Below, piece by piece: positions 1-64,000 of a stretch of DNA of 64,000 nt. The notes beneath the pieces were generated by a model. It did no database searches, was not told where the DNA came from, and worked only from the letters and a program-made list of their open reading frames with translations. This DNA is from a virus, in IMG/VR virus record IMGVR_UViG_3300025276_000001, positions 50,100 through 114,099 of that record. One strand, 5' to 3'. Within the stretch, counting starts at the first letter, position 1, and each line of letters starts with the position of its first letter. The position numbers and the translations under genes were made by a program.

Positions 1-3000
1 TATCATTTAAAAGAAGTACAAAAGTTAAATGATTTAGCATACTTAGAACAACTTAAAGAACAAGATCCTTATTTAGATAACAATCATCTTTTAAATAATG
101 AAGCCTTTAAGCAATTATCAAATGACAATCAACAAAGAATATTAAGAATAGCGGGAACTGCAGTTGGTAAGATTAATGCTACTGAAGAAGAAATTAATGA
201 TAACATATCTGGTATATCTTCAAGATCTACATATGGTAACTTTACTCCTCAAGAGTTTGCACTTAATTTAATAAACTCTTATACCGGATTACTAAATACT
301 AAATCAGGAAAGGTAAAGTTTGTAGAATACAAAGATGGTAGAACTGGTAAAATGGTTAGGGTAGCATTAACTGCAAGCCTAATAAGAGTTTTAGAATCAT
401 CAAATACTGGAGATCTAATGTACATGCCGGTTGTTAATGCTGTAAGGTATGCAAGTGGTGACAGAGGATCAAGTGTGTTAACTGATGATGTACTTGTAGC
501 TTTTACTAATTCTATAAAGACAGAGTATACACGTATACAAAGAGAAAGGTCTGATGCTTCTAATAAAAATGATGTAGTAGGTTATAACAAAACAGAATTT
601 AATGAAGAGACTGGTGAAGAAATAATTGGTAGAGCATTTAAATTACATAACTCAGCATTATTATTAGATCCAACAGTTAAAGGTCAATTAGAAGAAATAG
701 CAAATAGATCTGAAAGTGTTTCATTTGAAGAAGCTTTAAAAGAATTAACTATAACACCTAAGCAATTTAGTAATCAACTTAATCAAATACTAGAAGCACA
801 GTTTACTGAATTTAAATCTGAACTTGATCAATTAAATATAAGCAGTGAATTAAGTTTCAATGTAAAAAATGGTTTAACTGCAGATGCTAAATTTAGTGAA
901 GCTGCTGAACTACTTAATTTAAAACAAGATAAAGATTATAACTTAAAGCAAATCTTTTTTAGTGACTGGGTAAATACAAAAGCTATTAATGAAATACTAT
1001 TAGGTGATCAAGCTGTAACATTAAAGAATGGTGTAGATGCAATTAAAAGAGCTAAAGCACAAAATGCAGCTACAGTAACTGCAGCAAGTGTTATTGCTGA
1101 TCCAACAGTAGGTGTAATGCATCCAAATCAAAACTTAAGTGCTTTTGTTTTTGAAGAACCAAGAGGTGAATCTTCACTTACAGGTAAATCAATTGATGAA
1201 GCTGATGCGCAAGCATACTACACTCTTAAAGGATTAAGGTATAGTGAGTTTGGTTTTGGTACATTAACTCCAATGCAAGCAGCATTAATTACAAGATTAG
1301 AACAAGGAGAAGACATTCCTTCTGAAGAAATATTTGGACAGGATGGTTTTGTATCTAATGGAAGCATGATCAATTCTAGAAAGCTAGTTTATGCAGATGG
1401 TAAAACATTTATTAAAATGTCTACGTTTGTGTTGATTCCTGCTTATACTTCTAATCCAGTTAGAGATGATAACGGAAACATTATTGACTGGGTGGCTAAG
1501 CCTAATAGAGTAGCTCTACACAATCTTAGAATGAAGATGGAGGCAGAAGAAGTTCTAACTGAAACAACGTCTATAGCGGCTCCCTTAAGTGCATTTAAAA
1601 TGCTTAAGCAGAACGTATCTTCTTTAGAAGAAATAGAAAATACTGATGATGTCTTTACTGAAAAACCTACTAAGTTAAAAGCTAAGTATCTTGGACTACA
1701 AGTTCCAGGTCCATCAAACAAAATGGAAATGGTTGATCCAACACAGATAAAAAACATAGTTACATCAGAACAGAAAGATGACACACCTATACCAGGAATG
1801 CAAATGAATGGTAAAACTATGACTGTTGGTGATGTAAGAAGAGAATACAATAAAGCTACTAGTCAACGTTTTGAATTGAAGTTTAAAAATAAAAGAAATT
1901 TGACTTTTAGTTTTGAATCAGCAATGAATGAATTAAGCATATCTAAAAAGGTTGGAGCAATAACTCCTAACCTAATGGCATTTTTAAAATTTGCTCAGAG
2001 TGGTTTAAAATCATCTCAATCAAGTAGTAATCAATTAGAATTCTTTAGTACAAAAGATGGAGAGCAACAATATGATTTAAATAATCCTATTACTATAAAT
2101 AACTTTGAGAGTTTATTTTTAAACTATTTAAGTAAAGGAACACTTGCTGAGAAAATACCTGGGCATAGTCTTGTATTAGTATCTGACTTTGGAAGTAATA
2201 TATACAGAAGAGTATTTAGCTTTGATGAAAATGGTATTCCTGATAGATCAGTAGTAATAAGACAAAAAGAATGGGAAAGCTCAACAGGTATAAACTCTAG
2301 TGTAAATAATACAATTCAAAATTCTACACAAATAGATGGTCAACCAACTTGGAAAGAAGTTAAAGTACCCGCAGAAGGTGTAGTAATTCTTGACCGTTTA
2401 AGATCAGCTGTAAAAGAATATGATAGTAAAGGAGTAGCAACAGGACTTAGGTATACAGAAATGATGATGCCTTCTCACTATGCTGATGTAATGGATATGA
2501 TTGAGAATGATCCAAGTGCATCTATACCAGATGTGATTGCTAAGATGTTTGCAATACGTATACCATCTCAAGATAATCATTCAACTATAAATAGTAAGTT
2601 GGTAGACTTTATGCCTGCAATCTATGGTTCAGTAGGTATGTATTCAAGAGAACTGGTAGAGATATCAGGAGCGGATTTTGATATTGATAAAGTGTTTAGT
2701 CAAATAAAAGAATGGTACATAAAGAACAATGAGTTTGTTGAGTATGGTAAGACTACTAATGAACGTGAAGCATATGAAAACTATATTGAGTATGTAAAAA
2801 TAAAAGTTAGTAGAAAAGGAACAATATACAATGAAGCATACCAACTAAAAGATTCAGACAATCAATCAATTAGAGAAGGTAACCCTTCAGCGGAAGTTGT
2901 ATCTGATGAATTAGGGCCAGTATATGATCCAGCTATTACTGCATTAGAGATGTTAGGTTTACCAATATCATTTGAACAATATAAAGAATACAAAAATAAA

Positions 3001-5841
3001 AACGGTGAACCTTATGAAGCACCACACAGTAATAAAATTTTAGATTATAAGTATGCTCTGATGGGTAATACAGCAGTAACTGAAGAAGCTTTAGTTGGAG
3101 AACTTCCAATATCATATACTCCGGCAAGTCTAGATATTCTTGAAGATATATGGAAAGAGTTTAGTGATGAGACAGAAGATAGTTCTACTAGATCTGAGTA
3201 TCTAGTTAAGCGTTCTAGAGAAGATAACATTGATATAGATAACTTATTAGGTAAGATAAAAGCTTTTGCTGCAAATAAAGGTGCGGCCATTGGTGCAGTT
3301 GTTTCTCCTAATCAAGCATTGAGTTTACTAACAGAATATAAAATTCCTTTGGGAGGTATAAATGCTCCGGTAATTGAAATAGATGGGGTTACCTTTAATA
3401 GTTTTGAATACTTAAGAGAAAGATTAGCGGATGGTAAACTAGGATTAAGAAAACAAGATATCATTTCTTCTCTGATAACAATGGCAACAGATAATGCTAA
3501 AGAAAGATTAGTTGCTAAACTAGGCCTAAACAAAGAAGCGTTAGCTTTAGTTACAAATATGGTTGCATTAGGTATGCCTATAAAGACTGCTCTACTGTTA
3601 ATCAATCAACCGTTTATTCAGGACATTTATACTGAAGCAATAAATAAAAAAGAGAAGACTGATCCGGGAGTAGATAGTTTGGTTAAGGCACTACTAAGTG
3701 ATAAGAAATATAAGGATCTTCAAATGGTAGATGTTACATCAGGTATGATGCGTGAAGGTTTGGATGTTGAATTATCTGATGCACAAACAATGTCTATCCT
3801 TCTTACTTTCCAAGAAGCATTAAAGGTCTCTAAGTTTACAAAAAACATGAGAGCTGTTTCTGATTTAACAAATGGTTTAGGAAAAGATATTGCAAGTGTA
3901 AACTACAAGAGAGAACAAATGGATTTATTGTTTGAAGAAAATGCAATAATGGATCTTTCACCTATCTATAAAAGTGATACATGGCAGTCTAAATACTTAG
4001 AGGTTTTTGATCAGATATATGATGAGTTGTTGCCTGCTACTTTCTTAAGTGCAAGTCCACAGTTTACAGATATTATGGATGAGTTATTAAAAAGTATTGA
4101 CACACAGAAAATGGAATTTAATTCTGAAGTTCAATCTAAGATTTCTAAAGATTTATTATCATATATAACAATTAAAGCATATCAAAACAATGTAGGTAAT
4201 GGAACAACAGCTTCTATTGCTAATTTAAATAATGACTTTTTATATCCATCTGGTAAAAACTCTATCAATAATATAGTAGAGAACTTAAGACTAACAGAAG
4301 CTGGAAAGAATAACTTCTTTTTAGATACGTTTGCTTTAAGTATTCCGGCAAGTGATAAAAGTAACTTTAGTGGAATGAATCTTTTAATGGCTAATACATT
4401 TAGAAGTTTAAATGCATCACAGAAAGTTGATTTACAAACGTCATTTGCTAAATTGTATGGGTCATTAGAAACTAAAGATGATGCATTATCAATCATTAAT
4501 TATATGATGGTGAAGGATGGTCTTCAGTTATCCTATGGTACATTACTAGAAGCAATATCTCCATTTACAATGAGCTCATATTTAGATCATATAGCAACTG
4601 CTAACTTAGCATTGCGTGATAGTTCTGATTCTAAAATGAATGAAGTTTTTGGAATGACACTAGAAGAAATGAAAACAGACTTTAGAGATGGTTACTTACA
4701 GTCTAATATAAATAATGCTTTGCTTAATACTTTCTCAAGCGCAAACAAAGATGTAAATGTAAAAGATGATGTTGTAAGTGTTAAACTTACAAGTCAACTA
4801 GTTACTAAGGATGTTAACTACATCAGAATAAAAACTATTTCAGGTGATACAGCTTTCTATAAGACATATAAGGTAAATGAAGATTTATCTAATAAAGATG
4901 TACGTACTTTTGAATTGGTTGATACATATGGATCCAACCAACAGAACGGAATAGGTTTTATGTTTGGGCCAAGATCAACATATGCTGAGGTAAGAAACAC
5001 AATTACTGAGCTACATAAAGATCCTATTGAAAGTAATAATCAGTATTCACAAACTGAAGATAGTGATTTATCTCAAAAAGAAAGAGATGTTGAAAAAGTA
5101 ATACAACAAGCTGATGAAGTTGAAATAGTGATTGGATCAGCTAGACAAGGTGGAACAAAAGTAGAAGTAGATGGTAAAAATGTAGCAGATGTAAAACCTG
5201 TTACTGAACAACCTTCTTTTAGAACTATTACATATACACCAACTGGAAAACCTAAACAAGAGTATACTATTGATGGTGATAGAATACTTAATAAAAAAGG
5301 TATTGAGGTTTTTAAATCAATGAGTAAAGACAGACTTAAGATATTTGCTAATCTAGCTATTAAGGAAGGTAGAGCTAAGGTTGTTACATATAGAGGTAAC
5401 AGTTATGTAGTTAATGACAAGAATCAAATAATGTCAGTGCGTACTGGTTTAGAAATGAAGTGGGAGGAAAACAATGGTAATAGAATTGCAGTGTTAAACC
5501 TAGCACAAGATCCACAGAGTATGAACAGACAAGAGTTTGAAGATGCATCTGAGGAAGTTGCAGATGAGTATACTCCTGGTGCTCTATACGGTGCTGCTCT
5601 CCTAGACAATCAAATGACATTGGAGTTTGAAGCAGAAGATAGCGTTAAGCTAACAGAGTTTTGGGATAATGAAGTTGAAAAATATCCAGAAAAAAAGGCT
5701 ATTTTTGCTAATAACAAAATGCCTACTTATAGCAGCATGGTTATGTTTTATAACACACAGAAATTAAAAGGATTCTTTCAAGGAACTGCAGAACAAAGTT
5801 CAGAAGAGGAGTTTATGGAATCATTAAAATGTTTAAGATAA
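1..5841 (+). CDS. Virion-packaged crAss-type RNA polymerase / giant cargo protein (5'-truncated by window)
   Basis: Frame is open from base 1, upstream of the track start at 352. IRIPSQ and GADFDIDK (DxDxD catalytic loop, 2674-2688), plus ATDNAK, as in phi14:2 gp66-type RNAPs. Confidence 0.9.
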   Translation, partial: YHLKEVQKLNDLAYLEQLKEQDPYLDNNHLLNNEAFKQLSNDNQQRILRIAGTAVGKINATEEEINDNISGISSRSTYGNFTPQEFALNLINSYTGLLNTKSGKVKFVEYKDGRTGKMVRVALTASLIRVLESSNTGDLMYMPVVNAVRYASGDRGSSVLTDDVLVAFTNSIKTEYTRIQRERSDASNKNDVVGYNKTEFNEETGEEIIGRAFKLHNSALLLDPTVKGQLEEIANRSESVSFEEALKELTITPKQFSNQLNQILEAQFTEFKSELDQLNISSELSFNVKNGLTADAKFSEAAELLNLKQDKDYNLKQIFFSDWVNTKAINEILLGDQAVTLKNGVDAIKRAKAQNAATVTAASVIADPTVGVMHPNQNLSAFVFEEPRGESSLTGKSIDEADAQAYYTLKGLRYSEFGFGTLTPMQAALITRLEQGEDIPSEEIFGQDGFVSNGSMINSRKLVYADGKTFIKMSTFVLIPAYTSNPVRDDNGNIIDWVAKPNRVALHNLRMKMEAEEVLTETTSIAAPLSAFKMLKQNVSSLEEIENTDDVFTEKPTKLKAKYLGLQVPGPSNKMEMVDPTQIKNIVTSEQKDDTPIPGMQMNGKTMTVGDVRREYNKATSQRFELKFKNKRNLTFSFESAMNELSISKKVGAITPNLMAFLKFAQSGLKSSQSSSNQLEFFSTKDGEQQYDLNNPITINNFESLFLNYLSKGTLAEKIPGHSLVLVSDFGSNIYRRVFSFDENGIPDRSVVIRQKEWESSTGINSSVNNTIQNSTQIDGQPTWKEVKVPAEGVVILDRLRSAVKEYDSKGVATGLRYTEMMMPSHYADVMDMIENDPSASIPDVIAKMFAIRIPSQDNHSTINSKLVDFMPAIYGSVGMYSRELVEISGADFDIDKVFSQIKEWYIKNNEFVEYGKTTNEREAYENYIEYVKIKVSRKGTIYNEAYQLKDSDNQSIREGNPSAEVVSDELGPVYDPAITALEMLGLPISFEQYKEYKNKNGEPYEAPHSNKILDYKYALMGNTAVTEEALVGELPISYTPASLDILEDIWKEFSDETEDSSTRSEYLVKRSREDNIDIDNLLGKIKAFAANKGAAIGAVVSPNQALSLLTEYKIPLGGINAPVIEIDGVTFNSFEYLRERLADGKLGLRKQDIISSLITMATDNAKERLVAKLGLNKEALALVTNMVALGMPIKTALLLINQPFIQDIYTEAINKKEKTDPGVDSLVKALLSDKKYKDLQMVDVTSGMMREGLDVELSDAQTMSILLTFQEALKVSKFTKNMRAVSDLTNGLGKDIASVNYKREQMDLLFEENAIMDLSPIYKSDTWQSKYLEVFDQIYDELLPATFLSASPQFTDIMDELLKSIDTQKMEFNSEVQSKISKDLLSYITIKAYQNNVGNGTTASIANLNNDFLYPSGKNSINNIVENLRLTEAGKNNFFLDTFALSIPASDKSNFSGMNLLMANTFRSLNASQKVDLQTSFAKLYGSLETKDDALSIINYMMVKDGLQLSYGTLLEAISPFTMSSYLDHIATANLALRDSSDSKMNEVFGMTLEEMKTDFRDGYLQSNINNALLNTFSSANKDVNVKDDVVSVKLTSQLVTKDVNYIRIKTISGDTAFYKTYKVNEDLSNKDVRTFELVDTYGSNQQNGIGFMFGPRSTYAEVRNTITELHKDPIESNNQYSQTEDSDLSQKERDVEKVIQQADEVEIVIGSARQGGTKVEVDGKNVADVKPVTEQPSFRTITYTPTGKPKQEYTIDGDRILNKKGIEVFKSMSKDRLKIFANLAIKEGRAKVVTYRGNSYVVNDKNQIMSVRTGLEMKWEENNGNRIAVLNLAQDPQSMNRQEFEDASEEVADEYTPGALYGAALLDNQMTLEFEAEDSVKLTEFWDNEVEKYPEKKAIFANNKMPTYSSMVMFYNTQKLKGFFQGTAEQSSEEEFMESLKCLR

Positions 5842-5848
5842 AATAGAT

Positions 5849-8800
5849 ATGGCAAAATGTCCCAACGTAAATGCAGCAGAGTACAAAGCACTGCAAGCAG
5901 TTTATAAAACTGAAATTGAAACAAACAGTATTATTAATTCTTGGCAGAACGCTAATGAAAGTGATAATTTTCCAACAGCTGTTCAGGCGGCAAAGTTTGT
6001 TAAAACTACAAAGGCTGTCTATGCACTTAAACAAAAGCAGTTTGGTGAAAGTGTTATCAGTAACTTAGTTAATAAGAAACTAATCCACATGTTTAATGGA
6101 AACTATCTTGTTAATGTTGCATACCCAGGTACACAAGAATATAATGCGCAAGCTGTCAAGGATAATTTAAAAGCTATATATAAGTATTTAGATATTAATA
6201 AAATTCCTTTAGAGACTATTGACTTTGCTGCAACAGATAAAACATTTAAAGTAACAATGCTTAATAATGTTTTTACACCTAAAGATATATTAGAATCTAC
6301 ACGTGGGTGGGATACTTCTAGATCACAAAAGGTTGTAGGCCATCTTAAAAGAATGTTTCCGGGGGTTGAGGTAAGATTAGTATCAGTTAAAGAAGCTAAA
6401 AGAATACATGATGGTTTACCAGCATGGAGAAAAACATCAGGTAGCTTTGCTAATGTAAATTCATTTTACTATGATCAAGTAGCTTATTTAGTTAAAGGAA
6501 GAGTAACAAATGAAACAGCAATAGAAGAGATGCTTCATCCATTCATTGATGCTATTAAGGTAGACAATGAATCTTTATTTAATAACTTACTTGAAGAAGC
6601 TAAAGTAAACTTTCCAGAAATGGTTCAGCAGATTACTGAAGCTTATAATAATAAGAGAAACTTTAATGACTTAGATAGAAACTTAGAAATAGTAACACAA
6701 GCATTAACAAGACATTTTAATAATGAATATGAATCACAACCTACTAATTCTTTTTTAAAGTTAATTCAAGATGCATTAGAATGGTTTAAGAGTGTTATAG
6801 AAAACTTACATGAATATGTTACTGGTAATCCTTTGCCTGTTTCTGCTATAAGTAAGAATGCAACGTTTACTGATATTGCTAAATTATTAAATACAGAAGG
6901 TATTAGGTTTAAGTTAGAAAAAAGAGCAAGTGCAAAACTTAGATATTCTTTTACTCCAGAAGTACAAAGTATTTTACAAGGTGCACGTTCTGTTGCTAAC
7001 GGTATTCAGCTAGAAATACTAAATAAGATGTTTGGTATAGCTGAAAAAGATAGTAGAAATAATGATAGGTTATATGCTAATGCGGCTGAGCCAACTGATG
7101 CAGGTCCTAGAATAGTATTCAATCAAAAGGATCACACTTATATAGATGTCAATAATCCTAATGGTCAGGTGTATGCTTCTGCAACAACTGCAATAAAAGG
7201 AAAACTTAGTAATAAAGAAGGTGAAGCAATCATTAGAAGAGATGAAGCACTACAAGCTTTAAGTGATAAAGGTCAAAAGCCTAATGCTAAATTTACTGAG
7301 AAATATAAAAAAGAAATTGCTAATGGAAAAGCAGATGACATCCAAAAAGAAAAAGATGTTAAGCTTAACCTAGATCTGGGTAATGATGTTGACATGATTG
7401 TTGAGTCAATAGTTAAATTAATGAATGGCTATGAAGGAAACATTAATACTGAATTAGAAAAGGCTATGGATAGCATGGCTGTACTTAGCCGTGATCAAGC
7501 AAGAGAATTTTTTGGTGCAATGAAAGTTGCAATAAGAGACTTTATGCCTATTGATGGAATAGCTCTTTCTCAAGTAGTTGTATATGATGAAGCAACAAAA
7601 CTTGCTGGTACTGCAGATTTAGTTATAATTGATAGGAATGGTAAGATTAGAATATTTGATTTAAAGACTAGTAAGAATTCTATAGAGAAGAAAATTTCAT
7701 TATCTCAAAGTGCAGGTAGAAGAGGTTTAGGAAGTTATGAATTTAGTGAATGGACTTTACCAGCTGATAGTAGGTTAAGAAGTGAGAGTAAAGAAAAGAT
7801 AGGTAGAGAAGTAACTAAGTTGAGTACAAAGGGTCAACATAATTTACAAGTAAATCTTTACAGAAGAATGTTTGAGAACATGGGCTTCTCAGTTTATGAA
7901 GGTTCATTTGCAGCATCTACATTTCATGTTCAATTGGATATAGCTAATAAAGGTGAAAAACAAGAGTATAAAGGAACTTGGGATTATGAGGGTAAAGTAG
8001 ATCATTATGAAACTAATATATCTGAAAATAGTGTTTATGTAGACATGCTTATTCCGGCTACTGTTGATAACAGAAACAAGAAAAAACTTGATGCTAAACT
8101 TGCAGAACAACCTGAAGCTCCATATAGAGGAGATCAAGATAAAATGGCTCAAGAAGAAATTGAATCTACTGTTGAGGAAGAAGTAGCACAAGCATTATAT
8201 CCAGAAATGAATACAGTATTTGGTGCGTTAGAATCTTATAGTACTGCATTAGATCAAGCACAAAGAGGAGACCTAAATACTAAGAAAGTATATTCTAAAC
8301 GTTCTAAAGAACAAAGGTTATTGGACATTGCAAAATTACAAGCATATATTACTAGTGGTATTAGCAGAGGTCCTAAAGCACAATCAAAGATCTATACTGG
8401 ATTATTAAGTAATGCTTTAAAAGACATAAGAGAGTTTACTGATTATGTTACTGATCCTAATAATGTAACAGGTGATCCTGAATACATTGGTTTTGTATTA
8501 AACTTTAATAGATTCCTTGCAACTTATGAACCTTTATATGCAATAGAAGGGTCTAAGGAATTAAATGCAACACAACAACAGTTGGTGTTAAATTTAAAAT
8601 TAGAAGTTGATAAATTAATTGGTGGTACTAGATTAGTCTCAGAAGGTAGAGAGGGTATTATCAATGATGCAATTTTTAATTATGTAAAAGAAACAGTAAG
8701 ACTTAGATCATCTAAACAATTTGGTGTAGAAGGTAGTGGGTTTACTGAAGCTGATTTAATTAAAGAATTAACTATAGTTAATGATATCCCTGGTATTGAT

Positions 8801-11800
8801 TTACAAACCAGAGACATGGATACTTCTACAGATACTTTACTTGCTGTAGTAGCTAAGATATACAAATCACAAAAACAACTTTTACTAGACAGGATTCAGT
8901 ATAGAGAAAAAGTAATTAGAACTGCAGGTAATAAAGTATTAATGCTTAGCGGTACTAATAAAGAAAATGCATATAATTATATGCAAAACTTTAATGAGGA
9001 TGGAACACGTAATGGTACTTATGTTAAACCTATTGGTAGTAAGTTTTATGACAAACAAAAAGAACTAAGAGCTGCAACTAGAGATGCTGATAATGTACCA
9101 TATACTTATTTCAATATAAGTGATAAGAACCAAGCATCTGAAGAAGAGCTGGAATACAATATAGATTTAGCAAATAAAAAAAGAGCTGCATCTCAGTTTG
9201 GATTTGCTGAAAGAGTTAATGAAAACGGACAAAGAATTGATGGAGAATACTATTCATATAACCAAGAGTTTATTGATGCAAGAAATAAATTTGAATACTT
9301 TGTAAGTAATGATGCATATGAAGGACGTTGGTTTAAAAAACAAAGAGTTGATAGTGTAGAGTTTAATGCTTATGAAGCTAGATACTATAACATTACCAAA
9401 TATAATCAAGCACTTAGAAATCCTAATGGTGAAGCTACTGGTGTAATCATGCAAGGTGTTGATGGAAGGTTTGTTAAACCGGAGTATAAAGATAAGAATC
9501 AGTTTAGACTAGACAAAGAAGGTAATAGGATAGAAGATTTACGTAGTGATAAATACAAAGCAATATTTGATCCTGCTAAAACTGATGCATTGTCAATAGC
9601 ACAAAGAGAGTTTTATGTTTTATATGTAAAATTCTTTGAAGAAGAGTTGCTTAGAATGTTGCCTGATAACGTTAGGCAATCAATGCTAGGAAAGAACCCT
9701 GTTGTAAAAAGCAATCTTTTAGATGATCTTAAAAATAGACCAAGTATAGTTTCTAGAATGTATGCAAGTAGTGTTAGAGGAGTTAAGAATTTATTCCAAG
9801 AAACTTCTGTACAAAAAGCTGTTCTGCTTGATGAGGTGGGTGACATAACTAATAGTCTACCTATTTTTATGGTAGGAAGCCCAAGGAAAGAAGGGGATAT
9901 GGAAGCTGTAGAAGCAAAAATAATAATCCTTGAAGAGAAGTATAAAAAGAATACTGTTAATAGAGAAACTTATAAAAGTCAGTTAGCAGTATTAACTGGT
10001 GAATTAGCAAAAATAAGAAGTAGACCTTTAGCAAGTGAGCTGAGTGGAGATCTAGCAACAAGTTTAATAAAGTTTAGTGCAATGGCAGAGCACTATGAAG
10101 TTATGGGTCAAATAGAAGATACCTTAACTGCAATACAAAGAGTAGTTAATAATAGACAGTATGAACCGTCTGATGTTAATACAAAATTTGTAGGGCGTGG
10201 ACAGAACTTAATAAATAAAGCTAAGAAACAAGTTGACGCAGCTGTTAGTGGTGTTGAACAAAGTGGATCAGTTGGATTTAAAAAAGAAACAAGTGGTGAT
10301 TCTAATACTGTAAGAAGATTAAGAAAGTATATGTCAATGGTATACTATGATAATGAATTAATCACAAAAGGTGCAGTAGATAAAATAGCTGATCTTTTAA
10401 TTCAACAATCTTCTCTTGCTTATGTAGCCTTTAATCCTTTTGGTAACTTTAATAACTACCTTATGGGTAGGATTAACAACAACATTGAGATGTTGGGTGG
10501 TAGATTCTTTAGTAAGAAAAACTTTCTTAGAGCGGGTGGTGAGTGGAATAAGCAAGCTATAACCGGCCTTGTTGAAAGAACTGGTTCTGGACTTAGAGAT
10601 TTAGCTGATGTATCCACTGCAGGTCTAGCAGGTATTGGTAAGTCTAATTATGATCCTGACTTTGCAAATAATAAGTATGAAGCATTCACACAGCTTCTAA
10701 GAATGATGGATGATTCTACAGACATACGTGAATCTGGTAAAGACTCAGATGGTAAAAGCATATGGGAAAGGTTTAAAGAATGGGGTTATGTAATGCAAGA
10801 TGCTGCAGAGTACAATGTACAAAGTAGAGTAGGTATTGCTATGATCATGGATACTAATTTAATAGATGAAGCAACAGGAGAAACATTATCTATGTATGAT
10901 GCATTTAACTTTAATGCTAAAACTAAAGAGTTAGATTTAGAAAGTGGTAAATGGTCAGTATTAAACAAAGACGGATCTACTCAAGAATACAATGATGCAT
11001 TCAGATATGACTTAAGAAATAAAATTAGAGAAGTCAACAAACAAATTCATGGTAACTACGCTGCAGAAGATAGAATGGTTATTCAATCACATACGCTTGG
11101 TAATTTAGCTGCTCAGTTTCATAAGTGGGTTGCTCCGGCAATTAGAGCTAGATTCCAAACAGAATACTTTGATGAAAATCTTGGATGGATGGAAGGTAGA
11201 TATAAATCTTGGTTTAAGTTTTTGGCTTTCTATTTTAAGAATGTAGTAGAAGCTAAGGGTAACATGAAAGAACTTACTGAAACCTTCTTAAAAGAACAAG
11301 ACGGTTATGATGGTAAAGGTGGTCAAGCGGATCAAAAGGGTAAAAATAGACTTTTTGGATTCTATAGAACAATGGGTGAGATGTCTATTATAGCTGGAGT
11401 ATTTTTAACTAATCAACTTTTAGCAGGTTTATTAGAAGGAGATGATGATGATAGTGATACTGAAAAAAGAATTAAAAACTTAACTAAGTATCAAGGAGAT
11501 AGACTGTATAAGGAATTAGTATTATTTGCTGTTGTTTTACCAGCATCAATGGAACAGATATTTCAAATGGCTAAGTCACCAATTGCTACTACAAGAACAA
11601 TGGGTGAATTAGGTCAAGCTTTAAGTATGACAATATGGACACCATATGAATTAATTACAAAAGGTAAAGAAGGTTATGAGGCAAACTCAGAATACGTATA
11701 TCAAAACAATCCTAATAAAGGACAGTGGAAACTAGGGAAAGAATGGAAAGATGTTATTCCAATTCTATATACTATACAGAAATGGAAGAATGCTCTTAAA

Positions 11801-11824
11801 CTAGATAAGTTCTGGATTAAATAA
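5849..11824 (+). CDS. Giant virion cargo/ejection protein with zincin-like and PD-(D/E)xK nuclease domains
   Basis: 1991 aa, adjacent to the RNAP. EEMLHPF (6524-6538) is zincin-like; AGTADLVII...IFDLKT...QVNLY is nuclease-like; hydrophobic C-terminal helices. Confidence 0.75.
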   Translation: MAKCPNVNAAEYKALQAVYKTEIETNSIINSWQNANESDNFPTAVQAAKFVKTTKAVYALKQKQFGESVISNLVNKKLIHMFNGNYLVNVAYPGTQEYNAQAVKDNLKAIYKYLDINKIPLETIDFAATDKTFKVTMLNNVFTPKDILESTRGWDTSRSQKVVGHLKRMFPGVEVRLVSVKEAKRIHDGLPAWRKTSGSFANVNSFYYDQVAYLVKGRVTNETAIEEMLHPFIDAIKVDNESLFNNLLEEAKVNFPEMVQQITEAYNNKRNFNDLDRNLEIVTQALTRHFNNEYESQPTNSFLKLIQDALEWFKSVIENLHEYVTGNPLPVSAISKNATFTDIAKLLNTEGIRFKLEKRASAKLRYSFTPEVQSILQGARSVANGIQLEILNKMFGIAEKDSRNNDRLYANAAEPTDAGPRIVFNQKDHTYIDVNNPNGQVYASATTAIKGKLSNKEGEAIIRRDEALQALSDKGQKPNAKFTEKYKKEIANGKADDIQKEKDVKLNLDLGNDVDMIVESIVKLMNGYEGNINTELEKAMDSMAVLSRDQAREFFGAMKVAIRDFMPIDGIALSQVVVYDEATKLAGTADLVIIDRNGKIRIFDLKTSKNSIEKKISLSQSAGRRGLGSYEFSEWTLPADSRLRSESKEKIGREVTKLSTKGQHNLQVNLYRRMFENMGFSVYEGSFAASTFHVQLDIANKGEKQEYKGTWDYEGKVDHYETNISENSVYVDMLIPATVDNRNKKKLDAKLAEQPEAPYRGDQDKMAQEEIESTVEEEVAQALYPEMNTVFGALESYSTALDQAQRGDLNTKKVYSKRSKEQRLLDIAKLQAYITSGISRGPKAQSKIYTGLLSNALKDIREFTDYVTDPNNVTGDPEYIGFVLNFNRFLATYEPLYAIEGSKELNATQQQLVLNLKLEVDKLIGGTRLVSEGREGIINDAIFNYVKETVRLRSSKQFGVEGSGFTEADLIKELTIVNDIPGIDLQTRDMDTSTDTLLAVVAKIYKSQKQLLLDRIQYREKVIRTAGNKVLMLSGTNKENAYNYMQNFNEDGTRNGTYVKPIGSKFYDKQKELRAATRDADNVPYTYFNISDKNQASEEELEYNIDLANKKRAASQFGFAERVNENGQRIDGEYYSYNQEFIDARNKFEYFVSNDAYEGRWFKKQRVDSVEFNAYEARYYNITKYNQALRNPNGEATGVIMQGVDGRFVKPEYKDKNQFRLDKEGNRIEDLRSDKYKAIFDPAKTDALSIAQREFYVLYVKFFEEELLRMLPDNVRQSMLGKNPVVKSNLLDDLKNRPSIVSRMYASSVRGVKNLFQETSVQKAVLLDEVGDITNSLPIFMVGSPRKEGDMEAVEAKIIILEEKYKKNTVNRETYKSQLAVLTGELAKIRSRPLASELSGDLATSLIKFSAMAEHYEVMGQIEDTLTAIQRVVNNRQYEPSDVNTKFVGRGQNLINKAKKQVDAAVSGVEQSGSVGFKKETSGDSNTVRRLRKYMSMVYYDNELITKGAVDKIADLLIQQSSLAYVAFNPFGNFNNYLMGRINNNIEMLGGRFFSKKNFLRAGGEWNKQAITGLVERTGSGLRDLADVSTAGLAGIGKSNYDPDFANNKYEAFTQLLRMMDDSTDIRESGKDSDGKSIWERFKEWGYVMQDAAEYNVQSRVGIAMIMDTNLIDEATGETLSMYDAFNFNAKTKELDLESGKWSVLNKDGSTQEYNDAFRYDLRNKIREVNKQIHGNYAAEDRMVIQSHTLGNLAAQFHKWVAPAIRARFQTEYFDENLGWMEGRYKSWFKFLAFYFKNVVEAKGNMKELTETFLKEQDGYDGKGGQADQKGKNRLFGFYRTMGEMSIIAGVFLTNQLLAGLLEGDDDDSDTEKRIKNLTKYQGDRLYKELVLFAVVLPASMEQIFQMAKSPIATTRTMGELGQALSMTIWTPYELITKGKEGYEANSEYVYQNNPNKGQWKLGKEWKDVIPILYTIQKWKNALKLDKFWIK

Positions 11825-11924
11825 TTTAGACAAATTTACATAGAAAAATCTTCTAAGTTTAAATAAGAATGACTATATTATTGTATAAACCTACAGTAGT
11901 ATAGTCATAACTTAATACTTGTAT

Positions 11925-13139
11925 ATGAAAAAAATTATTGTCTTTTTACTTTTATCATTATTTATAACAAGTAATGTATCTGCACAAGGAAAGTTCTTTA
12001 GTGGTTTATATAAGGACTTTTTAAAATACGGTACCGTATACGGTGCTGGAGATATTTCTAATTCCATTGAAGCTGCAGAGCCCACTTACTTTGTAAGAAC
12101 AGGCCAAGACGGCAGTCTATATTCCATTCCTGTTGTGGTTGATAATACTCCTAATTATCCCTTTGATTATAGATACGGAATTGGTATTAGAAAGTTAGCT
12201 AGATTTAGTTATGAAAGAAAGCCTAAAAACTTTTATGACGGAACAGAAAATCAGCTAGCATTTTCAGCACCAACATCTGCTTTCAAAGGTTTAGAATATC
12301 AAATACATTTTGAGAAGGAGAGATGGAGAGGGGAGAATTTTACAAACCACCATTTATTTGTAAAGCACACTGGTAAATATCATATTTTTAAAGTTCAAAG
12401 TAGAGAGGTAGATAAAATCAATTTAGAATTCTTTTCAATTGAAGCTAGAGCTAGGTTACCACTTGGTGAGAAGTTTTCAATATCAGCAGGAGTTATAGCA
12501 CGTGGACACGAAAGAGCATATGGTTATAACCCAATAGAGATATGGTTAAATGAAACTACAGAATATATAAACCCAGATGGTACAACTGAGGAGTTTCCAA
12601 CTAACCCTTGGTATACTTTAGGATTCTTATATGGTTATTCTGATCACTTCACAACTTCTACTGATGCTGCTACAGGAGAAGAAACTCAAGACTGGATTTG
12701 GAAAGATGCTGATGGAAACATAGTAGCACATACTGATTTAGAGTTTAGAGAAAATATATTTACTGACTTAATGAATAGGTACAATGGAGAACAATGGGAG
12801 CTCTTAGATCCTTGGGTAGAGATTGCTCCTATTATAGGTGCTGATTTTTATCATTATAAAGGTAACTTTTGGTTACATGCATATGCTAATTATATATTAC
12901 CAATGCACAGATATATAAAAGGTGATGAAGACTTTTCATACCTAAACAGAAACAACTACGGTGCAGGAGGTTTAAATCCAGAGTCTGAATTAGAACAATG
13001 GAATGATTATTCTGCTGGACTTAGTTTTGGATTTAAAGTAAATAAAAGCTTAGGGGTTTTTGTACAGGGAGAATACTCTAAGATGTGGGATAGTGAATTA
13101 TATCAGACTACATTTGGTCTTAATTATACATTTAGATAG
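11925..13139 (+). CDS. Secreted putative outer-membrane beta-barrel protein
   Basis: Sec signal MKKIIVFLLLSLFITSNVSA|Q, many amphipathic strands, C-terminal beta-signal-like TTFGLNYTFR. ATG 11925 preferred over TTG 11919. Confidence 0.65.
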   Translation: MKKIIVFLLLSLFITSNVSAQGKFFSGLYKDFLKYGTVYGAGDISNSIEAAEPTYFVRTGQDGSLYSIPVVVDNTPNYPFDYRYGIGIRKLARFSYERKPKNFYDGTENQLAFSAPTSAFKGLEYQIHFEKERWRGENFTNHHLFVKHTGKYHIFKVQSREVDKINLEFFSIEARARLPLGEKFSISAGVIARGHERAYGYNPIEIWLNETTEYINPDGTTEEFPTNPWYTLGFLYGYSDHFTTSTDAATGEETQDWIWKDADGNIVAHTDLEFRENIFTDLMNRYNGEQWELLDPWVEIAPIIGADFYHYKGNFWLHAYANYILPMHRYIKGDEDFSYLNRNNYGAGGLNPESELEQWNDYSAGLSFGFKVNKSLGVFVQGEYSKMWDSELYQTTFGLNYTFR

Positions 13140-13141
13140 AT

Positions 13142-13855
13142 ATGAGAACGTTAATTATTTTTATGATAGTATTATTAAGTAGTTGTTCTACTTATAAAGT
13201 AAGTACAATGGGTCACGATCCAGAATACAGTCTTAATCTACCTGATAATATAACGATTGATACCCTTAACTATAGACAATTACAGTGGAAGCTTAGAACA
13301 GACTTTAACTTTAGATATGATTTTGCAGTCTATGCAATGAATCAGCCATTTAATTATAGGTTTGGTAGATACAATAGATTTGGTATGTTTAATCCTCAAT
13401 ATAGTAGCACACAGTATTGGATGAATTGGGCATTTGGAAATACTAATTTTAATATGTGGGACAACTGGGGTTACCCATATAGTAATAACTATGTATGGAA
13501 TGGATGGAGTAATGGATATGGATATAATGCATGGCACCAATTTGGTGGAATTTATGGTAGAAGAATGTCTATACAAGATAGGCGAGGTATAGCTGCTATG
13601 GGAAATTCAAGAATATCTAGAGAAACGACTGCTGTTATTCATGGTAATAACAATACTAGAGTGAGAGTAAAAAGAACTAATGTTAAACCAAAAGTAGTAA
13701 TTAGAAACAAACCTATAAAAGTATATAAGCCTATACCTTTTAGAAATAATTCAATTCCAATTAACAATACTAGAAGTAATAGAGTAGTACGTAACAACAA
13801 TAATAATAGTACAGTAATTAAAACAGTAAGTAGGAACCCTACTAAAAATCAATAA
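13142..13855 (+). CDS. Lipoprotein with W/Y/G/N-rich middle and R/N-rich basic tail
   Basis: MRTLIIFMIVLLSS|C lipobox; low-complexity composition. Confidence 0.7.
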   Translation: MRTLIIFMIVLLSSCSTYKVSTMGHDPEYSLNLPDNITIDTLNYRQLQWKLRTDFNFRYDFAVYAMNQPFNYRFGRYNRFGMFNPQYSSTQYWMNWAFGNTNFNMWDNWGYPYSNNYVWNGWSNGYGYNAWHQFGGIYGRRMSIQDRRGIAAMGNSRISRETTAVIHGNNNTRVRVKRTNVKPKVVIRNKPIKVYKPIPFRNNSIPINNTRSNRVVRNNNNNSTVIKTVSRNPTKNQ

Positions 13856-13860
13856 TAATA

Positions 13861-14145
13861 ATGGCCCAGGAGATAGGAGAAGGAACTAAAGTAACTTTAG
13901 ATCTAAAGACAATAGGAATGATAGTAGGCTTTACAGTTTCATTATCATCAATGTATTTTATACTACAAGCAGATATTGCTCAAGCAATGGTTTTACCAAA
14001 ACCAAGTATAGAAAGAGTTGAGTATGATCTGAAAGATGAACTAATTAGACAAACAATTATGGACACTCAAGAAGATGTTGATGCCATATTAGAAAAAATG
14101 GATAAAATGGAAGAGCGTATGTATGAGCTCATGAAAGGTAAATAG
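13861..14145 (+). CDS. Small single-TM coiled-coil protein
   Basis: TM segment TIGMIVGFTVSLSSMYFIL followed by a heptad-like C-terminus. Confidence 0.6.
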   Translation: MAQEIGEGTKVTLDLKTIGMIVGFTVSLSSMYFILQADIAQAMVLPKPSIERVEYDLKDELIRQTIMDTQEDVDAILEKMDKMEERMYELMKGK

Positions 14146-14147
14146 CA

Positions 14148-14564
14148 ATGAAAAAATTAATTTTTGTATTCATATTATTAGTGTGGAGTCAGTTACTTCA
14201 TGGCCAATCATGGATTGATGATACTAATTTTGGTGATACTATAGCTGATAATTCTACATTTGATGATACTAAAAGCATTATCATAATAGAGTTTTATGCA
14301 GATTTTAACAAACAAAATGCTTTCCATGAATGGGAAAAATTGGATGAAATAGATGGTGTTAAATATTTCAGATGTGATATTACAAAAGCTCCTTCTGCTA
14401 AGAAAGAGTATAGGATCAGAATGGTTCCTACAATACTAATCTTTTCAGAAGGAGAAGCTTTTATAAAATTTAAGGCCAAGGCAGGACTAGACTTACTATG
14501 TCCAGTAGACTTACCTAAAATGCTTAGAGCAATAGAAGTAGTTAAGAGAGAATCACAATTCTAA
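14148..14564 (+). CDS. Secreted thioredoxin-fold protein lacking CxxC
   Basis: Signal peptide ending G|Q; IIEFYADF, CDI and YRIRMVPTILIF thioredoxin signatures; no WCxxC. Confidence 0.7.
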   Translation: MKKLIFVFILLVWSQLLHGQSWIDDTNFGDTIADNSTFDDTKSIIIIEFYADFNKQNAFHEWEKLDEIDGVKYFRCDITKAPSAKKEYRIRMVPTILIFSEGEAFIKFKAKAGLDLLCPVDLPKMLRAIEVVKRESQF

Positions 14565-16186
14565 CCTTCACAACTAGAACACTCTAGAATATTCCTTGCA
14601 AAATCTTGAGCAGAACTTTTACTAAATTGATAGTATAAAGTTTTAACCCCTTCTTCCCAAGCGTACATATATAGTTTATTTATATCTTTAGCAGAGACGG
14701 ATGGGTCAATCATTAAGTTTAATGACTGAGACTGGTCAATATGTTTTTGTCTTTGTGCTGCTTGCAATACAATCTCTTTAGGAGATATTTCAACAAAAGA
14801 TTTAAACACTTCTTTATTAGGAAAATCTAAGTGTTGAACTGAACCATCCTTTTTAAGAATACCTTTCCAGATAGCCGGGGTGTTCAAACCATGCTTTTCT
14901 AATTGAGTTTCTAAGAAAGGATTCTTATATACTGTTTTAGACTTAGCAAGATCTTTTATAAAGTAATTAGACTTAATAGGTTCAATACCCATACTCACAG
15001 CTCCGTGAATGAACGAACTAGATTTAGTTGGAGCAATTGCCATTAGAGTTGTGTTAGCGTAACCATCCCTAATAGATCTATAACCATACTCTTTATTTAA
15101 TTCTCTTGATGCTATTTCACTTCTGTCTTTAAGTGTTCTAAATATTTCACTGTTTAAACCTTTAGCCTGTAGTGAGTCAAACTCAATAAGCTTAGATTGA
15201 AATAATGAATGGTAACCCATAACACCTAGGCCAACAGCTCTGTGATTTTTTGCAAAATTATAAGCTCTCTTCATACCGGGCATTGTTTCAGCCTTAATAA
15301 TAAACTCATCCATTACAGCATTAAGAAAATAGACATATGTTTCTACAGCATCTGTTTCTTTAATCTCATCCCAGTGTAACAGGTTGATAGATCCTAAGCA
15401 ACAAACAAAAGAATTATAACTATCTGTAGGTAATTGTATTTCAGAACATAGATTTGAAGCAGTGATATCTAATCCTAACTCTTTATAAGGAGAATTGTTA
15501 TTAGAGTTATCTTTAAACATTATGTAAGGAAAACCAAATTCACTTCTGTTTTGAATAATCTTGGCCCAAATTTTACGTTTGCTTTTGTCCCCAGCTTTCA
15601 TATCTTCCATCCACTGGTCAGTAACAGTAACACCATACTGTAGATTTTGTATTGGATTACCTTCTGTTCCAATATCTAAAAACTCTAAAATATCTGCATG
15701 CTCTACAGGTAAGTATACAGCACATGCTCCACGCCTAGCTTCAGATTGTTTACAAACATCTACTACCGTATCATATATCTTAGCATAATGAATTGGTCCA
15801 TCTGCAAATCCTCCTGTAGAAATAGGTGCACCTCTTTCTCTAATGTTTCCCAAGTAACCAGAAGTTCCACCTCCATACTTAGACATCATTCCAATTTCAC
15901 GGCCAGCATTTAATATACTGTCCAAGTTGTCATCTATATTAGATCCGTAACAACTGATAGGTAATCCTTTTGCTTTACCAAAGTTAATCCACACCGGGGT
16001 TGACAAAGAGTAATACCCTTTGGCCATATAGTGTTCAAACTTTTCTGCAAATCCTTTTATATTCAAATACTTTTCTGCCTTAATAGCAATGTCTTTGATT
16101 CTTTGTTCAGGGGTCTCTGTAATATATCCCCTTGATAAAAATGTACGGCTGTCTTCATTTAGCCAGTAGTAGTTATTATACTCCAT
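14561..16186 (-). CDS. nrdA: Ribonucleotide reductase class I alpha subunit (compact, no ATP cone)
   Basis: PISC, SNLCSEI, APTKSSS, KTLYY and C-terminal CSSC. Confidence 0.95.
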   Translation of the reverse strand: MEYNNYYWLNEDSRTFLSRGYITETPEQRIKDIAIKAEKYLNIKGFAEKFEHYMAKGYYSLSTPVWINFGKAKGLPISCYGSNIDDNLDSILNAGREIGMMSKYGGGTSGYLGNIRERGAPISTGGFADGPIHYAKIYDTVVDVCKQSEARRGACAVYLPVEHADILEFLDIGTEGNPIQNLQYGVTVTDQWMEDMKAGDKSKRKIWAKIIQNRSEFGFPYIMFKDNSNNNSPYKELGLDITASNLCSEIQLPTDSYNSFVCCLGSINLLHWDEIKETDAVETYVYFLNAVMDEFIIKAETMPGMKRAYNFAKNHRAVGLGVMGYHSLFQSKLIEFDSLQAKGLNSEIFRTLKDRSEIASRELNKEYGYRSIRDGYANTTLMAIAPTKSSSFIHGAVSMGIEPIKSNYFIKDLAKSKTVYKNPFLETQLEKHGLNTPAIWKGILKKDGSVQHLDFPNKEVFKSFVEISPKEIVLQAAQRQKHIDQSQSLNLMIDPSVSAKDINKLYMYAWEEGVKTLYYQFSKSSAQDFARNILECSSCEG

Positions 16187-16198
16187 AATTAGTTGGTT

Positions 16199-17182
16199 TT
16201 AAAATAAGTCATCTTCTGTAATGCTCTTGCTTTTCTTGTTGTAGTCTACACTCTTTTTGTAAAAGAAGTCTCCTTCTTTGGTTCCTAATATCTCTATATC
16301 AAACCACTCAGTAGATTCTAATAGTTTTAAGTCAACTTGAAAGATTGGTTTCATACCTATCTTTTCTAGTGAGTTGTTGAATCTATTCTTAATAAAATGT
16401 TGTATTGTATTTTGTGGTAAAAAGCTAAGTTCACCTTGTTCAAAGATCCAGTCTAGTATACCACACTCAGCTCTATAAGCTTTTCTACATGCAGAATAAA
16501 TTAACTCCTCAAACTCTTCATCAAACCACTCAGGGTTTTCTTTTTTAATGATATTAATAAGTTCAGCTCCAAAGTTACCATGGATATCTTCTTCTTTTGA
16601 TGTGGCTTCTACAACGTTAGATATGCCTTTAAAGACATTCTTTTCCTTATTAAAGCTCATCATAATTAAGAATTGACTAAACAAACTTACATGCTCTATA
16701 AATAAAGAAAACAATAATACAGATTTAGTATACATCTTATTGTCTTTAGAGCGTGTACCATCCAGGTACTTTTTTAAGTACTTAAGTCTACCGGCAATAG
16801 CAGGCACTTCAATAACACTTTGAAATTCTTTTTCAAGTCCAAGTATCCTAAGCAACCTGGCGTAAGCATCTTTATGTCTTACTTCTGATTCTGCAAATGT
16901 CATTCCAACATCTCCAACTTCTGTAATTGGCATTCTTTTATAAAGATCTGCCCAAAAGGTTTTTACATTAACTTCTATTTGTGCAATAGCAAGCATTGTT
17001 TTTTTAATAACATCACGTTCCTGAGAACTGATAGTTACTTTAAAATCTTGTATATCTTCTGTAAAATTAAACTCTGTGTCAATCCAATAGGAATGTCTGA
17101 TAGCATCTTTATATGCTAGGAGTTGAGGGTATTCATAAGGTAAAATATTGACTCTGGGTTTAAAAATGTTTTTTGCTTTCAT
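16199..17182 (-). CDS. nrdB: Ribonucleotide reductase class I beta subunit (class Id-like)
   Basis: QIEVNVK, ESEVRHKDAY, FIEHVSLFSQF and EEDIH metal-ligand motifs. Confidence 0.93.
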   Translation of the reverse strand: MKAKNIFKPRVNILPYEYPQLLAYKDAIRHSYWIDTEFNFTEDIQDFKVTISSQERDVIKKTMLAIAQIEVNVKTFWADLYKRMPITEVGDVGMTFAESEVRHKDAYARLLRILGLEKEFQSVIEVPAIAGRLKYLKKYLDGTRSKDNKMYTKSVLLFSLFIEHVSLFSQFLIMMSFNKEKNVFKGISNVVEATSKEEDIHGNFGAELINIIKKENPEWFDEEFEELIYSACRKAYRAECGILDWIFEQGELSFLPQNTIQHFIKNRFNNSLEKIGMKPIFQVDLKLLESTEWFDIEILGTKEGDFFYKKSVDYNKKSKSITEDDLF

Positions 17183-17207
17183 GTAGATTAAATTTGTTTG
17201 AAGATAT

Positions 17208-17239
17208 AAAAGCTGTACCTCCGGTAGGAAATACAGCCT
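17208..17239 (-). terminator. Hairpin with U-tract between the small ORF and nrdB
   Basis: Minus strand GGCTGTA-tttCCT-accgg-AGG-TACAGCT-TTT. Confidence 0.45.
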
Positions 17240-17274
17240 ATATCAATGTAAGAAAATTTTACTAGATTAAAAAA

Positions 17275-17463
17275 TTATGTAATCATATTTACATAACTAA
17301 TTGTAAAAAATATCAAACCAATTTCAACACCTAAAACTTTACGGTATTCATCATCCTCACACAGGACTTCACAATTGATTGATTTTATGCCAAATAGAGT
17401 CTCTGTTGGGAGAATTTCTATAGCTATTTTATTTTTAAAAACTAAAGGATTTACTTTTTCCAT
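17275..17463 (-). CDS. Small hypothetical beta-rich protein
   Basis: 62-aa ORF preceded by a TATATTTG promoter motif. Confidence 0.6.
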   Translation of the reverse strand: MEKVNPLVFKNKIAIEILPTETLFGIKSINCEVLCEDDEYRKVLGVEIGLIFFTISYVNMIT

Positions 17464-17499
17464 GTTTGGTTTTTTTGTATATTATTATAGTATACGATG

Positions 17500-17515
17500 C
17501 AAATATAGCAAATTT
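17500..17515 (-). promoter_or_regulatory. Bacteroidota-type -7 promoter element (AAATTTGCTATATTTG)
   Basis: Matches TAnnTTTG; the identical 16-mer occurs at 41971-41986. Confidence 0.6.
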
Positions 17516-17622
17516 ACTATTTTTAATATGTGGTTTGTTAATTTAATTGATTAAAGAATGATAAGGCAAGACTTGCTTAAGTTATTAGAAATTTGTATAT
17601 TAATAGTATAAAGTATATAATT

Positions 17623-17784
17623 ATGATTAAAAAATTCTTCTGTTTGTTATGGTGTTGTAGTCTACAAGATGTATGGCAGTACTTATGGTCTAAGACTGAG
17701 GTAGATGAAAAGGTTATTAAAGTAGTTAAGGAAACTAAATCAAGAGCTAAAGCTGTTAAAAAAGCAGTTAAAGGCAAAAAATAA
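17623..17784 (+). CDS. Small basic hypothetical protein
   Basis: MIKKFFCLLW...KKAVKGKK; ATG 17623 preferred over TTG 17593. Confidence 0.55.
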   Translation: MIKKFFCLLWCCSLQDVWQYLWSKTEVDEKVIKVVKETKSRAKAVKKAVKGKK

Positions 17785-17791
17785 AATCAAA

Positions 17792-17917
17792 ATGATGAAA
17801 AAGATATGTTTGTTTATTAGGTGGGTAACATTTGGTAAAGTGTGTTTAGGACACTGCAAATGGGATATTTGTACTAATACAGAATCTTGTAGTTGTAACG
17901 ATTGTAATTGTAAATAA
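17792..17917 (+). CDS. 41-aa Cys-rich (metallothionein-like) micro-protein, not in ORF track
   Basis: MMKKICLFIRWVTFGKVCLGHCKWDICTNTESCSCNDCNCK; fills the gap between neighbouring genes. Confidence 0.6.
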   Translation: MMKKICLFIRWVTFGKVCLGHCKWDICTNTESCSCNDCNCK

Positions 17918-17918
17918 T

Positions 17919-18062
17919 ATGGATTGGCAATTAGAGATGGCTTTTCACTGGCCACATGATAGATGTGCTTTAGGTTGGGAAACAATTGCTCCTGATCCTG
18001 AACATAATTATCATACGATCAAAGTATACTTAATTATACTCACGCTTACATTAGATATTTAA
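17919..18062 (+). CDS. 47-aa hypothetical protein, not in ORF track
   Basis: MDWQLEMAFHWPHDRCALGWE...LTLDI; tightly packed in the operon. Confidence 0.6.
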   Translation: MDWQLEMAFHWPHDRCALGWETIAPDPEHNYHTIKVYLIILTLTLDI

Positions 18063-18066
18063 TAAA

Positions 18067-18309
18067 ATGAAAAGACAAGGTTTACAACGTCCAAAGATGA
18101 CAAAACAAAAAGCCAAGCTAATGTGTAAACGGGCTGGTGGAGAACTTGATGACATCATGTATGGATCTATGGTTGAAAAAATGACCAAAGGTGGTACTGC
18201 TAAACGTAATGTATATAGTGCTGAAACCGGAAGAGAGTCTATGCAAGAATATAATCTTGGTGGCGGAACCCACAACACATATAGTGGTAAAAGAAAAAAG
18301 AAAAAATGA
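18067..18309 (+). CDS. Small basic protein with xxxGG motifs
   Basis: KRAGG, MTKGG, YNLGG; poly-Lys end; overlaps the next start codon. Confidence 0.6.
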   Translation: MKRQGLQRPKMTKQKAKLMCKRAGGELDDIMYGSMVEKMTKGGTAKRNVYSAETGRESMQEYNLGGGTHNTYSGKRKKKK

Positions 18310-19379
18310 ACATTCTAACTGACATACTAAGTTTATTCAGACGTAAGAAATTTGTAAAAGCAGCACTTCCAAATGATGTTATAGTTTTAGGCCTTAATGA
18401 AGAGCCTGATATGACTGGTGTTGCATCACCTATACCTTATAAAAGTGTTAGGTTAATCAAAGTAAAAGATTTTAAAATTGCTGCTGAACACTGTGATCAT
18501 GTTAATGTTCCAACAGTACCAGGTGCAAATACCGGTGCTGTATATCAAAAAACTGCAGTAGATAAAGAAACTGAAAAGTGTACGGTTAGTTTCCGTACAT
18601 TAAAGTCATTAAGTACTAACCTTACTATTGGTCCATCATCAGACAATGATTATGTAGAGTTTACAACTACAGGAGAACCAAACACTGCTGCAAATGTAGG
18701 ATCAGGAAAAGGTGTTTGGAAAGATAAAGTTGGGGAGACTCTTAATTTTAAGTCATTAGTAGAAGGAAGTGGTATTACGATAGCTGAAAGTTTAAATGAA
18801 ATAACTATTACATCTACAGGTGGAGGCGGTATAACATCTGTAACAAATTCAATATCCGCTGGATCTACAACACCTCTAACTGGTTCTATAGCTGGAAGTG
18901 TACTTACTTTAACGTCAAATGTGTATGGAGGTGGCACCAAAGTTGGGTATGTACCTTCCGGTTCAGCCGGAGAATCAAAGGTTTTCTTAGATGGAACAGG
19001 AACTTGGAGAGAACCATCATATACAGTATTGCCTAGTGTAGCATATAATGAATATGCCGCATTAGTTTCACAAACAGGAACAGGTGATCCTACTTTAATA
19101 GTATTAGAATCAGGTATATCAGTAGGTGGTACAACAGTAGTTATAGCAGGTACATATACTAATGTAGGAACATGTACTTTTACATTTACCCCAAACATAC
19201 CAGATGCAGATAAAGTTGTAATTGCTGTAACAGAAACACAGAAAAATGCTCCGTGTTTATTTAATGTCATTAATGTAACAACTTCTGGTTTTCAAATTAT
19301 ACAACATTTTGGTTCTGAAGTTACACAATCAAATGGTTTGTTATTTAAGACACCATTACTAATAAAATTATATAATTAA
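18306..19379 (+). CDS. Tail fibre/spike-like structural protein
   Basis: G/T/S-rich; LNFKSLVEGSGITI fibre motif; N- and C-termini resemble the 21372 protein. Confidence 0.6.
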   Translation: MNILTDILSLFRRKKFVKAALPNDVIVLGLNEEPDMTGVASPIPYKSVRLIKVKDFKIAAEHCDHVNVPTVPGANTGAVYQKTAVDKETEKCTVSFRTLKSLSTNLTIGPSSDNDYVEFTTTGEPNTAANVGSGKGVWKDKVGETLNFKSLVEGSGITIAESLNEITITSTGGGGITSVTNSISAGSTTPLTGSIAGSVLTLTSNVYGGGTKVGYVPSGSAGESKVFLDGTGTWREPSYTVLPSVAYNEYAALVSQTGTGDPTLIVLESGISVGGTTVVIAGTYTNVGTCTFTFTPNIPDADKVVIAVTETQKNAPCLFNVINVTTSGFQIIQHFGSEVTQSNGLLFKTPLLIKLYN

Positions 19380-19388
19380 AACAAAGTT

Positions 19389-20033
19389 ATGAGCAATATA
19401 TTACAAGACATGTTAGGAATGCTTACTAGGAAAAAAGTAGCAACTCCAAAGTCAGATGATTATTTAGTTGTTTCCAGGTATGCAGATCCACAACAAGTAC
19501 TTAAACCTTTACCTAAGATCAATACAGAATTGATTACATTAAAGGCATTAAAAACATTTGTTAATGTAGGTGGAGCAGATGAATATGTTAATGCAGCAAC
19601 TTTTGATGGAGCTACGGACTTATTAACTCTAACTAGAGTAGGAGGAACTGCTATTACAGTAGATATGGACCGTAAGGATACTAAAGAATTTGTAAACTTT
19701 ACTGCCTTAACTGTTGCAACTGGTGCTACTACAGTAATAAATACTAATTCACCAGGTCAATTATTTCTTGTTGCTAGAACAGGAGAAGATGGAACAGGAA
19801 CACTTCAGTTACCCCCGGCAGCTGGAACAGAGAATTGGCAATACAGAAAAATAACTATTACAACTAATGGTTCAACTTCAGCAGCTAAACCAATTACACT
19901 TGATGCACAAGGATCTGAAACAATTAATGGTGGAGCTAATCTAGTGTTAGATAAGGTATATGCATCAGTAACAATTTGGTCTGATGGTACTAATTGGATT
20001 GTACTTTCATCATCTCAAGTAGCAGCTGTATAA
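19389..20033 (+). CDS. Tail fibre-associated structural protein
   Basis: LQLPPA...ETING...SVTIWSDGTNWIV fibre-tip-like motif; N-terminal motif shared with neighbours. Confidence 0.55.
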   Translation: MSNILQDMLGMLTRKKVATPKSDDYLVVSRYADPQQVLKPLPKINTELITLKALKTFVNVGGADEYVNAATFDGATDLLTLTRVGGTAITVDMDRKDTKEFVNFTALTVATGATTVINTNSPGQLFLVARTGEDGTGTLQLPPAAGTENWQYRKITITTNGSTSAAKPITLDAQGSETINGGANLVLDKVYASVTIWSDGTNWIVLSSSQVAAV

Positions 20034-20043
20034 ATAATATATT

Positions 20044-20445
20044 ATGAGCGGAATTTTAAGTAAAATATTTTCAGGAGGAGCAACTAAGTTAGTTGAAGGA
20101 ATAGGTGGTGTCTTAGATAACCTTATTACTTCTAAAGATGAAAAGTTAGCCGCTGAATTAAAGATAAAAGAACTAGTCTCAAAGTATGAGACAGACATGG
20201 AGAAAGAAATATCAGCACGTTGGAATGCAGATATGAATTCTGATAGTTGGTTAAGTAAAAATGTAAGACCTATTATATTAATATTCCTAGTAGTATCAAC
20301 AGTACTATTAGTTTTTATTGATGCAGGAGTAATTGCATTTGATGTTAAAGCTTCTTGGGTAGATCTATTACAGTTAGTCTTAATTACTGTAATTGGTGCA
20401 TACTTTGGTGGTAGGTCATTAGAAAAAAGAAATAAAAAACAATAA
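20044..20445 (+). CDS. Holin (3TM/GTA-holin-like)
   Basis: RWNADM-SDSWLSKNVRP, two TM helices, AYFGGRSLEK. Confidence 0.75.
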   Translation: MSGILSKIFSGGATKLVEGIGGVLDNLITSKDEKLAAELKIKELVSKYETDMEKEISARWNADMNSDSWLSKNVRPIILIFLVVSTVLLVFIDAGVIAFDVKASWVDLLQLVLITVIGAYFGGRSLEKRNKKQ

Positions 20446-20476
20446 CAATAACAATAACAATTAAAATTTAGAAATT

Positions 20477-20746
20477 ATGCCAAATAATATGAAAAAAGCA
20501 GGAATTAAGTATGGAAACGGTGGTTCCAAAGCAATGAAAAAAAAGAACATGGGCGGTGGAGGATTCTCTTACGGAGATGGAGACATGCAAGAAGATCCAA
20601 GACAAGCAAACATGAGAGCTATGGCTGCAGGTGGTGGCTTAAAAGGCTTTATGGCTGGAGGTAGTGTTGTGGATGGAATGATTGAAAAGAAAGCTTACGG
20701 TGGTAACGCTGGAGATATAAGTAGATCTGCTAGTACTGATTATTAA
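20477..20746 (+). CDS. Gly/Met-rich small protein with repeated xxxGG motifs
   Basis: YGNGG, KNMGG, MAAGG, FMAGG, KAYGG. Confidence 0.6.
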   Translation: MPNNMKKAGIKYGNGGSKAMKKKNMGGGGFSYGDGDMQEDPRQANMRAMAAGGGLKGFMAGGSVVDGMIEKKAYGGNAGDISRSASTDY

Positions 20747-20766
20747 TTTTAAAAAAGCAAGAAATC

Positions 20767-21009
20767 ATGGGTAAAGCATCAAAGAAAGCTTCATTTCCTT
20801 TACAGGGTGAAGTATTCAAAAGGGAAACAACTAACGGTTATTATAACCCAACTACAATCCCGGCTAAAATACAAGCTAAGAAAAATGCAACAGCAACAGC
20901 AACTAGAGAAAGGTTAGCTGCAGCAGGTTTTCAAGCTAAACAAATAACAACTAGAGCAACTGAACCAGAACAATCAGCTGCATTTAAAAACGGATACCGT
21001 AATTCATAA
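20767..21009 (+). CDS. Small basic hypothetical protein
   Basis: 80-aa ORF in the operon. Confidence 0.55.
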   Translation: MGKASKKASFPLQGEVFKRETTNGYYNPTTIPAKIQAKKNATATATRERLAAAGFQAKQITTRATEPEQSAAFKNGYRNS

Positions 21010-21014
21010 ATAAA

Positions 21015-21359
21015 ATGGCTCAATTAACTGCTCAAAAAATAGTACAAGCTGGCCTTAAGCCTGCTTATGCTGCTGCTACTGCAGCTGGTGATACACTGAT
21101 TAATACTGGTATACAATTTTTTCATGTTAAGAATGGAAGCGGGGTATCAGTAACTGCATCAGTAACACCTGTAGTTACAACTTACTTAGATGTTGACTTA
21201 GGTCTCTTAGTAAAAGAAACTGCAAAATTAGTACTAGCAGCAGGAACAAGTGGATTTTTAGGTCCATTTGAAGTTGATGCTTTTAATAGCCCTACGGGAA
21301 CAATAGAACTTGAATATACTGCGGCAACAACTGTTACAGTAGCAGCATTATATATATAA
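21015..21359 (+). CDS. Small beta-sandwich virion structural protein (putative)
   Basis: A/T/V-rich; VKNGSG...LGPF pattern. Confidence 0.5.
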   Translation: MAQLTAQKIVQAGLKPAYAAATAAGDTLINTGIQFFHVKNGSGVSVTASVTPVVTTYLDVDLGLLVKETAKLVLAAGTSGFLGPFEVDAFNSPTGTIELEYTAATTVTVAALYI

Positions 21360-21371
21360 AAACAAAAAATT

Positions 21372-23885
21372 ATGAGTGTATTTATACAAGAGGTTTTAGG
21401 TCTCTTAACAAACGGAAAAAGAAAAGATAGTCTTAAACTTAAATCTGATTATATTGAATTAGGTAGGTTAAAGGATAGTTCTTTGAATACTGGATCAAGT
21501 TATAGTCCAAAAATGGATCCTTATGTTATGAGGCTTGATGATTTTGTAGCGGCTTTGCCGGGTGGTACAGATACAACTTATTTATTACAAAGTGCACAAT
21601 CTGGAGACAACGTTGCTATTACACTTAATGCATCAGCAGGAACAGATTCTGTACTTACACTTAGACCTGGAACAAATGTTACATTATCAGATAATGGTTC
21701 AGGTCAAATTACTATAAACTCTACTGCAGGCGGAGCAGGGACTGTAACAAGCGTTGGTCTTGTAGTGCCTACTGGTTTTACAGTAATTAATTCTCCAATC
21801 ACAGCTTCAGGAGTTATGACAATTGAAGGAGCTGGTACAGTAGCACAATATATAGATGGTACTGGTGGACTGACTACGTTTCCAACTATTCCTGCAGTTC
21901 CTTTTACTAGTTTAACTACTAATGGATCAGGAGCAGCTACTTTAGCATCAGGAGTATTAAATGTACCTACACCAGATTTAATTACAGGTTCTGGAAGTGC
22001 TAAGCAAATGGCTATGTGGACTGCAACTAAAGAATTATCAGATGCAGCTCCTGTAGCAATGATACAAAATGGAGCTCCAGGTGCAACAGCAGTTTTAACT
22101 ATTGGTACTGATGATACAGAAACAGTAATAGTTGAATCAACAATTAGTCTTCAAGGAGGAGTAAAAGATGAAGTAAGTAGTTTAGGGACATCTGGTATGG
22201 TTCTTACAAGTACAGGTTCAAAGGCTAGATGGCAAACTATACCTGCAGCGGGTGTAACATCTATAGTAGCAGGAACAAATGTAACAATATCTCCAGTAGC
22301 AGGAACAGGTGCTGTAACTATAAATGCTACAGCAAGTGGAAGCGGAACAGTTACTACAGTAAGTTCAACAACCGCAGGAGATGCTTTAGATGTAGCTGTT
22401 ACAAATGCATCAACCACTCCAGCTTTAGCTTTTACATTTGCAGGAGCAACAACAGAGTATATTAACGGTGAAGGTAATTTAATTACTTTCCCGGCAAGTT
22501 CTGCAGGAACTGTTACAAGTGTAGCATCATTAACATTAGGTACATCAGGAACTGATTTAACTAGTACAGTAGCAAACGGAACCACTGCTGCGGTTATTAC
22601 ATTAAATGTACCAACAGCATCAGCAACAAACCGTGGTGCACTATCAGCAGCGGATTGGACAACTTTTAATAGTAAAGGAAATGGAACTGTAACTACAGTA
22701 TCATCTAGTTTTGCAGGAACAGCATTCACATCAACCGTTACTAATGCTTCAACTGCTCCGGCAATTGCAATCACTGCAAACGGAGCAAATACTGATTATG
22801 TAAATGGAGCAGGTGATTTTATAGCTTTAAGTACATTGCCTGCTACTAATGCATCAGGAGCAGACACACAAGTACAATACAATAATAGTGGAGCTTTTGG
22901 AGCAGGATCATTCTTTACTACAAACAAAACAAGTAAAGTAGATATTATATATGAATTAGGTTTAGTAGGTGATGGAACAAATCAAGGTTTATTAAAACTT
23001 TATTGTGAAGCAGGAACTCCACACTATGTAGGACTTAAAGGGCCTTTACATTCAGGTGGTAGTAGTTATACATTACAACTACCTAATACTTTACCTAACG
23101 TAGCTAATCAAATACTAGAATCAAATGCTGCAGGTACTTTATCTTGGGTAAATACACCAGTTGGTAGTGTAACAAGTGTTGGATTAACAATGCCAGCAGC
23201 TTTTGCAGTTGCAAGTTCACCAATAACTTCAAGTGGAACAATAACAGTATCAGGAGCAGGAGCAACAACACAATATATAGACGGAACAGGAGCGTTACAA
23301 ACATTCCCTACAATTCCAGCAGCTTATACTGGTTGGAATTTAACTGGAGATTTAGGTAGTGCACAAACAATTACAACAGGTAATACTGCATTAATAGCAG
23401 GGGGTGTTGGTTTAACATCAACAGCATCTGCAACAGATACATTAACTATTAATTTAGATAACACAGCAGTAACTCCTGGGACTTATGAAAATCCTAGTAT
23501 TGTTGTTGATGCACAAGGTAGAATTACATCAGCAGCAAGTGGAACAGGAGTAGTATACTTATCTTATGTTGCTACATGGACTGATCTTAAAGGAACCGGT
23601 ATTGTTGTAACTGAAATGTCTAATGATACAGGATTAACTTTTGCATGGGCCAATGATAGTGCAGGTGGATATACTATAACTCCAAGTGCAGTTTTAGGAG
23701 GTTATAAAAGTGCTTGGGTAATGGTTAACGGTAGTGGTGGAACTAGAGAAAATAGATCAGAAGTTTTCTTTGTAGAAGTTGTTGGTGGTAAAGTTAGTCT
23801 TGAAAATGTAAGACAAGACTTTATAAGATCAAACGTCTCAGTTAATGCTGGTAATATTGAAATAAGATATTATAAAGCAGAATAA
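21372..23885 (+). CDS. Long tail fibre protein with ~50-aa repeats
   Basis: GTVTSV...YIDGTG..TFPTIP repeats; VDAQGRITSA fibre motif. Confidence 0.8.
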   Translation: MSVFIQEVLGLLTNGKRKDSLKLKSDYIELGRLKDSSLNTGSSYSPKMDPYVMRLDDFVAALPGGTDTTYLLQSAQSGDNVAITLNASAGTDSVLTLRPGTNVTLSDNGSGQITINSTAGGAGTVTSVGLVVPTGFTVINSPITASGVMTIEGAGTVAQYIDGTGGLTTFPTIPAVPFTSLTTNGSGAATLASGVLNVPTPDLITGSGSAKQMAMWTATKELSDAAPVAMIQNGAPGATAVLTIGTDDTETVIVESTISLQGGVKDEVSSLGTSGMVLTSTGSKARWQTIPAAGVTSIVAGTNVTISPVAGTGAVTINATASGSGTVTTVSSTTAGDALDVAVTNASTTPALAFTFAGATTEYINGEGNLITFPASSAGTVTSVASLTLGTSGTDLTSTVANGTTAAVITLNVPTASATNRGALSAADWTTFNSKGNGTVTTVSSSFAGTAFTSTVTNASTAPAIAITANGANTDYVNGAGDFIALSTLPATNASGADTQVQYNNSGAFGAGSFFTTNKTSKVDIIYELGLVGDGTNQGLLKLYCEAGTPHYVGLKGPLHSGGSSYTLQLPNTLPNVANQILESNAAGTLSWVNTPVGSVTSVGLTMPAAFAVASSPITSSGTITVSGAGATTQYIDGTGALQTFPTIPAAYTGWNLTGDLGSAQTITTGNTALIAGGVGLTSTASATDTLTINLDNTAVTPGTYENPSIVVDAQGRITSAASGTGVVYLSYVATWTDLKGTGIVVTEMSNDTGLTFAWANDSAGGYTITPSAVLGGYKSAWVMVNGSGGTRENRSEVFFVEVVGGKVSLENVRQDFIRSNVSVNAGNIEIRYYKAE
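21738..23317 (+). repeat. Degenerate ~50-codon repeats inside the tail fibre (4-5 copies)
   Basis: GTVTSVGLVVP..YIDGTG, GTVTTVSS..YINGEG, GTVTTVSS..YVNGAG, GSVTSVGLTMP..YIDGTG. Confidence 0.75.
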
Positions 23886-23892
23886 TATAAGA

Positions 23893-23927
23893 AAGTGTCC
23901 AGTTGATGGTTGATTAACTGGACACTT
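23893..23927. terminator. Hairpin at convergent gene junction (probable bidirectional terminator)
   Basis: Perfect 12-bp inverted repeat AAGTGTCCAGTT/AACTGGACACTT with an 11-nt loop. Confidence 0.7.
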
Positions 23928-23934
23928 AAACTTA

Positions 23935-24279
23935 TTATTTACCCCATTTATTACGGTTAACTAACATAGCTATAATACTATAGTTAGCAAGATCAATCCA
24001 AGAATCTTCTAAAGACTCATTGTAACCTTTCTTTTTATTCCAAAGTAAGTTTTGTATACGTGATATCTTATCATTCATACGAAACCATAAGCCTTGATGG
24101 CTAAACATCTTGTTACTATCTATTGATAGATCTCTACCTATAGCAATGTTATTAGGACCATAGTCCATTTGTTTGCTACAGAATAACTCAAGTTGTTCCT
24201 TTTGTATAGATTTAAATGCTTCTACTGTTTCAGGATACAATTGACTGCACGCTGATACTACTAATTGTTTTTTTTCCAT
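23935..24279 (-). CDS. Nucleotide-modification-associated domain protein (DUF1599/Nmad1-like)
   Basis: KQMDYG, RMNDKISR, ESLEDSWIDLANY; start moved to avoid overlap with groEL. Confidence 0.7.
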   Translation of the reverse strand: MEKKQLVVSACSQLYPETVEAFKSIQKEQLELFCSKQMDYGPNNIAIGRDLSIDSNKMFSHQGLWFRMNDKISRIQNLLWNKKKGYNESLEDSWIDLANYSIIAMLVNRNKWGK

Positions 24280-24316
24280 TTTTTTGAAGGCCAAATTACT
24301 ACTATATTTCCACCCA

Positions 24317-25966
<1,650 letters not shown>

Positions 25967-25988
25967 TTAAATGTTATGTAAAATAATC

Positions 25989-26070
25989 AAAAGGGAAGGA
26001 CAATAATAAATTAAATAAGTGCTCTTATACACTCTTTAGTTTTATTTGGGAAAATCCCCCCTCCCCTTTT
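25989..26070 (-). other. Branched RNA secondary structure upstream of groEL
   Basis: 11-bp closing stem AAAAGGGGAGG/CCTTCCCTTTT enclosing two hairpins. Confidence 0.45.
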
Positions 26071-26076
26071 AATTAG

Positions 26077-26157
26077 TTAAAATGGTTCATCAGACTTATT
26101 TGTTACTATATAAGCACCTATTAGTATGATTAGTAAAGCTACCATTATGTTTACCAT
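26077..26157 (-). CDS. 26-aa membrane peptide, not in ORF track
   Basis: MVNIMVALLIILIGAYIVTNKSDEPF; abuts the upstream stop codon. Confidence 0.4.
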   Translation of the reverse strand: MVNIMVALLIILIGAYIVTNKSDEPF

Positions 26158-27066
26158 CTAGTTACTGTATGTATCAAATGCAAGTTGACCTTCTGTAATT
26201 TCTTGGTCTATTTCTATTGCCACTCCTTCTAATACATCATGTTCAATGTCTTTATGATCAAACTCCGGGTCCATTGTAATTGCAAAGTCATTTATGTTTA
26301 CTTCACTAAAACTCTTTGGTCCTGCAGTAACAACCTGCGTCATCATAAAATCATGAAAGTCTTGACTATCCTGCATCCAGTCTCTTGGAGGAGATACTTT
26401 TAATGAATGAGTAACATGATTGTAAAACGCCCATGCATTATCATCATTACATCCATAGTCAAATGAAGCCTTCTTCATCTCTTTCTTAATAGTAGATACT
26501 TGTGTTGGTGTAATTATCTCATCATCAGCAAACAATCTTCCTAATAACTCAGACTGTTGAAGGTTTGATAAGGTAATACCTCTCAATGCATCTCTATCAT
26601 TTAAGATACGTGTGTAATGCTTTTCACCATTTTTAATTTGATTACTTAATTGCATTACAATATCATGGCCTGCTGATCCGGTGTGCTTTCTTTTGAAGTT
26701 CATCATATCTCCACACATCATACCATTACTACATACCATTACATATGCACCAATTGCACATTGAAATCTTGTACTCTTGTCATAAGAGTTTGTCCAGGCA
26801 AACATCATTCCTAATTCAGTCTCATTGTTGATTTGATCATCAGTTGACTGTGTAGGGTAAATATGATATATGCCCTGTGCTACTTGGGCATTCATGTTTG
26901 CTCTATATACTTCTTTACGGATAGTGAAACCACTATCCTCCAATAAATTTTTTGTGTTCTCTATCACGTCTTTATGTGATACCACTGTATAGCTCTTACC
27001 ATGGTTAGGTAAGGGTTGGTTTTCTAAAAATACTTGTGTTGTTTCTGTTGCTCTTTTGTAGCGCAT
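26158..27066 (-). CDS. DUF932/DUF945-family protein
   Basis: NSYDKS...VCSNGM and NAWAFYNHVT motifs. Confidence 0.75.
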   Translation of the reverse strand: MRYKRATETTQVFLENQPLPNHGKSYTVVSHKDVIENTKNLLEDSGFTIRKEVYRANMNAQVAQGIYHIYPTQSTDDQINNETELGMMFAWTNSYDKSTRFQCAIGAYVMVCSNGMMCGDMMNFKRKHTGSAGHDIVMQLSNQIKNGEKHYTRILNDRDALRGITLSNLQQSELLGRLFADDEIITPTQVSTIKKEMKKASFDYGCNDDNAWAFYNHVTHSLKVSPPRDWMQDSQDFHDFMMTQVVTAGPKSFSEVNINDFAITMDPEFDHKDIEHDVLEGVAIEIDQEITEGQLAFDTYSN

Positions 27067-27085
27067 AGTTTAAACTTTAATAGTG

Positions 27086-27117
27086 TAAAGATAATAAATT
27101 TAAATGGTTTACACAAA
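27086..27117 (-). promoter_or_regulatory. Bacteroidota-type promoter (-33 TTTG, 20 nt, -7 TATCTTTA)
   Basis: Correct spacing; one mismatch to TAnnTTTG; 19 nt before the ATG. Confidence 0.5.
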
Positions 27118-27119
27118 GA

Positions 27120-27431
27120 TTATCTATCTTTAACAAACGTACCATTTATCATTCTACCGGTTCTTTTGCTTATAACATTATAAGCTGCTGTCAAACATGA
27201 TTCTAGAGAAACATTTTGCATTTTAGCTTGGATAATTAACGTTACCATTATATCACCCATAGCATCTACAATCTCATCTCTATCTTCATTATTGATAGCT
27301 GCACATAACTCTGTGCATTCTTCCATAGTCTTCAAAGCTTGCGCCATTGGGCTAGCTTTAGACATTATACCTTTTTCATGTGCCCATTCTTCAACAGCAC
27401 ATTCTAACTCATAATAATCCTTTGTCTTCAT
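27120..27431 (-). CDS. MazG-like NTP pyrophosphohydrolase
   Basis: KTMEECTEL...DAMGDIMV, YNVISKRTG. Confidence 0.85.
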   Translation of the reverse strand: MKTKDYYELECAVEEWAHEKGIMSKASPMAQALKTMEECTELCAAINNEDRDEIVDAMGDIMVTLIIQAKMQNVSLESCLTAAYNVISKRTGRMINGTFVKDR

Positions 27432-27432
27432 T

Positions 27433-29424
27433 TTAAAATAATTTTAATTGGTTTGATGATACATTTATAATACCATTTATCTCTTCTTCTATGGCTTCCA
27501 GATAATACTTTTTATCAATGTTATAGTCTTCCCACTTAGGTTTGATTTTCATATCATTAAACACTACCTGTAACCATCTACCGGCTTCAAGTTGTATTTC
27601 TCTTTTATCTAACTTATGAACTTTAACCATCTTTACTCCTGATTTAGATATATAATATCTATTGATCTTTTGTAAATCATCTTCTGCAAAAATACCATTT
27701 TTAATCTGCCTTGCAACTTGTTTCCATTCTCCTTTAGATTTACCACCTATACAATAATCCAATATGTTTTTATTTGTATCAAGATATTCCTGCGGGAGTA
27801 TATTATGTACAAAGTATTGGTAGATTGCCTTTGGTATAACTAATTTAGATTTGTTTTTATGCAATTGTAGATCATGAAAATCAAATCTACCTTTTAACTT
27901 TACTGGAGCAAAACTAAACTTATCACCTTCTACTTTAAATAGATAGTGAGGATTAGCTTCTTTAATTTCTCTCCATTTTGTAATGTCTACGTTTACATAT
28001 TTGTTTATACCTATGTAATTATTGACATCACCTAAAATTAACTTTTGATATTCATCATGTTCTAAGTTCAGATTGGTAGTTACTTGCCATTCTTCACATA
28101 TCTTCATGTACTCATCATAATAAGCTTTAGGAATCACAGTCTCTACACCGTCAGTGTTTTGCAATAAAGCAATTGCACCTGGTATTCTTTCCATAATTTG
28201 TTCATAAAGCATCATTAGAGTAAGTTGACCATTGATAGTGATCTTCATACATAACTCTGGATCATAAAAGAAGCTGTTCTCATCATTACTAAGGCCAAAA
28301 GTTGAATTAAGTATAATCTTATATACATAGTTCATTGGATTGCTCTTAGGTATCTTCTTACGCTCTTCAAAGAACCATTCATATTGGTTACAGAATTCTT
28401 CTTTAGGGAAGTGTCCTGGTGACCACTTGTTCTTTATAGCAAGATTAGGATAAAAACTAGTAACATCTGATGACATAATCATCATATCTTCTTCCGGTTC
28501 ATACACTCCTTTACTAGCAGCACCATGTACACCACCTAAACCAAAATGTGTCTTTACATTTTTATAGTCAATGTGATATTTGAAGCTGCCTTTTAAAGCA
28601 AGCGCATTAACTTCTAAAGCTTTAAACCTGTCAAGTAACACGTTAAACTCAGGAGATGTAAACTTAATATAAGGAAGTATAATATCCTTCACTTTAATAG
28701 TGTCCCTATAAGTTCTCATTTGTTTGAGATCTCTTTTAGGTATATTCAGTTTCTTAGTAAGGAAGTAACCAAATACTTCTTTACTTATCCTTGGTTCTGA
28801 TGCACTAAACAAGTTAACACCATACTCTTTAGTAAGTTCTTTTCTTAATTTTATCTGTGATTTAGATCTGTTGTAGATTTCCTTTGTTGACTTAACATCA
28901 TTAACGCAGTATTCTAGTATAATATCTATTTCTGATTGTTTATCTATTAATGTCTCATGATGAATTGGCATATCAATAATGTTTTGCCAATCCATACTAT
29001 ACTGTATCCACTTTAAGCTAGAACGCTTAGCAGGATTATCCCAGTGATGCATTTTAAATACATCTATTTGACCCATTTTCATTTTCCACTGAGGATAATC
29101 ACTAAATTCTTTCTTATTTGACTTTGTGATACATCTTTGAGCATATGTATAGATAATAGCTGCTATTTCACAGCCACTTAGATTCTTCCATAAAAAATGG
29201 TTATCTAATATATAATGAGTGACCTGCGCATCAAATGCTAATCCGTTGTAGGATATATGCCACTCTTTGTTTTTTATGTTATCTTCTAAGAAATTAATAA
29301 ACCTTGGTAAATCATTTTGCAGGTCATGAATTACAAAAATCTCAGTCTCCTGAGTGTTGTAATGTTCAAATACTCCTGTAAAACAATTAGCCAATGTCTC
29401 ATAATCCATTACCCAATGTCTCAT
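27433..29424 (-). CDS. DNA polymerase family B (crAss-type)
   Basis: Exonuclease motifs DYET, YNGLAFD, YCVND; polymerase motifs DVTSFYP, KIILNSTFG, NTDG. Confidence 0.92.
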   Translation of the reverse strand: MRHWVMDYETLANCFTGVFEHYNTQETEIFVIHDLQNDLPRFINFLEDNIKNKEWHISYNGLAFDAQVTHYILDNHFLWKNLSGCEIAAIIYTYAQRCITKSNKKEFSDYPQWKMKMGQIDVFKMHHWDNPAKRSSLKWIQYSMDWQNIIDMPIHHETLIDKQSEIDIILEYCVNDVKSTKEIYNRSKSQIKLRKELTKEYGVNLFSASEPRISKEVFGYFLTKKLNIPKRDLKQMRTYRDTIKVKDIILPYIKFTSPEFNVLLDRFKALEVNALALKGSFKYHIDYKNVKTHFGLGGVHGAASKGVYEPEEDMMIMSSDVTSFYPNLAIKNKWSPGHFPKEEFCNQYEWFFEERKKIPKSNPMNYVYKIILNSTFGLSNDENSFFYDPELCMKITINGQLTLMMLYEQIMERIPGAIALLQNTDGVETVIPKAYYDEYMKICEEWQVTTNLNLEHDEYQKLILGDVNNYIGINKYVNVDITKWREIKEANPHYLFKVEGDKFSFAPVKLKGRFDFHDLQLHKNKSKLVIPKAIYQYFVHNILPQEYLDTNKNILDYCIGGKSKGEWKQVARQIKNGIFAEDDLQKINRYYISKSGVKMVKVHKLDKREIQLEAGRWLQVVFNDMKIKPKWEDYNIDKKYYLEAIEEEINGIINVSSNQLKLF

Positions 29425-29445
29425 ATAGTTTTATGTTTTAGAGCC

Positions 29446-29478
29446 AAAAAAAACCTCCGTCAAGAGGCTTTCTTTTTT
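29446..29478 (-). terminator. Intrinsic terminator
   Basis: Minus strand AAAGCCTC-ttgacg-GAGGTTTTTTTT. Confidence 0.7.
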
Positions 29479-29503
29479 AAAGTCAATAAGTATATTTCTA
29501 GCT

Positions 29504-29923
29504 TTACTGACCTGGTACTATAAGTTTAGATACTTTAGTTTCTTCTACATCAACAAAGAATTCTTCAACTGAAAAGTCTTCTGCATTTACTGCAAACATA
29601 TGAATGAAAGTGTCAATATCTTTTCTATCATTTAAATAAAACTCAGAAAATGTATCTACAAGCCTTCTTTCTTCCTTAACAGTCTTACCTGTCTGTGGGT
29701 TTGGAGCTTTTAATTTTTGTGGTTGACCTGATTCATCTAGTTTAGGAACCATGTGGTAAGATTGTTTCATAACCTTACTGATTACAGCTAAGATGCTTGA
29801 TGATGGATCAAACATAGCTTCTACATATGGTGAGTCATTGCTCACTGGTATTAAAGTAAAGGATTTTACACCTCTGAAACTAGAATTAACTAGCATCATA
29901 TTTTGTCCTATTGGTTTTGACAT
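29504..29923 (-). CDS. Hypothetical protein
   Basis: 139-aa ORF, in operon orientation. Confidence 0.65.
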   Translation of the reverse strand: MSKPIGQNMMLVNSSFRGVKSFTLIPVSNDSPYVEAMFDPSSSILAVISKVMKQSYHMVPKLDESGQPQKLKAPNPQTGKTVKEERRLVDTFSEFYLNDRKDIDTFIHMFAVNAEDFSVEEFFVDVEETKVSKLIVPGQ

Positions 29924-29934
29924 AATGTTCTTTT

Positions 29935-30513
29935 TTATTTTTCCAAATATATGGAGTTCTTTATTAATAGACTATTTAATATTTCATTATTTTCATGAAA
30001 TGTTTCTTTATCTAAATCTGGTATACTGCATACTTCATATACACTAATTATATATTCTATCTCTACTCCTAATGCTTCTGCATAATCTTCATGCGCATCA
30101 TCAGGTGATAAGAAGGAAGTAATATAGTGTAACATGTTACCTGCTGAACTAAAGAAATCCAAGATTGTTATCTTAGACTCTAAACTGAATTGAGAATAGC
30201 TGCCCTTTATAAATCTATTGAAATCATTCTTATAACTTGTAAAGTCAAATATAAATAAATGTTTGTTGTTTCCAAGATCCATATACTTATGAAATAATTT
30301 ATGACTTTTTAAGTATCTATCACAGAATGCTATAAACTTATCTGTTTTCTTAGCATGGTATTCACATAACAACATGTGTTCTCCTGCAGCATATACATGC
30401 TCCCAACAAACATAAGTTTGTATGGGAACATAAGCAATGCCTTTTCTAAGTTTTAACAGAGGGTAAAGAAAAACTTTACTCTTTTGAAAATAGTCTGTGT
30501 ACACTCCTTCCAT
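29935..30513 (-). CDS. Hypothetical protein
   Basis: 192-aa ORF coupled to the exonuclease gene. Confidence 0.65.
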   Translation of the reverse strand: MEGVYTDYFQKSKVFLYPLLKLRKGIAYVPIQTYVCWEHVYAAGEHMLLCEYHAKKTDKFIAFCDRYLKSHKLFHKYMDLGNNKHLFIFDFTSYKNDFNRFIKGSYSQFSLESKITILDFFSSAGNMLHYITSFLSPDDAHEDYAEALGVEIEYIISVYEVCSIPDLDKETFHENNEILNSLLIKNSIYLEK

Positions 30514-30514
30514 A

Positions 30515-31501
30515 TTATAATTTAATGTTTCCTACTAGAAAATCATAAGGTAGCTGATAGTTTCTTTCTTTATAATGATAGCTTGCAACTTTTATAACTC
30601 CCTCAAGACCATCAGCCCAACCAGCTAAAGTCTCATCAGTAACATCAAATACATAAACTTGTTTGTATGTATCTATTACTACAAACTTAAATTTAATACT
30701 GTACTCTTCTGCTTTATCACCTAACGTATCATAAACTAATTTACAATATATAGCCGCTTGCAGCCAGTAATTATAAAAGTCTATAGTCTCCCGGAAATCA
30801 GAAATAGTTTTACCTGTAGTCTTAAGGTCACAGATAACAACTTCTTTCTTATCATGGTTTACTTTATAGAAATCTATATAACCATGTAATCCAAAATCAT
30901 TGCCTGCTAGTTCAGACTTTAGATAATCTTCTGCATGAGTCTCTATTGGATCTAATTCAAAGTCTGTTTTCTGTTCAGTAAATAAAGACATTACATCTTT
31001 GTTTTCTTTTATAGTCTCAACCATTTCTGTACACTTAGCAACAGTATCTTGATCTACAACATCAACGTTTGTATTAGATAAGAACTTCCAATAAGGTGCA
31101 TTATCCTCAGTAATAACTTTCTTTAGTCTTTGTTCATCTGTTTTAAGAGACTGGAAAAGATTTAAAGTTTTTAATGATTCTAAGGCCTGTATCTCACATA
31201 GATCTAATGTTTCTGCATTAGTATGAATAGACATGTCTTTCATTACTTTTCTAATATTATCACTTGGTGCTTTACCAGGTATAATATTAAACTTTTCAGC
31301 TACTTTCTCTGGTTCAAACAATAAGCAATGTACAAGCTTTCCTTCTACAAGGTGTTTGTCTGTTCTGACTTCACGGTCAAACAGTATATATTCTTTATAA
31401 AATAAAGATGGTGAAAACAATAATTTATTCAAAGAAGAGTAACTAAAACAAAAGTCTTTTTTTGCATAGAATACTTCTTCTTTACTCTGGTTTTTTTTCA
31501 T
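30515..31501 (-). CDS. PD-(D/E)xK exonuclease (RecB/Cas4-like)
   Basis: SYSSL, GKLVH, GYIDF...DLKTT, YWLQAAIY. Confidence 0.85.
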   Translation of the reverse strand: MKKNQSKEEVFYAKKDFCFSYSSLNKLLFSPSLFYKEYILFDREVRTDKHLVEGKLVHCLLFEPEKVAEKFNIIPGKAPSDNIRKVMKDMSIHTNAETLDLCEIQALESLKTLNLFQSLKTDEQRLKKVITEDNAPYWKFLSNTNVDVVDQDTVAKCTEMVETIKENKDVMSLFTEQKTDFELDPIETHAEDYLKSELAGNDFGLHGYIDFYKVNHDKKEVVICDLKTTGKTISDFRETIDFYNYWLQAAIYCKLVYDTLGDKAEEYSIKFKFVVIDTYKQVYVFDVTDETLAGWADGLEGVIKVASYHYKERNYQLPYDFLVGNIKL

Positions 31502-31643
31502 TAGATTTAATTAAGTTATCAATTATGTCTAGCTGCTGCTGAAGTTTTTGGATTTGTAATTTAACTTCATTTGACGGAGCTTTCTGTTTATATAGTAAAA
31601 TTGTCTCTGATATCACTTTCTTCATGTCTGATTTCTTGCTCAT
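31482..31643 (-). CDS. 53-aa helical-hairpin micro-protein, not in ORF track
   Basis: MSKKSDMKKVISETILLYKQKAPSNEVKLQIQKLQQQLDIIDNLIKSNEKKPE bridges the intergenic gap. Confidence 0.5.
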   Translation of the reverse strand: MSKKSDMKKVISETILLYKQKAPSNEVKLQIQKLQQQLDIIDNLIKSNEKKPE

Positions 31644-32793
31644 CTGTTTCTTTTTTAATTATGTTATCTGTTAATGTATCTTTTAATTTTACACTATCCA
31701 AGCTAATAGAGAAAACATTAGCATTATTACCACCTATATCACGTAAAACTTCATGGTATAACTTTTCTCTAGTGTTGTCTAATGCAAACTTAGTTAATTT
31801 TTTATCTTCAATTAGACATTCTATGTAGTTATTATAAGCATATATCATTGTAGCATTACATCCGCCTTGATACTTCTTAAGCCTTTTTCTTAAAGCTTTA
31901 ACATTAACCGTATTCCAATTACTGGTGTCTTTTAACCAATCAAAATACCAGTAAAACACATGAGATACAATATCAAAAGACTTATCAATATTACAGTTAG
32001 CAAGCATTTCTAATGCTAGGGTCCTGTTCTCTTTACCATCATTTTTTACCATTTTAACTATGGTGTCAAGTTCAGTATTTTCTAGCACTGCTAATTGTTC
32101 ATCTATTATATTAATAATATCTGTATCATAAACAATTATTGCTTTAGAATTTACAATATTATTGTAATTTACTACATTAACTTGATGAAGTATAATATCT
32201 CTACTATTAGTATCATCACTTACAAAGAGTTTTTCCTTTAACACTTGAAAAACATTTCTAAGATTATCTTCTGCAGTACTATTACGACTGTAATTATAAG
32301 GAAAATCAAGTTTAATCATAGCATCTGGCCCCATATCATGAAGCATTTCTCTACACTTTGATAATCCACTTTCTGATATAAAATCTTTTTCTTTGGCCTC
32401 TTGTAAGAGTTTTATCAAAAGACTTACTTTAACAGAAGTATTCCATTCATAATCAAATAAGTTATCAAATAGTTGATCTGATACTACATTTATATCTGCT
32501 TTATTAATATCTCTTATGACTTTACAATTATACTTTTCCTTTAGTAAATCCACCTTTTGTCTAGGTAGATCTAATTTAGGAAACCTATACAAAGTTTTGT
32601 CTTGTACAGTGAAAGCTTTAGCAGGTGTAAAAGATATACCTAACTTTGCTTTATCTTTATCATCTAAGTTATAATTATCACTACTACCCATCCAATAGCC
32701 TTTAGATTCATGATTAAAAGCATTATCATTTAACTTACCATTTATGAATGTCTCAGTATTAATACTTATGGATACGTTATATTTTTTCTTCAT
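31588..32793 (-). CDS. BRCT-like domain protein (paralog A)
   Basis: LPRQKVDLLKEKYNCKVIRDINKADINVV; helical motif IVKMVKNDGKENRTLA. Confidence 0.5.
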   Translation of the reverse strand: MKKKYNVSISINTETFINGKLNDNAFNHESKGYWMGSSDNYNLDDKDKAKLGISFTPAKAFTVQDKTLYRFPKLDLPRQKVDLLKEKYNCKVIRDINKADINVVSDQLFDNLFDYEWNTSVKVSLLIKLLQEAKEKDFISESGLSKCREMLHDMGPDAMIKLDFPYNYSRNSTAEDNLRNVFQVLKEKLFVSDDTNSRDIILHQVNVVNYNNIVNSKAIIVYDTDIINIIDEQLAVLENTELDTIVKMVKNDGKENRTLALEMLANCNIDKSFDIVSHVFYWYFDWLKDTSNWNTVNVKALRKRLKKYQGGCNATMIYAYNNYIECLIEDKKLTKFALDNTREKLYHEVLRDIGGNNANVFSISLDSVKLKDTLTDNIIKKETDEQEIRHEESDIRDNFTI

Positions 32794-33838
32794 TAGTTTT
32801 TGTTTTATTAGTTAAATACTGTAAGTATTCTTTTTTTACAGATACTTTAAATGTATAAAGATCTCTATTTTGTATCCTTATCTCTTGTCTTACTATAGGT
32901 TCTAAGTATTTAAAAGTTGTTTGACACAATTCTTTTTTCTTTTCTAACCATAGTATCATGCCTTGTGCAGACAATCTAGTGAACTGATCAAAGTTTGATT
33001 CTTTTAACCAAAACTGGATATCTTTGTCTCTATTATAATTCCACATGTTATTCTCACAATCCTGAGCAAATTGCCACAGTAAATGATAGTTCTTTGTATA
33101 ATCTATACAAGGAATAATCTTAGCAGCCATAGCTTTATTCTCATCACCATAAGCATTTAACTGTTTCTTTAAATCAACCAGCAACTCTTCATCCATAATC
33201 ATCTTTGTAGATGAACTATGTAATACAGTTTCTGGATCTATAACACTTACTTCAGTAGTATCAATTATATGCGCTAGATTAAGAGCCATACCTGTAATCA
33301 TCCACTCATCATAAAGACTGGTAATTATATTAAAATCATAATATCTGATATTCTCAGTTATCTTAGATGTTAATATTACATTACCGTGCTTCTTAATAAG
33401 TTGATTAATAGGACTAGTAGAGCTTGTTGCTCCATCAGTAGTTTCATAGTTCCATAACTTTGCTAACATTATAGAAGTCATTATTGGATCAGCATTTTCA
33501 AACCTTCTTTCAATACCCTCATGACCTACTATAAGATCTGCTTTAGTGTAATCATTTGTAACGGTAATACCATGCTCTTTTAAAGCAGCTTTTAATCTAT
33601 CTTGTGATACTTCACATCTAGGTAAAATGAATGCTTTCTTTTTTGTTATAAACGTACTCCCTGATTCAGTTGGTACTGATAAAGACCTTGTTATTTTTTC
33701 ATATGTTGTTTGGTCTTGAGTACACAATACATCTTCTACTACAGAACCAACAAGAACTCCCATTAAAGGAGCTCCTGCTAGATCATAATAGTTTAATGCA
33801 GTAGTATCAAAACTTTGATAAACTGATTTATTTGCCAT
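32777..33838 (-). CDS. BRCT-like domain protein (paralog B)
   Basis: VSQDRLKAALKEHGITVTNDYTKADLIV; helical motif LKKQLNAYGDENKAMA. Confidence 0.5.
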   Translation of the reverse strand: MANKSVYQSFDTTALNYYDLAGAPLMGVLVGSVVEDVLCTQDQTTYEKITRSLSVPTESGSTFITKKKAFILPRCEVSQDRLKAALKEHGITVTNDYTKADLIVGHEGIERRFENADPIMTSIMLAKLWNYETTDGATSSTSPINQLIKKHGNVILTSKITENIRYYDFNIITSLYDEWMITGMALNLAHIIDTTEVSVIDPETVLHSSSTKMIMDEELLVDLKKQLNAYGDENKAMAAKIIPCIDYTKNYHLLWQFAQDCENNMWNYNRDKDIQFWLKESNFDQFTRLSAQGMILWLEKKKELCQTTFKYLEPIVRQEIRIQNRDLYTFKVSVKKEYLQYLTNKTKTNEEKI

Positions 33839-33839
33839 T

Positions 33840-35117
33840 CTATTTCATTGTCATTTTGATGATATCTGGATTCATCATCAATTTATTAAACTTAGATTTA
33901 TTACCATTAAAGATGGTTCTTATAACTAGATACTTAAGATCATTTGTAAAGTAATCTTTGGTAGCTAATGATTGTAACCTGTCTGTAATTTTAGCTGATA
34001 TAGTATTTTCTTTAGAATACACTACAGCAAAATTGGCCAAACGTGTTGCTAAAGTAGCAGCAATATCTGCCCGGTACGTGTCATCTTTACCAATACAACT
34101 ACGTAATTCACCTAGGATGTATGATTCACTTTCATGAGTTAATAGATCTTTTGGTGAAACTAACTTATCAAGTTTGTTATTAATAAATGTAGTAAACATA
34201 GAAGCAAATGCATCTCCAACTGAACCTTCACCAATCATTTGTATTAATGATAAGTTATCTTCAAACTTCTCAAAACTTGATATTGAATTAAAGAATGTTG
34301 TAATTGATCTTGCATTAGTTTCTTGTGTTACTAATTCCGGGTGTAGCAACAAGAAGTTAATACATCTTGAATCTATGCCAGCACCTTCCGCCCACTCAGC
34401 CCATACATTAACATCAAACTTAAGATTAGCAGTTACATATCTAGTTTTCTGTGCACTATCTACACTGTTAACCATATAGTCTCCGTTGTCTGGATTTGCT
34501 GTTAGCATAATATGCCAGTCTTTTGGTAATTTCCATGAGATGTAAGTCTGACGGTCTATTAATTCCATAACTGCCTGTATAAAACGTGTATCAGCTCTAT
34601 TCCAGTCATCTAGTAATAATATACCACCCTCTTTAGCATCCGCAATCCATTCCGGTGCACAATAAGACATTCTGTTCTTACCTGTCATTTTGTATCCATT
34701 CTTTAGATACTCTTGTACAGCAAGTTCATCTACCCACATACCAACTTTCTTAGTAATAGTAGCAGGCATTTTAGCTAGATCAGCTGATGCTGATGCTCTT
34801 TGTGCTGCAGTATAGTTAAGATCATCAATCTTTTTCTTAGGGTTAGCAATTGTTTTTTCCTTGAACATTTGAAATTGTCTTACAGGAAACCCTACTAGGT
34901 CACCTAACTCTTCTATCTGTGCAAGATTTAGTTTAACAAATTTTAGTTTGTTTTCTTCAGCTAATTCAACAATAGTAGAAGTTTTACCAATCCCTGATTC
35001 ACCCACTACCTCTATAGAGACAGGAGCTTTATTATTCTCTTGTAAATACCTATTATTTCTTATAATATGATTTACAAATCCTTTTAATTCTGTTACATTT
35101 AAATTTACTTGAGCCAT
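33840..35117 (-). CDS. MoxR-like AAA+ ATPase
   Basis: Walker A GESGIGKT, DLVGFP, Walker B LLLDDWNR, TANP, DSAQKTR. Confidence 0.85.
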   Translation of the reverse strand: MAQVNLNVTELKGFVNHIIRNNRYLQENNKAPVSIEVVGESGIGKTSTIVELAEENKLKFVKLNLAQIEELGDLVGFPVRQFQMFKEKTIANPKKKIDDLNYTAAQRASASADLAKMPATITKKVGMWVDELAVQEYLKNGYKMTGKNRMSYCAPEWIADAKEGGILLLDDWNRADTRFIQAVMELIDRQTYISWKLPKDWHIMLTANPDNGDYMVNSVDSAQKTRYVTANLKFDVNVWAEWAEGAGIDSRCINFLLLHPELVTQETNARSITTFFNSISSFEKFEDNLSLIQMIGEGSVGDAFASMFTTFINNKLDKLVSPKDLLTHESESYILGELRSCIGKDDTYRADIAATLATRLANFAVVYSKENTISAKITDRLQSLATKDYFTNDLKYLVIRTIFNGNKSKFNKLMMNPDIIKMTMK

Positions 35118-35122
35118 TTTTC

Positions 35123-36286
35123 TTAATTTAATTTGATTACTTGTCCTGGTAATTCATCATTCACTTCTGATATACTGCTTAAACACCATAAGGTATTATT
35201 TGGGCAGTTCTCAGGTGGATATGCTTCACCATCTGTTAGATATATAAGGGCAGTATATTTCCCTTTGTGTTCATTAAAATAGTCTATAACTGGTTGGAAG
35301 CTAGTCCCACCTCTACCGTGTATTTCCCAATCTTTTTTAGGATTGAATTCTTCCACAGTTCTTAATTGAGTATCACATTGTGCAACTGATATCTTATGAC
35401 CTGTTTTAGTCATGTGAGATAATTCACTAAAGAATTCTTGCAACTCATCATTGTTTACAGATCCTGAAGTATCTACACCTACTAATATGTGATTTTTAAA
35501 CTTAATCTTTAAGCCTGGGCTAGCGGAGTAACGTTTGTTATACTTACGTCTTAGTTTCTTTGTATAAACTACACTTGAGTTACCTACAAATCTTCTTAGA
35601 TATTGTTTCCAATCAAACTTAGCAGGTTCTATATGAAAGAGTCTTTCTATTAACTCTTTAAATTCACCCGGTATGTTACCTTGTTTTTTAACTGTTTGTT
35701 CTGCAGCCTCCTTAAGTTGATGTTCTACTTGTTTTTCTAATAATTTCTTATCAGGTTCTGACATGCCGTCAAATTCATCCCAAGTAGTATGATCATACTC
35801 AGTTTCTCCATTCATCTTATCCATTAGGTTATCTAATGAAGGACATGTTCCATCTTTCTGTCCTTGTTCCAAAAGATTGTAATATACTTTTGTACCTGCC
35901 TTACTAGGAAGATTTAGTTCTGGAAAACTTGACAATAATAAACCACCTTCTGGTAATCTATCACTGGATATATATTGATTAATCTCTAAATCAGCAGCTA
36001 TATTAAATAACTTATGATCTGAATAAAGATCTCTCATGATTAAATGTCCAAATGCTATGTGCAACAGTTCATGTTTGATTAACCCTACTCTGTGGAGTAA
36101 TGGTAATCCTTCATAAAACTCTGGATTTATAGTTAACTGCATACCAATACCTTGCTTGCTTACACCTGCTGTAGGTATTTGTAAACTAAACTTCTTATTG
36201 ATACCAATCAAAAAGAGCCCGTAAAAGGGCTCATCTAAAATTAGGTCTTTAGTTGTCTTAGCAACTAAGTCTTGTATGTTCTTCAT
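35123..36286 (-). CDS. Metallopeptidase-vWA protein (DUF2201-like)
   Basis: HELLH, NIAADLEIN, MIDAS DTSGS, GRGGT, LTDG. Confidence 0.88.
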   Translation of the reverse strand: MKNIQDLVAKTTKDLILDEPFYGLFLIGINKKFSLQIPTAGVSKQGIGMQLTINPEFYEGLPLLHRVGLIKHELLHIAFGHLIMRDLYSDHKLFNIAADLEINQYISSDRLPEGGLLLSSFPELNLPSKAGTKVYYNLLEQGQKDGTCPSLDNLMDKMNGETEYDHTTWDEFDGMSEPDKKLLEKQVEHQLKEAAEQTVKKQGNIPGEFKELIERLFHIEPAKFDWKQYLRRFVGNSSVVYTKKLRRKYNKRYSASPGLKIKFKNHILVGVDTSGSVNNDELQEFFSELSHMTKTGHKISVAQCDTQLRTVEEFNPKKDWEIHGRGGTSFQPVIDYFNEHKGKYTALIYLTDGEAYPPENCPNNTLWCLSSISEVNDELPGQVIKLN

Positions 36287-36291
36287 ATTTT

Positions 36292-36609
36292 CTAAGTCCT
36301 CATGATTAGTATAAGTATTTGTTTATAGATATGTTTGTTTCCGTTTCTTTTGATTTCACTGTAGATGTTCCTACTAAGCAATTTTTGATAAGTATAAACA
36401 AGACCAGGATCTCCCGGCCAGTAGTTAGTCCACTTAATAAACCTTTTCCTGTTAATACCTTGTAATGATTTAACAAGCAATAGATCTAATAGAGCTTTGT
36501 CATTATACATTAAGTTATCTAAATTGTTAATAGCAATATAATAATCTTCATCTACACCATTCAATAATTTCCTTAATGATAGGAACTCATCAATTGTGAT
36601 GTTACTCAT
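36292..36609 (-). CDS. Hypothetical protein with a helical motif shared with the BRCT-like paralogs
   Basis: ITIDEFLSLRKLLNGVDEDYYIA. Confidence 0.55.
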   Translation of the reverse strand: MSNITIDEFLSLRKLLNGVDEDYYIAINNLDNLMYNDKALLDLLLVKSLQGINRKRFIKWTNYWPGDPGLVYTYQKLLSRNIYSEIKRNGNKHIYKQILILIMRT

Positions 36610-36973
36610 CCTTAAGTATTTCTATCCATACACCCGGATTCTCCTTATCATAAGAGTACTGTTCAAAGGCAGGTAAAATAAATTCTGCATTATCATCTTC
36701 AATCCATCCTGCTTTAACCATATCATCTTGCACTGTTTGTGCTGGATTTATATAGTCAAACTTATGACGACTGCCTCTGATAAATTCAAAAGATATTTTT
36801 GCTGGTAGTGAATGTTTAGCTAGCTCAGCTTTAAACTCATCTGCATATTGTGCATAATAGTCTTTAGCTACTTTTCTATAATTCATTACAGCTTTACTAG
36901 CTATAAAGTATTTACCTGTCCATCTACGGCCATTCTTACTGCTGGGCACTGAGCCCGGTATAAACCATTTCAT
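36602..36973 (-). CDS. RusA-like Holliday junction resolvase
   Basis: VPSSKN, FDYINPAQTVQD, IEDDN; ATG 36973 preferred. Confidence 0.7.
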   Translation of the reverse strand: MKWFIPGSVPSSKNGRRWTGKYFIASKAVMNYRKVAKDYYAQYADEFKAELAKHSLPAKISFEFIRGSRHKFDYINPAQTVQDDMVKAGWIEDDNAEFILPAFEQYSYDKENPGVWIEILKDE

Positions 36974-36975
36974 AT

Positions 36976-37953
36976 TTATTGTTTTAGTGTTTCCTTTAGT
37001 AAAGGTTTTAACATAGCATGAACTATATCTAAACCATGCAACTTCATAGCATCTGATATGTCTTTGCATATAGTTGGTACAAAACCGTTGATTTTATATG
37101 CATTAGCATATCTTTCTACAGCTTTGAGGCCAGCCTCATCATTATCAAAAAGAGTAATTACTTTTTTGTACTTCTTCTTTAAGTGTTCAATGACATATGG
37201 TTTAATAATAGTGTTCTCACTATCAGGTGCTACAACTTCTATATTGTATCCCATTCCTTTTAAACATAATGCATCTTTTAATGATGAACATATTACTAAA
37301 TAGGGTTGATTAAATTTTAATTGATCATATCCTTGAAGGTGAGGTTTGACTTTATGAAATTTATGCTTGCTACTCTTAGGTTGATATACTTTATATATAT
37401 CACCTGATTTATCAAAGTAACCATAAAGGCCAGTCCCTTCTATCTTCAATGCTTTAACTTGATCCGCCTCTGACTTAACTAAATTATAATATTCTATGGG
37501 TTTAACATTGTATTCTGTTAATATAGACATGCCAATTCTAAATGATAACCAAAACTTACTATCATCTTGATTCCATGGCCTAACTTTTACAAAGTCTACT
37601 TCCCACTTAGCTTCTGGTTTAAAATTTATCTCTTCAAATCCTTCTGTCTTGACATGTAGATTGTAATCTTTTACAATTCTCATAGCCGCAGCAGGGTATT
37701 CTAGATTAAACATTAACTTTACCAGGTCAACTTTATTACCATTCTTGCCTGTAGAGAAATCTTTAAACTTATATTGATTTATGTTTTTATCTACATAAAT
37801 ACAAAAGCTTGGTGTTTTCTCATTAGGGTTAAATACAGAAGTTAGCTTTATATCCTGACCAGTTAGTTTCTCTGGTAGGTTCAAATAATACTGAAATACC
37901 CAATAACTAGGTATGTCAGATTCTTCAAGAACTAAATTTTTTGTATTAAACAT
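36976..37953 (-). CDS. DNA primase (Toprim, crAss-type)
   Basis: EKTPSF, FKDFS, ICSSLKD, FDNDEAG, KDISD. Confidence 0.85.
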   Translation of the reverse strand: MFNTKNLVLEESDIPSYWVFQYYLNLPEKLTGQDIKLTSVFNPNEKTPSFCIYVDKNINQYKFKDFSTGKNGNKVDLVKLMFNLEYPAAAMRIVKDYNLHVKTEGFEEINFKPEAKWEVDFVKVRPWNQDDSKFWLSFRIGMSILTEYNVKPIEYYNLVKSEADQVKALKIEGTGLYGYFDKSGDIYKVYQPKSSKHKFHKVKPHLQGYDQLKFNQPYLVICSSLKDALCLKGMGYNIEVVAPDSENTIIKPYVIEHLKKKYKKVITLFDNDEAGLKAVERYANAYKINGFVPTICKDISDAMKLHGLDIVHAMLKPLLKETLKQ

Positions 37954-37969
37954 AAATGCCAAATTAAAT

Positions 37970-38001
37970 AAAAAAAAGGAGCTGACCATAAGCCAACTCC
38001 C
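37970..38001 (-). terminator. Intrinsic terminator
   Basis: Minus strand GGAGTTGGC-ttatg-GTCAGCTCC followed by a T-run. Confidence 0.75.
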
Positions 38002-38020
38002 TTAATTTTATATCAATTAT

Positions 38021-38695
38021 TTACAAATCAAAATCATCACCTGCTGTCTTAGCCGGTTCAAACTGATTTGTTTCTACTACAGCTTTCTTAACTGTAGGTC
38101 TGTAATGATTCTTATCATTAGGATTATATGCAATCAACCTAGAATTTTCTACTCCCAAAGCCTCAAGAGGAATTCCTGCTTTGCTCATCTTTGGTAGGTA
38201 TAAATCATTGTTCACATAACCTTCTTTGTTTTCCCACTCACGTGATCCTAAGCACATGTTTACAAATCCTGTATTAGATAGTACACCATTACAAGCAGTC
38301 ATAAACTCTTCAATAGTATTTGCTTTAATAGCATCCAACTCAGTTCTCTTACCAATTTGCTCTGATAAATATATCATTGCTTTCATAACTTCAGTATCTC
38401 TACTAATTTCAGCACCACTTGCTAATATTGCATCTTTGTATGGGTATGGAGAGAATCTTACTCTACCAACTTGACCTGCATAACGTGGGCTGTTTGGGTT
38501 ATTTGCATCTAATAAAAATCCTTGAAATTCACCTTCTACTGGCTCACTTTCTATATGTAACATAATATTAAATGCATCCATATCATATGGTGTTACATCA
38601 AACGTTACTGAATTGATCTTTACTACATGATTTCCTGGACCAATTACTGGTTTTTCTTTACCGCTTCCGGCTGACATTCCGCTAGTACTTAACAT
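38021..38695 (-). CDS. Putative single-stranded DNA-binding protein
   Basis: PG.HVVKI beta start, acidic tail GDDFDL; lies downstream of an AAA_24-like ATPase. Confidence 0.5.
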   Translation of the reverse strand: MLSTSGMSAGSGKEKPVIGPGNHVVKINSVTFDVTPYDMDAFNIMLHIESEPVEGEFQGFLLDANNPNSPRYAGQVGRVRFSPYPYKDAILASGAEISRDTEVMKAMIYLSEQIGKRTELDAIKANTIEEFMTACNGVLSNTGFVNMCLGSREWENKEGYVNNDLYLPKMSKAGIPLEALGVENSRLIAYNPNDKNHYRPTVKKAVVETNQFEPAKTAGDDFDL

Positions 38696-38722
38696 AATTT
38701 TTGTTTTTTAATGGTTTATTAA

Positions 38723-39406
38723 TTATTCTTCATATTTTTTAATACAGTCTTTTACATACTGCAGGTTGTTTGGAATGAAGAAATCTTCAAACATACCTTG
38801 AGGTGATTTACATGTGTTCTCTCCATTGTTTTGAGTCTCAAAACCATATTCAAGTTCACCATCATCATTTTTATTTACTTTCCCAAATAATACAATTGAA
38901 AATAGGCCTTCCAAAGTTAAAGTATTATCTATCATTTTACCTATAGTTTTAGCTTTGATTTTTCTATTTCCATTGATATCAGTTGAATCTTCTGAGTGAG
39001 TTAAGAAGATTACAGTTAAGTCATCTCTTAAATCTTTAGGCAACTTTGCCACCATGGCAAGGTTAGCTGCAATTTGAGTAAACTTATCATAACCTTTCTC
39101 TGTGGCTCTATCAAAATATTCAAAAGAACTCATATACTGCCAATCATCAACAACTAATGTTTTGATTGTTGGCCTTTTCTGATCTACATGATTTATTGCT
39201 TTTATAATACCTGCCGCAGAAGATGCTGAGGCCAAGTTACCCTGTGGATTATCCTTACTTATTAATGTGTAATTCTTTTTCCAACCCTTAAATGGTAAAG
39301 GCTTATTAGCTATGTTTATAATGAATGTTTCATCTGGATTTAAATTTCTAATTGCAGTTGACTTACCAGTTCCTGAGTCAGCAATGATTAATACACTTTG
39401 TGCCAT
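38723..39406 (-). CDS. AAA_24/Sak4-like ATPase
   Basis: DSGTGKST, VVDDWQY, LTHSE, KSPQGMF. Confidence 0.8.
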   Translation of the reverse strand: MAQSVLIIADSGTGKSTAIRNLNPDETFIINIANKPLPFKGWKKNYTLISKDNPQGNLASASSAAGIIKAINHVDQKRPTIKTLVVDDWQYMSSFEYFDRATEKGYDKFTQIAANLAMVAKLPKDLRDDLTVIFLTHSEDSTDINGNRKIKAKTIGKMIDNTLTLEGLFSIVLFGKVNKNDDGELEYGFETQNNGENTCKSPQGMFEDFFIPNNLQYVKDCIKKYEE

Positions 39407-39410
39407 TTTA

Positions 39411-39968
39411 CTATCTATATTTAGTTATTACTTTAGTTAATGTTATTAAGGTTTGATTTATTTCTTCTAATTTATCTACAAGTGCTGTTGATGGTGTTTC
39501 ATCTGGATCAGTCAAACTAAATAGATCTGTAACTTTACCTATTACTTTAGCTGTAGTCTCTTCTCCTTTAGGTGATAAACCTGCTTTTAAACTAGCAATA
39601 TAACCTCTACTGGTTACATCATTAATGACTTTCAATTCACTAACCGGTATCATATGTCTTTGAAATCCTGAATTTGAAGTAATAAGTTCATACTCTGATT
39701 TCCAGTGTGGATTGTAGTTTAGTAAATACAATGTTCTTTTAGGATCTTCAGAAACATAATCTATAGATACAAACTCTGTATATATATCTTCTTCTTTTTC
39801 CATTTCACTAGGAAAGAAACTAACATGTAATTCATCCTTACCAGAAGGTCTGTATGCCATCTTAGGAATGTATAATGCATTTATCTTACCTTCTTTTTGA
39901 AAGTAATCTTCATGCTCCTCTTTTAAAGTAGAGACTCTTTGCTTGCGCACTGCAGTTGTTATTGCCAT
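39411..39968 (-). CDS. Hypothetical protein
   Basis: 185-aa ORF in the replication operon. Confidence 0.65.
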   Translation of the reverse strand: MAITTAVRKQRVSTLKEEHEDYFQKEGKINALYIPKMAYRPSGKDELHVSFFPSEMEKEEDIYTEFVSIDYVSEDPKRTLYLLNYNPHWKSEYELITSNSGFQRHMIPVSELKVINDVTSRGYIASLKAGLSPKGEETTAKVIGKVTDLFSLTDPDETPSTALVDKLEEINQTLITLTKVITKYR

Positions 39969-39985
39969 AATTTAAATTATTATTA

Positions 39986-40942
39986 TTAACGTCTTTCCTG
40001 TTGACCAGGGGTTTGCATTTCTTCTATCATCATTTGTTCAAACTTTGCTTTGAAGAAACTCATACGTGCATCACCATTTCTAGCTTTTAGAAAGTGTAAC
40101 ACTAATGTTCTATCATTTTCTATGATATATCTGTCAGGTCCATAGAACCTAATCTTTTGTTTAGCAGGTCTATTAATACCAATCAACATATCTGCATGCT
40201 GTAACATAGCATCTGAGCCAAATATATCTGATTCAAGTATATAGTTACCATACTTACCATCTATTGCTCTATCTGGGCTATCAATATTTCTATTAAGCTG
40301 TGATAGTGCAATAAACAAACAAGGATAGTCTCTCTTACATTGTGTAAAGAACTCACCTAACTCAAACATCATATCTAATGTATTATTTTGATAGGGTGCT
40401 CTCTTTACTAACATAGTATGATCTAAAGTGATCATAGTCTTCTTGCCTTTATGCATGTCCATATATACATCAATCTGCTCACGCATTTGATTTACTGTTA
40501 ATGGAGTACTAATTATATCCACTGGATTCTTAACTCTTTCTTTAGCATACTGGTGACATGTGTTAAGCACATCCGGTTGTAAAGTACTACCAGCACTACA
40601 CAACTCTTTGTATGTTTTACCTGTAAAAGAACTAAATTCTCTAATAGCTGAGGTTCTACCCACCATCTCAAATTGAAATTCTAATACTCTAAAGTCATCA
40701 TTAGGGTTCAATGCAAATGATTCCCTAATAATCTGATCTTTTATTAATGTCTTACCTGAACCAGGTCTTCCACCAATAACAGTTAATGTATTCCATTCTA
40801 AACCATCAGTAGCAGCATCATTAAATTTAGGCCATGGAGTATAGATAGATTTCTCTTGTCCATTCTGTCTGGCATGCATATATTTTAATGCTTCATTAAA
40901 GGCAGCATATTGACCTACCCATCTTTCTTTTGGTTTACTCAT
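39986..40942 (-). CDS. DnaB-like replicative helicase
   Basis: GGRPGSGKT, FEM, LDH, LSQLNR, ADML, KARNG. Confidence 0.9.
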   Translation of the reverse strand: MSKPKERWVGQYAAFNEALKYMHARQNGQEKSIYTPWPKFNDAATDGLEWNTLTVIGGRPGSGKTLIKDQIIRESFALNPNDDFRVLEFQFEMVGRTSAIREFSSFTGKTYKELCSAGSTLQPDVLNTCHQYAKERVKNPVDIISTPLTVNQMREQIDVYMDMHKGKKTMITLDHTMLVKRAPYQNNTLDMMFELGEFFTQCKRDYPCLFIALSQLNRNIDSPDRAIDGKYGNYILESDIFGSDAMLQHADMLIGINRPAKQKIRFYGPDRYIIENDRTLVLHFLKARNGDARMSFFKAKFEQMMIEEMQTPGQQERR

Positions 40943-41532
40943 TAGACTACTTTTTCTTTAAAGGTTTTTTCTTCAGTGTCTATGCCGTCTCTGATCATAT
41001 CACAGTAGTCAGCTAGGGTAGAAGACTTAACCCTATGTTTATCTTGCTTGCAAATAAAGTACTGACTGGTTTGCATATACATATACTCTGCATCCCTGTA
41101 CTCATTTACATACATCTTAGTAGCATTAATAACATCTTGCCACTCATAATCATATGTTTCAAAGAACCATCTAAATGATTCTGATAACATTTTAACATTA
41201 ACTCTTGCAGGTTTACCGCTAGGTAGCCTTGTATTAGGAAATGTTTCTCTATAGATATTTATCTTCTCAGAGAAGTCTTTACCCATTAATTGGATATCAG
41301 TTTTCTTCTTTGCTTTTATAAAATAGTTATCTAAGTGTGCTATAAAAGCTTTTGATTGAGGTGTGAGTTTATATATTTTCTCTTCCTTAATCAAAAACCC
41401 TAAGTCTACAAGTTCATCAAGCTGTACATCAATTTTTGACAGTACTGCTGTCTTCTGTTTTATTCCAAATAGAAGATAGGCCTGATTTGGTGTCAGTTTG
41501 TTCTTTAATATTTTCTGGAAGATTTCCCACAT
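40942..41532 (-). CDS. Putative replication initiator/helicase loader (wHTH N-terminus)
   Basis: LDELVDLGFL..YKLT winged-helix pattern; coupled to the DnaB-like gene. Confidence 0.45.
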   Translation of the reverse strand: MWEIFQKILKNKLTPNQAYLLFGIKQKTAVLSKIDVQLDELVDLGFLIKEEKIYKLTPQSKAFIAHLDNYFIKAKKKTDIQLMGKDFSEKINIYRETFPNTRLPSGKPARVNVKMLSESFRWFFETYDYEWQDVINATKMYVNEYRDAEYMYMQTSQYFICKQDKHRVKSSTLADYCDMIRDGIDTEEKTFKEKVV

Positions 41533-41947
41533 ATTCTCTGATTTGTTTAGTAATGTTACAATGTGCGTTAATAGTTAATGCATCTTTTTGAACAAAGTTA
41601 TTTTCTATTGTTTTAATAGACCATATTATTGTTGCATGATTTCTACCAATGCTGTTTCCTATGGTGCTTTTTCTGTGCCCTTCTTTAAAAGCAAAGAAAG
41701 CCATAAGCTGAGTATAAACTAAATACTCCCTTCTTCTTAGTTGAACATGTAAGCTTTTAATATACCTAAACTCTGGTTCATTAGCATGCAATGCTCTTAT
41801 AACACAGTTGTGTAGGACCTCTAAACTTAACTTAAAACCTGTTTGTTCTTCTGTTAAAATATGTAAGGATACACCGTGCTTCTTGTAGAAACGAGTCTTA
41901 AACTCTTGTATGTCTACCTGCTGTGTAAGGTATTGAATATTAGTCAT
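41429..41947 (-). CDS. DnaA domain IV-like HTH protein
   Basis: STIGNSIGRNHATIIWSIKTIE resembles the DnaA IG..F.RDHTTV signature. Confidence 0.6.
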   Translation of the reverse strand: MTNIQYLTQQVDIQEFKTRFYKKHGVSLHILTEEQTGFKLSLEVLHNCVIRALHANEPEFRYIKSLHVQLRRREYLVYTQLMAFFAFKEGHRKSTIGNSIGRNHATIIWSIKTIENNFVQKDALTINAHCNITKQIREYVGNLPENIKEQTDTKSGLSSIWNKTEDSSTVKN

Positions 41948-41970
41948 TTAGTGTTGGTTTGTGGGGTTTA

Positions 41971-41986
41971 CAAATATAGCAAATTT
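41971..41986 (-). promoter_or_regulatory. Bacteroidota-type -7 promoter element (AAATTTGCTATATTTG)
   Basis: TAnnTTTG 23 nt before ATG 41947; identical to 17500-17515. Confidence 0.6.
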
Positions 41987-42672
41987 TACCATATTATACA
42001 AGATTTACCTTGTCTTTCTAATTCATCATTTACTTTGCCAAATATATTATCAGCCTTCCAAGTGCCACCATTATATGCTGCTGCAGCCGGGTGTGGACAC
42101 TTTAATATTCTTTGTCCTGGTATAACTAACTGCCAAGATTCTGCTTTCCTACCCATTAATATAAATATGATATCCTTATCTATCTTATTAATAGATTCAA
42201 ATATATATTCTGTAAATGGTTTCCATATAGCATAATGGGATCCAATCTTGTTAACTTCACAAGTCTGAGCTGTATTAATAAGCAATACACCTTGGTTAGC
42301 CCAACGTCTTAAATCACTATCATATCCTCCTTGCATGCCATATAACTCTTTAAAAATATACCTAAGAGATGGTTGAGGTTTCTCAGTGTTAGAACAACTA
42401 AATGCTATTCCATCTGCAACACCTAATTGTGGATAAGGATCTTGTCCTACTACTACTACTTTAAGATCTGATAGGTTTGTTTCTTTAAATGCATTGAATG
42501 CATCCTTTAACCTAGGAGTAAATCTTCTATTTTGTTCTACTAATCTTATTAGTGTATCAGTTATATTATCAAACTCTTTGCTATCTAAGAAAGGGTTTAA
42601 TATTTTGTGCCATCCTGATGACTCAAGGTCCTCCTTAAGAGTTTCCTTGATTAAATCTATTTTATCTTGCAT
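41986..42672 (-). CDS. ung: Uracil-DNA glycosylase (family 1)
   Basis: VVVGQDPY, GIAFS, PSLRYI, WANQGVLLIN, HP motif. Confidence 0.9.
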   Translation of the reverse strand: MQDKIDLIKETLKEDLESSGWHKILNPFLDSKEFDNITDTLIRLVEQNRRFTPRLKDAFNAFKETNLSDLKVVVVGQDPYPQLGVADGIAFSCSNTEKPQPSLRYIFKELYGMQGGYDSDLRRWANQGVLLINTAQTCEVNKIGSHYAIWKPFTEYIFESINKIDKDIIFILMGRKAESWQLVIPGQRILKCPHPAAAAYNGGTWKADNIFGKVNDELERQGKSCIIW

Positions 42673-42688
42673 ATTTTTGCTATCTTTG
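42673..42688 (+). promoter_or_regulatory. Bacteroidota-type -7 promoter element (TTTGCTATCTTTG)
   Basis: TATCTTTG at 42681-42688, 18 nt before ATG 42707. Confidence 0.6.
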
Positions 42689-42706
42689 TATTATAAATTA
42701 TTTATT

Positions 42707-43144
42707 ATGGCTGAAGAACAGAAACAACACGAAACTGAAACTTATGATTTTACTAAAAATATCACTGATATTGAAGTAAGTCCTGCGTTTATTATAGGTT
42801 TACAAAGAATTTGTAATCAGTTAATTGTTAGTAAGCCAGAAAGGGGTGCTGAAATGCCAGCTATCTTCAAAAAGTTTGAAAAGATAGTGCACTACTATGG
42901 TAATAAAGATGAATATGAGGAAGAGCCTGTAGTAGAATTAGATGTCTTTGAATCTGATATCTATACTTTGTTTTCTCTTATTCAGTTGTTTAAGCATAAA
43001 GCTAAAGAACAAGGTCTTCAGGTATTAACTGAGACTAATGTTACTAAAGTAGAAATGCAAGAACTAGCTAAGATAGTTGAAGCAGGTGGTGACGCTACTG
43101 AAAAAATTAGAGAGCTGAATGCTAAAATGACTGTTGTTAAATAG
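42707..43144 (+). CDS. Hypothetical protein, lone plus-strand gene in the minus block
   Basis: MAEEQKQHET start; the track's extension to 42494 overlaps ung on the opposite strand. Confidence 0.7.
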   Translation: MAEEQKQHETETYDFTKNITDIEVSPAFIIGLQRICNQLIVSKPERGAEMPAIFKKFEKIVHYYGNKDEYEEEPVVELDVFESDIYTLFSLIQLFKHKAKEQGLQVLTETNVTKVEMQELAKIVEAGGDATEKIRELNAKMTVVK

Positions 43145-43528
43145 TTATCTTAGATTCATATTACTAAAGTCTCCAATTTCTACACATGCTTGTATAACTA
43201 AGTTTAATTCTTCTTTATCACAATCTCCAAAAGACTTGCAATATTCTTGCTTGTCTCTTACAAAACATAAACCTGAAGCTCTTTTAACTGCTAGTTTAGC
43301 TTCTTCAAATGTATAGCCAATTTCTTGTGCTATCTCTCTGATCATTGCATGTATCCTAGCTAACTGAGGATTACTGCCTTTATCACCGCTCACTCCTATA
43401 AAGATCTCTAATTTAGAGTCATCAGGTAACTGATTCAGAAACTTTTTAAACTTAGTTCCTGTAGCTTTTATAGGGAAATGTAATTCTCCATCTTTAATAG
43501 ATGCTTTTACAAATAGGTTATCTTTCAT
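43145..43528 (-). CDS. NinB/YbcN-like protein
   Basis: SNPQLARIHAMIREIAQEIG...KSFGDCDKEEL. Confidence 0.55.
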   Translation of the reverse strand: MKDNLFVKASIKDGELHFPIKATGTKFKKFLNQLPDDSKLEIFIGVSGDKGSNPQLARIHAMIREIAQEIGYTFEEAKLAVKRASGLCFVRDKQEYCKSFGDCDKEELNLVIQACVEIGDFSNMNLR

Positions 43529-43585
43529 ATACTACTATTACGTGGGTTCCTGGTTGTTCATCACCTGGGTCTGATATTATTATAG

Positions 43586-43783
43586 TCATAATTGTGATAT
43601 AAATTTAGTGAGGTAGTTAACTACCCATGTTATTACTGGCCATGCAAATACTACTACCATACATCCAATACCAAATAACATAGTGAACATACATCCTTTA
43701 TATTTTTTAGTAATTTTAGCATCTTCATAAGATTCTAAATCTTTTAACTCTTTAGCTCTTTTGTGAAATTCAGTATTTTTCAT
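43586..43783 (-). CDS. Small membrane protein
   Basis: One TM helix. Confidence 0.5.
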   Translation of the reverse strand: MKNTEFHKRAKELKDLESYEDAKITKKYKGCMFTMLFGIGCMVVVFAWPVITWVVNYLTKFISQL

Positions 43784-43925
43784 ATCCTCTGTTTTTTATA
43801 TCCCATGCATCACGGTAGTCTGGGTCATGTGGATCTAACTCTAAGCTAGATCTATCATGTACCCATTTACCACTAATGTAAACATAGGTCCTGTTATTAA
43901 TTATTTTACTTATTCTATCACTCAT
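43770..43925 (-). CDS. 51-aa hypothetical protein, not in ORF track
   Basis: MSDRISKIINNRTYVYISGKWVHD...; overlaps both neighbours by a few nt. Confidence 0.5.
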   Translation of the reverse strand: MSDRISKIINNRTYVYISGKWVHDRSSLELDPHDPDYRDAWDIKNRGYEKY

Positions 43926-44169
43926 AACTTTCTAGTATTTCTTCTTCTATATCATACTGGTTAACTATGTCTAGAGGAAGTATATCAACCATTACATCAT
44001 TATTATTTCTATCCTTTAATAATGAGTATGCTGCAGTAATTTCTACACTAGGAGCTATACCAGGTGTTCCTGGGTCTCCATTAGATTCTGTCCACACTTC
44101 TGCTTCACCTGGATCATAAGTATAAACTACATCTAGTTCTATACCATCCATATCATATGTAAACTCCAT
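43918..44169 (-). CDS. Acidic hypothetical protein
   Basis: 83-aa ORF. Confidence 0.6.
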   Translation of the reverse strand: MEFTYDMDGIELDVVYTYDPGEAEVWTESNGDPGTPGIAPSVEITAAYSLLKDRNNNDVMVDILPLDIVNQYDIEEEILESYE

Positions 44170-44170
44170 A

Positions 44171-44407
44171 TTATAAGAATCTTAGTGCTGATCCTACATA
44201 AACAAATTGTTGCTCACACTCTAAACATTTAGCATTACCTTCATTACGTAATAATGATGGTTGATTACAATTGGGACAAGGTGTATCACCTTCAGTAATA
44301 TATTCTTCTATTGCACGCCTAGATAAACCATGTATCATTGCGTCATGGGTACCTTTGTACTCTAATTCCTCCTGCTGTTCTATGAACAATTCTTTCATCC
44401 TTCCCAT
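44171..44407 (-). CDS. Zn-ribbon protein
   Basis: CPNC...CLEC. Confidence 0.65.
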   Translation of the reverse strand: MGRMKELFIEQQEELEYKGTHDAMIHGLSRRAIEEYITEGDTPCPNCNQPSLLRNEGNAKCLECEQQFVYVGSALRFL

Positions 44408-44568
44408 TATAGTATTCTTTTAAGTTTATCAGTTTTGTGATTAAGCATGTCTCTGCATGTCATTTGATTGATCTGTCTCTTAATGTTTCTTTTGCCAGAT
44501 TTAATTCCTAGTTGATAGGCAGCTATAGTTGTTATAGTTGTTATAATTCCTAATATTAATATTTCCAT
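44407..44568 (-). CDS. 53-aa membrane-anchored protein, not in ORF track
   Basis: MEILILGIITTITTIAAYQLG...; stop overlaps the next ATG. Confidence 0.5.
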   Translation of the reverse strand: MEILILGIITTITTIAAYQLGIKSGKRNIKRQINQMTCRDMLNHKTDKLKRIL

Positions 44569-44570
44569 TT

Positions 44571-45689
44571 TTAGTTTTTTAGTGGGTTATGGTATTTAAC
44601 TTTTGTTGGGTCAAAGTCTTTAAGTGCATTTTGCACCCATACTTCATCTTGTGTGCCTATGTAACATAATATGTGACATATTGCTGTATCACTTGGATTT
44701 AGCCTAAGCAGTCTTCCAATTCTTTGTGATGACTTTCTTTCATTACCATATGCATGCATAATGATACCTTGCTTAAGGTTGGGTATTGTTACACCTTCAC
44801 TTAATTGTAGTACACATGATAGCCTATCTATTCTTCCATCAGAGAACAACTCAAGGTTATCTTCTGATTGTGGATTCTTAGAATGGTAGCTATGCTTGCA
44901 TAATTTGTCTGCCTGTTTCTGAGTATTTGCAAATATAATACACTTAGTACCAAGACTTTTAGCTAATGACTTAGCATACAACTCTTTGGTATTGTATTCC
45001 ATAATTGCTCTCATCCTCATAATAGAAGCAAACTGTTTCTGTTTAGGTGTCTGTGCTTCAGCAACTCTACTAGATACATAATTATAATCTTTTTGTTCTG
45101 TAGTATACCAATGTCCCCCGGCTTTTGTCTTCTTCTTTAAAGCTGGTATTTTTGATAAAACTAACTGATGAACTATAATTTTATAATTATTTAATATGTT
45201 AGAGTCTGTTGCTTGATCTACAGAAAACTTAAACTTCATTGGACAATACTTTCTAACCATTAGGCCCTTAGTTGAGCTTTCATCTTTAGGAGGTGTGCCT
45301 GTTAATCCAAGTATCCTACCTTTAAATACTGATAAAAATGCATCATGATTAGGTAGTAAACTATGACATTCATCTAAATAGACAACATCATACTCTGTAG
45401 GTTTATGTTTATTGATGGACAAGTAAGTTGTAAACGTTATATGTTTAACTAAACTTTGTAAGTTCATCTTTTCTAACTCATCTATCCAAGATTGAGCTAC
45501 AGAATGTTTTGGTATAACAACTAAAGCTTCTACTAATGGGTTATAACAATACTGTAAATGTTGTATTGCTATTCTAGTTTTACCTACACCCATAGAAATG
45601 CCAAGTCCACATCTTTTATTTGCTATTGCAATGTCTAATGCTTTTTTTTGTATTACATCTCTGCTAGTTTCAGAATTATGTGGTGCCAT
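44571..45689 (-). CDS. Superfamily 2 helicase
   Basis: MGVGKT, LDECH, GLTGT, EGVTIP, QRIGRLLR. Confidence 0.9.
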   Translation of the reverse strand: MAPHNSETSRDVIQKKALDIAIANKRCGLGISMGVGKTRIAIQHLQYCYNPLVEALVVIPKHSVAQSWIDELEKMNLQSLVKHITFTTYLSINKHKPTEYDVVYLDECHSLLPNHDAFLSVFKGRILGLTGTPPKDESSTKGLMVRKYCPMKFKFSVDQATDSNILNNYKIIVHQLVLSKIPALKKKTKAGGHWYTTEQKDYNYVSSRVAEAQTPKQKQFASIMRMRAIMEYNTKELYAKSLAKSLGTKCIIFANTQKQADKLCKHSYHSKNPQSEDNLELFSDGRIDRLSCVLQLSEGVTIPNLKQGIIMHAYGNERKSSQRIGRLLRLNPSDTAICHILCYIGTQDEVWVQNALKDFDPTKVKYHNPLKN

Positions 45690-45759
45690 AGTGTTATTGT
45701 TATTATTAAGATTATTGTATAAACTACTAATATTAGTAACTTATCTTTTTTGTTATTTT

Positions 45760-46164
45760 TCATATTCTATCTGTAGATAAACCTAGTTCTTTAGCTTCTT
45801 GTGGATGTTCTTCTATATATGTATGACAAGTTCTACATACTGATAACCAAGTACTTACCACTAGGTAATATTCACCACGTCCTTTCTTGTGGTGCACATC
45901 TGTTGAGCCACCTGAACAACAAGGCAAAGCTGCTTGACACATTGTGTTGGCTTCCATAAACTTCTTCCTAAGTTTAGTGTAAGCTTGATCAAGTACCAGC
46001 ATTTTCTTTGACTTCTTGTTGATTGGTTTCCTCTGTAGTGGTTTAGTAGATGGTTCTTTAGATCTATACCAGCAATTCTTGCAATAGCGGTTCCCTTTAT
46101 CATTTTTCCAGATAAATTGTTCCGTATTGCAATTATTACATAGCTTTTTTTTCTGTTGAATCAT
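45760..46164 (-). CDS. Zn-binding HNH-like nuclease
   Basis: CNNC/CKNC, DVHHKKGR, VCRTCH. Confidence 0.7.
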   Translation of the reverse strand: MIQQKKKLCNNCNTEQFIWKNDKGNRYCKNCWYRSKEPSTKPLQRKPINKKSKKMLVLDQAYTKLRKKFMEANTMCQAALPCCSGGSTDVHHKKGRGEYYLVVSTWLSVCRTCHTYIEEHPQEAKELGLSTDRI

Positions 46165-46703
46165 ACTTTAAGCAATTGTTGATTTTCATTAGGCTTTAAA
46201 GTTAAATAGTTCTTGGGTAATAACCCTTTGGACATGAATAATAATATTACGTCCTCATATTCTATATTTAACTGCTTAAATGTCATCATGTTATTGTAAT
46301 CATCTAACGTTTCAGTTGCCGGTATGGAGAGTATAAACTCTACTGTTGGGCCCTTGAATGTTCTCTTGAAGTAATCATTAACTTTTTTGTTGCAGATCAT
46401 TTGTTTCCAAGCATTAATTTCTCTCTGAGACCTTTTCCAGACCTTAGAGATGCGTCTTTTCTTATCCCAGTGTAACTTCTCTACTTCTTCTTTGCTATAA
46501 ACGTTGAGTCCATGCAACACTCTCTTAAATAAGAAATGCTGATAGGAGTTTAACTTTGTATATTCAAAAGAATTTGTTATGGAGGTTGGATGTAACTGAT
46601 ATTCTTTCAGTACACCTAGATAGTGGTAGCGTTGAAGTTGCTTAGATAATAAAGATTGGCTTTGAGATTGATTTAGTTTTGTTATTTGTTCTTGAGATAG
46701 CAT
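46161..46703 (-). CDS. Hypothetical protein
   Basis: MLSQEQ start preferred; the longer track start runs into an RNA structure. Confidence 0.6.
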   Translation of the reverse strand: MLSQEQITKLNQSQSQSLLSKQLQRYHYLGVLKEYQLHPTSITNSFEYTKLNSYQHFLFKRVLHGLNVYSKEEVEKLHWDKKRRISKVWKRSQREINAWKQMICNKKVNDYFKRTFKGPTVEFILSIPATETLDDYNNMMTFKQLNIEYEDVILLFMSKGLLPKNYLTLKPNENQQLLKV

Positions 46704-46744
46704 ATGGCATGTGGTATTAAGTTTAGTGATAAGTAATTTGTAAT

Positions 46745-46810
46745 AAAAATGAGTGAGGTGACAACATTGACCCATTTGTCTTTAATTCCCTGTAGGGAAG
46801 CCTCAAGCAT
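46745..46810 (-). other. Three-way-junction RNA structure
   Basis: Three perfect 5-bp stems: TGAGG/CCTCA, GACAA/TTGTC, TTCCC/GGGAA. Confidence 0.5.
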
Positions 46811-46826
46811 TCTTTAGAATTTATTG

Positions 46827-47393
46827 TTATAGAGTGAATTCTTCTTCAGTCTCTTCAACTAACTCTTCCACAACATCAGATACTTCATCAGTTATGTTAC
46901 CATCTTCATCACCGTCATCCATACCAAATGCTTCAGTTGGTGTTGCGGTTACTTTCTCTTCTACTTTATTATCAGAACTATTAGCATCTTTAATGGCTTG
47001 ACCATTGTTATGTGCTAATGATACATCTTGAGCTGTTGTATCAGCTACAAAGAATGTTTTCCTATAAATAGGTTGTCCGTCAATACAGCATATGATACCA
47101 GTATCACCTGCTTTCTTTAAATCTCTATCAGGATCATTTGTACTAAATGGCTCTAATTGTTCTTTAAAGATAATTTTACCAGGTAATGAATCCATTGATT
47201 CAAAGCCTATTTCTTGTAAGTCTTCTAGTCTACCTTGTAATAATGCGCTTAGGTTTGATTTCTTTACCCAACCACCATTACCAAATGTAGTTCTAGTTTG
47301 TGTTAGTCTTACATGACCATATTCAGAATTTGTGTTTGATTGGCGTACAACATTTCCCATGTCATCCGCTTGGATGTTTACTTTACTTTGCAT
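46827..47393 (-). CDS. Hypothetical protein with acidic tail (SSB-like architecture)
   Basis: Beta-rich core followed by an E/D-rich C-terminus. Confidence 0.55.
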   Translation of the reverse strand: MQSKVNIQADDMGNVVRQSNTNSEYGHVRLTQTRTTFGNGGWVKKSNLSALLQGRLEDLQEIGFESMDSLPGKIIFKEQLEPFSTNDPDRDLKKAGDTGIICCIDGQPIYRKTFFVADTTAQDVSLAHNNGQAIKDANSSDNKVEEKVTATPTEAFGMDDGDEDGNITDEVSDVVEELVEETEEEFTL

Positions 47394-47443
47394 AATAAAT
47401 TGTTTTTGTGTGAATTAATAAAATTGTGTGATGTGTCTAAGTA

Positions 47444-47707
47444 TTAGACATCATCAGAGTGAAAATACGGGTCATCTAGTTTTTCAAAGGACTCTATTTC
47501 ATCAAGTGCAGGTTCTTCTTCCTCTTCATTAGGAAATTCATCTGCTTTACCTGTTGCTACTGAGTACTTATTATAGAATGGATCACCCACTTCTTTGGTA
47601 TATGCTGAACTTAAACCGTTGAGGTCCTTGATCTCTTCATCAGAAAGAGACAAGTACTGTTCAACTGAACATTCAATTATTCTACCATTGGGCAATTGTA
47701 TTATCAT
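47444..47707 (-). CDS. Acidic hypothetical protein
   Basis: 87-aa ORF. Confidence 0.6.
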   Translation of the reverse strand: MIIQLPNGRIIECSVEQYLSLSDEEIKDLNGLSSAYTKEVGDPFYNKYSVATGKADEFPNEEEEEPALDEIESFEKLDDPYFHSDDV

Positions 47708-47806
47708 TTTATTTTGCTAAGTAAGTTTAACAAAAATATGATAATTAATTACTATTTGGTTATAATCTCCAGATCATTTGCTTAAATACAGAATTGAGTC
47801 TGCATA

Positions 47807-47819
47807 TATATAGCTAACG
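47807..47819 (-). promoter_or_regulatory. Repeated motif CGTTAGCTATATA
   Basis: Identical 13-mer at 61471-61483 (+); 10-mer copy at 49783-49792. Confidence 0.45.
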
Positions 47820-47821
47820 TG

Positions 47822-48079
47822 CTATTTTATTATTAGCTTATTGCCTACTCTTTTTATATAGTCTTTACTTTTTAGTTCTTTAATCAACCTATTGATAGTT
47901 CTTTCACTAACGTTTAAGTCATTGGACAATGTTGATATAGAAGGAAAGCTAGACCTATTCTTATTTGAATAACATGCTAAGGCAGAATATAATCCCTTAG
48001 CTGATATAGATAATTCCGGAGCAAGAATTATATCACGTGATACAATCCCAAACCTATACTGGATCTTCTCTTGTGACAT
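47822..48079 (-). CDS. Winged HTH protein (HTH_36-like)
   Basis: LSISAKGLY...FPSISTLSNDLNVSERTINRLIKEL. Confidence 0.8.
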   Translation of the reverse strand: MSQEKIQYRFGIVSRDIILAPELSISAKGLYSALACYSNKNRSSFPSISTLSNDLNVSERTINRLIKELKSKDYIKRVGNKLIIK

Positions 48080-48275
48080 GCTTGCTCATTAAGCGCAATA
48101 GTGCAACATTATGGTCCATCTCTTCAGTAAGCATTTTGTCATCTAATTCAAATTTAATTGACATGTGCTTTCCAAAGTTCCAGATTTTACCATTAGGTGT
48201 TTTATCTATTGCTCTTTTTAACTGCAACCATTGCTTCATCTCAGCTTTTAATTGCTCCATACTAAGTTGTGCCAT
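48054..48275 (-). CDS. Hypothetical protein
   Basis: 73-aa ORF. Confidence 0.55.
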   Translation of the reverse strand: MAQLSMEQLKAEMKQWLQLKRAIDKTPNGKIWNFGKHMSIKFELDDKMLTEEMDHNVALLRLMSKHVTREDPV

Positions 48276-48277
48276 GG

Positions 48278-48835
48278 TTATAGTGTTGGGTGTTCCGGAT
48301 TCTGTTCTTCACTATTGTTTTCTTCTTCAACAATATTATCTAGAAACTCTAGTGCTATTTGTTGAGTATTGAATTCAGGTAGTTCAGATGGATCTATAAT
48401 TGTTAGGTCAAAGGTTTTAATAGTATCCTCTTTCTGCCTAACATCATTGTCCTCCCATACATAGAAGTTAACCTTCATAGTATTATAATAAGGATTGAAG
48501 TCATCACTGTTACTCCATGAACCATCTGCTATTACAGTACCATATATATAGCCATCTGCATTCATTAGTCCTTTGTCCATCATCATATCCTTATCATAAA
48601 CTGATGAGTAAGGTGATGGTTGGTGTTTAACAGTATCACCCATTTGAATAGGTATGTGTTCCTCCTTTATTAAAATGATTGATAGTAGAGCACTGATTGA
48701 ATGCTCTGGAAGAGTAGCCAGCAGGTCTAGGACATGCTTAAGGTTTCTCTTGTCTCCTAAGTTATCTTTATTAATAAGATTGCTTAAAAGATCTTTAACA
48801 GCTGTTTCAGCTATCACATAATTTGGTTTTGCCAT
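48278..48835 (-). CDS. Hypothetical protein
   Basis: 185-aa ORF. Confidence 0.65.
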   Translation of the reverse strand: MAKPNYVIAETAVKDLLSNLINKDNLGDKRNLKHVLDLLATLPEHSISALLSIILIKEEHIPIQMGDTVKHQPSPYSSVYDKDMMMDKGLMNADGYIYGTVIADGSWSNSDDFNPYYNTMKVNFYVWEDNDVRQKEDTIKTFDLTIIDPSELPEFNTQQIALEFLDNIVEEENNSEEQNPEHPTL

Positions 48836-48863
48836 TGTTATTGTTTTATAGGATTATTAAATT

Positions 48864-49006
48864 AAAAGATACGGTGGCCTAACCTATTACGATTAGAACC
48901 ACCTTATCCTGGTTACCACTTATCTTAACCAAAGTCATAGCCTCAACACCTAGTGTTATTATAGTATATAATTACTGGTGTTGTTAGTGCGCCACTGATG
49001 GCACTA
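48864..49006 (-). other. Cluster of tandem hairpins in intergenic DNA
   Basis: Inverted repeats GGTGG/CCACC, GGTTA/TAACC, CAACACC/GGTGTTG, TAGTGC/GCACTA. Confidence 0.4.
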
Positions 49007-49360
49007 TTTTTTAAACTTCTTGTTTACTTTTATCTCAATTACCAAGAATGGTAAGAGTATCATGATCTGTGGTCTCATCCTGTTTTGATCATAGCCTATT
49101 GCTAATCCTATTACAGGTACTACCTCAAAATCTATATCAGGTAGTAGCTTTGTCTTAGACATTACACCACTATAGAATATAGCATTGAAGATAGTTAATA
49201 ATAATATAATTACCATTGCAGTTACAAACAACGGAAAGTCATTTGCTATAAGGTCAGTCTTAGGACTTGAGATCATTAATGTTACTACTGTTATACTTAC
49301 TACGAGTGGTAGTATGATTACGAACAATAGTTTGATTGCGTACTTGAGTATTTTTTTCAT
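49004..49360 (-). CDS. Membrane protein
   Basis: Two TM helices plus a hydrophobic beta-like C-terminus. Confidence 0.6.
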   Translation of the reverse strand: MKKILKYAIKLLFVIILPLVVSITVVTLMISSPKTDLIANDFPLFVTAMVIILLLTIFNAIFYSGVMSKTKLLPDIDFEVVPVIGLAIGYDQNRMRPQIMILLPFLVIEIKVNKKFKK

Positions 49361-49380
49361 TTTTGTTTTATTTAAGTGGT

Positions 49381-49662
49381 TTAGTCATAACTCCGTGAGT
49401 AAGCTAGATAGCCTACTACATCCTGGTCATTAACTTCTATTAGATTATGTTCATGTGCTAGATACCTTAACGGTGCATTATTACCCAACTCTTCTATGAG
49501 TTCAGATATTAATGGACTATTAGTTTCATTACGTTTGACTACGAAATGTTTGTGACCAGTAAATAGGTTCACACTGTCTGGATCTACACATGGGTAAATT
49601 GTACAAGCTATTTTAGTCTTGTACTGGATAAAGCTTTCAGGCTTTAAAATGTTTATGTTCAT
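49381..49662 (-). CDS. Hypothetical protein
   Basis: 93-aa ORF. Confidence 0.5.
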   Translation of the reverse strand: MNINILKPESFIQYKTKIACTIYPCVDPDSVNLFTGHKHFVVKRNETNSPLISELIEELGNNAPLRYLAHEHNLIEVNDQDVVGYLAYSRSYD

Positions 49663-50070
49663 GGTTATTTAATTTAAGTGGTGATTTGCAATATTGCGGG
49701 TAATGTTATACTATTCCTATAGAGAGAGAGACAACAAGCTATTATGTTATTGTCATGAGTATATCTATTGTATTGTTGCTAGCGTTAGCTATGTTTAACT
49801 ATTATGAGCACAATAATAACTAGAGTGGTAATAAGTGGGTATATGTGGTGTATGAGACCACCTATTCACATTGTTACACACACTTGAATATAAATTGTTT
49901 TTATTGTGCTTTAATTACTATTTTACTAGTAACACGTGTAATATATAGCTGGGGAGCAGAGAAAGAGAACGACCGCAGGGAGAGAAGCTGACAGAGCAGA
50001 CCAATAGACTAAGTTAGTGCTGTCTTACTTAAATTAAGCATGACAACGAGTAACAATGCTAGCTGATGTT

Positions 50071-50106
50071 ATAATAAGAGGAGAGTTGTTACACCCTCCT
50101 CATTAT
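50071..50106 (-). terminator. Hairpin after the 50109 gene
   Basis: GAGGAG/CTCCTC stem with flanking ATAAT/ATTAT. Confidence 0.5.
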
Positions 50107-50108
50107 AG

Positions 50109-50438
50109 TTATACAGCCTCAACCCATACTAAGGTTGTTGGCTCTTTAGTCTCCATGTCAAGAACATAGTTCTCAGTCATTTGGAATCCCTCAAGCTCAG
50201 CACCTACATCATACGTTTGCTGAATAGCAGCAATAGTTGGATGGTCAGCTCTCATAGTCTCATTTGTTTCAGGGTCTATCAAAGATAGGACGCCAAATAC
50301 AATGTTAGATTGAGATCTTGTTGCCACTGGCATTCCAGCCAGTGAAGATTTTTTGTTTGCCAGAGGAGCAGATGATACAATCACTGTTGCACTGTTTCTA
50401 CTCTTGTTGATGTTTACTTTTCTAAAGAATACACTCAT
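50109..50438 (-). CDS. Hypothetical beta-rich protein (first gene of the leftward block)
   Basis: 109-aa ORF. Confidence 0.65.
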   Translation of the reverse strand: MSVFFRKVNINKSRNSATVIVSSAPLANKKSSLAGMPVATRSQSNIVFGVLSLIDPETNETMRADHPTIAAIQQTYDVGAELEGFQMTENYVLDMETKEPTTLVWVEAV

Positions 50439-50648
50439 AATAATAATATAAATTAAGTTAAACGAGGAATCACTTACGGGGGGTCACCCTGCCTCAATAA
50501 TTAGCTGGGGAGCAAACTCATAGGACCTCTCAAGCACTTAAAACACATATTTTTTTGGTAGGCAAAATTTTTTTTTGTGTCCCGTTACTTTTTCAATTTG
50601 TTTATATTTTGTATATTGAAATATAGAAGCCTACTTAAAAAAAACAAC

Positions 50649-50972
50649 ATGAGCAATTATAATGAAGACAAGGATGGGTATGATCCTATGGATGAGATAA
50701 AACAAAATGAGTTGGATGAAATAATATTAGATGATGCATTTAATAATTCATATAGGATTCTAATGAAGGAGTTAACATTTGTAGATGTTCTAGACAATGC
50801 AGATGACAGTGCAAGAGATGCAGTACTAGCGTTTGATCCTGATGCCGGTCCTAAGTTAAGTGACTTAGAGAATATGATAAGTTGGTTTATTGAGACAGAG
50901 GAGTATGAGAAGTGTGCAAGATTAAAAGTAGTAATGAATAATAAGTATCCTGATAGCGTATTAGTAGAATAG
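50649..50972 (+). CDS. UVR (UvrB/C-motif) domain protein
   Basis: FIETEEYEKCARLK; ATG 50649 preferred. Confidence 0.6.
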   Translation: MSNYNEDKDGYDPMDEIKQNELDEIILDDAFNNSYRILMKELTFVDVLDNADDSARDAVLAFDPDAGPKLSDLENMISWFIETEEYEKCARLKVVMNNKYPDSVLVE

Positions 50973-50977
50973 ATTGT

Positions 50978-51283
50978 ATGGCAACTAAAAAAATAATTAA
51001 AGAATTTAAAGATGCAGACCCAAAAGAAATATGGGGAGCAATAATAGAAAACTTTTTCTTTGGATTCAGTGGGGCCATTATTGTTCCATTCATTGCATTG
51101 AGGATTGACATAGCTGTATTGATTGGGTACATGTGTCATTACTTCTATATCAGTAAAGTAATTAATAGACCAAAGTATGTAACTAGTTTGGCAAAGTTTA
51201 TTTTGTTTCCTATCCCTACAGCATTGGGAGGATTTTCAGGATATAAGATAGCTTATTTAGTATCACAGTATTTAACACAATAG
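50978..51283 (+). CDS. Membrane protein
   Basis: Three hydrophobic segments. Confidence 0.6.
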   Translation: MATKKIIKEFKDADPKEIWGAIIENFFFGFSGAIIVPFIALRIDIAVLIGYMCHYFYISKVINRPKYVTSLAKFILFPIPTALGGFSGYKIAYLVSQYLTQ

Positions 51284-51286
51284 ACA

Positions 51287-51418
51287 ATGGCAAAAAAAGT
51301 AACATGGACATACGGAGGGAAGAAGTATAGCGGGACCTTTATTAGGGAAACTAAAACGCACACATATGCTAGAACTTCCAACGGTAAAGTCAAAACAATA
51401 AAAAAGAAAAAGAAATGA
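51287..51418 (+). CDS. 43-aa basic micro-protein, not in ORF track
   Basis: MAKKVTWTYGGKKYSGTFIRETKTHTYARTSNGKVKTIKKKKK; ATGA overlap with the next gene. Confidence 0.65.
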   Translation: MAKKVTWTYGGKKYSGTFIRETKTHTYARTSNGKVKTIKKKKK

Positions 51419-51582
51419 AAGGAGTAAAACACTATTTAAAAAACGGGACTGAATGGACAGGTACTAGTCATAAAATGTCTAATGGTAAATTACACACTGG
51501 TAAGACACATACTAAAACTAGTAAGCCTTTAGTTCATATGAAAGACTTATCTAAAACAGCTAAAGCTAAAGCTAAGAAATAA
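51415..51582 (+). CDS. 55-aa basic His-rich micro-protein, not in ORF track
   Basis: MKGVKHYLKNG...HKMSNGKLHTGKTHTK...; TAATG overlap with the next gene. Confidence 0.65.
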   Translation: MKGVKHYLKNGTEWTGTSHKMSNGKLHTGKTHTKTSKPLVHMKDLSKTAKAKAKK

Positions 51583-51836
51583 TGGCAACACCTAGAAAAG
51601 GAAAAGCAAAAGTCAAAGTAACTGCATCTGGAAAGAAAGTAAGTTACGGACAAGCGGGTAATGCAAAAGGAGGAGGACCTAGAGTAAAACCAGGAACATC
51701 TAAAGGAGACAGCTATTGTGCTAGAAGTTTAGGTATTAAGAAAAGAGTATCAGCTAAAAAAAGAAATGATCCTAACACACCAAACAATTTATCCCGTAAG
51801 AGATGGAAATGTTCTGGAGCTAAATCACGGAAATAA
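51582..51836 (+). CDS. Small very basic protein
   Basis: KKVSYGQ, GDSYCARS, RKRWKC. Confidence 0.7.
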   Translation: MATPRKGKAKVKVTASGKKVSYGQAGNAKGGGPRVKPGTSKGDSYCARSLGIKKRVSAKKRNDPNTPNNLSRKRWKCSGAKSRK

Positions 51837-52084
51837 TGACTGAAGCAGCAATAAGCCAACTTGGATTTAAAAGAGTCCACATCAACACAGATAATTTTAC
51901 TGAACATGATTCCTATTACTATTATGTATATAAAATAGGGAACTTGGAATTCACTAGCAATTCAAGTAATGACTTATCAGATGGATCGTGGTACACCGAA
52001 CTATTTGAAAGTGGTATAAGATTTCATAAATCTACTGAACTTAAAACCGTAATAGACTTATTAGAATACAATAAAATTTTTTAA
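51836..52084 (+). CDS. Hypothetical protein
   Basis: 82-aa ORF, translationally coupled. Confidence 0.55.
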   Translation: MTEAAISQLGFKRVHINTDNFTEHDSYYYYVYKIGNLEFTSNSSNDLSDGSWYTELFESGIRFHKSTELKTVIDLLEYNKIF

Positions 52085-52121
52085 AGTACGGCATAAACTT
52101 TTTTTATTTAAACTTTATACA

Positions 52122-52129
52122 TATATTTG
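52122..52129 (+). promoter_or_regulatory. Bacteroidota-type -7 element TATATTTG
   Basis: TAnnTTTG 27 nt upstream of ATG 52157. Confidence 0.45.
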
Positions 52130-52156
52130 TCTATTGTTTAACTTAAAAAATTTATA

Positions 52157-52471
52157 ATGTCAAATCAAAAAATCAACCCTAGTCTAGATCAAAAAGAACC
52201 TGAATTGAGTAAGGAAGAACTTACAGCAAGAAGGGAAGAAATCACTGCATTTTACAAAGACAACATTAAACACTTAGAGGTTCAAGCTGAGTATGAGATG
52301 TTATTATCTACTATTGAGAAAGCTAGGGCAGAAAGAATGCAAGCTCAAATGTTTATGTCTCAAACTTATGCTGACCAAAAAGAAGGTAAAGGTGGAGTAG
52401 CTCCTGATTCAGAAGAAGCAGTGGCATTTAAACAAGCTATGGAGAACGCAGCAAAGAATATTGATAACTAA
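52157..52471 (+). CDS. Coiled-coil hypothetical protein
   Basis: 104-aa helical ORF. Confidence 0.6.
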   Translation: MSNQKINPSLDQKEPELSKEELTARREEITAFYKDNIKHLEVQAEYEMLLSTIEKARAERMQAQMFMSQTYADQKEGKGGVAPDSEEAVAFKQAMENAAKNIDN

Positions 52472-52482
52472 AACTCAATATT

Positions 52483-53400
52483 ATGCTAATTAAAAAAGGA
52501 GACAACAGTCTTAATGTAAAACATCTACAGCAAAAATTAGGTTTAAAAGATGATGGTATCTTTGGTAGAAATACTGAAAAGGCTGTTATTAGATATCAAC
52601 TATCTAAGTCCCTGAGAGTTACAGGTATAGTAGATAGTGAAATGTGGGTATTACTTTTTAATGCTAAAGCTGGTGCACTAGAAGCAATAGATGAAGACAC
52701 AGATACACAAGGACAATACTATAGAACTTCATATGATCAATTGATTCATAAACATTATTTACCTAAAGGAGAATATATAGCAGGACCAATAGAGAATGAA
52801 TATATTTTTTTACACCATACAGCAGGATGGCATAATCCATACAACTGTATTGATCAATGGGGTAGAGATAGTAGAGGAAGAGTAGCTACTGAATTTGTTT
52901 TAGGTGGTAAAAATCACAAAGATGGTTCTAGTGAATTTGATGGTGTAATGGTACAAGCATTTCCAGAAGGAGGATATGGATGGCACTTAGGTAGAACACA
53001 ATCAGGTTGGATGAATAGACATTCTGTTGGTTTAGAGATTTGTTCTTTTGGTCAATTAGATAGTGATAAGAAAACTTACATAGGTACTACTCCATGTGAG
53101 GAAGAAATAGCAACACTGAAAGAACCATTTAAAGGAAGCCTTTATTACCATAAGTATTCAGATGCACAAATCAAAGCAACTGAAAAGTGGATTAGGTATG
53201 TAGGTGAAAGAGATGGTATTGATGTTAGAATAGGTTTAAAACAATTTATTCAAAAGCATGGACCAATTAAAGGTTTTGGATTTCAAATGGATGCTTGTTT
53301 AGGAAACGTAAAAGGATTATTAACTCATACTAATGTTAGACAGGATAAATCTGATTGTTATCCAGACCCTGACTTTGTAGATATGATCTTAAGTTTATAA
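52483..53400 (+). CDS. Endolysin: peptidoglycan-binding domain + N-acetylmuramoyl-L-alanine amidase
   Basis: VKHLQQKLG..DGIFG..TEKAV..YQ..GIVD; IFLHHTAG, SVGLEI, LTHTNV...DC. Confidence 0.85.
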   Translation: MLIKKGDNSLNVKHLQQKLGLKDDGIFGRNTEKAVIRYQLSKSLRVTGIVDSEMWVLLFNAKAGALEAIDEDTDTQGQYYRTSYDQLIHKHYLPKGEYIAGPIENEYIFLHHTAGWHNPYNCIDQWGRDSRGRVATEFVLGGKNHKDGSSEFDGVMVQAFPEGGYGWHLGRTQSGWMNRHSVGLEICSFGQLDSDKKTYIGTTPCEEEIATLKEPFKGSLYYHKYSDAQIKATEKWIRYVGERDGIDVRIGLKQFIQKHGPIKGFGFQMDACLGNVKGLLTHTNVRQDKSDCYPDPDFVDMILSL

Positions 53401-53402
53401 TT

Positions 53403-53774
53403 ATGGCAATAGTAAATAAAGTAGATTTAAAACTTAAAGTAAATATTAATACAACCATTAAATATCAGATAGTAAGCTTTTGTTTTTTTGAAAATATACT
53501 CATTAGTAATTCTGACTTAGAGTTCTTAGCAGCATTAGCTAAGAATCCTGAGATAGAAATATCTAAGTTTTGTATTATGTTGACTGAATTAAATATTTTT
53601 AAAAGTTCACAGTCAGCTAGAAATGCAATTTCAAAAGCAGAAAAGAAAAACTTAGTTACTAAAACTGGTAATAATAAAAAGACTATAGTATTAAACAATG
53701 CTATAAATATTCAAAAAGATGGATTGGTGTTATTAGATTATAAAATTTTAGGAAGTGAATCCAAAGAAGCATAG
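53403..53774 (+). CDS. Putative winged-HTH protein
   Basis: SSQSARNAISKAEKKNLV pattern. Confidence 0.45.
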   Translation: MAIVNKVDLKLKVNINTTIKYQIVSFCFFENILISNSDLEFLAALAKNPEIEISKFCIMLTELNIFKSSQSARNAISKAEKKNLVTKTGNNKKTIVLNNAINIQKDGLVLLDYKILGSESKEA

Positions 53775-54117
53775 GGAATTTAAAAATGGTATAGCAGAAG
53801 AAGTGGGAGTACATCAACAAGTAGTAGATGACTTTATTACTTTTTATTATGCTAAGCTAAGAAATAAACTTTCTCACTTGGACTTTCCAAGAATTAATGT
53901 AGAAGGTTTGGGTATGTTTGAACTGAGGAAAGGTAAACTTGAATCAGCTATCAAGAAAAACAAAAGCATGTTGGGAAACATAGCTAAAAGAACTTACAAT
54001 GGTTATGCTAAAAGTGAAGGTATAACTGAGAACATCAAGGAGATGAGTAAGGCTCTTGAACAAATTGAGACGGATAAACTAAACAGAATAGCATTTAAAA
54101 AGAAAAGAAATGAGTAA
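53755..54117 (+). CDS. HU/IHF-like DNA-binding protein
   Basis: IAEEVGVHQQVV...RINVEGLGMFELR. Confidence 0.65.
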   Translation: MNPKKHREFKNGIAEEVGVHQQVVDDFITFYYAKLRNKLSHLDFPRINVEGLGMFELRKGKLESAIKKNKSMLGNIAKRTYNGYAKSEGITENIKEMSKALEQIETDKLNRIAFKKKRNE

Positions 54118-54445
54118 ACCTTGGTCAAAATATTTACAAGCATTTAAGAATGCTGATCAAATTGCTGATGGAATAAAAAATAAGCTATTTAAAAAAGAAC
54201 ATGTTGAAGCTATATTTACTGATAGATGGCAGATATGTGTTAACTGTTCTGAATTGGATCTTAAAGGTGAAAATTGTTTAGCTCCTGGAACTCAACCTTG
54301 TTGTTCTGATTGCGGATGCAGTTTAGAATTTAAATTAAGATCATTATCTTCAGAATGTCCTAAAGGTAAATGGTCATTAATAACAAGTGAAGAAGAAGAA
54401 ACTTTAATTAATCAACAAATAGAAAACAATGGGAATTCAAATTAA
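54110..54445 (+). CDS. Cys-rich Zn-binding protein
   Basis: RWQICVNC, CCSDCGC, CPKGKW. Confidence 0.7.
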   Translation: MSKPWSKYLQAFKNADQIADGIKNKLFKKEHVEAIFTDRWQICVNCSELDLKGENCLAPGTQPCCSDCGCSLEFKLRSLSSECPKGKWSLITSEEEETLINQQIENNGNSN

Positions 54446-54525
54446 CTATGTATACAATGGAATAACAAGTAGCTTAAATACCAATCAAAGTGGAGGGTAT
54501 TGGTTTACTACAATAACTTAAGATT

Positions 54526-55338
54526 ATGGCAATATCATTTAAAGAAGAAGGTCACATTTATGAAAGTAATGACCAAGATCAAATTAATTGGACTAGCGTA
54601 ACATCATTTATAGGAATGTTTAAACCTAAATTTGATAGAGATGGTCAAGCTAAAAAATCTTCTAAGAACAAAAGATCTAAATGGCATGGTATGACTCCAA
54701 AAGAAATACTTACTGCTTGGGATAATGAAACTCAAAGAGCAATAAAATTAGGAAACTGGTATCATGATCAACGTGAAGCAGATATGTTAGACTTTAAAAC
54801 TATTGAAAGAAATGGTGTTGAAGTACCTATTATAAAACCTCTGATAACTGAAGAAGGAATTAAATTAGCTCCAGAACAAAAGCTTGATGAAGGTGTATAT
54901 CCGGAACATATGGTGTATCTTAAGTCTGTAAAGCTTTGTGGTCAAGCAGATTTAGTTGAAGTAGTTAATGGACATATTAATATTCATGATTATAAAACAA
55001 ATAAAGAAATAAAAGATAAAGGGTTTACTAATTGGGAAGGTATAACCAATAAACTTTATAAGCCTGTTAATCATTTAGATGATTGTAATCTTAAGCATTA
55101 TAACTTACAACTGAGTATTTATGCGTATATTATTAAGAAGCATAACCCCAAATTAAAAATTGGTAAACTAACAATTCAACATGTTAAGTTTGAAACAGTG
55201 GGTGAAGATAGTAATGGTTACCCTATTAGCAAAATAATTAATGGTGAACCAGTATTGCAAGAAGTAAAAATTTATGAACTACCGTATCTTAGAGATGAAG
55301 TTAATGCTCTAATGATTTGGTTAAAAGACAAAAAATAA
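54526..55338 (+). CDS. PD-(D/E)xK nuclease
   Basis: FKEEGHIY, SVTSFI, GQADLV, HDYKTN, YNLQLSIY. Confidence 0.85.
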   Translation: MAISFKEEGHIYESNDQDQINWTSVTSFIGMFKPKFDRDGQAKKSSKNKRSKWHGMTPKEILTAWDNETQRAIKLGNWYHDQREADMLDFKTIERNGVEVPIIKPLITEEGIKLAPEQKLDEGVYPEHMVYLKSVKLCGQADLVEVVNGHINIHDYKTNKEIKDKGFTNWEGITNKLYKPVNHLDDCNLKHYNLQLSIYAYIIKKHNPKLKIGKLTIQHVKFETVGEDSNGYPISKIINGEPVLQEVKIYELPYLRDEVNALMIWLKDKK

Positions 55339-55628
55339 TGGCAACAGTAGTAAATTTAACACAAGTACAAATAGCAAATAACACTACAAATTCAGAACAA
55401 TATATAGTTGAGGATTCAACTACTATAGTTTCTTTAAATAGAGAAAATATTATTGGTGTAACAGATTACTGGGATTTTTTATGTAGAAATCTAGAATCAG
55501 GAGCTCCTACCCCAAGATATTTAAATGCTAGAATAGTATACTTATCTACATCAGTGCTACCAGCATTAGTTGTAAGTAATAGTAAATCATCAATTGTAGC
55601 ATTAATAGCACAAAACCAACCTACATGA
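55338..55628 (+). CDS. Hypothetical protein
   Basis: ATG 55338 overlaps the upstream TAA. Confidence 0.55.
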   Translation: MATVVNLTQVQIANNTTNSEQYIVEDSTTIVSLNRENIIGVTDYWDFLCRNLESGAPTPRYLNARIVYLSTSVLPALVVSNSKSSIVALIAQNQPT

Positions 55629-56143
55629 TAGTTAGATTATTTGATATACAAAACAGCAAAGTAATTCCATCAGAACATTGCTATGCACTACCATTCTTAA
55701 AATCAATAATGACTGAGTATCCTGATACTTATATGCAAGTGTTTCAATACATTTTTTATATGAGTTGTCCTAACCCAGATTTAAATCCTTTCTTTAACTT
55801 ACCTGAACATGAGAAAGAAGATATTATTATTGAAGAAGTAGCATTAGAAGAGTCTCCTGAAGATGGAAAGATAAGATATGCACTAGATATGTGTAAGAAA
55901 ATGTATGAGACACCTACATACAGAGCATATGTGGGTATTAAATCTATGCTTGATAGATTGGCAAAGTATATGGAAGTTACTGCAATAGAACACGGGAGAG
56001 ACGGTAATATAAACTCAATGGTTAATGCGGCTGCAAAGTTTGAACAGATAAGACAATCCTATAAAGGAGCTTTTACAGATATGCAGAATGAACAAGAAAG
56101 TTCAGTGCGTGGTGGAGCAGGTCTTGCATATGATCAAGTGTAA
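55625..56143 (+). CDS. Hypothetical packaging-region protein (small terminase candidate)
   Basis: Helical, ends in VRGG, lies just upstream of GroES/TerL; positional inference only. Confidence 0.4.
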   Translation: MIVRLFDIQNSKVIPSEHCYALPFLKSIMTEYPDTYMQVFQYIFYMSCPNPDLNPFFNLPEHEKEDIIIEEVALEESPEDGKIRYALDMCKKMYETPTYRAYVGIKSMLDRLAKYMEVTAIEHGRDGNINSMVNAAAKFEQIRQSYKGAFTDMQNEQESSVRGGAGLAYDQV

Positions 56144-56224
56144 TGGATAAAAAACAAAGCCAATGGCATTTTTGCTATTGGGATGAACCAATATTTAATA
56201 AAGATAAACCAAAAATAAAAGAAA

Positions 56225-56509
56225 ATGGCACAACAAGTAATACCAGTAGGGAAAAAGATTCTGATAAAACAAAAAAAAGCAGCAACAAAAACTAAATCAG
56301 GTTTATATCTACCAGAAGCAGCACAAAAAAAAGAATATAAAGGTACTGTGGTAGGCTTAGGACAATCAGTAGAAGAAATAAAGATGGGTGATGTTGTTCA
56401 ATATACAGAACACTGTTTACCAACTAGAATGCAACATGATGGAGAAGAACATTTGCTTATCCAAGAAGGAGATGTATTTGCAATACTAGTTGATATAGCG
56501 GATGTATAA
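56225..56509 (+). CDS. groES: Co-chaperonin GroES
   Basis: PVGKKILI, KTKSGLYLP, GTVVGLG, GDVV, EGDVFAI. Confidence 0.9.
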   Translation: MAQQVIPVGKKILIKQKKAATKTKSGLYLPEAAQKKEYKGTVVGLGQSVEEIKMGDVVQYTEHCLPTRMQHDGEEHLLIQEGDVFAILVDIADV

Positions 56510-58688
56510 AGTTGTTCCTACATATAACAATGGAGTATGGGAAACAACTGAGTTTATAACTAAGGAAGATTTTATAGATTATATATTAAGTATATTTAGT
56601 GAGCCAGGAGAATATGGCTTTACTAAAGTGACTATAATGTTTAATGATGAAGCAAAAGCTTTTAATAAACAAGGATTCTATTGTAATAAACCATTTAGGT
56701 CTAAAGATTTTACTAATTATTGGGAAGATCAAAAGACTAAATGTAGAGAAGGAGTAATATATAAGGATGGTACTAAAAGTTTCTTCCTTACTAGAGATTA
56801 CTACATGTGGTTAAACTTTTTACCAATCTTTGATAAAGAAGAAAAAAAGTATGGTTTTGCAAAGGTTAGAGATGCCCAATATCACATGGCATTGTATGAA
56901 TTATTAGCAGAGTTAAACAATAAACATTCAGCAATACTTAAAAAACGTCAGATAGCTTCTTCATATTTTCATATGGGTAAGATTATTAATACTTACTGGT
57001 TTGAAGAGGGAAGTATCTGTAAGATTGGAGCATCATTAAAAGATTTTATTAATGATAAAGGATCTTGGAAGTTTTTAGATGAATATAAAACATTTCTTAA
57101 TGAGCATACTGCTTGGTATAGACCTAGCAATCCAGAGAAAGTATTACTATGGCAACAACAGATTGAAGTTAAAATAGATAACAGAAAAACAGCAAGAGGT
57201 CTTAAATCTAAAATACAGGGTGGTTCTTTTGAGAAGAATGCTACTACTGGGGTAGGGGGTCCATGTACATATTTCTTTCATGAGGAAGCAGGTATTGCTC
57301 CAAAGATGTCAGACACATATGAGTACTTACGTCCTGCAATGTCTTCTGGTATGATGACTACAGGTATGTTTATTGCTGCAGGATCAGTGGGGGATTTACA
57401 GCAATGTAATCCATTAAAAGAAATGATTTTAAATCCTAAAGCAAATGACATATATGCAGTAGAAACAAACTTGATGGATGCTGATGGTACAATAGGTATG
57501 GCAGGATTATTTATTCCTGAACAACATTCTATGCCGCCATTCATTGATGAGTATGGTAATTCACAAGTGCCAGAAGCAATTGAAGCAATAATACAAGAAA
57601 GAGCTGGTTGGAAAAATGAATTAAATGGGGAACAATTTCAATTAAGGATTTCTCAGAAACCAATGAATATTGCAGAAGCATTTGCATATAGAAAAGCTTC
57701 AATATTTCCACAAGGAATATTAACCAGACAACAAAAAAGAATTGAAGAAAAAGAATACCCTTATGAGTTAATAGAATTAGATAGAGATGAGAAAGGTATT
57801 TTTGCTAAAAGAACTAATAAACTTCCCATTACTAAATTCCCTGTAGATAAGAAACAAATTGATAAGACAGGTGTAATAGTAGTATGGGAAAGGCCAATAA
57901 AGAATCCAGAGTTTGGAGCATACTATGCTTCTATTGATCCAGTATCAGAAGGTAAAACAACAACGTCAGATTCATTATGTAGTATATTTGTATACAAGAA
58001 TGCAACAGAGGTTACTAGAACTACTGCTGCAGGAGATGTAGAACAATTCTTAGAAAAAGATAAAGTTGTTGCAGCTTGGTGTGGTAGATTTGATGATATC
58101 AATAAAACACATGAAAGGTTAGAGTTGATAATAGAATGGTTTAATGCTTGGACAATAGTAGAGAACAATATTTCTTTATTTATTCAGCATATGATAGCTA
58201 GAAAAAAACAAAGATACTTAGTACCTAAACAACAAATATTATTCTTAAAAGATTTAGGATCTAACAGAACTGTATATCAAGAATATGGATGGAAGAATAC
58301 TGGTACTTTATTTAAAAGCCATTTAATTTCTTATGCTATAGAATTTTTAAGAGAGGTTATTGATGAAGAAACTGATATCAATGGTGTTGTAACAAATCAA
58401 ACATTAGGTGTATCAAGAGTGCCAGATCCAATGCTTATAAAAGAAATGTTAGCATATTATCCTGGACTAAACGTGGATAGGCTGGTAGCATTTGGAGCAC
58501 TAGTTGCCTTTGTTAAAATACAACAGTCAAACAGGGGTTATTCAAAAAGACGTGAATCAGAGGGTAAATCTTTGGTAAATTCAGAAAAAATTGGTAAATT
58601 AAAGTATAGTCCGTTCAAAAATCTTGGACGTTCTAATACATCTAATAGTAATAGGCCTAAGCGGTCAGGTTTTAAAAATTATAAATAG
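56502..58688 (+). CDS. terL: Terminase large subunit
   Basis: LKKRQIASSY, Walker B FFHEEAG, nuclease motifs IDP, VENN, NVDR; lies upstream of the portal gene. Confidence 0.9.
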   Translation: MYKVVPTYNNGVWETTEFITKEDFIDYILSIFSEPGEYGFTKVTIMFNDEAKAFNKQGFYCNKPFRSKDFTNYWEDQKTKCREGVIYKDGTKSFFLTRDYYMWLNFLPIFDKEEKKYGFAKVRDAQYHMALYELLAELNNKHSAILKKRQIASSYFHMGKIINTYWFEEGSICKIGASLKDFINDKGSWKFLDEYKTFLNEHTAWYRPSNPEKVLLWQQQIEVKIDNRKTARGLKSKIQGGSFEKNATTGVGGPCTYFFHEEAGIAPKMSDTYEYLRPAMSSGMMTTGMFIAAGSVGDLQQCNPLKEMILNPKANDIYAVETNLMDADGTIGMAGLFIPEQHSMPPFIDEYGNSQVPEAIEAIIQERAGWKNELNGEQFQLRISQKPMNIAEAFAYRKASIFPQGILTRQQKRIEEKEYPYELIELDRDEKGIFAKRTNKLPITKFPVDKKQIDKTGVIVVWERPIKNPEFGAYYASIDPVSEGKTTTSDSLCSIFVYKNATEVTRTTAAGDVEQFLEKDKVVAAWCGRFDDINKTHERLELIIEWFNAWTIVENNISLFIQHMIARKKQRYLVPKQQILFLKDLGSNRTVYQEYGWKNTGTLFKSHLISYAIEFLREVIDEETDINGVVTNQTLGVSRVPDPMLIKEMLAYYPGLNVDRLVAFGALVAFVKIQQSNRGYSKRRESEGKSLVNSEKIGKLKYSPFKNLGRSNTSNSNRPKRSGFKNYK

Positions 58689-58709
58689 ACACAACTAAAC
58701 AAATCCGGA

Positions 58710-61466
58710 ATGAGAGTATTAAATGCAATGCAGTTAAAAAAAGGAGCTAAGGCAGAAGGAGGCCCTACATATTCTAGTTTAACTCAACCAATACAGTTTT
58801 TACCTACTTCAGAAAAAACTGATGATTGGGCAGCATGGAATTTAGATTGGTTAGAATTACAAGGTGTTGAGTTTTTAAAAACCAATGCACGTAGACTTTT
58901 AAAAAATTATAAACTTGCTAAAGGAATAATTGACAAATCAGATTACATTGTTGAAGAAGACAATGACTATAAAGAATTAATGGATGTTCTAACAAAGGAG
59001 AATGACTCTGCATTAGAACTTAAGTTTTACCCTATAGTACCTAATGTTATAAATGTATTAAGTGGTGAGTTTACTAAAAGATATAATAAAGTACAATTTA
59101 GAGCAGTAGATGATAAGTCATATAATGAAATGCTTGAGCAAAAGAAAGCTGAAGTAGAAGAAACATTATTAGGAGAAGCAGAAAGAGACTTAGTACAAAG
59201 AATGATAGAGATGGGTATGGACCCAGAATCTAAAGAAGCTAAAGAACAATTATCACCAGATAATTTAAAAACCCTACCTGAAATAGAAGATTACTTTAGT
59301 AAATCTTATAGAAGTAGTATAGAAGAATGGGCAACTCACCAATTAAATGTGGATGAGGAAAGATTCAAAATGCATGAACTAGAGGAAAGAGGCTTTAGAG
59401 ATATGCTTATTGCTGATAGAGAGTTTTGGCATTTCCGTATGTTAGAAGATGATTATGATGTAGAATTATGGAATCCAGTATTAACATTTTATCAGAAGTC
59501 TCCGGATCAAAGATACATTTCTGATTCAAACTATGTTGGTAAGGTAGATCTTATGACAGTATCAGATGTAGTGGATATGTATGGTTATTTAATGGATGAA
59601 AAACAATTATCATCATTACAAAGAATATATCCAGCACGTTCTGCACAGTATCAAGTAAATGGTTACCAAAATGATGGTGCATACTATGATGCTACAAGAT
59701 CACATGAATGGAATACAAATGCACCAGGCTTAGCATATAGACAGTACGCAAGTAATTACATGGCTGACCCTGCACGTGGAGGAGATATACTTTCAGAAAT
59801 TTTATCACAAAGTGAAGATTTAGAACAATGGGGAGATTCTAACTTATTAAGAGTATCTACTATCTATTGGAAAACTCAAAGAAAAGTTGGTCACTTAACT
59901 AAGATTGAATTTGATGGTGAAGTAACTCAAGAAATAATTGATGAGTCATTTAAGGTAACTGAAAAGCCTGTGTATGATACATCAATCTTTAAGAATAAAT
60001 CTAAAGATACATTATTACAAGGAGAACATATTGAATGGATATGGATTAATGAGACATGGGGTGGAGTTAAAGTAGGACCTAACGTTCCTGCAATGTGGCA
60101 AACAACTATGGATGATAATGTTAATCCTATATACTTAGGTATTAATAGAAACAAACCTGGAAGATTACCATTTCAGTTTAAAGGAGAAAATTCTTTATAT
60201 GGATGTAAGTTACCAGTTGAGGGAAGAGTATTCTCAGATAGAAATACTAGATCTACATCACTTGTAGATTTAATGAAAGCTTACCAAGTAGGTTATAACA
60301 TGGTGAATAATCAGATTGCTGATATCCTTATTGATGAATTAGGTACAGTAATTATGTTTGATCAAAATGCATTACCACGTCACTCAATGGGTGAAGACTG
60401 GGGTAAGAACAATTATGCTAAAGCATATACAGCTATGAAAGATTTTTCTATGCTGCCATTAGATACATCAATAACTAATACAGAAAACGCTACTAATTTT
60501 AATCACTACCAAACTCTAAACATGGAGCAGACTAGTAGATTAATGAGTAGAATTCAATTAGCTAATTACTTTAAACAACAATGTTTTGACTCAATAGGTA
60601 TTAATCCACAACGTTTAGGTGGAGCTGTATCTGCAGAGACTGCAACAGGAGTTGTAAATGCAATGCAACAATCATATGCACAAACAGAAATCTATTTTGT
60701 ACAACACTCTGATCATTTAATGCCAAGGGTACACCAAATGAGAACTGATCTTGCACAATTTTATAATAGTACTAATCCAAGTGTAAGATTGTCTTACATC
60801 TCTACAGAGGCTCAGAAGGTTAATTTTACTATAAATGGTACTGATCTATTACTTAGAGATTTTAATGTATTTGCAACTACTAAAACTAACCACAGAGCTA
60901 TTCTTGAACAACTAAAGCAAATGGCATTAACAAACAATACAACTGGTGCATCAATATATGAGCTAGGTAACATTGTTAAAGCAGATTCTATTTCAGAAGT
61001 AACTGATATATTAAAAGATTCAGAAGTAAGGGTAGAACAACAAAGAGCACAAGATATGCAACAGCAACGTCAGATGCAAGAGCAACAACTTCAAGCTAAA
61101 GCACAAGAAGAGCAAATGAAACTTCAAGCTGAGAATGCTGAGAATGAAAAAGACAGACAGAATAACATTGTCTTAGCAGAAATTAAGTCTGCTGGTTACG
61201 GATCTATGGTGGATATAAATGAAAATAAAGTATCTGATTATCAAGATGCTATGAAAGACATTAGAGAAACTACAAGATTTCAAGAGCAGACAAACATGAA
61301 GCGTGATGAACTAGCTCAAAAAGGATCAATGGAATCTGAAAGACTTAAGGTTGAAAGAGAGAAAATTGCTGCTACAAGAGATGTTGCTGCTAAAGATTTG
61401 CAGATAGCTAAAGTTAATAAAAACAAATATGATGTAGGTAATTCTAAAAAATCAGACAAGAAATAA
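58710..61466 (+). CDS. Portal protein
   Basis: 918 aa, directly after TerL; YPIVPNVINVL, GINPQRLG, Q-rich coiled-coil tail; crAss gene order. Confidence 0.85.
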   Translation: MRVLNAMQLKKGAKAEGGPTYSSLTQPIQFLPTSEKTDDWAAWNLDWLELQGVEFLKTNARRLLKNYKLAKGIIDKSDYIVEEDNDYKELMDVLTKENDSALELKFYPIVPNVINVLSGEFTKRYNKVQFRAVDDKSYNEMLEQKKAEVEETLLGEAERDLVQRMIEMGMDPESKEAKEQLSPDNLKTLPEIEDYFSKSYRSSIEEWATHQLNVDEERFKMHELEERGFRDMLIADREFWHFRMLEDDYDVELWNPVLTFYQKSPDQRYISDSNYVGKVDLMTVSDVVDMYGYLMDEKQLSSLQRIYPARSAQYQVNGYQNDGAYYDATRSHEWNTNAPGLAYRQYASNYMADPARGGDILSEILSQSEDLEQWGDSNLLRVSTIYWKTQRKVGHLTKIEFDGEVTQEIIDESFKVTEKPVYDTSIFKNKSKDTLLQGEHIEWIWINETWGGVKVGPNVPAMWQTTMDDNVNPIYLGINRNKPGRLPFQFKGENSLYGCKLPVEGRVFSDRNTRSTSLVDLMKAYQVGYNMVNNQIADILIDELGTVIMFDQNALPRHSMGEDWGKNNYAKAYTAMKDFSMLPLDTSITNTENATNFNHYQTLNMEQTSRLMSRIQLANYFKQQCFDSIGINPQRLGGAVSAETATGVVNAMQQSYAQTEIYFVQHSDHLMPRVHQMRTDLAQFYNSTNPSVRLSYISTEAQKVNFTINGTDLLLRDFNVFATTKTNHRAILEQLKQMALTNNTTGASIYELGNIVKADSISEVTDILKDSEVRVEQQRAQDMQQQRQMQEQQLQAKAQEEQMKLQAENAENEKDRQNNIVLAEIKSAGYGSMVDINENKVSDYQDAMKDIRETTRFQEQTNMKRDELAQKGSMESERLKVEREKIAATRDVAAKDLQIAKVNKNKYDVGNSKKSDKK

Positions 61467-61470
61467 TTGG

Positions 61471-61483
61471 CGTTAGCTATATA
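61471..61483 (+). promoter_or_regulatory. Repeated motif CGTTAGCTATATA upstream of scaffold/capsid genes
   Basis: Identical to 47807-47819 on the minus strand. Confidence 0.45.
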
Positions 61484-61595
61484 CTGCAATAAACTTTACA
61501 TTTAACACAAATATTATAAGTTTAATATGTTGTATCATAGAAATACTTTTATTATATTGTATATATAAGGACTAAATATTAAAACCAACAATATT

Positions 61596-62912
61596 ATGAA
61601 CAACAATGACACTACTATGAAAAGTAACGTAGAGACCTTAGATGTAAATCTAGATGAGATATTCAATGGCGCACCAAGCGGCAATGATATTACGTTACCA
61701 GATGAAGCTCCAGTAAAACAAAACATTTTATCTGGGCTAAACAAAAAAGCTGACTTTTCATTTGCTGATACAGATGAAGATGGAGTAGACAACTTAGATA
61801 CAAAGGTTGAAGCTAAAGAAGAATCTACAGAAGAAGAAAAAGAAGCTACTGATACTCTTGATGAGATAGTAGGTAAAAAAGAAGCTACTGGTGAAGATGG
61901 TAAAGACATCTTAGATACTTTAGATGATGAGTCTGATGAAGACATAGAGAAGAAAGAAACTAGAGGTAGAAAATCTATCAATGGTATTTCTGATGTATTC
62001 AGTAAACTTATTAAAGCAGACAAAATTGTACCATTTGATGACGGAAAGGAATTAGATGATTACAGTGCTAAGGATTGGGAAGAATTAATTGAAGCTAACT
62101 TAGAAGAGAAAGCTAATCAAGTAAGACGTGAAACTCCTAAGCAGTTCTTTGCAAGCTTACCAGAAGAATTACAAGTTGCAGCAAGATATGTAGCAGATGG
62201 TGGAACTGACATAAAAGGATTATTCAATACTTTAGGTAGTGTAGAAGAAACAAAGTCACTTAGCATTAAATCTGAATCAGATCAAGAAACAATTATAAAA
62301 GAATATTTAGGTGCTACCGGATATGGATCAGTAGAAGAAATTGCTGAAGAGATTGAAATCTGGAAAGACTTAGGAAAGCTTGAAAAACAAGCTGCTAAGT
62401 TTAAGCCTAAGTTAGATAAGATGCAGGAAAAGATTGTACTTAAGAAACTTGAAGAACAAGACTTAAAGAAAAAACAACAAGATCAAGCATCTAAACAATA
62501 TATGTCAAACGTATATGAAACTCTTAAAGAAGGAAGTTTAGGAGATATTAAGGTTGACAGAAAAACACAAGCAATGTTGTATAATGGTTTAGTTCAACCT
62601 ACTTACCCATCAGTAAGTGGAAAGAACACTAACTTGTTAGGACATCTTTTAGAAAAGTATCAGTTTGTAGAACCAAACTACACGTTAATATCTGAAGCAC
62701 TATGGTTATTGCAAGATCCAGATGGATACAAAGCAAAAATCATGGACAAAGGAGCACAGAAAAGTGTTGAGTCAACAGTTAGGAAACTAAAGACAGCCTC
62801 AGCAGGAAATCAAACTGCAGCCTCATTAGGTGTTCAAGAACGTGAAGCAACTAAAAGAAAACCAGCAGGTAAGAAGTTACCAAGAACCAACAACATTTTT
62901 AAAAGAATTTAA
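61596..62912 (+). CDS. Acidic scaffold-like protein
   Basis: D/E-rich N-terminus and coiled coil; lies between portal and capsid genes. Confidence 0.6.
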   Translation: MNNNDTTMKSNVETLDVNLDEIFNGAPSGNDITLPDEAPVKQNILSGLNKKADFSFADTDEDGVDNLDTKVEAKEESTEEEKEATDTLDEIVGKKEATGEDGKDILDTLDDESDEDIEKKETRGRKSINGISDVFSKLIKADKIVPFDDGKELDDYSAKDWEELIEANLEEKANQVRRETPKQFFASLPEELQVAARYVADGGTDIKGLFNTLGSVEETKSLSIKSESDQETIIKEYLGATGYGSVEEIAEEIEIWKDLGKLEKQAAKFKPKLDKMQEKIVLKKLEEQDLKKKQQDQASKQYMSNVYETLKEGSLGDIKVDRKTQAMLYNGLVQPTYPSVSGKNTNLLGHLLEKYQFVEPNYTLISEALWLLQDPDGYKAKIMDKGAQKSVESTVRKLKTASAGNQTAASLGVQEREATKRKPAGKKLPRTNNIFKRI

Positions 62913-62966
62913 ATAGAGAATTTAAATATAAACACAATTAATTATTAACAAAAACAAAGTAAAATT

Positions 62967-64000
62967 ATGGCAACTCCAGTATTAAATAATGGAATTTTCC
63001 TAAGAGATACAAGCTACAAAGCTAGTTCTCATGTTGATTCTTATCACCTAACCCAAATGCTTGGTAACGCTGAGCCTATGGATATGGGACCAGTTGATTT
63101 ATGGGCAATGACCCAAAAGGTAGAAATGCCTTTATATCAAATGGCTTCATTCGGTGGAAAGAATACAATCATGGTGGACAACGCACGTGGTGAGTACAAA
63201 TGGCAAACTCCAATTGCACAAGATCTTCCTTATATCGTTGCAGATATAGAGGCAGCTAATGCAACAAAAGGTGTAGATGGTACTACATTCAAAATTAAAA
63301 TTTCCAAAAGAACATTTGGTCATGGTGATATCATCACTTATGACAAGTACAATGGATTAGAACTTTACATCACGGCTGATGATATTATCCCAGCAGGTGA
63401 CGGTTTTATCTATACTGTTCAATTGGTAAACAACAACAACGCAGCTAGCTTAGATAATAAGTATTTAGCTAAAGGTACAAAGTTCTTCAGAAAAGGTTCT
63501 GCAAGAGGTGAGTACGGAGAGCGTTTTTCAGACATTGAAACTGGATCTGGTTTCCGTGAATTCTACAACTTTGTAGGAGGAGCAGAAGCACACGTTCATT
63601 ATTCAATTTCTTCAAGAGCAGACTTAATGATCAAAGGTGGATTAAACGCTGATGGTACTGTGCCTGTAACTGAAATCTGGAGAAACTTTAACACAGATCC
63701 AAATAATCCATCAGTACCTAGTATTGAAGGTTTAGTAGCAAACATGGGTAAATCAGGAGCTAGAGAAGCATTTGAAAATGGAACTCTTACAAGAACTTTC
63801 ATTACAAATATGGAAGCTGCTCACTTATCTAAAATTGCAACGGATATTGAAACTTACCTAATGTGGGGTAAAGGTGGTAGAATTAAACAAGATGGACCGG
63901 ATGATATTAGATTATCTGTAGGTTTATGGTCACAGTTAGATAACTCTTTCAAAAGAGTATATAACAAGTCATCATTTACTCTTGACATGTTTAAGTCTGA
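62967..64000 (+). CDS. Major capsid protein (3'-truncated; absent from ORF track)
   Basis: MATPVLNNGIFLRDTSYKASSHVDSYHL... appears open to the window end; position follows TerL-portal-scaffold. Confidence 0.8.
   Translation, partial: MATPVLNNGIFLRDTSYKASSHVDSYHLTQMLGNAEPMDMGPVDLWAMTQKVEMPLYQMASFGGKNTIMVDNARGEYKWQTPIAQDLPYIVADIEAANATKGVDGTTFKIKISKRTFGHGDIITYDKYNGLELYITADDIIPAGDGFIYTVQLVNNNNAASLDNKYLAKGTKFFRKGSARGEYGERFSDIETGSGFREFYNFVGGAEAHVHYSISSRADLMIKGGLNADGTVPVTEIWRNFNTDPNNPSVPSIEGLVANMGKSGAREAFENGTLTRTFITNMEAAHLSKIATDIETYLMWGKGGRIKQDGPDDIRLSVGLWSQLDNSFKRVYNKSSFTLDMFKS

Follow-up and report, generated by a model that had tools for sequence, protein, structure and literature searches.

The window analysed here, a stretch of 64,000 nucleotides (positions 50,100 to 114,099 of IMG/VR record IMGVR_UViG_3300025276_000001), comes from an uncultured aquatic crAss-like phage and begins with two neighbouring genes, ORF1 and ORF2, each of which encodes a very large protein with a single Cys. 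The coordinates, the spacer, the Cys codons and the terminal sequences that an earlier note on this DNA had given were all reproduced when we re-read the sequence. The features are:

1..5841, plus strand: visible C-terminal part of ORF1, 1,946 aa, open from base 1, with the stop codon TAA at 5839-5841
2671..2691, plus strand: ADFDIDK, candidate DxDxD metal-binding motif of a two-barrel RNA polymerase (RNAP), ORF1 aa 3700-3706
5506..5625, plus strand: acidic, poorly conserved linker before the tail module of ORF1, predicted to be disordered
5629..5838, plus strand: C-terminal tail module of ORF1, a small predicted four-helix unit (aa 4686-4755) ending ...EEEFMESLKCLR
5830..5832, plus strand: Cys4753 of ORF1, codon TGT, the sole Cys in 4,755 aa and third from the C-terminus (...SLKCLR, then stop)
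5842..5848, plus strand: ORF1/ORF2 spacer of 7 nt (AATAGAT); -1 to 24 nt and of unrelated sequence in relatives
5849..11824, plus strand: ORF2, 1,991 aa, 226 kDa, by homology a gp49-like RNAP-associated cargo protein
5849..5893, plus strand: N-terminal motif of ORF2, MAKCPNVNAAEYKAL, family pattern M-A-x-C-[PYL]-N-x-N-x-x-[EG]-Y-x-A-L
5858..5860, plus strand: Cys4 of ORF2, codon TGT, the sole Cys of the protein (MAKCP)
7097..7888, plus strand: PD-(D/E)XK nuclease-like domain, ORF2 aa 417-680 (phrog_298 exonuclease, E 5e-10)
9992..11263, plus strand: ORF2 aa 1382-1805, directly alignable with crAss001 gp49 aa 800-1193

Judged from profile homology, ORF1 is a gp47-like zincin protein fused to a gp50-like virion RNAP. 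The earlier note had described an RNAP ORF of ~1946 aa; the RNAP is indeed present, but the whole protein comprises 4,755 aa (529 kDa, genome positions 41673-55940), and its gene begins 8,427 nt before the first base of the window. The ORF1 family profile matches crAss001 gp47 (E 5e-9) and gp50 (E 5e-16), the Rudgehvirus RNAP (E 1e-13) and Carjivirus gp44 (E 1e-13), with aa 2154-2295 of crAss001 gp47 aligning with profile positions 2114-2246, and a tblastn match links ORF1 to the Rudgehvirus RNAP catalytic subunit. An invariant HEAFH motif is found upstream of the window, at aa 2175-2179. RNAPs of the two-barrel class have DxDxD as their catalytic motif. The candidate ADFDIDK is invariant in 31 diverse ORF1 homologs and lies in the region of similarity to crAss001 gp50 and to the RNAP catalytic subunits annotated in Rudgehvirus and Carjivirus. 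A PDB sequence search with ORF1 aa 2350-4755 yielded no significant match.

The relationship of ORF2 to crAss001 gp49 is detected with the protein itself (phmmer, E 4e-21) and with its family profile (E 1e-40), which also matches the C-terminal third of a 4,098-aa Rudgehvirus protein (E 2e-16); PDB sequence searches with the protein and with the profile gave no significant match. In the nuclease-like domain, D580, D604 and K606 are invariant, and its score against PF12705 (17.4 bits) is under the 22-bit cut-off. For the predicted model of the ORF2 N-terminal part (pLDDT 71), Foldseek returned no match at E <= 1e-3, and VIA-align reached a Z of at best 6.7, too low to be trusted, with zincin-like folds (residues 151-350). 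From the homology of both proteins to virion components of crAss001 and phi14:2 established by mass spectrometry (MS), we infer that ORF1 and ORF2 are packaged in the virion.

Cys loss in the two proteins is far beyond chance. The earlier note had counted two Cys in ~3,900 aa of cargo protein, of which the total of two stands and the length has to be raised to 6,746 aa; the 2,809 aa of ORF1 that lay beyond its view turned out to hold no Cys rather than many. The genome outside the cargo contains 1.21% Cys (289 in 23,901 aa), which predicts ~82 Cys for ORF1 and ORF2 together, and the Poisson probability of two or fewer at this rate is ~1e-32. In the five-gene cargo block there are 4 Cys in 9,890 aa, or 0.04% versus 1.21% elsewhere in the genome. 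Given uniform placement, the chance that two single Cys would both lie within five residues of the facing ends is ~2.6e-6.

The positions of the two Cys are strongly conserved across more than 200 homolog clusters (ORF1 and ORF2 together, identity down to 35%). A single Cys lies 2-4 residues from the C-terminal end in 90 of the 93 ORF1 clusters and at residue 3-5 in 118 of the 120 ORF2 clusters, and only three of the 213 Cys found in 660,733 residues are not terminal. Both Cys are present in all contigs with both ends visible (67/67) and are also kept in more than 60 complete triples. The Cys4753 column is invariant in the alignment of 31 diverse ORF1 homologs and is the sole invariant column of the tail alignment (mean identity 20%); on the ORF2 side, for which an N-terminal logo was built from 119 clusters, M1, C4, N6 and N8 do not vary among 36 sequences. 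The tabulation over homologous gene pairs that the earlier note had proposed thus shows the terminal Cys to be both conserved and co-occurring, and its suggestion that selection removed every Cys except this pair is borne out by the invariance of the pair.

Synonymous sites near both Cys vary, with TGT alternating with TGC among relatives, and the spacer varies in length and sequence, so that selection acts on the Cys residue at the protein level and no nucleotide element is conserved at the ORF1/ORF2 junction. These observations bear on the reading that the two Cys have no function, the residues being tolerated at disordered chain ends or their codons belonging to a nucleotide element at the gene junction. 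Chain ends are usually weakly constrained and a mere 7 nt separates ORF1 from ORF2, but tolerance predicts sporadic Cys and not invariance over such a range of clusters, nor a Cys as the only invariant column of the ORF1 tail, and a junction element is at odds with crAss001 and DAC17, in which the gp47-like gene lies on the strand opposite to its partner and the terminal Cys are still kept. The conservation data already contradict an absence of function, which we consider hardly conceivable.

In an AlphaFold2 model of a 170-aa piece of ORF1, the linker, which is variable in length and sequence in the alignment, has a pLDDT <50 (residues 60-99 of the piece), and the tail module is predicted with a pLDDT of 81-96 as helices 106-116, 120-128, 134-146 and 158-168. 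Cys4753 is placed at the end of the last, confidently predicted helix, behind the disordered linker. Residues 1-9 of ORF2 are coil in the predicted model, and Cys4 would thus sit on a free N-terminal stub. Co-folding of ORF2 1-700 with ORF1 4560-4755, using family alignments, gave an ipSAE of 0.12, a value that speaks neither for nor against binding. We think it probable, from the sequences and by analogy with a solved phage structure, that Cys4753 and Cys4 form an inter-chain disulfide in the virion and join the two proteins head to tail.

The two Cys might also be joined by something other than a disulfide, for example a bridging metal ion or other thiol chemistry. The present data do not separate a disulfide from other thiol-based links, and invariant Asn (N6 and N8) and acidic residues are found beside the Cys. 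Because neither Cys has a conserved His or a further Cys in its vicinity (ORF1/ORF2 family, crAss001, phi14:2, DAC17 and Fpv1), however, the shared metal site that the earlier note had offered as an option is unsupported; a structural metal ion is poorly served by just two thiolates, and the only solved case with such a geometry, in cyanophage A4, is a disulfide (PMC12002296). We therefore regard a non-disulfide link as very unlikely.

Profile mapping shows the gp47-like and gp49-like segments to be collinear with the RNAP, ORF1 corresponding to crAss001 gp47 plus gp50 and ORF2 being gp49-like. Eight lineages were compared (phi14:2, crAss001, DAC17, Rudgehvirus, Carjivirus, Fpv1, cr50_1 and the ORF1/ORF2 family): all 11 split boundaries (11/11) carry a C-terminal Cys together with an N-terminal Cys, none of the five fused junctions has a Cys pair, and outer chain ends never have a Cys. 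The terminal Cys pair tracks gene fission and fusion across Crassvirales. Fused homologs, which the earlier note had suggested looking for, exist in Rudgehvirus and Carjivirus, but none was found in the ORF1/ORF2 family, among matches of up to 8,322 aa. A point against the disulfide reading is that the cargo proteins of some lineages have extra internal Cys; Carjivirus gp44 contains seven, one of which, Cys 2220, is possibly near the fused junction. A natural split was found at one locus (L146). There the ORF1 tail module is encoded on its own, as a protein of 148 aa (tail profile E 5e-14) whose only Cys are at +3 and -4; the Cys of the remaining ORF1' partner is 62 residues from the end, away from the tip, which counts against the disulfide reading. 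Other candidates for natural ORF1 splits were rejected: P0199 is a truncated gene call, its 97% identical relative L111 having an intact 4,462-aa ORF, and L142 and L155 show frameshift-like breaks in which the frames overlap and no Cys is gained, probably through assembly errors.

The sequences flanking the Cys differ between crass families (…RCNS / MSKRC; …NTIC / MAC; …KNCN / MAC), although the Cys and its distance from the chain end are kept. This is difficult to reconcile with terminal Cys that serve the proteins after ejection, or that act as an assembly recognition or packaging signal or as a modification site, the proteins being unlinked in the virion. The Cys do lie within conserved short motifs (…F-I-E-x-I-K-x-C-x-L; M-A-x-C-P-N-K-N…), but a chain-end signal would be expected at the outer ends, too, and those have no Cys; we regard such a role as quite unlikely. 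CaaX-type prenylation was considered and discarded, as 0 to 4 residues follow the Cys (8 in crAss001 gp50) and the hosts are bacterial.

Each terminal Cys could also bind another partner, be it a further copy of its own protein, giving C-C or N-N homodimers, or a different part of the virion, for instance the portal crown, the inside of the capsid or one of the small cargo proteins. It would then be an anchor and not part of a chain. Small upstream cargo proteins of Intestiviridae have an unpaired C-terminal Cys (Carjivirus gp47 at -2, Rudgehvirus gene49 at -11), so that some terminal Cys lack an obvious head-to-tail partner, and the gp57 homodimer disulfides of crAss001 are an example of such bonding (PMC10172136). 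Against this, Cys occur only at facing ends, C- and N-terminal Cys are balanced at each boundary and are both gone at fused junctions, the detached module of L146 gained a Cys exactly at its new N-terminus, and in A4 the facing chain is the observed partner (PMC12002296). Anchoring to another partner thus appears unlikely.

The preferred reading, an inter-chain disulfide, would operate as follows. ORF1 and ORF2 are RNAP cargo, whose homologs in cultured relatives are packed and must pass the tail partly unfolded. Internal Cys have been purged from both proteins, as in other ejected phage proteins, and one Cys is kept at the tip of the helical tail module of ORF1, on its flexible linker, and one at the N-terminal stub of ORF2. 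In the assembled particle, the Cys4753-Cys4 disulfide would tie ORF1 (529 kDa) to ORF2 (226 kDa), head to tail and 1:1, the Cys pair taking over from the peptide bond by which these segments are connected where the genes are fused. The disulfide could fix packaging stoichiometry and ejection order; with the bond at the extreme chain ends, the joined pair might go through a narrow channel much like a linear thread, and reduction in the host cytoplasm may then uncouple ORF1 from ORF2. As virions assemble in the reducing cytoplasm, the bond would have to form after assembly or after lysis, a point against this reading. A thioredoxin-fold gene three genes downstream of ORF2 was considered as a phage-encoded oxidase; it has a signal peptide and no CxxC motif and therefore provides no oxidase candidate. 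A split intein was also rejected, as the sequence contains no intein blocks.

On a wider and more speculative level, the ~6,700-residue RNAP machine of Crassvirales might be a "disulfide-stitched polyprotein" with a Cys pair at every gene cut, which would be packed 1:1 in fixed order, leave as one thread and be released by reduction, with the ORF1 tail module as a portable clasp that in L146 occurs as a separate two-Cys adaptor. We offer this generalisation tentatively and hold it to be possible, though doubtful.

crAss-like phages are the most abundant human gut viruses and are common in aquatic metagenomes. They pack and inject megadaltons of protein including their RNA polymerase, and cryo-EM maps of ΦcrAss001 do not show this cargo. 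If the link is true, it explains the free splitting and fusing of cargo genes in evolution, the way in which stoichiometry and the order of ejection could be determined, and the fact that the loss of Cys ends precisely at the chain termini. It would also turn a bond mentioned only incidentally for one cyanophage into a rule across unrelated ejection systems. Giant Cys-free ORFs with one Cys per facing end are also a simple marker of ejected-protein chains in uncultured phage genomes. We found no description of the terminal Cys pair in Crassvirales in the literature covered, which did not include the phi14:2 vRNAP structure (Drobysheva et al. 2021).

Near-absence of Cys is known from the ejection proteins of Schitoviridae (N4 gp50 vRNAP, DEV gp71-gp73), which are Cys-free, a feature explained by passage through the periplasm or the tail (PMC11445570, PMC2784036). 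N4-type systems and ORF1/ORF2 share a giant RNAP with companion proteins in which Cys is nearly absent. In contrast to the invariant Cys at each facing end of ORF1 and ORF2, the N4-like proteins have no conserved Cys, and the N4 vRNAP, which is a single chain, belongs to another class of polymerase (T7-like).

The closest structural precedent is the cyanopodophage A4 (Anabaena phage A-4L), in which cryo-EM shows the C-terminal helix of gp27 lodged in a gp26 cleft and held there by a Cys1715-Cys5 disulfide (PNAS 2025, PMC12002296). This disulfide is part of the pre-ejectosome, which according to the authors is inside the capsid, and such bonds can therefore form there. As with ORF1/ORF2, gp27 and gp26 are large proteins of adjacent genes with single facing Cys (-3/+5 versus -3/+4), neither protein having another Cys in the A-4L record, and the gp27 Cys is at the end of a C-terminal helix, like Cys4753 in the predicted model. 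The two A4 proteins are capsid-internal ejection proteins whose bond has been observed experimentally. A4 differs in having no virion RNAP, and its only pair belongs to a pentameric ring that encircles the axis of the portal. The ORF1 and ORF2 family profiles match the A-4L proteins only at E > 0.4, and gp26 is absent from the fold-search matches of the ORF2 N-terminal model (pLDDT 71), although a relationship could still exist; A4 is therefore a precedent by analogy. Its authors treat the disulfide as a stabilising detail and formulate no rule on Cys depletion or gene fission and fusion (PMC12002296).

The homologous systems are those of crAss001 and phi14:2. In crAss001, gp47, gp50 and gp49 are virion components proven by MS that must partly unfold for tail passage (Bayfield et al. 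2023, PMC10172136), and its virions hold inter-subunit disulfides, including those of gp57. The phi14:2 homologs of the cargo are likewise MS-proven virion proteins, g066 being annotated "Catalytic RNA polymerase subunit". Both phages have the signature of ORF1/ORF2: the Cys positions in crAss001 are -3 (gp47), +5 and -9 (gp50) and +5 (gp49), and each of the four Cys in the 5,398 aa of phi14:2 g067-g066-g065 is at a facing end. Whereas both phages have three cargo chains, the ORF1/ORF2 family has two, because the gp47|gp50 boundary is fused there and has no Cys, and ORF2 differs from its counterparts in an extra N-terminal region with the PD-(D/E)XK nuclease-like domain.

The source record comprises 114,099 bp with direct terminal repeats, the window being its final 64 kb, and the features relevant here are:

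1-5841, open from base 1: window part of ORF1, a giant cargo protein, ending in SLKCLR and the stop, its sole Cys encoded by TGT at 5830-5832
Genome 41673-55940: whole ORF1, 4,755 aa and 529 kDa, beginning upstream of the window
Between ORF1 and ORF2: spacer of 7 nt
5849-11824: ORF2, a cargo protein starting MAKCP, its sole Cys encoded by TGT at 5858-5860
Within 11919-14564, same strand, 3' of ORF2: 406-aa protein with a signal peptide
Within 11919-14564, same strand: 237-aa lipoprotein, whose sole Cys is that of the lipobox LLSSC
Within 11919-14564, same strand: 138-aa secreted thioredoxin-fold protein without CxxC, having ADFNKQ instead
56502-61466: terminase and portal of the same genome

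On re-checking the sequence, all coordinates and residues that the earlier note had assigned to ORF1, ORF2 and both Cys proved correct. That note had claimed only two Cys in ~3,900 aa, placed head-to-tail as a possible disulfide chain, and had named many Cys in the unseen part of ORF1 as a point against it; these 2,809 aa contain none. The scarcity of Cys is therefore upheld while the size of the cargo pair has to be enlarged, ORF1 and ORF2 together having 2 Cys in 6,746 aa. At the 1.21% Cys of the remaining genome, the two proteins would be expected to have ~82 Cys (Poisson P ~1e-32), and the probability that two single Cys both lie within five residues of the facing ends is ~2.6e-6 under uniform placement. 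The depleted block extends over five contiguous genes (genome 32139-61923) with 4 Cys in 9,890 aa.

Identities were mapped with family profiles built in this analysis. ΦcrAss001 gp47 (residues 2154-2295) and gp50 (1393-1509) match the ORF1 profile at 2114-2246 (E 5e-9) and 3513-3619 (E 5e-16), respectively, and gp49 (529-1298) matches the ORF2 profile at 868-1840 (E 1e-40). Two motifs of ORF1 are invariant, the zincin motif HEAFH at aa 2175-2179 and ADFDIDK at aa 3700-3706 (window 2671-2691); we take the second to be a candidate metal-binding site of a two-barrel RNAP. ORF2 also has a PD-(D/E)XK nuclease-like domain, in which D580, D604 and K606 are invariant. The homologs in ΦcrAss001 (PMC10172136) and phi14:2 (per record annotation) are virion proteins by mass spectrometry, and they probably unfold in part for ejection (PMC10172136). 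Bayfield et al. 2023 analysed ΦcrAss001 virions by LC-MS/MS both with and without reduction. In AlphaFold2 models, ORF1 aa 4686-4755 fold confidently (pLDDT 81-96) into a module of four helices behind a disordered acidic linker, with Cys4753 where the last helix ends, and ORF2 Cys4 lies in a free N-terminal stub before the first helix. The model of ORF2 aa 151-350 (window 6299-6898), which includes invariant H165, E226, E227 and H230, has a weak similarity to zincin-like folds (anthrax lethal factor N-domain, PPEP endopeptidases) at Z 6.4-6.7, below the trustworthy level.

The ORF1/ORF2 family is large and derives from aquatic metagenomes. Exactly one Cys is present at residue 3-5 in 118 of 120 ORF2 homolog clusters (41-100% identity) and 2-4 residues from the end in 90 of 93 ORF1 homolog clusters (2,789-5,993 aa); only 3 of the 213 Cys in the pooled 660,733 residues are non-terminal. 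Both Cys were found in all 67 IMG/VR contigs showing both ends (down to 35% identity), and more than 60 of the 73 loci with near-complete ORF1 and ORF2 contain the full triple, in which a Cys-free ~1,100-aa protein precedes an ORF1 whose one Cys is at -2 to -5 and an ORF2 whose one Cys lies close to the N-terminus. When the final 170 aa of ORF1 were aligned for 34 phages (mean column identity 20%), no column other than the Cys was invariant, and beside this conservation it is very improbable that the terminal Cys lack a function. Codons beside both Cys vary synonymously, TGT interchanges with TGC among relatives, and the spacer ranges from -1 to 24 nt without common sequence; selection therefore acts on the residue and not on a nucleotide element.

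Nine ORF1 homologs (P0126, P0153, P0155, P0160, P0173, P0180, P0186, P0188 and P0193; lengths up to 5,993 aa) contain additional Pfam domains (PF08719, PF13532, "AlkB" in one source, PF18760 and PF09397) and resemble "polyvalent" injected proteins. They have just the one terminal Cys, save the truncated P0180 (3,328 aa, no Cys).

Across Crassvirales, gp47, gp50 and gp49 form one collinear unit that is split at different places by lineage, and the Cys track the splits (architectures verified by profiles, Fpv1 by tblastn).

Architectures of the gp47/gp50/gp49 unit and positions of Cys (+n, from the N-terminus; -n, from the C-terminus)
phi14:2, three chains: g067, last residue only; g066, +3 and -2 only; g065, +3 only
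ΦcrAss001, three chains: gp47, -3 (ending ALRCNS); gp50, +5 (in CITT) and -9 (Cys2404) (and one internal); gp49, +5 (in CAII)
DAC17, three chains: 56, -3; 58, +5 and last residue (and three internal); 57, +4 (and one internal)
Rudgehvirus, [47] / [50+49]: boundary Cys -2 / +3
Carjivirus communis, [47] / [50+49]: boundary Cys -2 / +3
ORF1/ORF2 family, [47+50] / [49]: boundary Cys -3 / +4
Fpv1, [47+50] / [49]: boundary Cys -2 / +3
cr50_1, [47+50] / [49]: boundary Cys -2 / +3

Facing Cys pairs occur at 11 of 11 split boundaries in these eight lineages, which are few and counted regardless of kinship, and at none of their five fused junctions; the unit's outer ends, N- and C-terminal alike, all lack Cys, and certain lineages have additional internal Cys in cargo proteins. 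As the gp47-like gene lies on the strand opposite its partner in ΦcrAss001 and DAC17, an artefact of gene junctions is ruled out. Given this pairing, anchoring of each terminal Cys to some other partner, or homodimerisation, is an unlikely explanation, and action as a signal, or after ejection, a still less likely one.

One phage, IMGVR_UViG_3300002143_000153 (L146), is a natural experiment inside the family, and a single case. Here, the ORF1 tail module is a separate 148-aa protein (tail profile E 5e-14) directly 5' of ORF2. Its only Cys are at +3 and -4, and ORF1', now shorter, retains a single Cys in a new C-terminal extension. Between the ORF1 homolog and the detached module, in an otherwise Cys-free cargo block, sits a 609-aa gene (L146:17537-19366) that has four Cys and encodes a YkuD L,D-transpeptidase domain (PF03734, E 1.6e-5).

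The likeliest reading of these sequence patterns, and a reasonably probable one, is that, in the assembled virion of this uncultured phage, ORF1 Cys4753 and ORF2 Cys4 link the two chains by a disulfide. This bond would hold both cargo proteins head to tail at 1:1 and would stand in for the peptide bond of lineages with fused segments. A metal or another thiol link between the same two Cys is improbable. With the Cys at the extreme ends, a disulfide-joined pair would stay nearly linear, in keeping with passage along a narrow tail channel; that it is threaded as one chain and released by reduction in the cytoplasm we can only infer.

The three genes 3' of ORF2 all carry an envelope-targeting signal and seem to belong to an envelope module, not to the cargo. 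Upstream of the window, a 1,438-aa virion protein with 6 Cys (genome 27756-32072; L018:757-5070) borders the Cys-free block on the 5' side and matches endolysin, transglycosylase and LysM-motif PHROG families. The adjacent 1,094-aa cargo protein (genome 32139-35423; L018:5140-8421), a homolog of Rudgehvirus gene49 (E 9e-15), has two Cys in all, 879 and 892, 13 residues apart. Close pairs are also present in similarly placed cargo of ΦcrAss001 (gp45, 390/398), phi14:2 (g069, 369/378) and DAC17 (54, 211/219 and 273/281), and may mark a disulfide or metal site conserved inside these proteins. In Intestiviridae, small cargo proteins encoded upstream have one Cys on the C-terminal side (Rudgehvirus gene49, -11; Carjivirus gp47, -2) that is unpaired, the following protein having no Cys.

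Our literature search, which did not extend to the phi14:2 vRNAP structure paper, found no account of terminal Cys pairs in the cargo proteins of Crassvirales. Cys suppression in ejected proteins is already known from N4-like phages (PMC11445570, PMC2784036), whose ejected proteins, unlike ORF1 and ORF2, retain no Cys at all, and further inter-subunit disulfides are present in ΦcrAss001 virions (PMC10172136). With no detectable similarity to ORF1/ORF2 (E > 0.4), gp27 (1,717 aa, one Cys at -3) and the adjoining gp26 (1,114 aa, one Cys at +5) of cyanophage A4 (record A-4L) have the same terminal-Cys signature, and in the cryo-EM study of this phage gp27 Cys1715 and gp26 Cys5 form a disulfide (PMC12002296).

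Follow-up and report, generated by a model that had tools for sequence, protein, structure and literature searches.

The window analysed here is a stretch of 64,000 nucleotides from the 114-kb genome of a marine Bacteroidota phage. Between positions 11925 and 14564 it carries four open reading frames on the same strand (11925-13139, 13142-13855, 13861-14145 and 14148-14564), separated by intergenic gaps of 2, 5 and 2 nt. A preliminary description of this DNA had reported four genes spaced 2-5 nt apart, each with an envelope-targeting signal, and both readings hold: the signals are real in all four products, and the claimed Gln at position +1 is seen in both Sec substrates, the barrel and the thioredoxin-like protein described below. 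Upstream, a 100-nt gap between the gene of a 1991-aa protein and the first gene of the module harbors an inverted repeat (11869..11908, no strand assigned), which on reading of the sequence has arms of 9 bp (ATGACTATA and TATAGTCAT) and a loop of 22 nt. Promoter and terminator scans of the module region stayed at chance level, with a tool that holds no model for Bacteroidota promoters. At the downstream end, the stop codon of the last gene overlaps that of a convergent RNR alpha gene by 4 nt. The module accounts for essentially all exported proteins of the phage genome, in which no further credible lipoprotein or i-spanin-like protein is encoded elsewhere.

The first gene (11925..13139, + strand) encodes a protein of 404 aa, which had been predicted earlier to be a beta-barrel. 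Its N-terminus, MKKIIVFLLLSLFITSNVSA followed by QG, is a Sec signal peptide (residues 1-20) with Gln at +1, and its C-terminus, GLNYTFR, resembles a beta-signal. AlphaFold2, run on a 31-sequence alignment, yields a model with 12 long strands at moderate confidence (pLDDT 73.6, pTM 0.64). All 64 listed Foldseek matches of this model at E<=1e-3 are outer-membrane barrels, and its best VIA-align matches are 12-stranded barrels (KdgM, Z 12.7; EstA, 12.5; NanC, 11.9; Tsx, 11.5; LpxR, 11.2), with OMPLA also scoring high (Z 10.3). Model, Foldseek and VIA thus agree on an outer-membrane barrel, predicted to be closed, antiparallel and 12-stranded. A hydrophobic N-terminal region is present in 62 of 64 homologues, and in 55 of these 62 Gln is found close to the cleavage site, which fits the Q-rule of Bacteroidetes (PMC5837995). 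The C-terminal pattern G-[LIV]-N-[YF]-[TS]-F-[KR] occurs in 58 of the 64, the second-to-last residue being Phe in 57 and the last one Lys or Arg in 60; more distant homologues end in F or I. Searches against Pfam, PHROG, NCBIfam and PDB sequences matched no family, and GenBank phages gave neither a DNA nor a protein match.

Mapping conservation on the secondary structure of the model, with loop and turn sidedness deduced from the strand count, brings out three features of the barrel. The first is a long, predicted periplasmic turn between strands 2 and 3 (residues 91-121; 12195..12287, + strand), the best-conserved segment outside the strands (R93, F94, Y96, E97, K99, Y104, G106 and E108). A partner protein may dock at this turn, and its low pLDDT in the monomer model is what would be expected of such a site. 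The second is an alpha/beta domain inserted in loop 4 (residues 196-296; 12510..12812, + strand) and predicted to be exposed at the cell surface. Folded alone, this domain of ~ 100 aa reaches a pLDDT of 92.9 and a pTM of 0.76, indicating a unit that folds on its own. It is strongly conserved between lineages, without diversification, and represents a confidently predicted domain without a solved structural relative: among 48,161 PDB chains the best VIA Z was 3.3, and the best Foldseek E was 0.049. The third is a set of conserved charged residues (E124, R175, R177, R193, H195, H318, D361, K371 and E381), which the model places on the polar side of the strands, toward the lumen.

The barrel shares fold class and strand number (Z 10-12.7) with the channels KdgM, NanC and Tsx, with autotransporter and FapF translocators and with LpxR and OMPLA. 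It differs from known 12-stranded barrels in its lack of sequence similarity, its autonomous loop domain, its long conserved periplasmic turn and its restriction to viruses. The high rank of LpxR and OMPLA, together with His, Glu, Asp and Asn residues of the barrel that vary little or not at all, could suggest an enzyme that hydrolyses phospholipid or lipid A and thereby weakens the outer membrane or alters the cell surface. The active sites of OMPLA and LpxR, however, are on the lipid-facing side, while the conserved polar residues of the phage barrel are predicted to face the lumen. A His-x-Ser motif is missing as well, and there is no sequence similarity to the OMPLA or LpxR families, so that we consider a lipid-modifying enzyme highly improbable.

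The second gene (13142..13855, + strand) encodes a lipoprotein of 237 aa with the lipobox LLSS/C, a W/Y/G/N-rich core and an R/N/K-rich tail, which is the sole credible lipoprotein of the genome. Its family comprises 85 clusters only. It has no match in Pfam, NCBIfam or PDB, and its only PHROG match is weak (E 0.013); no PHROG or Pfam match places it among exclusion lipoproteins of the Cor/Llp type. A distinct family of neighbouring lipoproteins, f12, displays a faint match to Cor (phrog_1119, E 0.008). The likeness of the 237-aa protein to f12 lipoproteins encoded after the endolysin is compositional (BLASTP E 0.006 over 13 residues), and homology between the two was rejected. The preliminary description had also likened it to lipoproteins encoded beside FadL-like barrels. 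This resemblance finds no support, given a lipoprotein without family match and a barrel modelled with 12 strands. The barrel has no Pfam match at E<=1, FadL/Toluene_X included, and FadL is outside its best 50 structural matches, a ranking that by itself cannot exclude the family. FadL forms a barrel of 14 strands.

The third gene (13861..14145, + strand) encodes a bitopic inner-membrane protein of 94 aa, referred to here as TMcc, with one hydrophobic segment at about residues 17-38. The protein is built from a conserved N-terminal tail of 16 residues, a Gly/Ser/Thr-rich TM segment, a linker containing Pro and, last, an amphipathic helix of acidic character. Lys-rich residues precede the TM segment, and the charge distribution points to an N-in/C-out topology. 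This build, bitopic with a predicted N-in/C-out orientation and a helical periplasmic domain, is that of an i-spanin, although the periplasmic part of ~ 55 residues is short for such a protein. None of 49 unique TMcc proteins contains Cys, and mature barrels have 0-1 Cys.

The product of the fourth gene (14148..14564, + strand) is an exported protein of 138 aa with a signal peptide ending in LHG/QS, Gln being at +1. It matches the Pfam family Thioredoxin (PF00085) at 29.1 bits, above the cut-off of 23.5, and thioredoxin domains in the PDB at E 6.5e-6. In the window's protein FNKQ replaces CXXC, while the cis-Pro motif RMVPT is kept. The same holds for the family: CXXC is found in 0 of 45 unique homologues, the site reading [WY]-A-x-F-N-x-x-N-[ACS]-[FY], and an R-M/T-x-P-T/H motif is conserved. 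The protein is incapable of redox chemistry and is therefore most likely a binding or adaptor subunit. Phages do employ thioredoxin in this manner, as the processivity of T7 DNA polymerase and the assembly of f1 use cytoplasmic host thioredoxin without thiol chemistry. The protein described here would likewise offer the fold as a structural or binding subunit, but it is encoded by the phage, carries a signal peptide for export and belongs to a family in which CXXC has been lost throughout. It represents a conserved family of exported thioredoxin folds without redox cysteines, putatively with a structural role. For barrel, lipoprotein and TMcc, PADLOC, Pfam, PHROGs and NCBIfam returned nothing significant; the weak matches were to phrog_1009 (E 0.011) and to PspC (16 bits against a cut-off of 104).

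Comparison with other viral loci redefines the module. The barrel, TMcc and the thioredoxin-like protein occur together in 81 of 87 viral loci, and the remaining six are cut by contig ends. Their genes usually lie 1-9 nt apart or overlap, and the trio is kept even at a barrel identity of only ~ 35-45% and in permuted gene order. A homologue of the 237-aa lipoprotein, in contrast, is absent from nearly all other loci. Between the barrel and TMcc genes, other phages have nothing, an unrelated lipoprotein or a paralogue of TMcc, and in most loci this slot contains no lipoprotein. The module of four genes put forward in the preliminary description was rejected on these grounds: the conserved unit is an operon of three genes, to which particular lineages have added the lipoprotein, in a slot of variable content. 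The accompanying proposal of a phage-built complex spanning the envelope fits the three conserved proteins but not the lipoprotein.

The trio is not tied to one phage lineage. In the carriers G001, G002 and G005 the terminase is unrelated or undetectable, for which reason a core gene of a single lineage was rejected as an explanation, and the barrels of G001 and G002 are more similar to that of the window (70-71% identity) than are those of its true relatives (65-66%). The trio moves horizontally among phage lineages with unrelated terminases.

Among 58 dereplicated loci, 38 have a recognised endolysin just downstream, of three unrelated types (Peptidase_M15_3 in 19, PG_binding_1 plus Amidase_2 in 9 and phrog_33083 in 10), and in five more DUF5675 occupies the endolysin slot. 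The endolysin gene follows that of the thioredoxin-like protein directly (13-32 nt in example loci) or after an intervening gene for a 2-TM protein. Holins usually accompany it: a Phage_holin_4_1 holin borders the trio, as do the 2-TM protein and further small TM proteins. Another 46 loci, traced through the holin or 2-TM gene, have the trio in line between those genes. Giant genes are located upstream of it in ~ 20 of the 58 loci. The position beside ejection-protein genes that had been noted for this DNA is confined to some lineages, and the dominant context is the lysis cassette. This context was invisible in the preliminary description because neither endolysin nor holin is close to the module in the window's genome: the endolysin (PG_binding_1 plus Amidase_2; 52483..53400, + strand) is 38 kb from the trio, and the holin (phrog_3427 / GTA_holin_3TM; 20044..20445, + strand) is also apart from the module. 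The family of this endolysin is nevertheless one whose gene immediately follows the trio in other phages (HMM E 4e-102 in comparison with the amidases of the trio loci).

No canonical spanin was found in the trio cassettes, and seven cassettes that were scanned contain no lipobox ORFs. The trio is missing from 95 of 151 related cassettes, where the 2-TM gene abuts the endolysin directly. Replacement of the trio by canonical spanins was considered for these relatives and rejected, as no such genes, nor lipobox ORFs in the cassettes scanned, were found. Two genomes of 100% completeness (191 and 176 kb) harbor the same cassette with neither barrel nor TMcc, indicating that the trio is an optional accessory.

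RNR alpha and beta genes flank the trio in many loci. RNR alpha is equally frequent near cassettes without the trio (34 of 95, 36%) and with it (18 of 46, 39%), so that the link reflects cassette position only and a role in nucleotide metabolism was rejected. The same comparison weighs on the idea of a solute channel, in which a barrel of the KdgM/NanC/Tsx type would raise nutrient or nucleoside uptake and the thioredoxin-like protein would bind the substrate. Such a channel would agree with the specific 12-stranded channels being the best structural matches, with the lumen-facing position of the conserved charged residues and with the frequent proximity of RNR genes. The last argument is removed by the equal frequencies, and likeness in a 12-stranded fold is not functional evidence, as autotransporter barrels, LpxR and OMPLA score about equally. 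A channel also leaves the obligate TMcc partner and the position among lysis genes unexplained. Superinfection exclusion and uptake, two of the functions named in the preliminary description, are not favored, and uptake through a channel appears to us very unlikely.

Spanins are rarely recognisable in Bacteroidota phages. As the trio usually lies inside the lysis gene cluster, it may be these phages' way of dealing with the outer membrane at this stage. We hypothesize, with a probability of roughly 40%, that the trio forms a lysis-associated complex that spans the envelope and acts at the outer-membrane step. The barrel would leave the cytoplasm via Sec and presumably rely on the BAM machinery of the host for insertion, TMcc would reside in the inner membrane with its amphipathic helix in the periplasm, and the thioredoxin-fold protein would serve as periplasmic adaptor. 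The three proteins would assemble into a link between inner membrane, periplasm and outer membrane. Made together with holin and endolysin, this complex would come into play in the final step of lysis and help to breach or detach the outer membrane after degradation of the peptidoglycan. It would thus do the job of spanins in other phages of Gram-negative hosts, with a barrel replacing the lipoprotein as outer-membrane anchor. The invariant tight trio, its lysis neighbours, the i-spanin-like TMcc, whose family also has solitary paralogues in lysis cassettes without the trio, and the conserved predicted periplasmic turn speak for such a role. Against it stand the optional nature of the trio and its location away from endolysin and holin in the window's own lineage. 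Lysis must proceed without the trio in the relatives that lack it, and no canonical spanin was found to substitute there. Membrane fusion, moreover, does not call for a 400-aa barrel whose surface domain is conserved and whose lumen is charged, and genes without a lysis role can adjoin lysis genes, lambda bor being one example.

Two-component spanins, such as lambda Rz/Rz1 and T4 PseT.3/PseT.2 as defined by Kongari et al. 2018 (PMC6139136), provide the closest comparison. Like them, the trio is found in a lysis cassette with endolysin and holin (in the 38 of 58 loci, not in the window itself), its genes are tightly linked or overlapping, and a helical inner-membrane protein of predicted N-in/C-out topology together with an outer-membrane partner can span the periplasm. 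The differences are equally marked. The obligate outer-membrane partner is a barrel of ~ 400 aa rather than a small lipoprotein, a third obligate subunit with a thioredoxin fold is predicted in the periplasm, and periplasmic cysteines, which ~ 96% of two-component spanins carry (PMC6139136), are absent. The o-spanin, a small outer-membrane lipoprotein whose gene lies inside, overlaps or adjoins that of the i-spanin, has no constant counterpart: in the window a lipoprotein gene lies beside that of TMcc, and where lipoproteins are present in other loci their families are unrelated. TMcc is shorter than typical i-spanins, and the trio is missing from related complete phages.

Phages also send proteins to the outer membrane for other ends. 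Lambda Lom and Bor, T5 Llp and Cor are phage outer-membrane proteins or lipoproteins that are dispensable for lytic growth. The trio resembles them in being exported to the host outer membrane, optional, mobile and sometimes beside lysis genes. Those are single genes, however, whereas the trio consists of three obligately linked genes that lie within the cassette, not at its margin, and are highly conserved across lineages; neither its proteins nor the 237-aa lipoprotein are related to Lom, Bor, Llp or Cor in sequence. The trio might serve superinfection exclusion or the protection of progeny, with the surface domain of the barrel and the variable lipoproteins masking or remodelling the receptor or blocking DNA ejection, and TMcc and the thioredoxin-like protein acting at the inner membrane or in the periplasm, like T4 Imm and Sp. 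Released virions could also be stopped from adsorbing to cell debris. The optional and horizontally mobile character of the module, its holding of essentially all exported proteins of the phage and the neighbouring slot of interchangeable, unrelated lipoproteins, with the faint Cor match of f12, all agree with this explanation. On the other hand, the tight in-line spacing with holin and endolysin genes argues for late co-expression, when exclusion would be most useful early. The surface domain is conserved rather than diversified, masking a receptor needs no three obligate components across the envelope, and neither PADLOC nor PHROGs gave a significant match. Taken together, we consider exclusion unlikely.

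Another conceivable role is control of the timing of lysis. TMcc would then be an antiholin or holin modulator, acting via its cytoplasmic tail and a TM segment that resembles a signal-anchor-release domain, while information from the envelope or from outside would reach it through the barrel and the thioredoxin-like protein, akin to lysis inhibition. T4 RI is similar to TMcc in size and build. TMcc shows high conservation of its N-terminal tail and TM segment, and genes of its family directly adjoin holin-like genes, also where no barrel is encoded. The optional, accessory character would suit a regulator. Family library searches revealed no homology of TMcc to RI or other antiholins, however, and TMcc is almost always accompanied by its obligate partners, the barrel and the thioredoxin-like protein, when we know of no antiholin that requires an outer-membrane barrel. 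Such a regulator therefore seems to us quite unlikely.

Returning to the outer-membrane step of lysis, a broader and more doubtful proposition can be made. Many marine Bacteroidota phages may lack spanins and carry in their place a new class of three-part lysis machine, in which a BAM-inserted 12-stranded barrel with a surface domain of novel fold would be connected, by way of an inactive thioredoxin in the periplasm, to an inner-membrane helix protein. If true, spanins and disruptin peptides would be joined by a third means of getting through the outer membrane, one that is abundant in the ocean virome. The trio is a concrete, testable candidate for the outer-membrane lysis step or for a new envelope manipulation, and it provides an example of a phage making its own barrel, predicted to depend on BAM. 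An obligate phage module distributed over three compartments would be unusual even if its role were exclusion or lysis timing.

The trio is very common in marine metagenomes, yet neither the family libraries Pfam, PHROGs and NCBIfam nor the GenBank records of phages annotate it as such. Only viral or metagenomic DNA was found to encode it. A scan of genome contigs revealed no barrel in cellular genomes, and TMcc only in a 'Woesearchaeota' MAG from the Tara Red Sea data, on three contigs that carry the phage module. The distant barrels P0166 and P0204 gave no viral loci when used as queries. Clustering at 90% identity yields 2,360 clusters for the barrel and > 5,127 for TMcc, many of them from Tara Oceans samples. 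A 2.88-Mb NCBI contig that encodes the TMcc protein P0317 falls into one of the TMcc clusters; the Atlas clusters are 100% viral.

Four ORFs lie on one strand at 11925-13139, 13142-13855, 13861-14145 and 14148-14564, separated by gaps of 2, 5 and 2 nt, and each carries the envelope-targeting signal that the preliminary description had assigned to it. The first product, a predicted β-barrel, has a signal peptide ending …NVSA↓QG; the second is a lipoprotein with the lipobox LLSS↓C; the third, here termed TMcc, has one transmembrane (TM) segment; and the fourth, a thioredoxin-like protein, has a signal peptide ending …LHG↓QS. Gln at position +1 conforms to the documented Q-rule of Bacteroidetes (PMC5837995), and its recurrence near the cleavage site in 55/62 barrel homologues supports a putative Bacteroidota host. 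The thioredoxin-like gene and the convergent ribonucleotide reductase (RNR) alpha gene share 4 nt at their stop ends (14561-14564), with no terminator-like hairpin between these two genes.

No cluster of the barrel family (2,360 clusters at 90% identity) or the TMcc family (> 5,127) bears a name; their sources are metagenomic or viral throughout, those in the Atlas being 100% viral. Barrel, TMcc and thioredoxin-like genes form a trio that is complete in 81 of the 87 viral loci having a barrel ORF, the six exceptions being cut by contig ends. Intergenic gaps are mostly 1-9 nt, or the genes overlap, and the trio is kept where barrel identity falls to ~35-45%. The permuted order TMcc, thioredoxin-like, barrel is also seen, and in 8 such loci (L060, L062, L068, L069, L071, L072, L074 and L079; e.g. 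L062:7303-10270) the barrel gene stands between two TMcc/thioredoxin-like pairs, followed by an M15 endolysin; this pair behaves as a duplicable unit. Tandem TMcc genes occur 3' of the barrel gene in L065, L075, L077 and L081. A Tara Red Sea MAG labeled 'Candidatus Woesearchaeota archaeon RS366' also has trio genes on three of its contigs (L082, L083 and L084; GenBank PBPJ01000041, PBPJ01000055 and PBPJ01000031), the first of which additionally holds a 2,766-aa giant gene; these are most likely phage contigs binned wrongly.

The lipoprotein of the window belongs to a family of only 85 clusters, and its slot between barrel and TMcc is, in other phages, empty or filled by an unrelated lipoprotein (~190 aa or 61 aa) or a TMcc paralogue. 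The ~190-aa lipoproteins (L004:9212-9787, L011:2096-2659, L016:7347-7928, L022:9206-9778) start with C-[ST]-K-[DE]-[DE] after the lipobox, which resembles the signal by which Bacteroidota export lipoproteins to the cell surface; this motif is missing from the lipoprotein of the window (C-S-T-Y-K). The 61-aa ORF (L036:7728-7913, also L037-L039), with an N-terminal lipobox (LLFGC) and a hydrophobic C-terminal segment, is built like a unimolecular spanin, though it is very short.

When the genes flanking the trio in 58 dereplicated loci were clustered and representative members annotated, a recurring layout emerged: small TM protein, 2-TM protein, barrel, TMcc, thioredoxin-like protein, endolysin, Phage_holin_4_1 holin and multi-TM protein. 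The trio stands in line within this lysis cassette in 46 further loci (found via the holin or 2-TM gene). The endolysin just 3' of it, directly after the thioredoxin-like gene (13-32 nt in example loci) or behind an intervening 2-TM gene, belongs to three unrelated families (Peptidase_M15_3 in 19 of the 58 loci, phrog_33083 in 10, PG_binding_1+Amidase_2 in 9), and DUF5675 occupies the endolysin slot in 5 further loci. The most plausible reading of the trio is a predicted lysis-associated accessory complex spanning the envelope, for which we favor, with a probability of roughly 40%, a role at the outer-membrane step of lysis.

In the window's lineage, the trio is set apart from the lysis genes: the amidase endolysin is of the same family as the cassette amidase (E 4e-102) but is encoded at a distance of 38 kb, and the remaining cassette families are all missing from this lineage. 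Superinfection exclusion or progeny protection is an unlikely alternative function of the trio. The trio is absent from 95/151 cassettes, where the 2-TM gene abuts the endolysin, and barrel and TMcc are both absent from two 100%-complete genomes, with positive controls working in both searches; it is therefore an optional accessory. That it serves to control lysis timing appears quite doubtful. Some lysis cassettes with neither a barrel nor a thioredoxin-like gene contain a lone TMcc-family paralogue, 110-114 aa long and bearing the motif EFRIKWPRGE[ML]GSLP (L157:4106-4438, L172:5614-5946, L184:412-756). RNR genes lie near cassettes lacking the trio as often as near those that have it. A conserved ~340-450-aa protein 3' of the holin (L010:11153-12304 and 18 other loci, with and without trio), with 3-5 TM segments, a long coiled-coil region and no family match, may be a further uncharacterized lysis component. 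In some loci (L036:8834-9262, also L038 and L012), the gene just 3' of the trio encodes a 142-aa product that has a signal peptide and ends ...GFGLRF; it resembles a small outer-membrane protein of 8 strands, but its Pfam OMP_b-brl match reaches only E 0.042.

Searches of Pfam, PHROGs, NCBIfam, PADLOC and PDB sequences gave no match for the barrel. Its AlphaFold2 model, built with 31 diverse homologues, displays 12 long antiparallel strands (pLDDT 73.6, pTM 0.64). All 64 Foldseek matches listed at E ≤ 1e-3 are outer-membrane barrels, with low TM-scores, and an independent structure aligner, VIA, likewise places barrels of 12 strands at the top (KdgM Z 12.7, EstA 12.5, NanC 11.9, Tsx 11.5, LpxR 11.2, NalP 11.2, OMPLA 10.3), above its stated background of Z 7-8. 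Conserved charged residues lie on the polar side of the modeled strands, which faces the lumen. A specific channel has a slim chance of being the barrel's function, and an outer-membrane lipid enzyme is most improbable. The C-terminus G-[LIV]-N-[YF]-[TS]-F-[KR] is found in 58/64 homologues. With topology assigned from strand count, residues 91-121 would form a long periplasmic turn, which has the highest conservation outside the strands yet low confidence in the monomer model, and residues 196-296 a putative outward-facing loop-4 insert. Modeled alone, this insert reaches pLDDT 92.9 and pTM 0.76, with no solved structural relative (best Foldseek E 0.049, best VIA Z 3.3).

The thioredoxin-like protein exceeds the Pfam thioredoxin threshold and has FNKQ where classical thioredoxins have WCxxC. 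Signal peptide and cis-Pro motif are kept in 45/45 unique homologues and CXXC in 0/45, which makes it a conserved exported thioredoxin fold, predicted to be incapable of redox chemistry. In TMcc, a strongly conserved N-terminal tail is followed by a Gly/Ser/Thr-rich TM segment, a linker containing Pro and an amphipathic helix of acidic character; Cys occurs in 0/49 unique sequences. A spanin-like working is proposed for the trio, but it falls outside the spanin family, as both an obligate lipoprotein partner and cysteines are lacking. The cassettes scanned yielded no lipobox ORFs and hence no canonical spanins; in the window's genome, the sole lipoprotein and the sole i-spanin-like protein both belong to the module.

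The window's terminase is 78-80% identical to those of two other carrier genomes, G003 and G004, only 32% identical over partial length to that of G001, and not detectable in the complete 164-kb G002 or in G005. Barrel identity to the window's follows the opposite pattern (70-71% in G001 and G002, 65-66% in G003 and G004); the module therefore moves between unrelated phage lineages. The source IMG/VR virus record (114,099 bp, GC ~32%, direct terminal repeats, completeness rating 100%; window at bases 50100-114099) encodes terminase, portal, giant ORFs in series (≤ 4,755 aa), RNR genes, the amidase endolysin and a 3-TM holin. Seven giant ORFs of 2100, 1438, 1073, 917, 1133, 4755 and 1991 aa lie in a row 5' of the module (window 1-11824 and upstream; genome 21454-61923), the last with a PD-(D/E)XK or exonuclease-like segment at residues ~417-680 (phrog_298, E 5e-10). 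By eye, a 544-aa ORF (24317-25951, minus strand) has a GroEL-like N-terminus and a 94-aa ORF (56225-56509, plus strand) resembles a GroES-type co-chaperonin; together they would be a candidate phage-encoded chaperonin pair.
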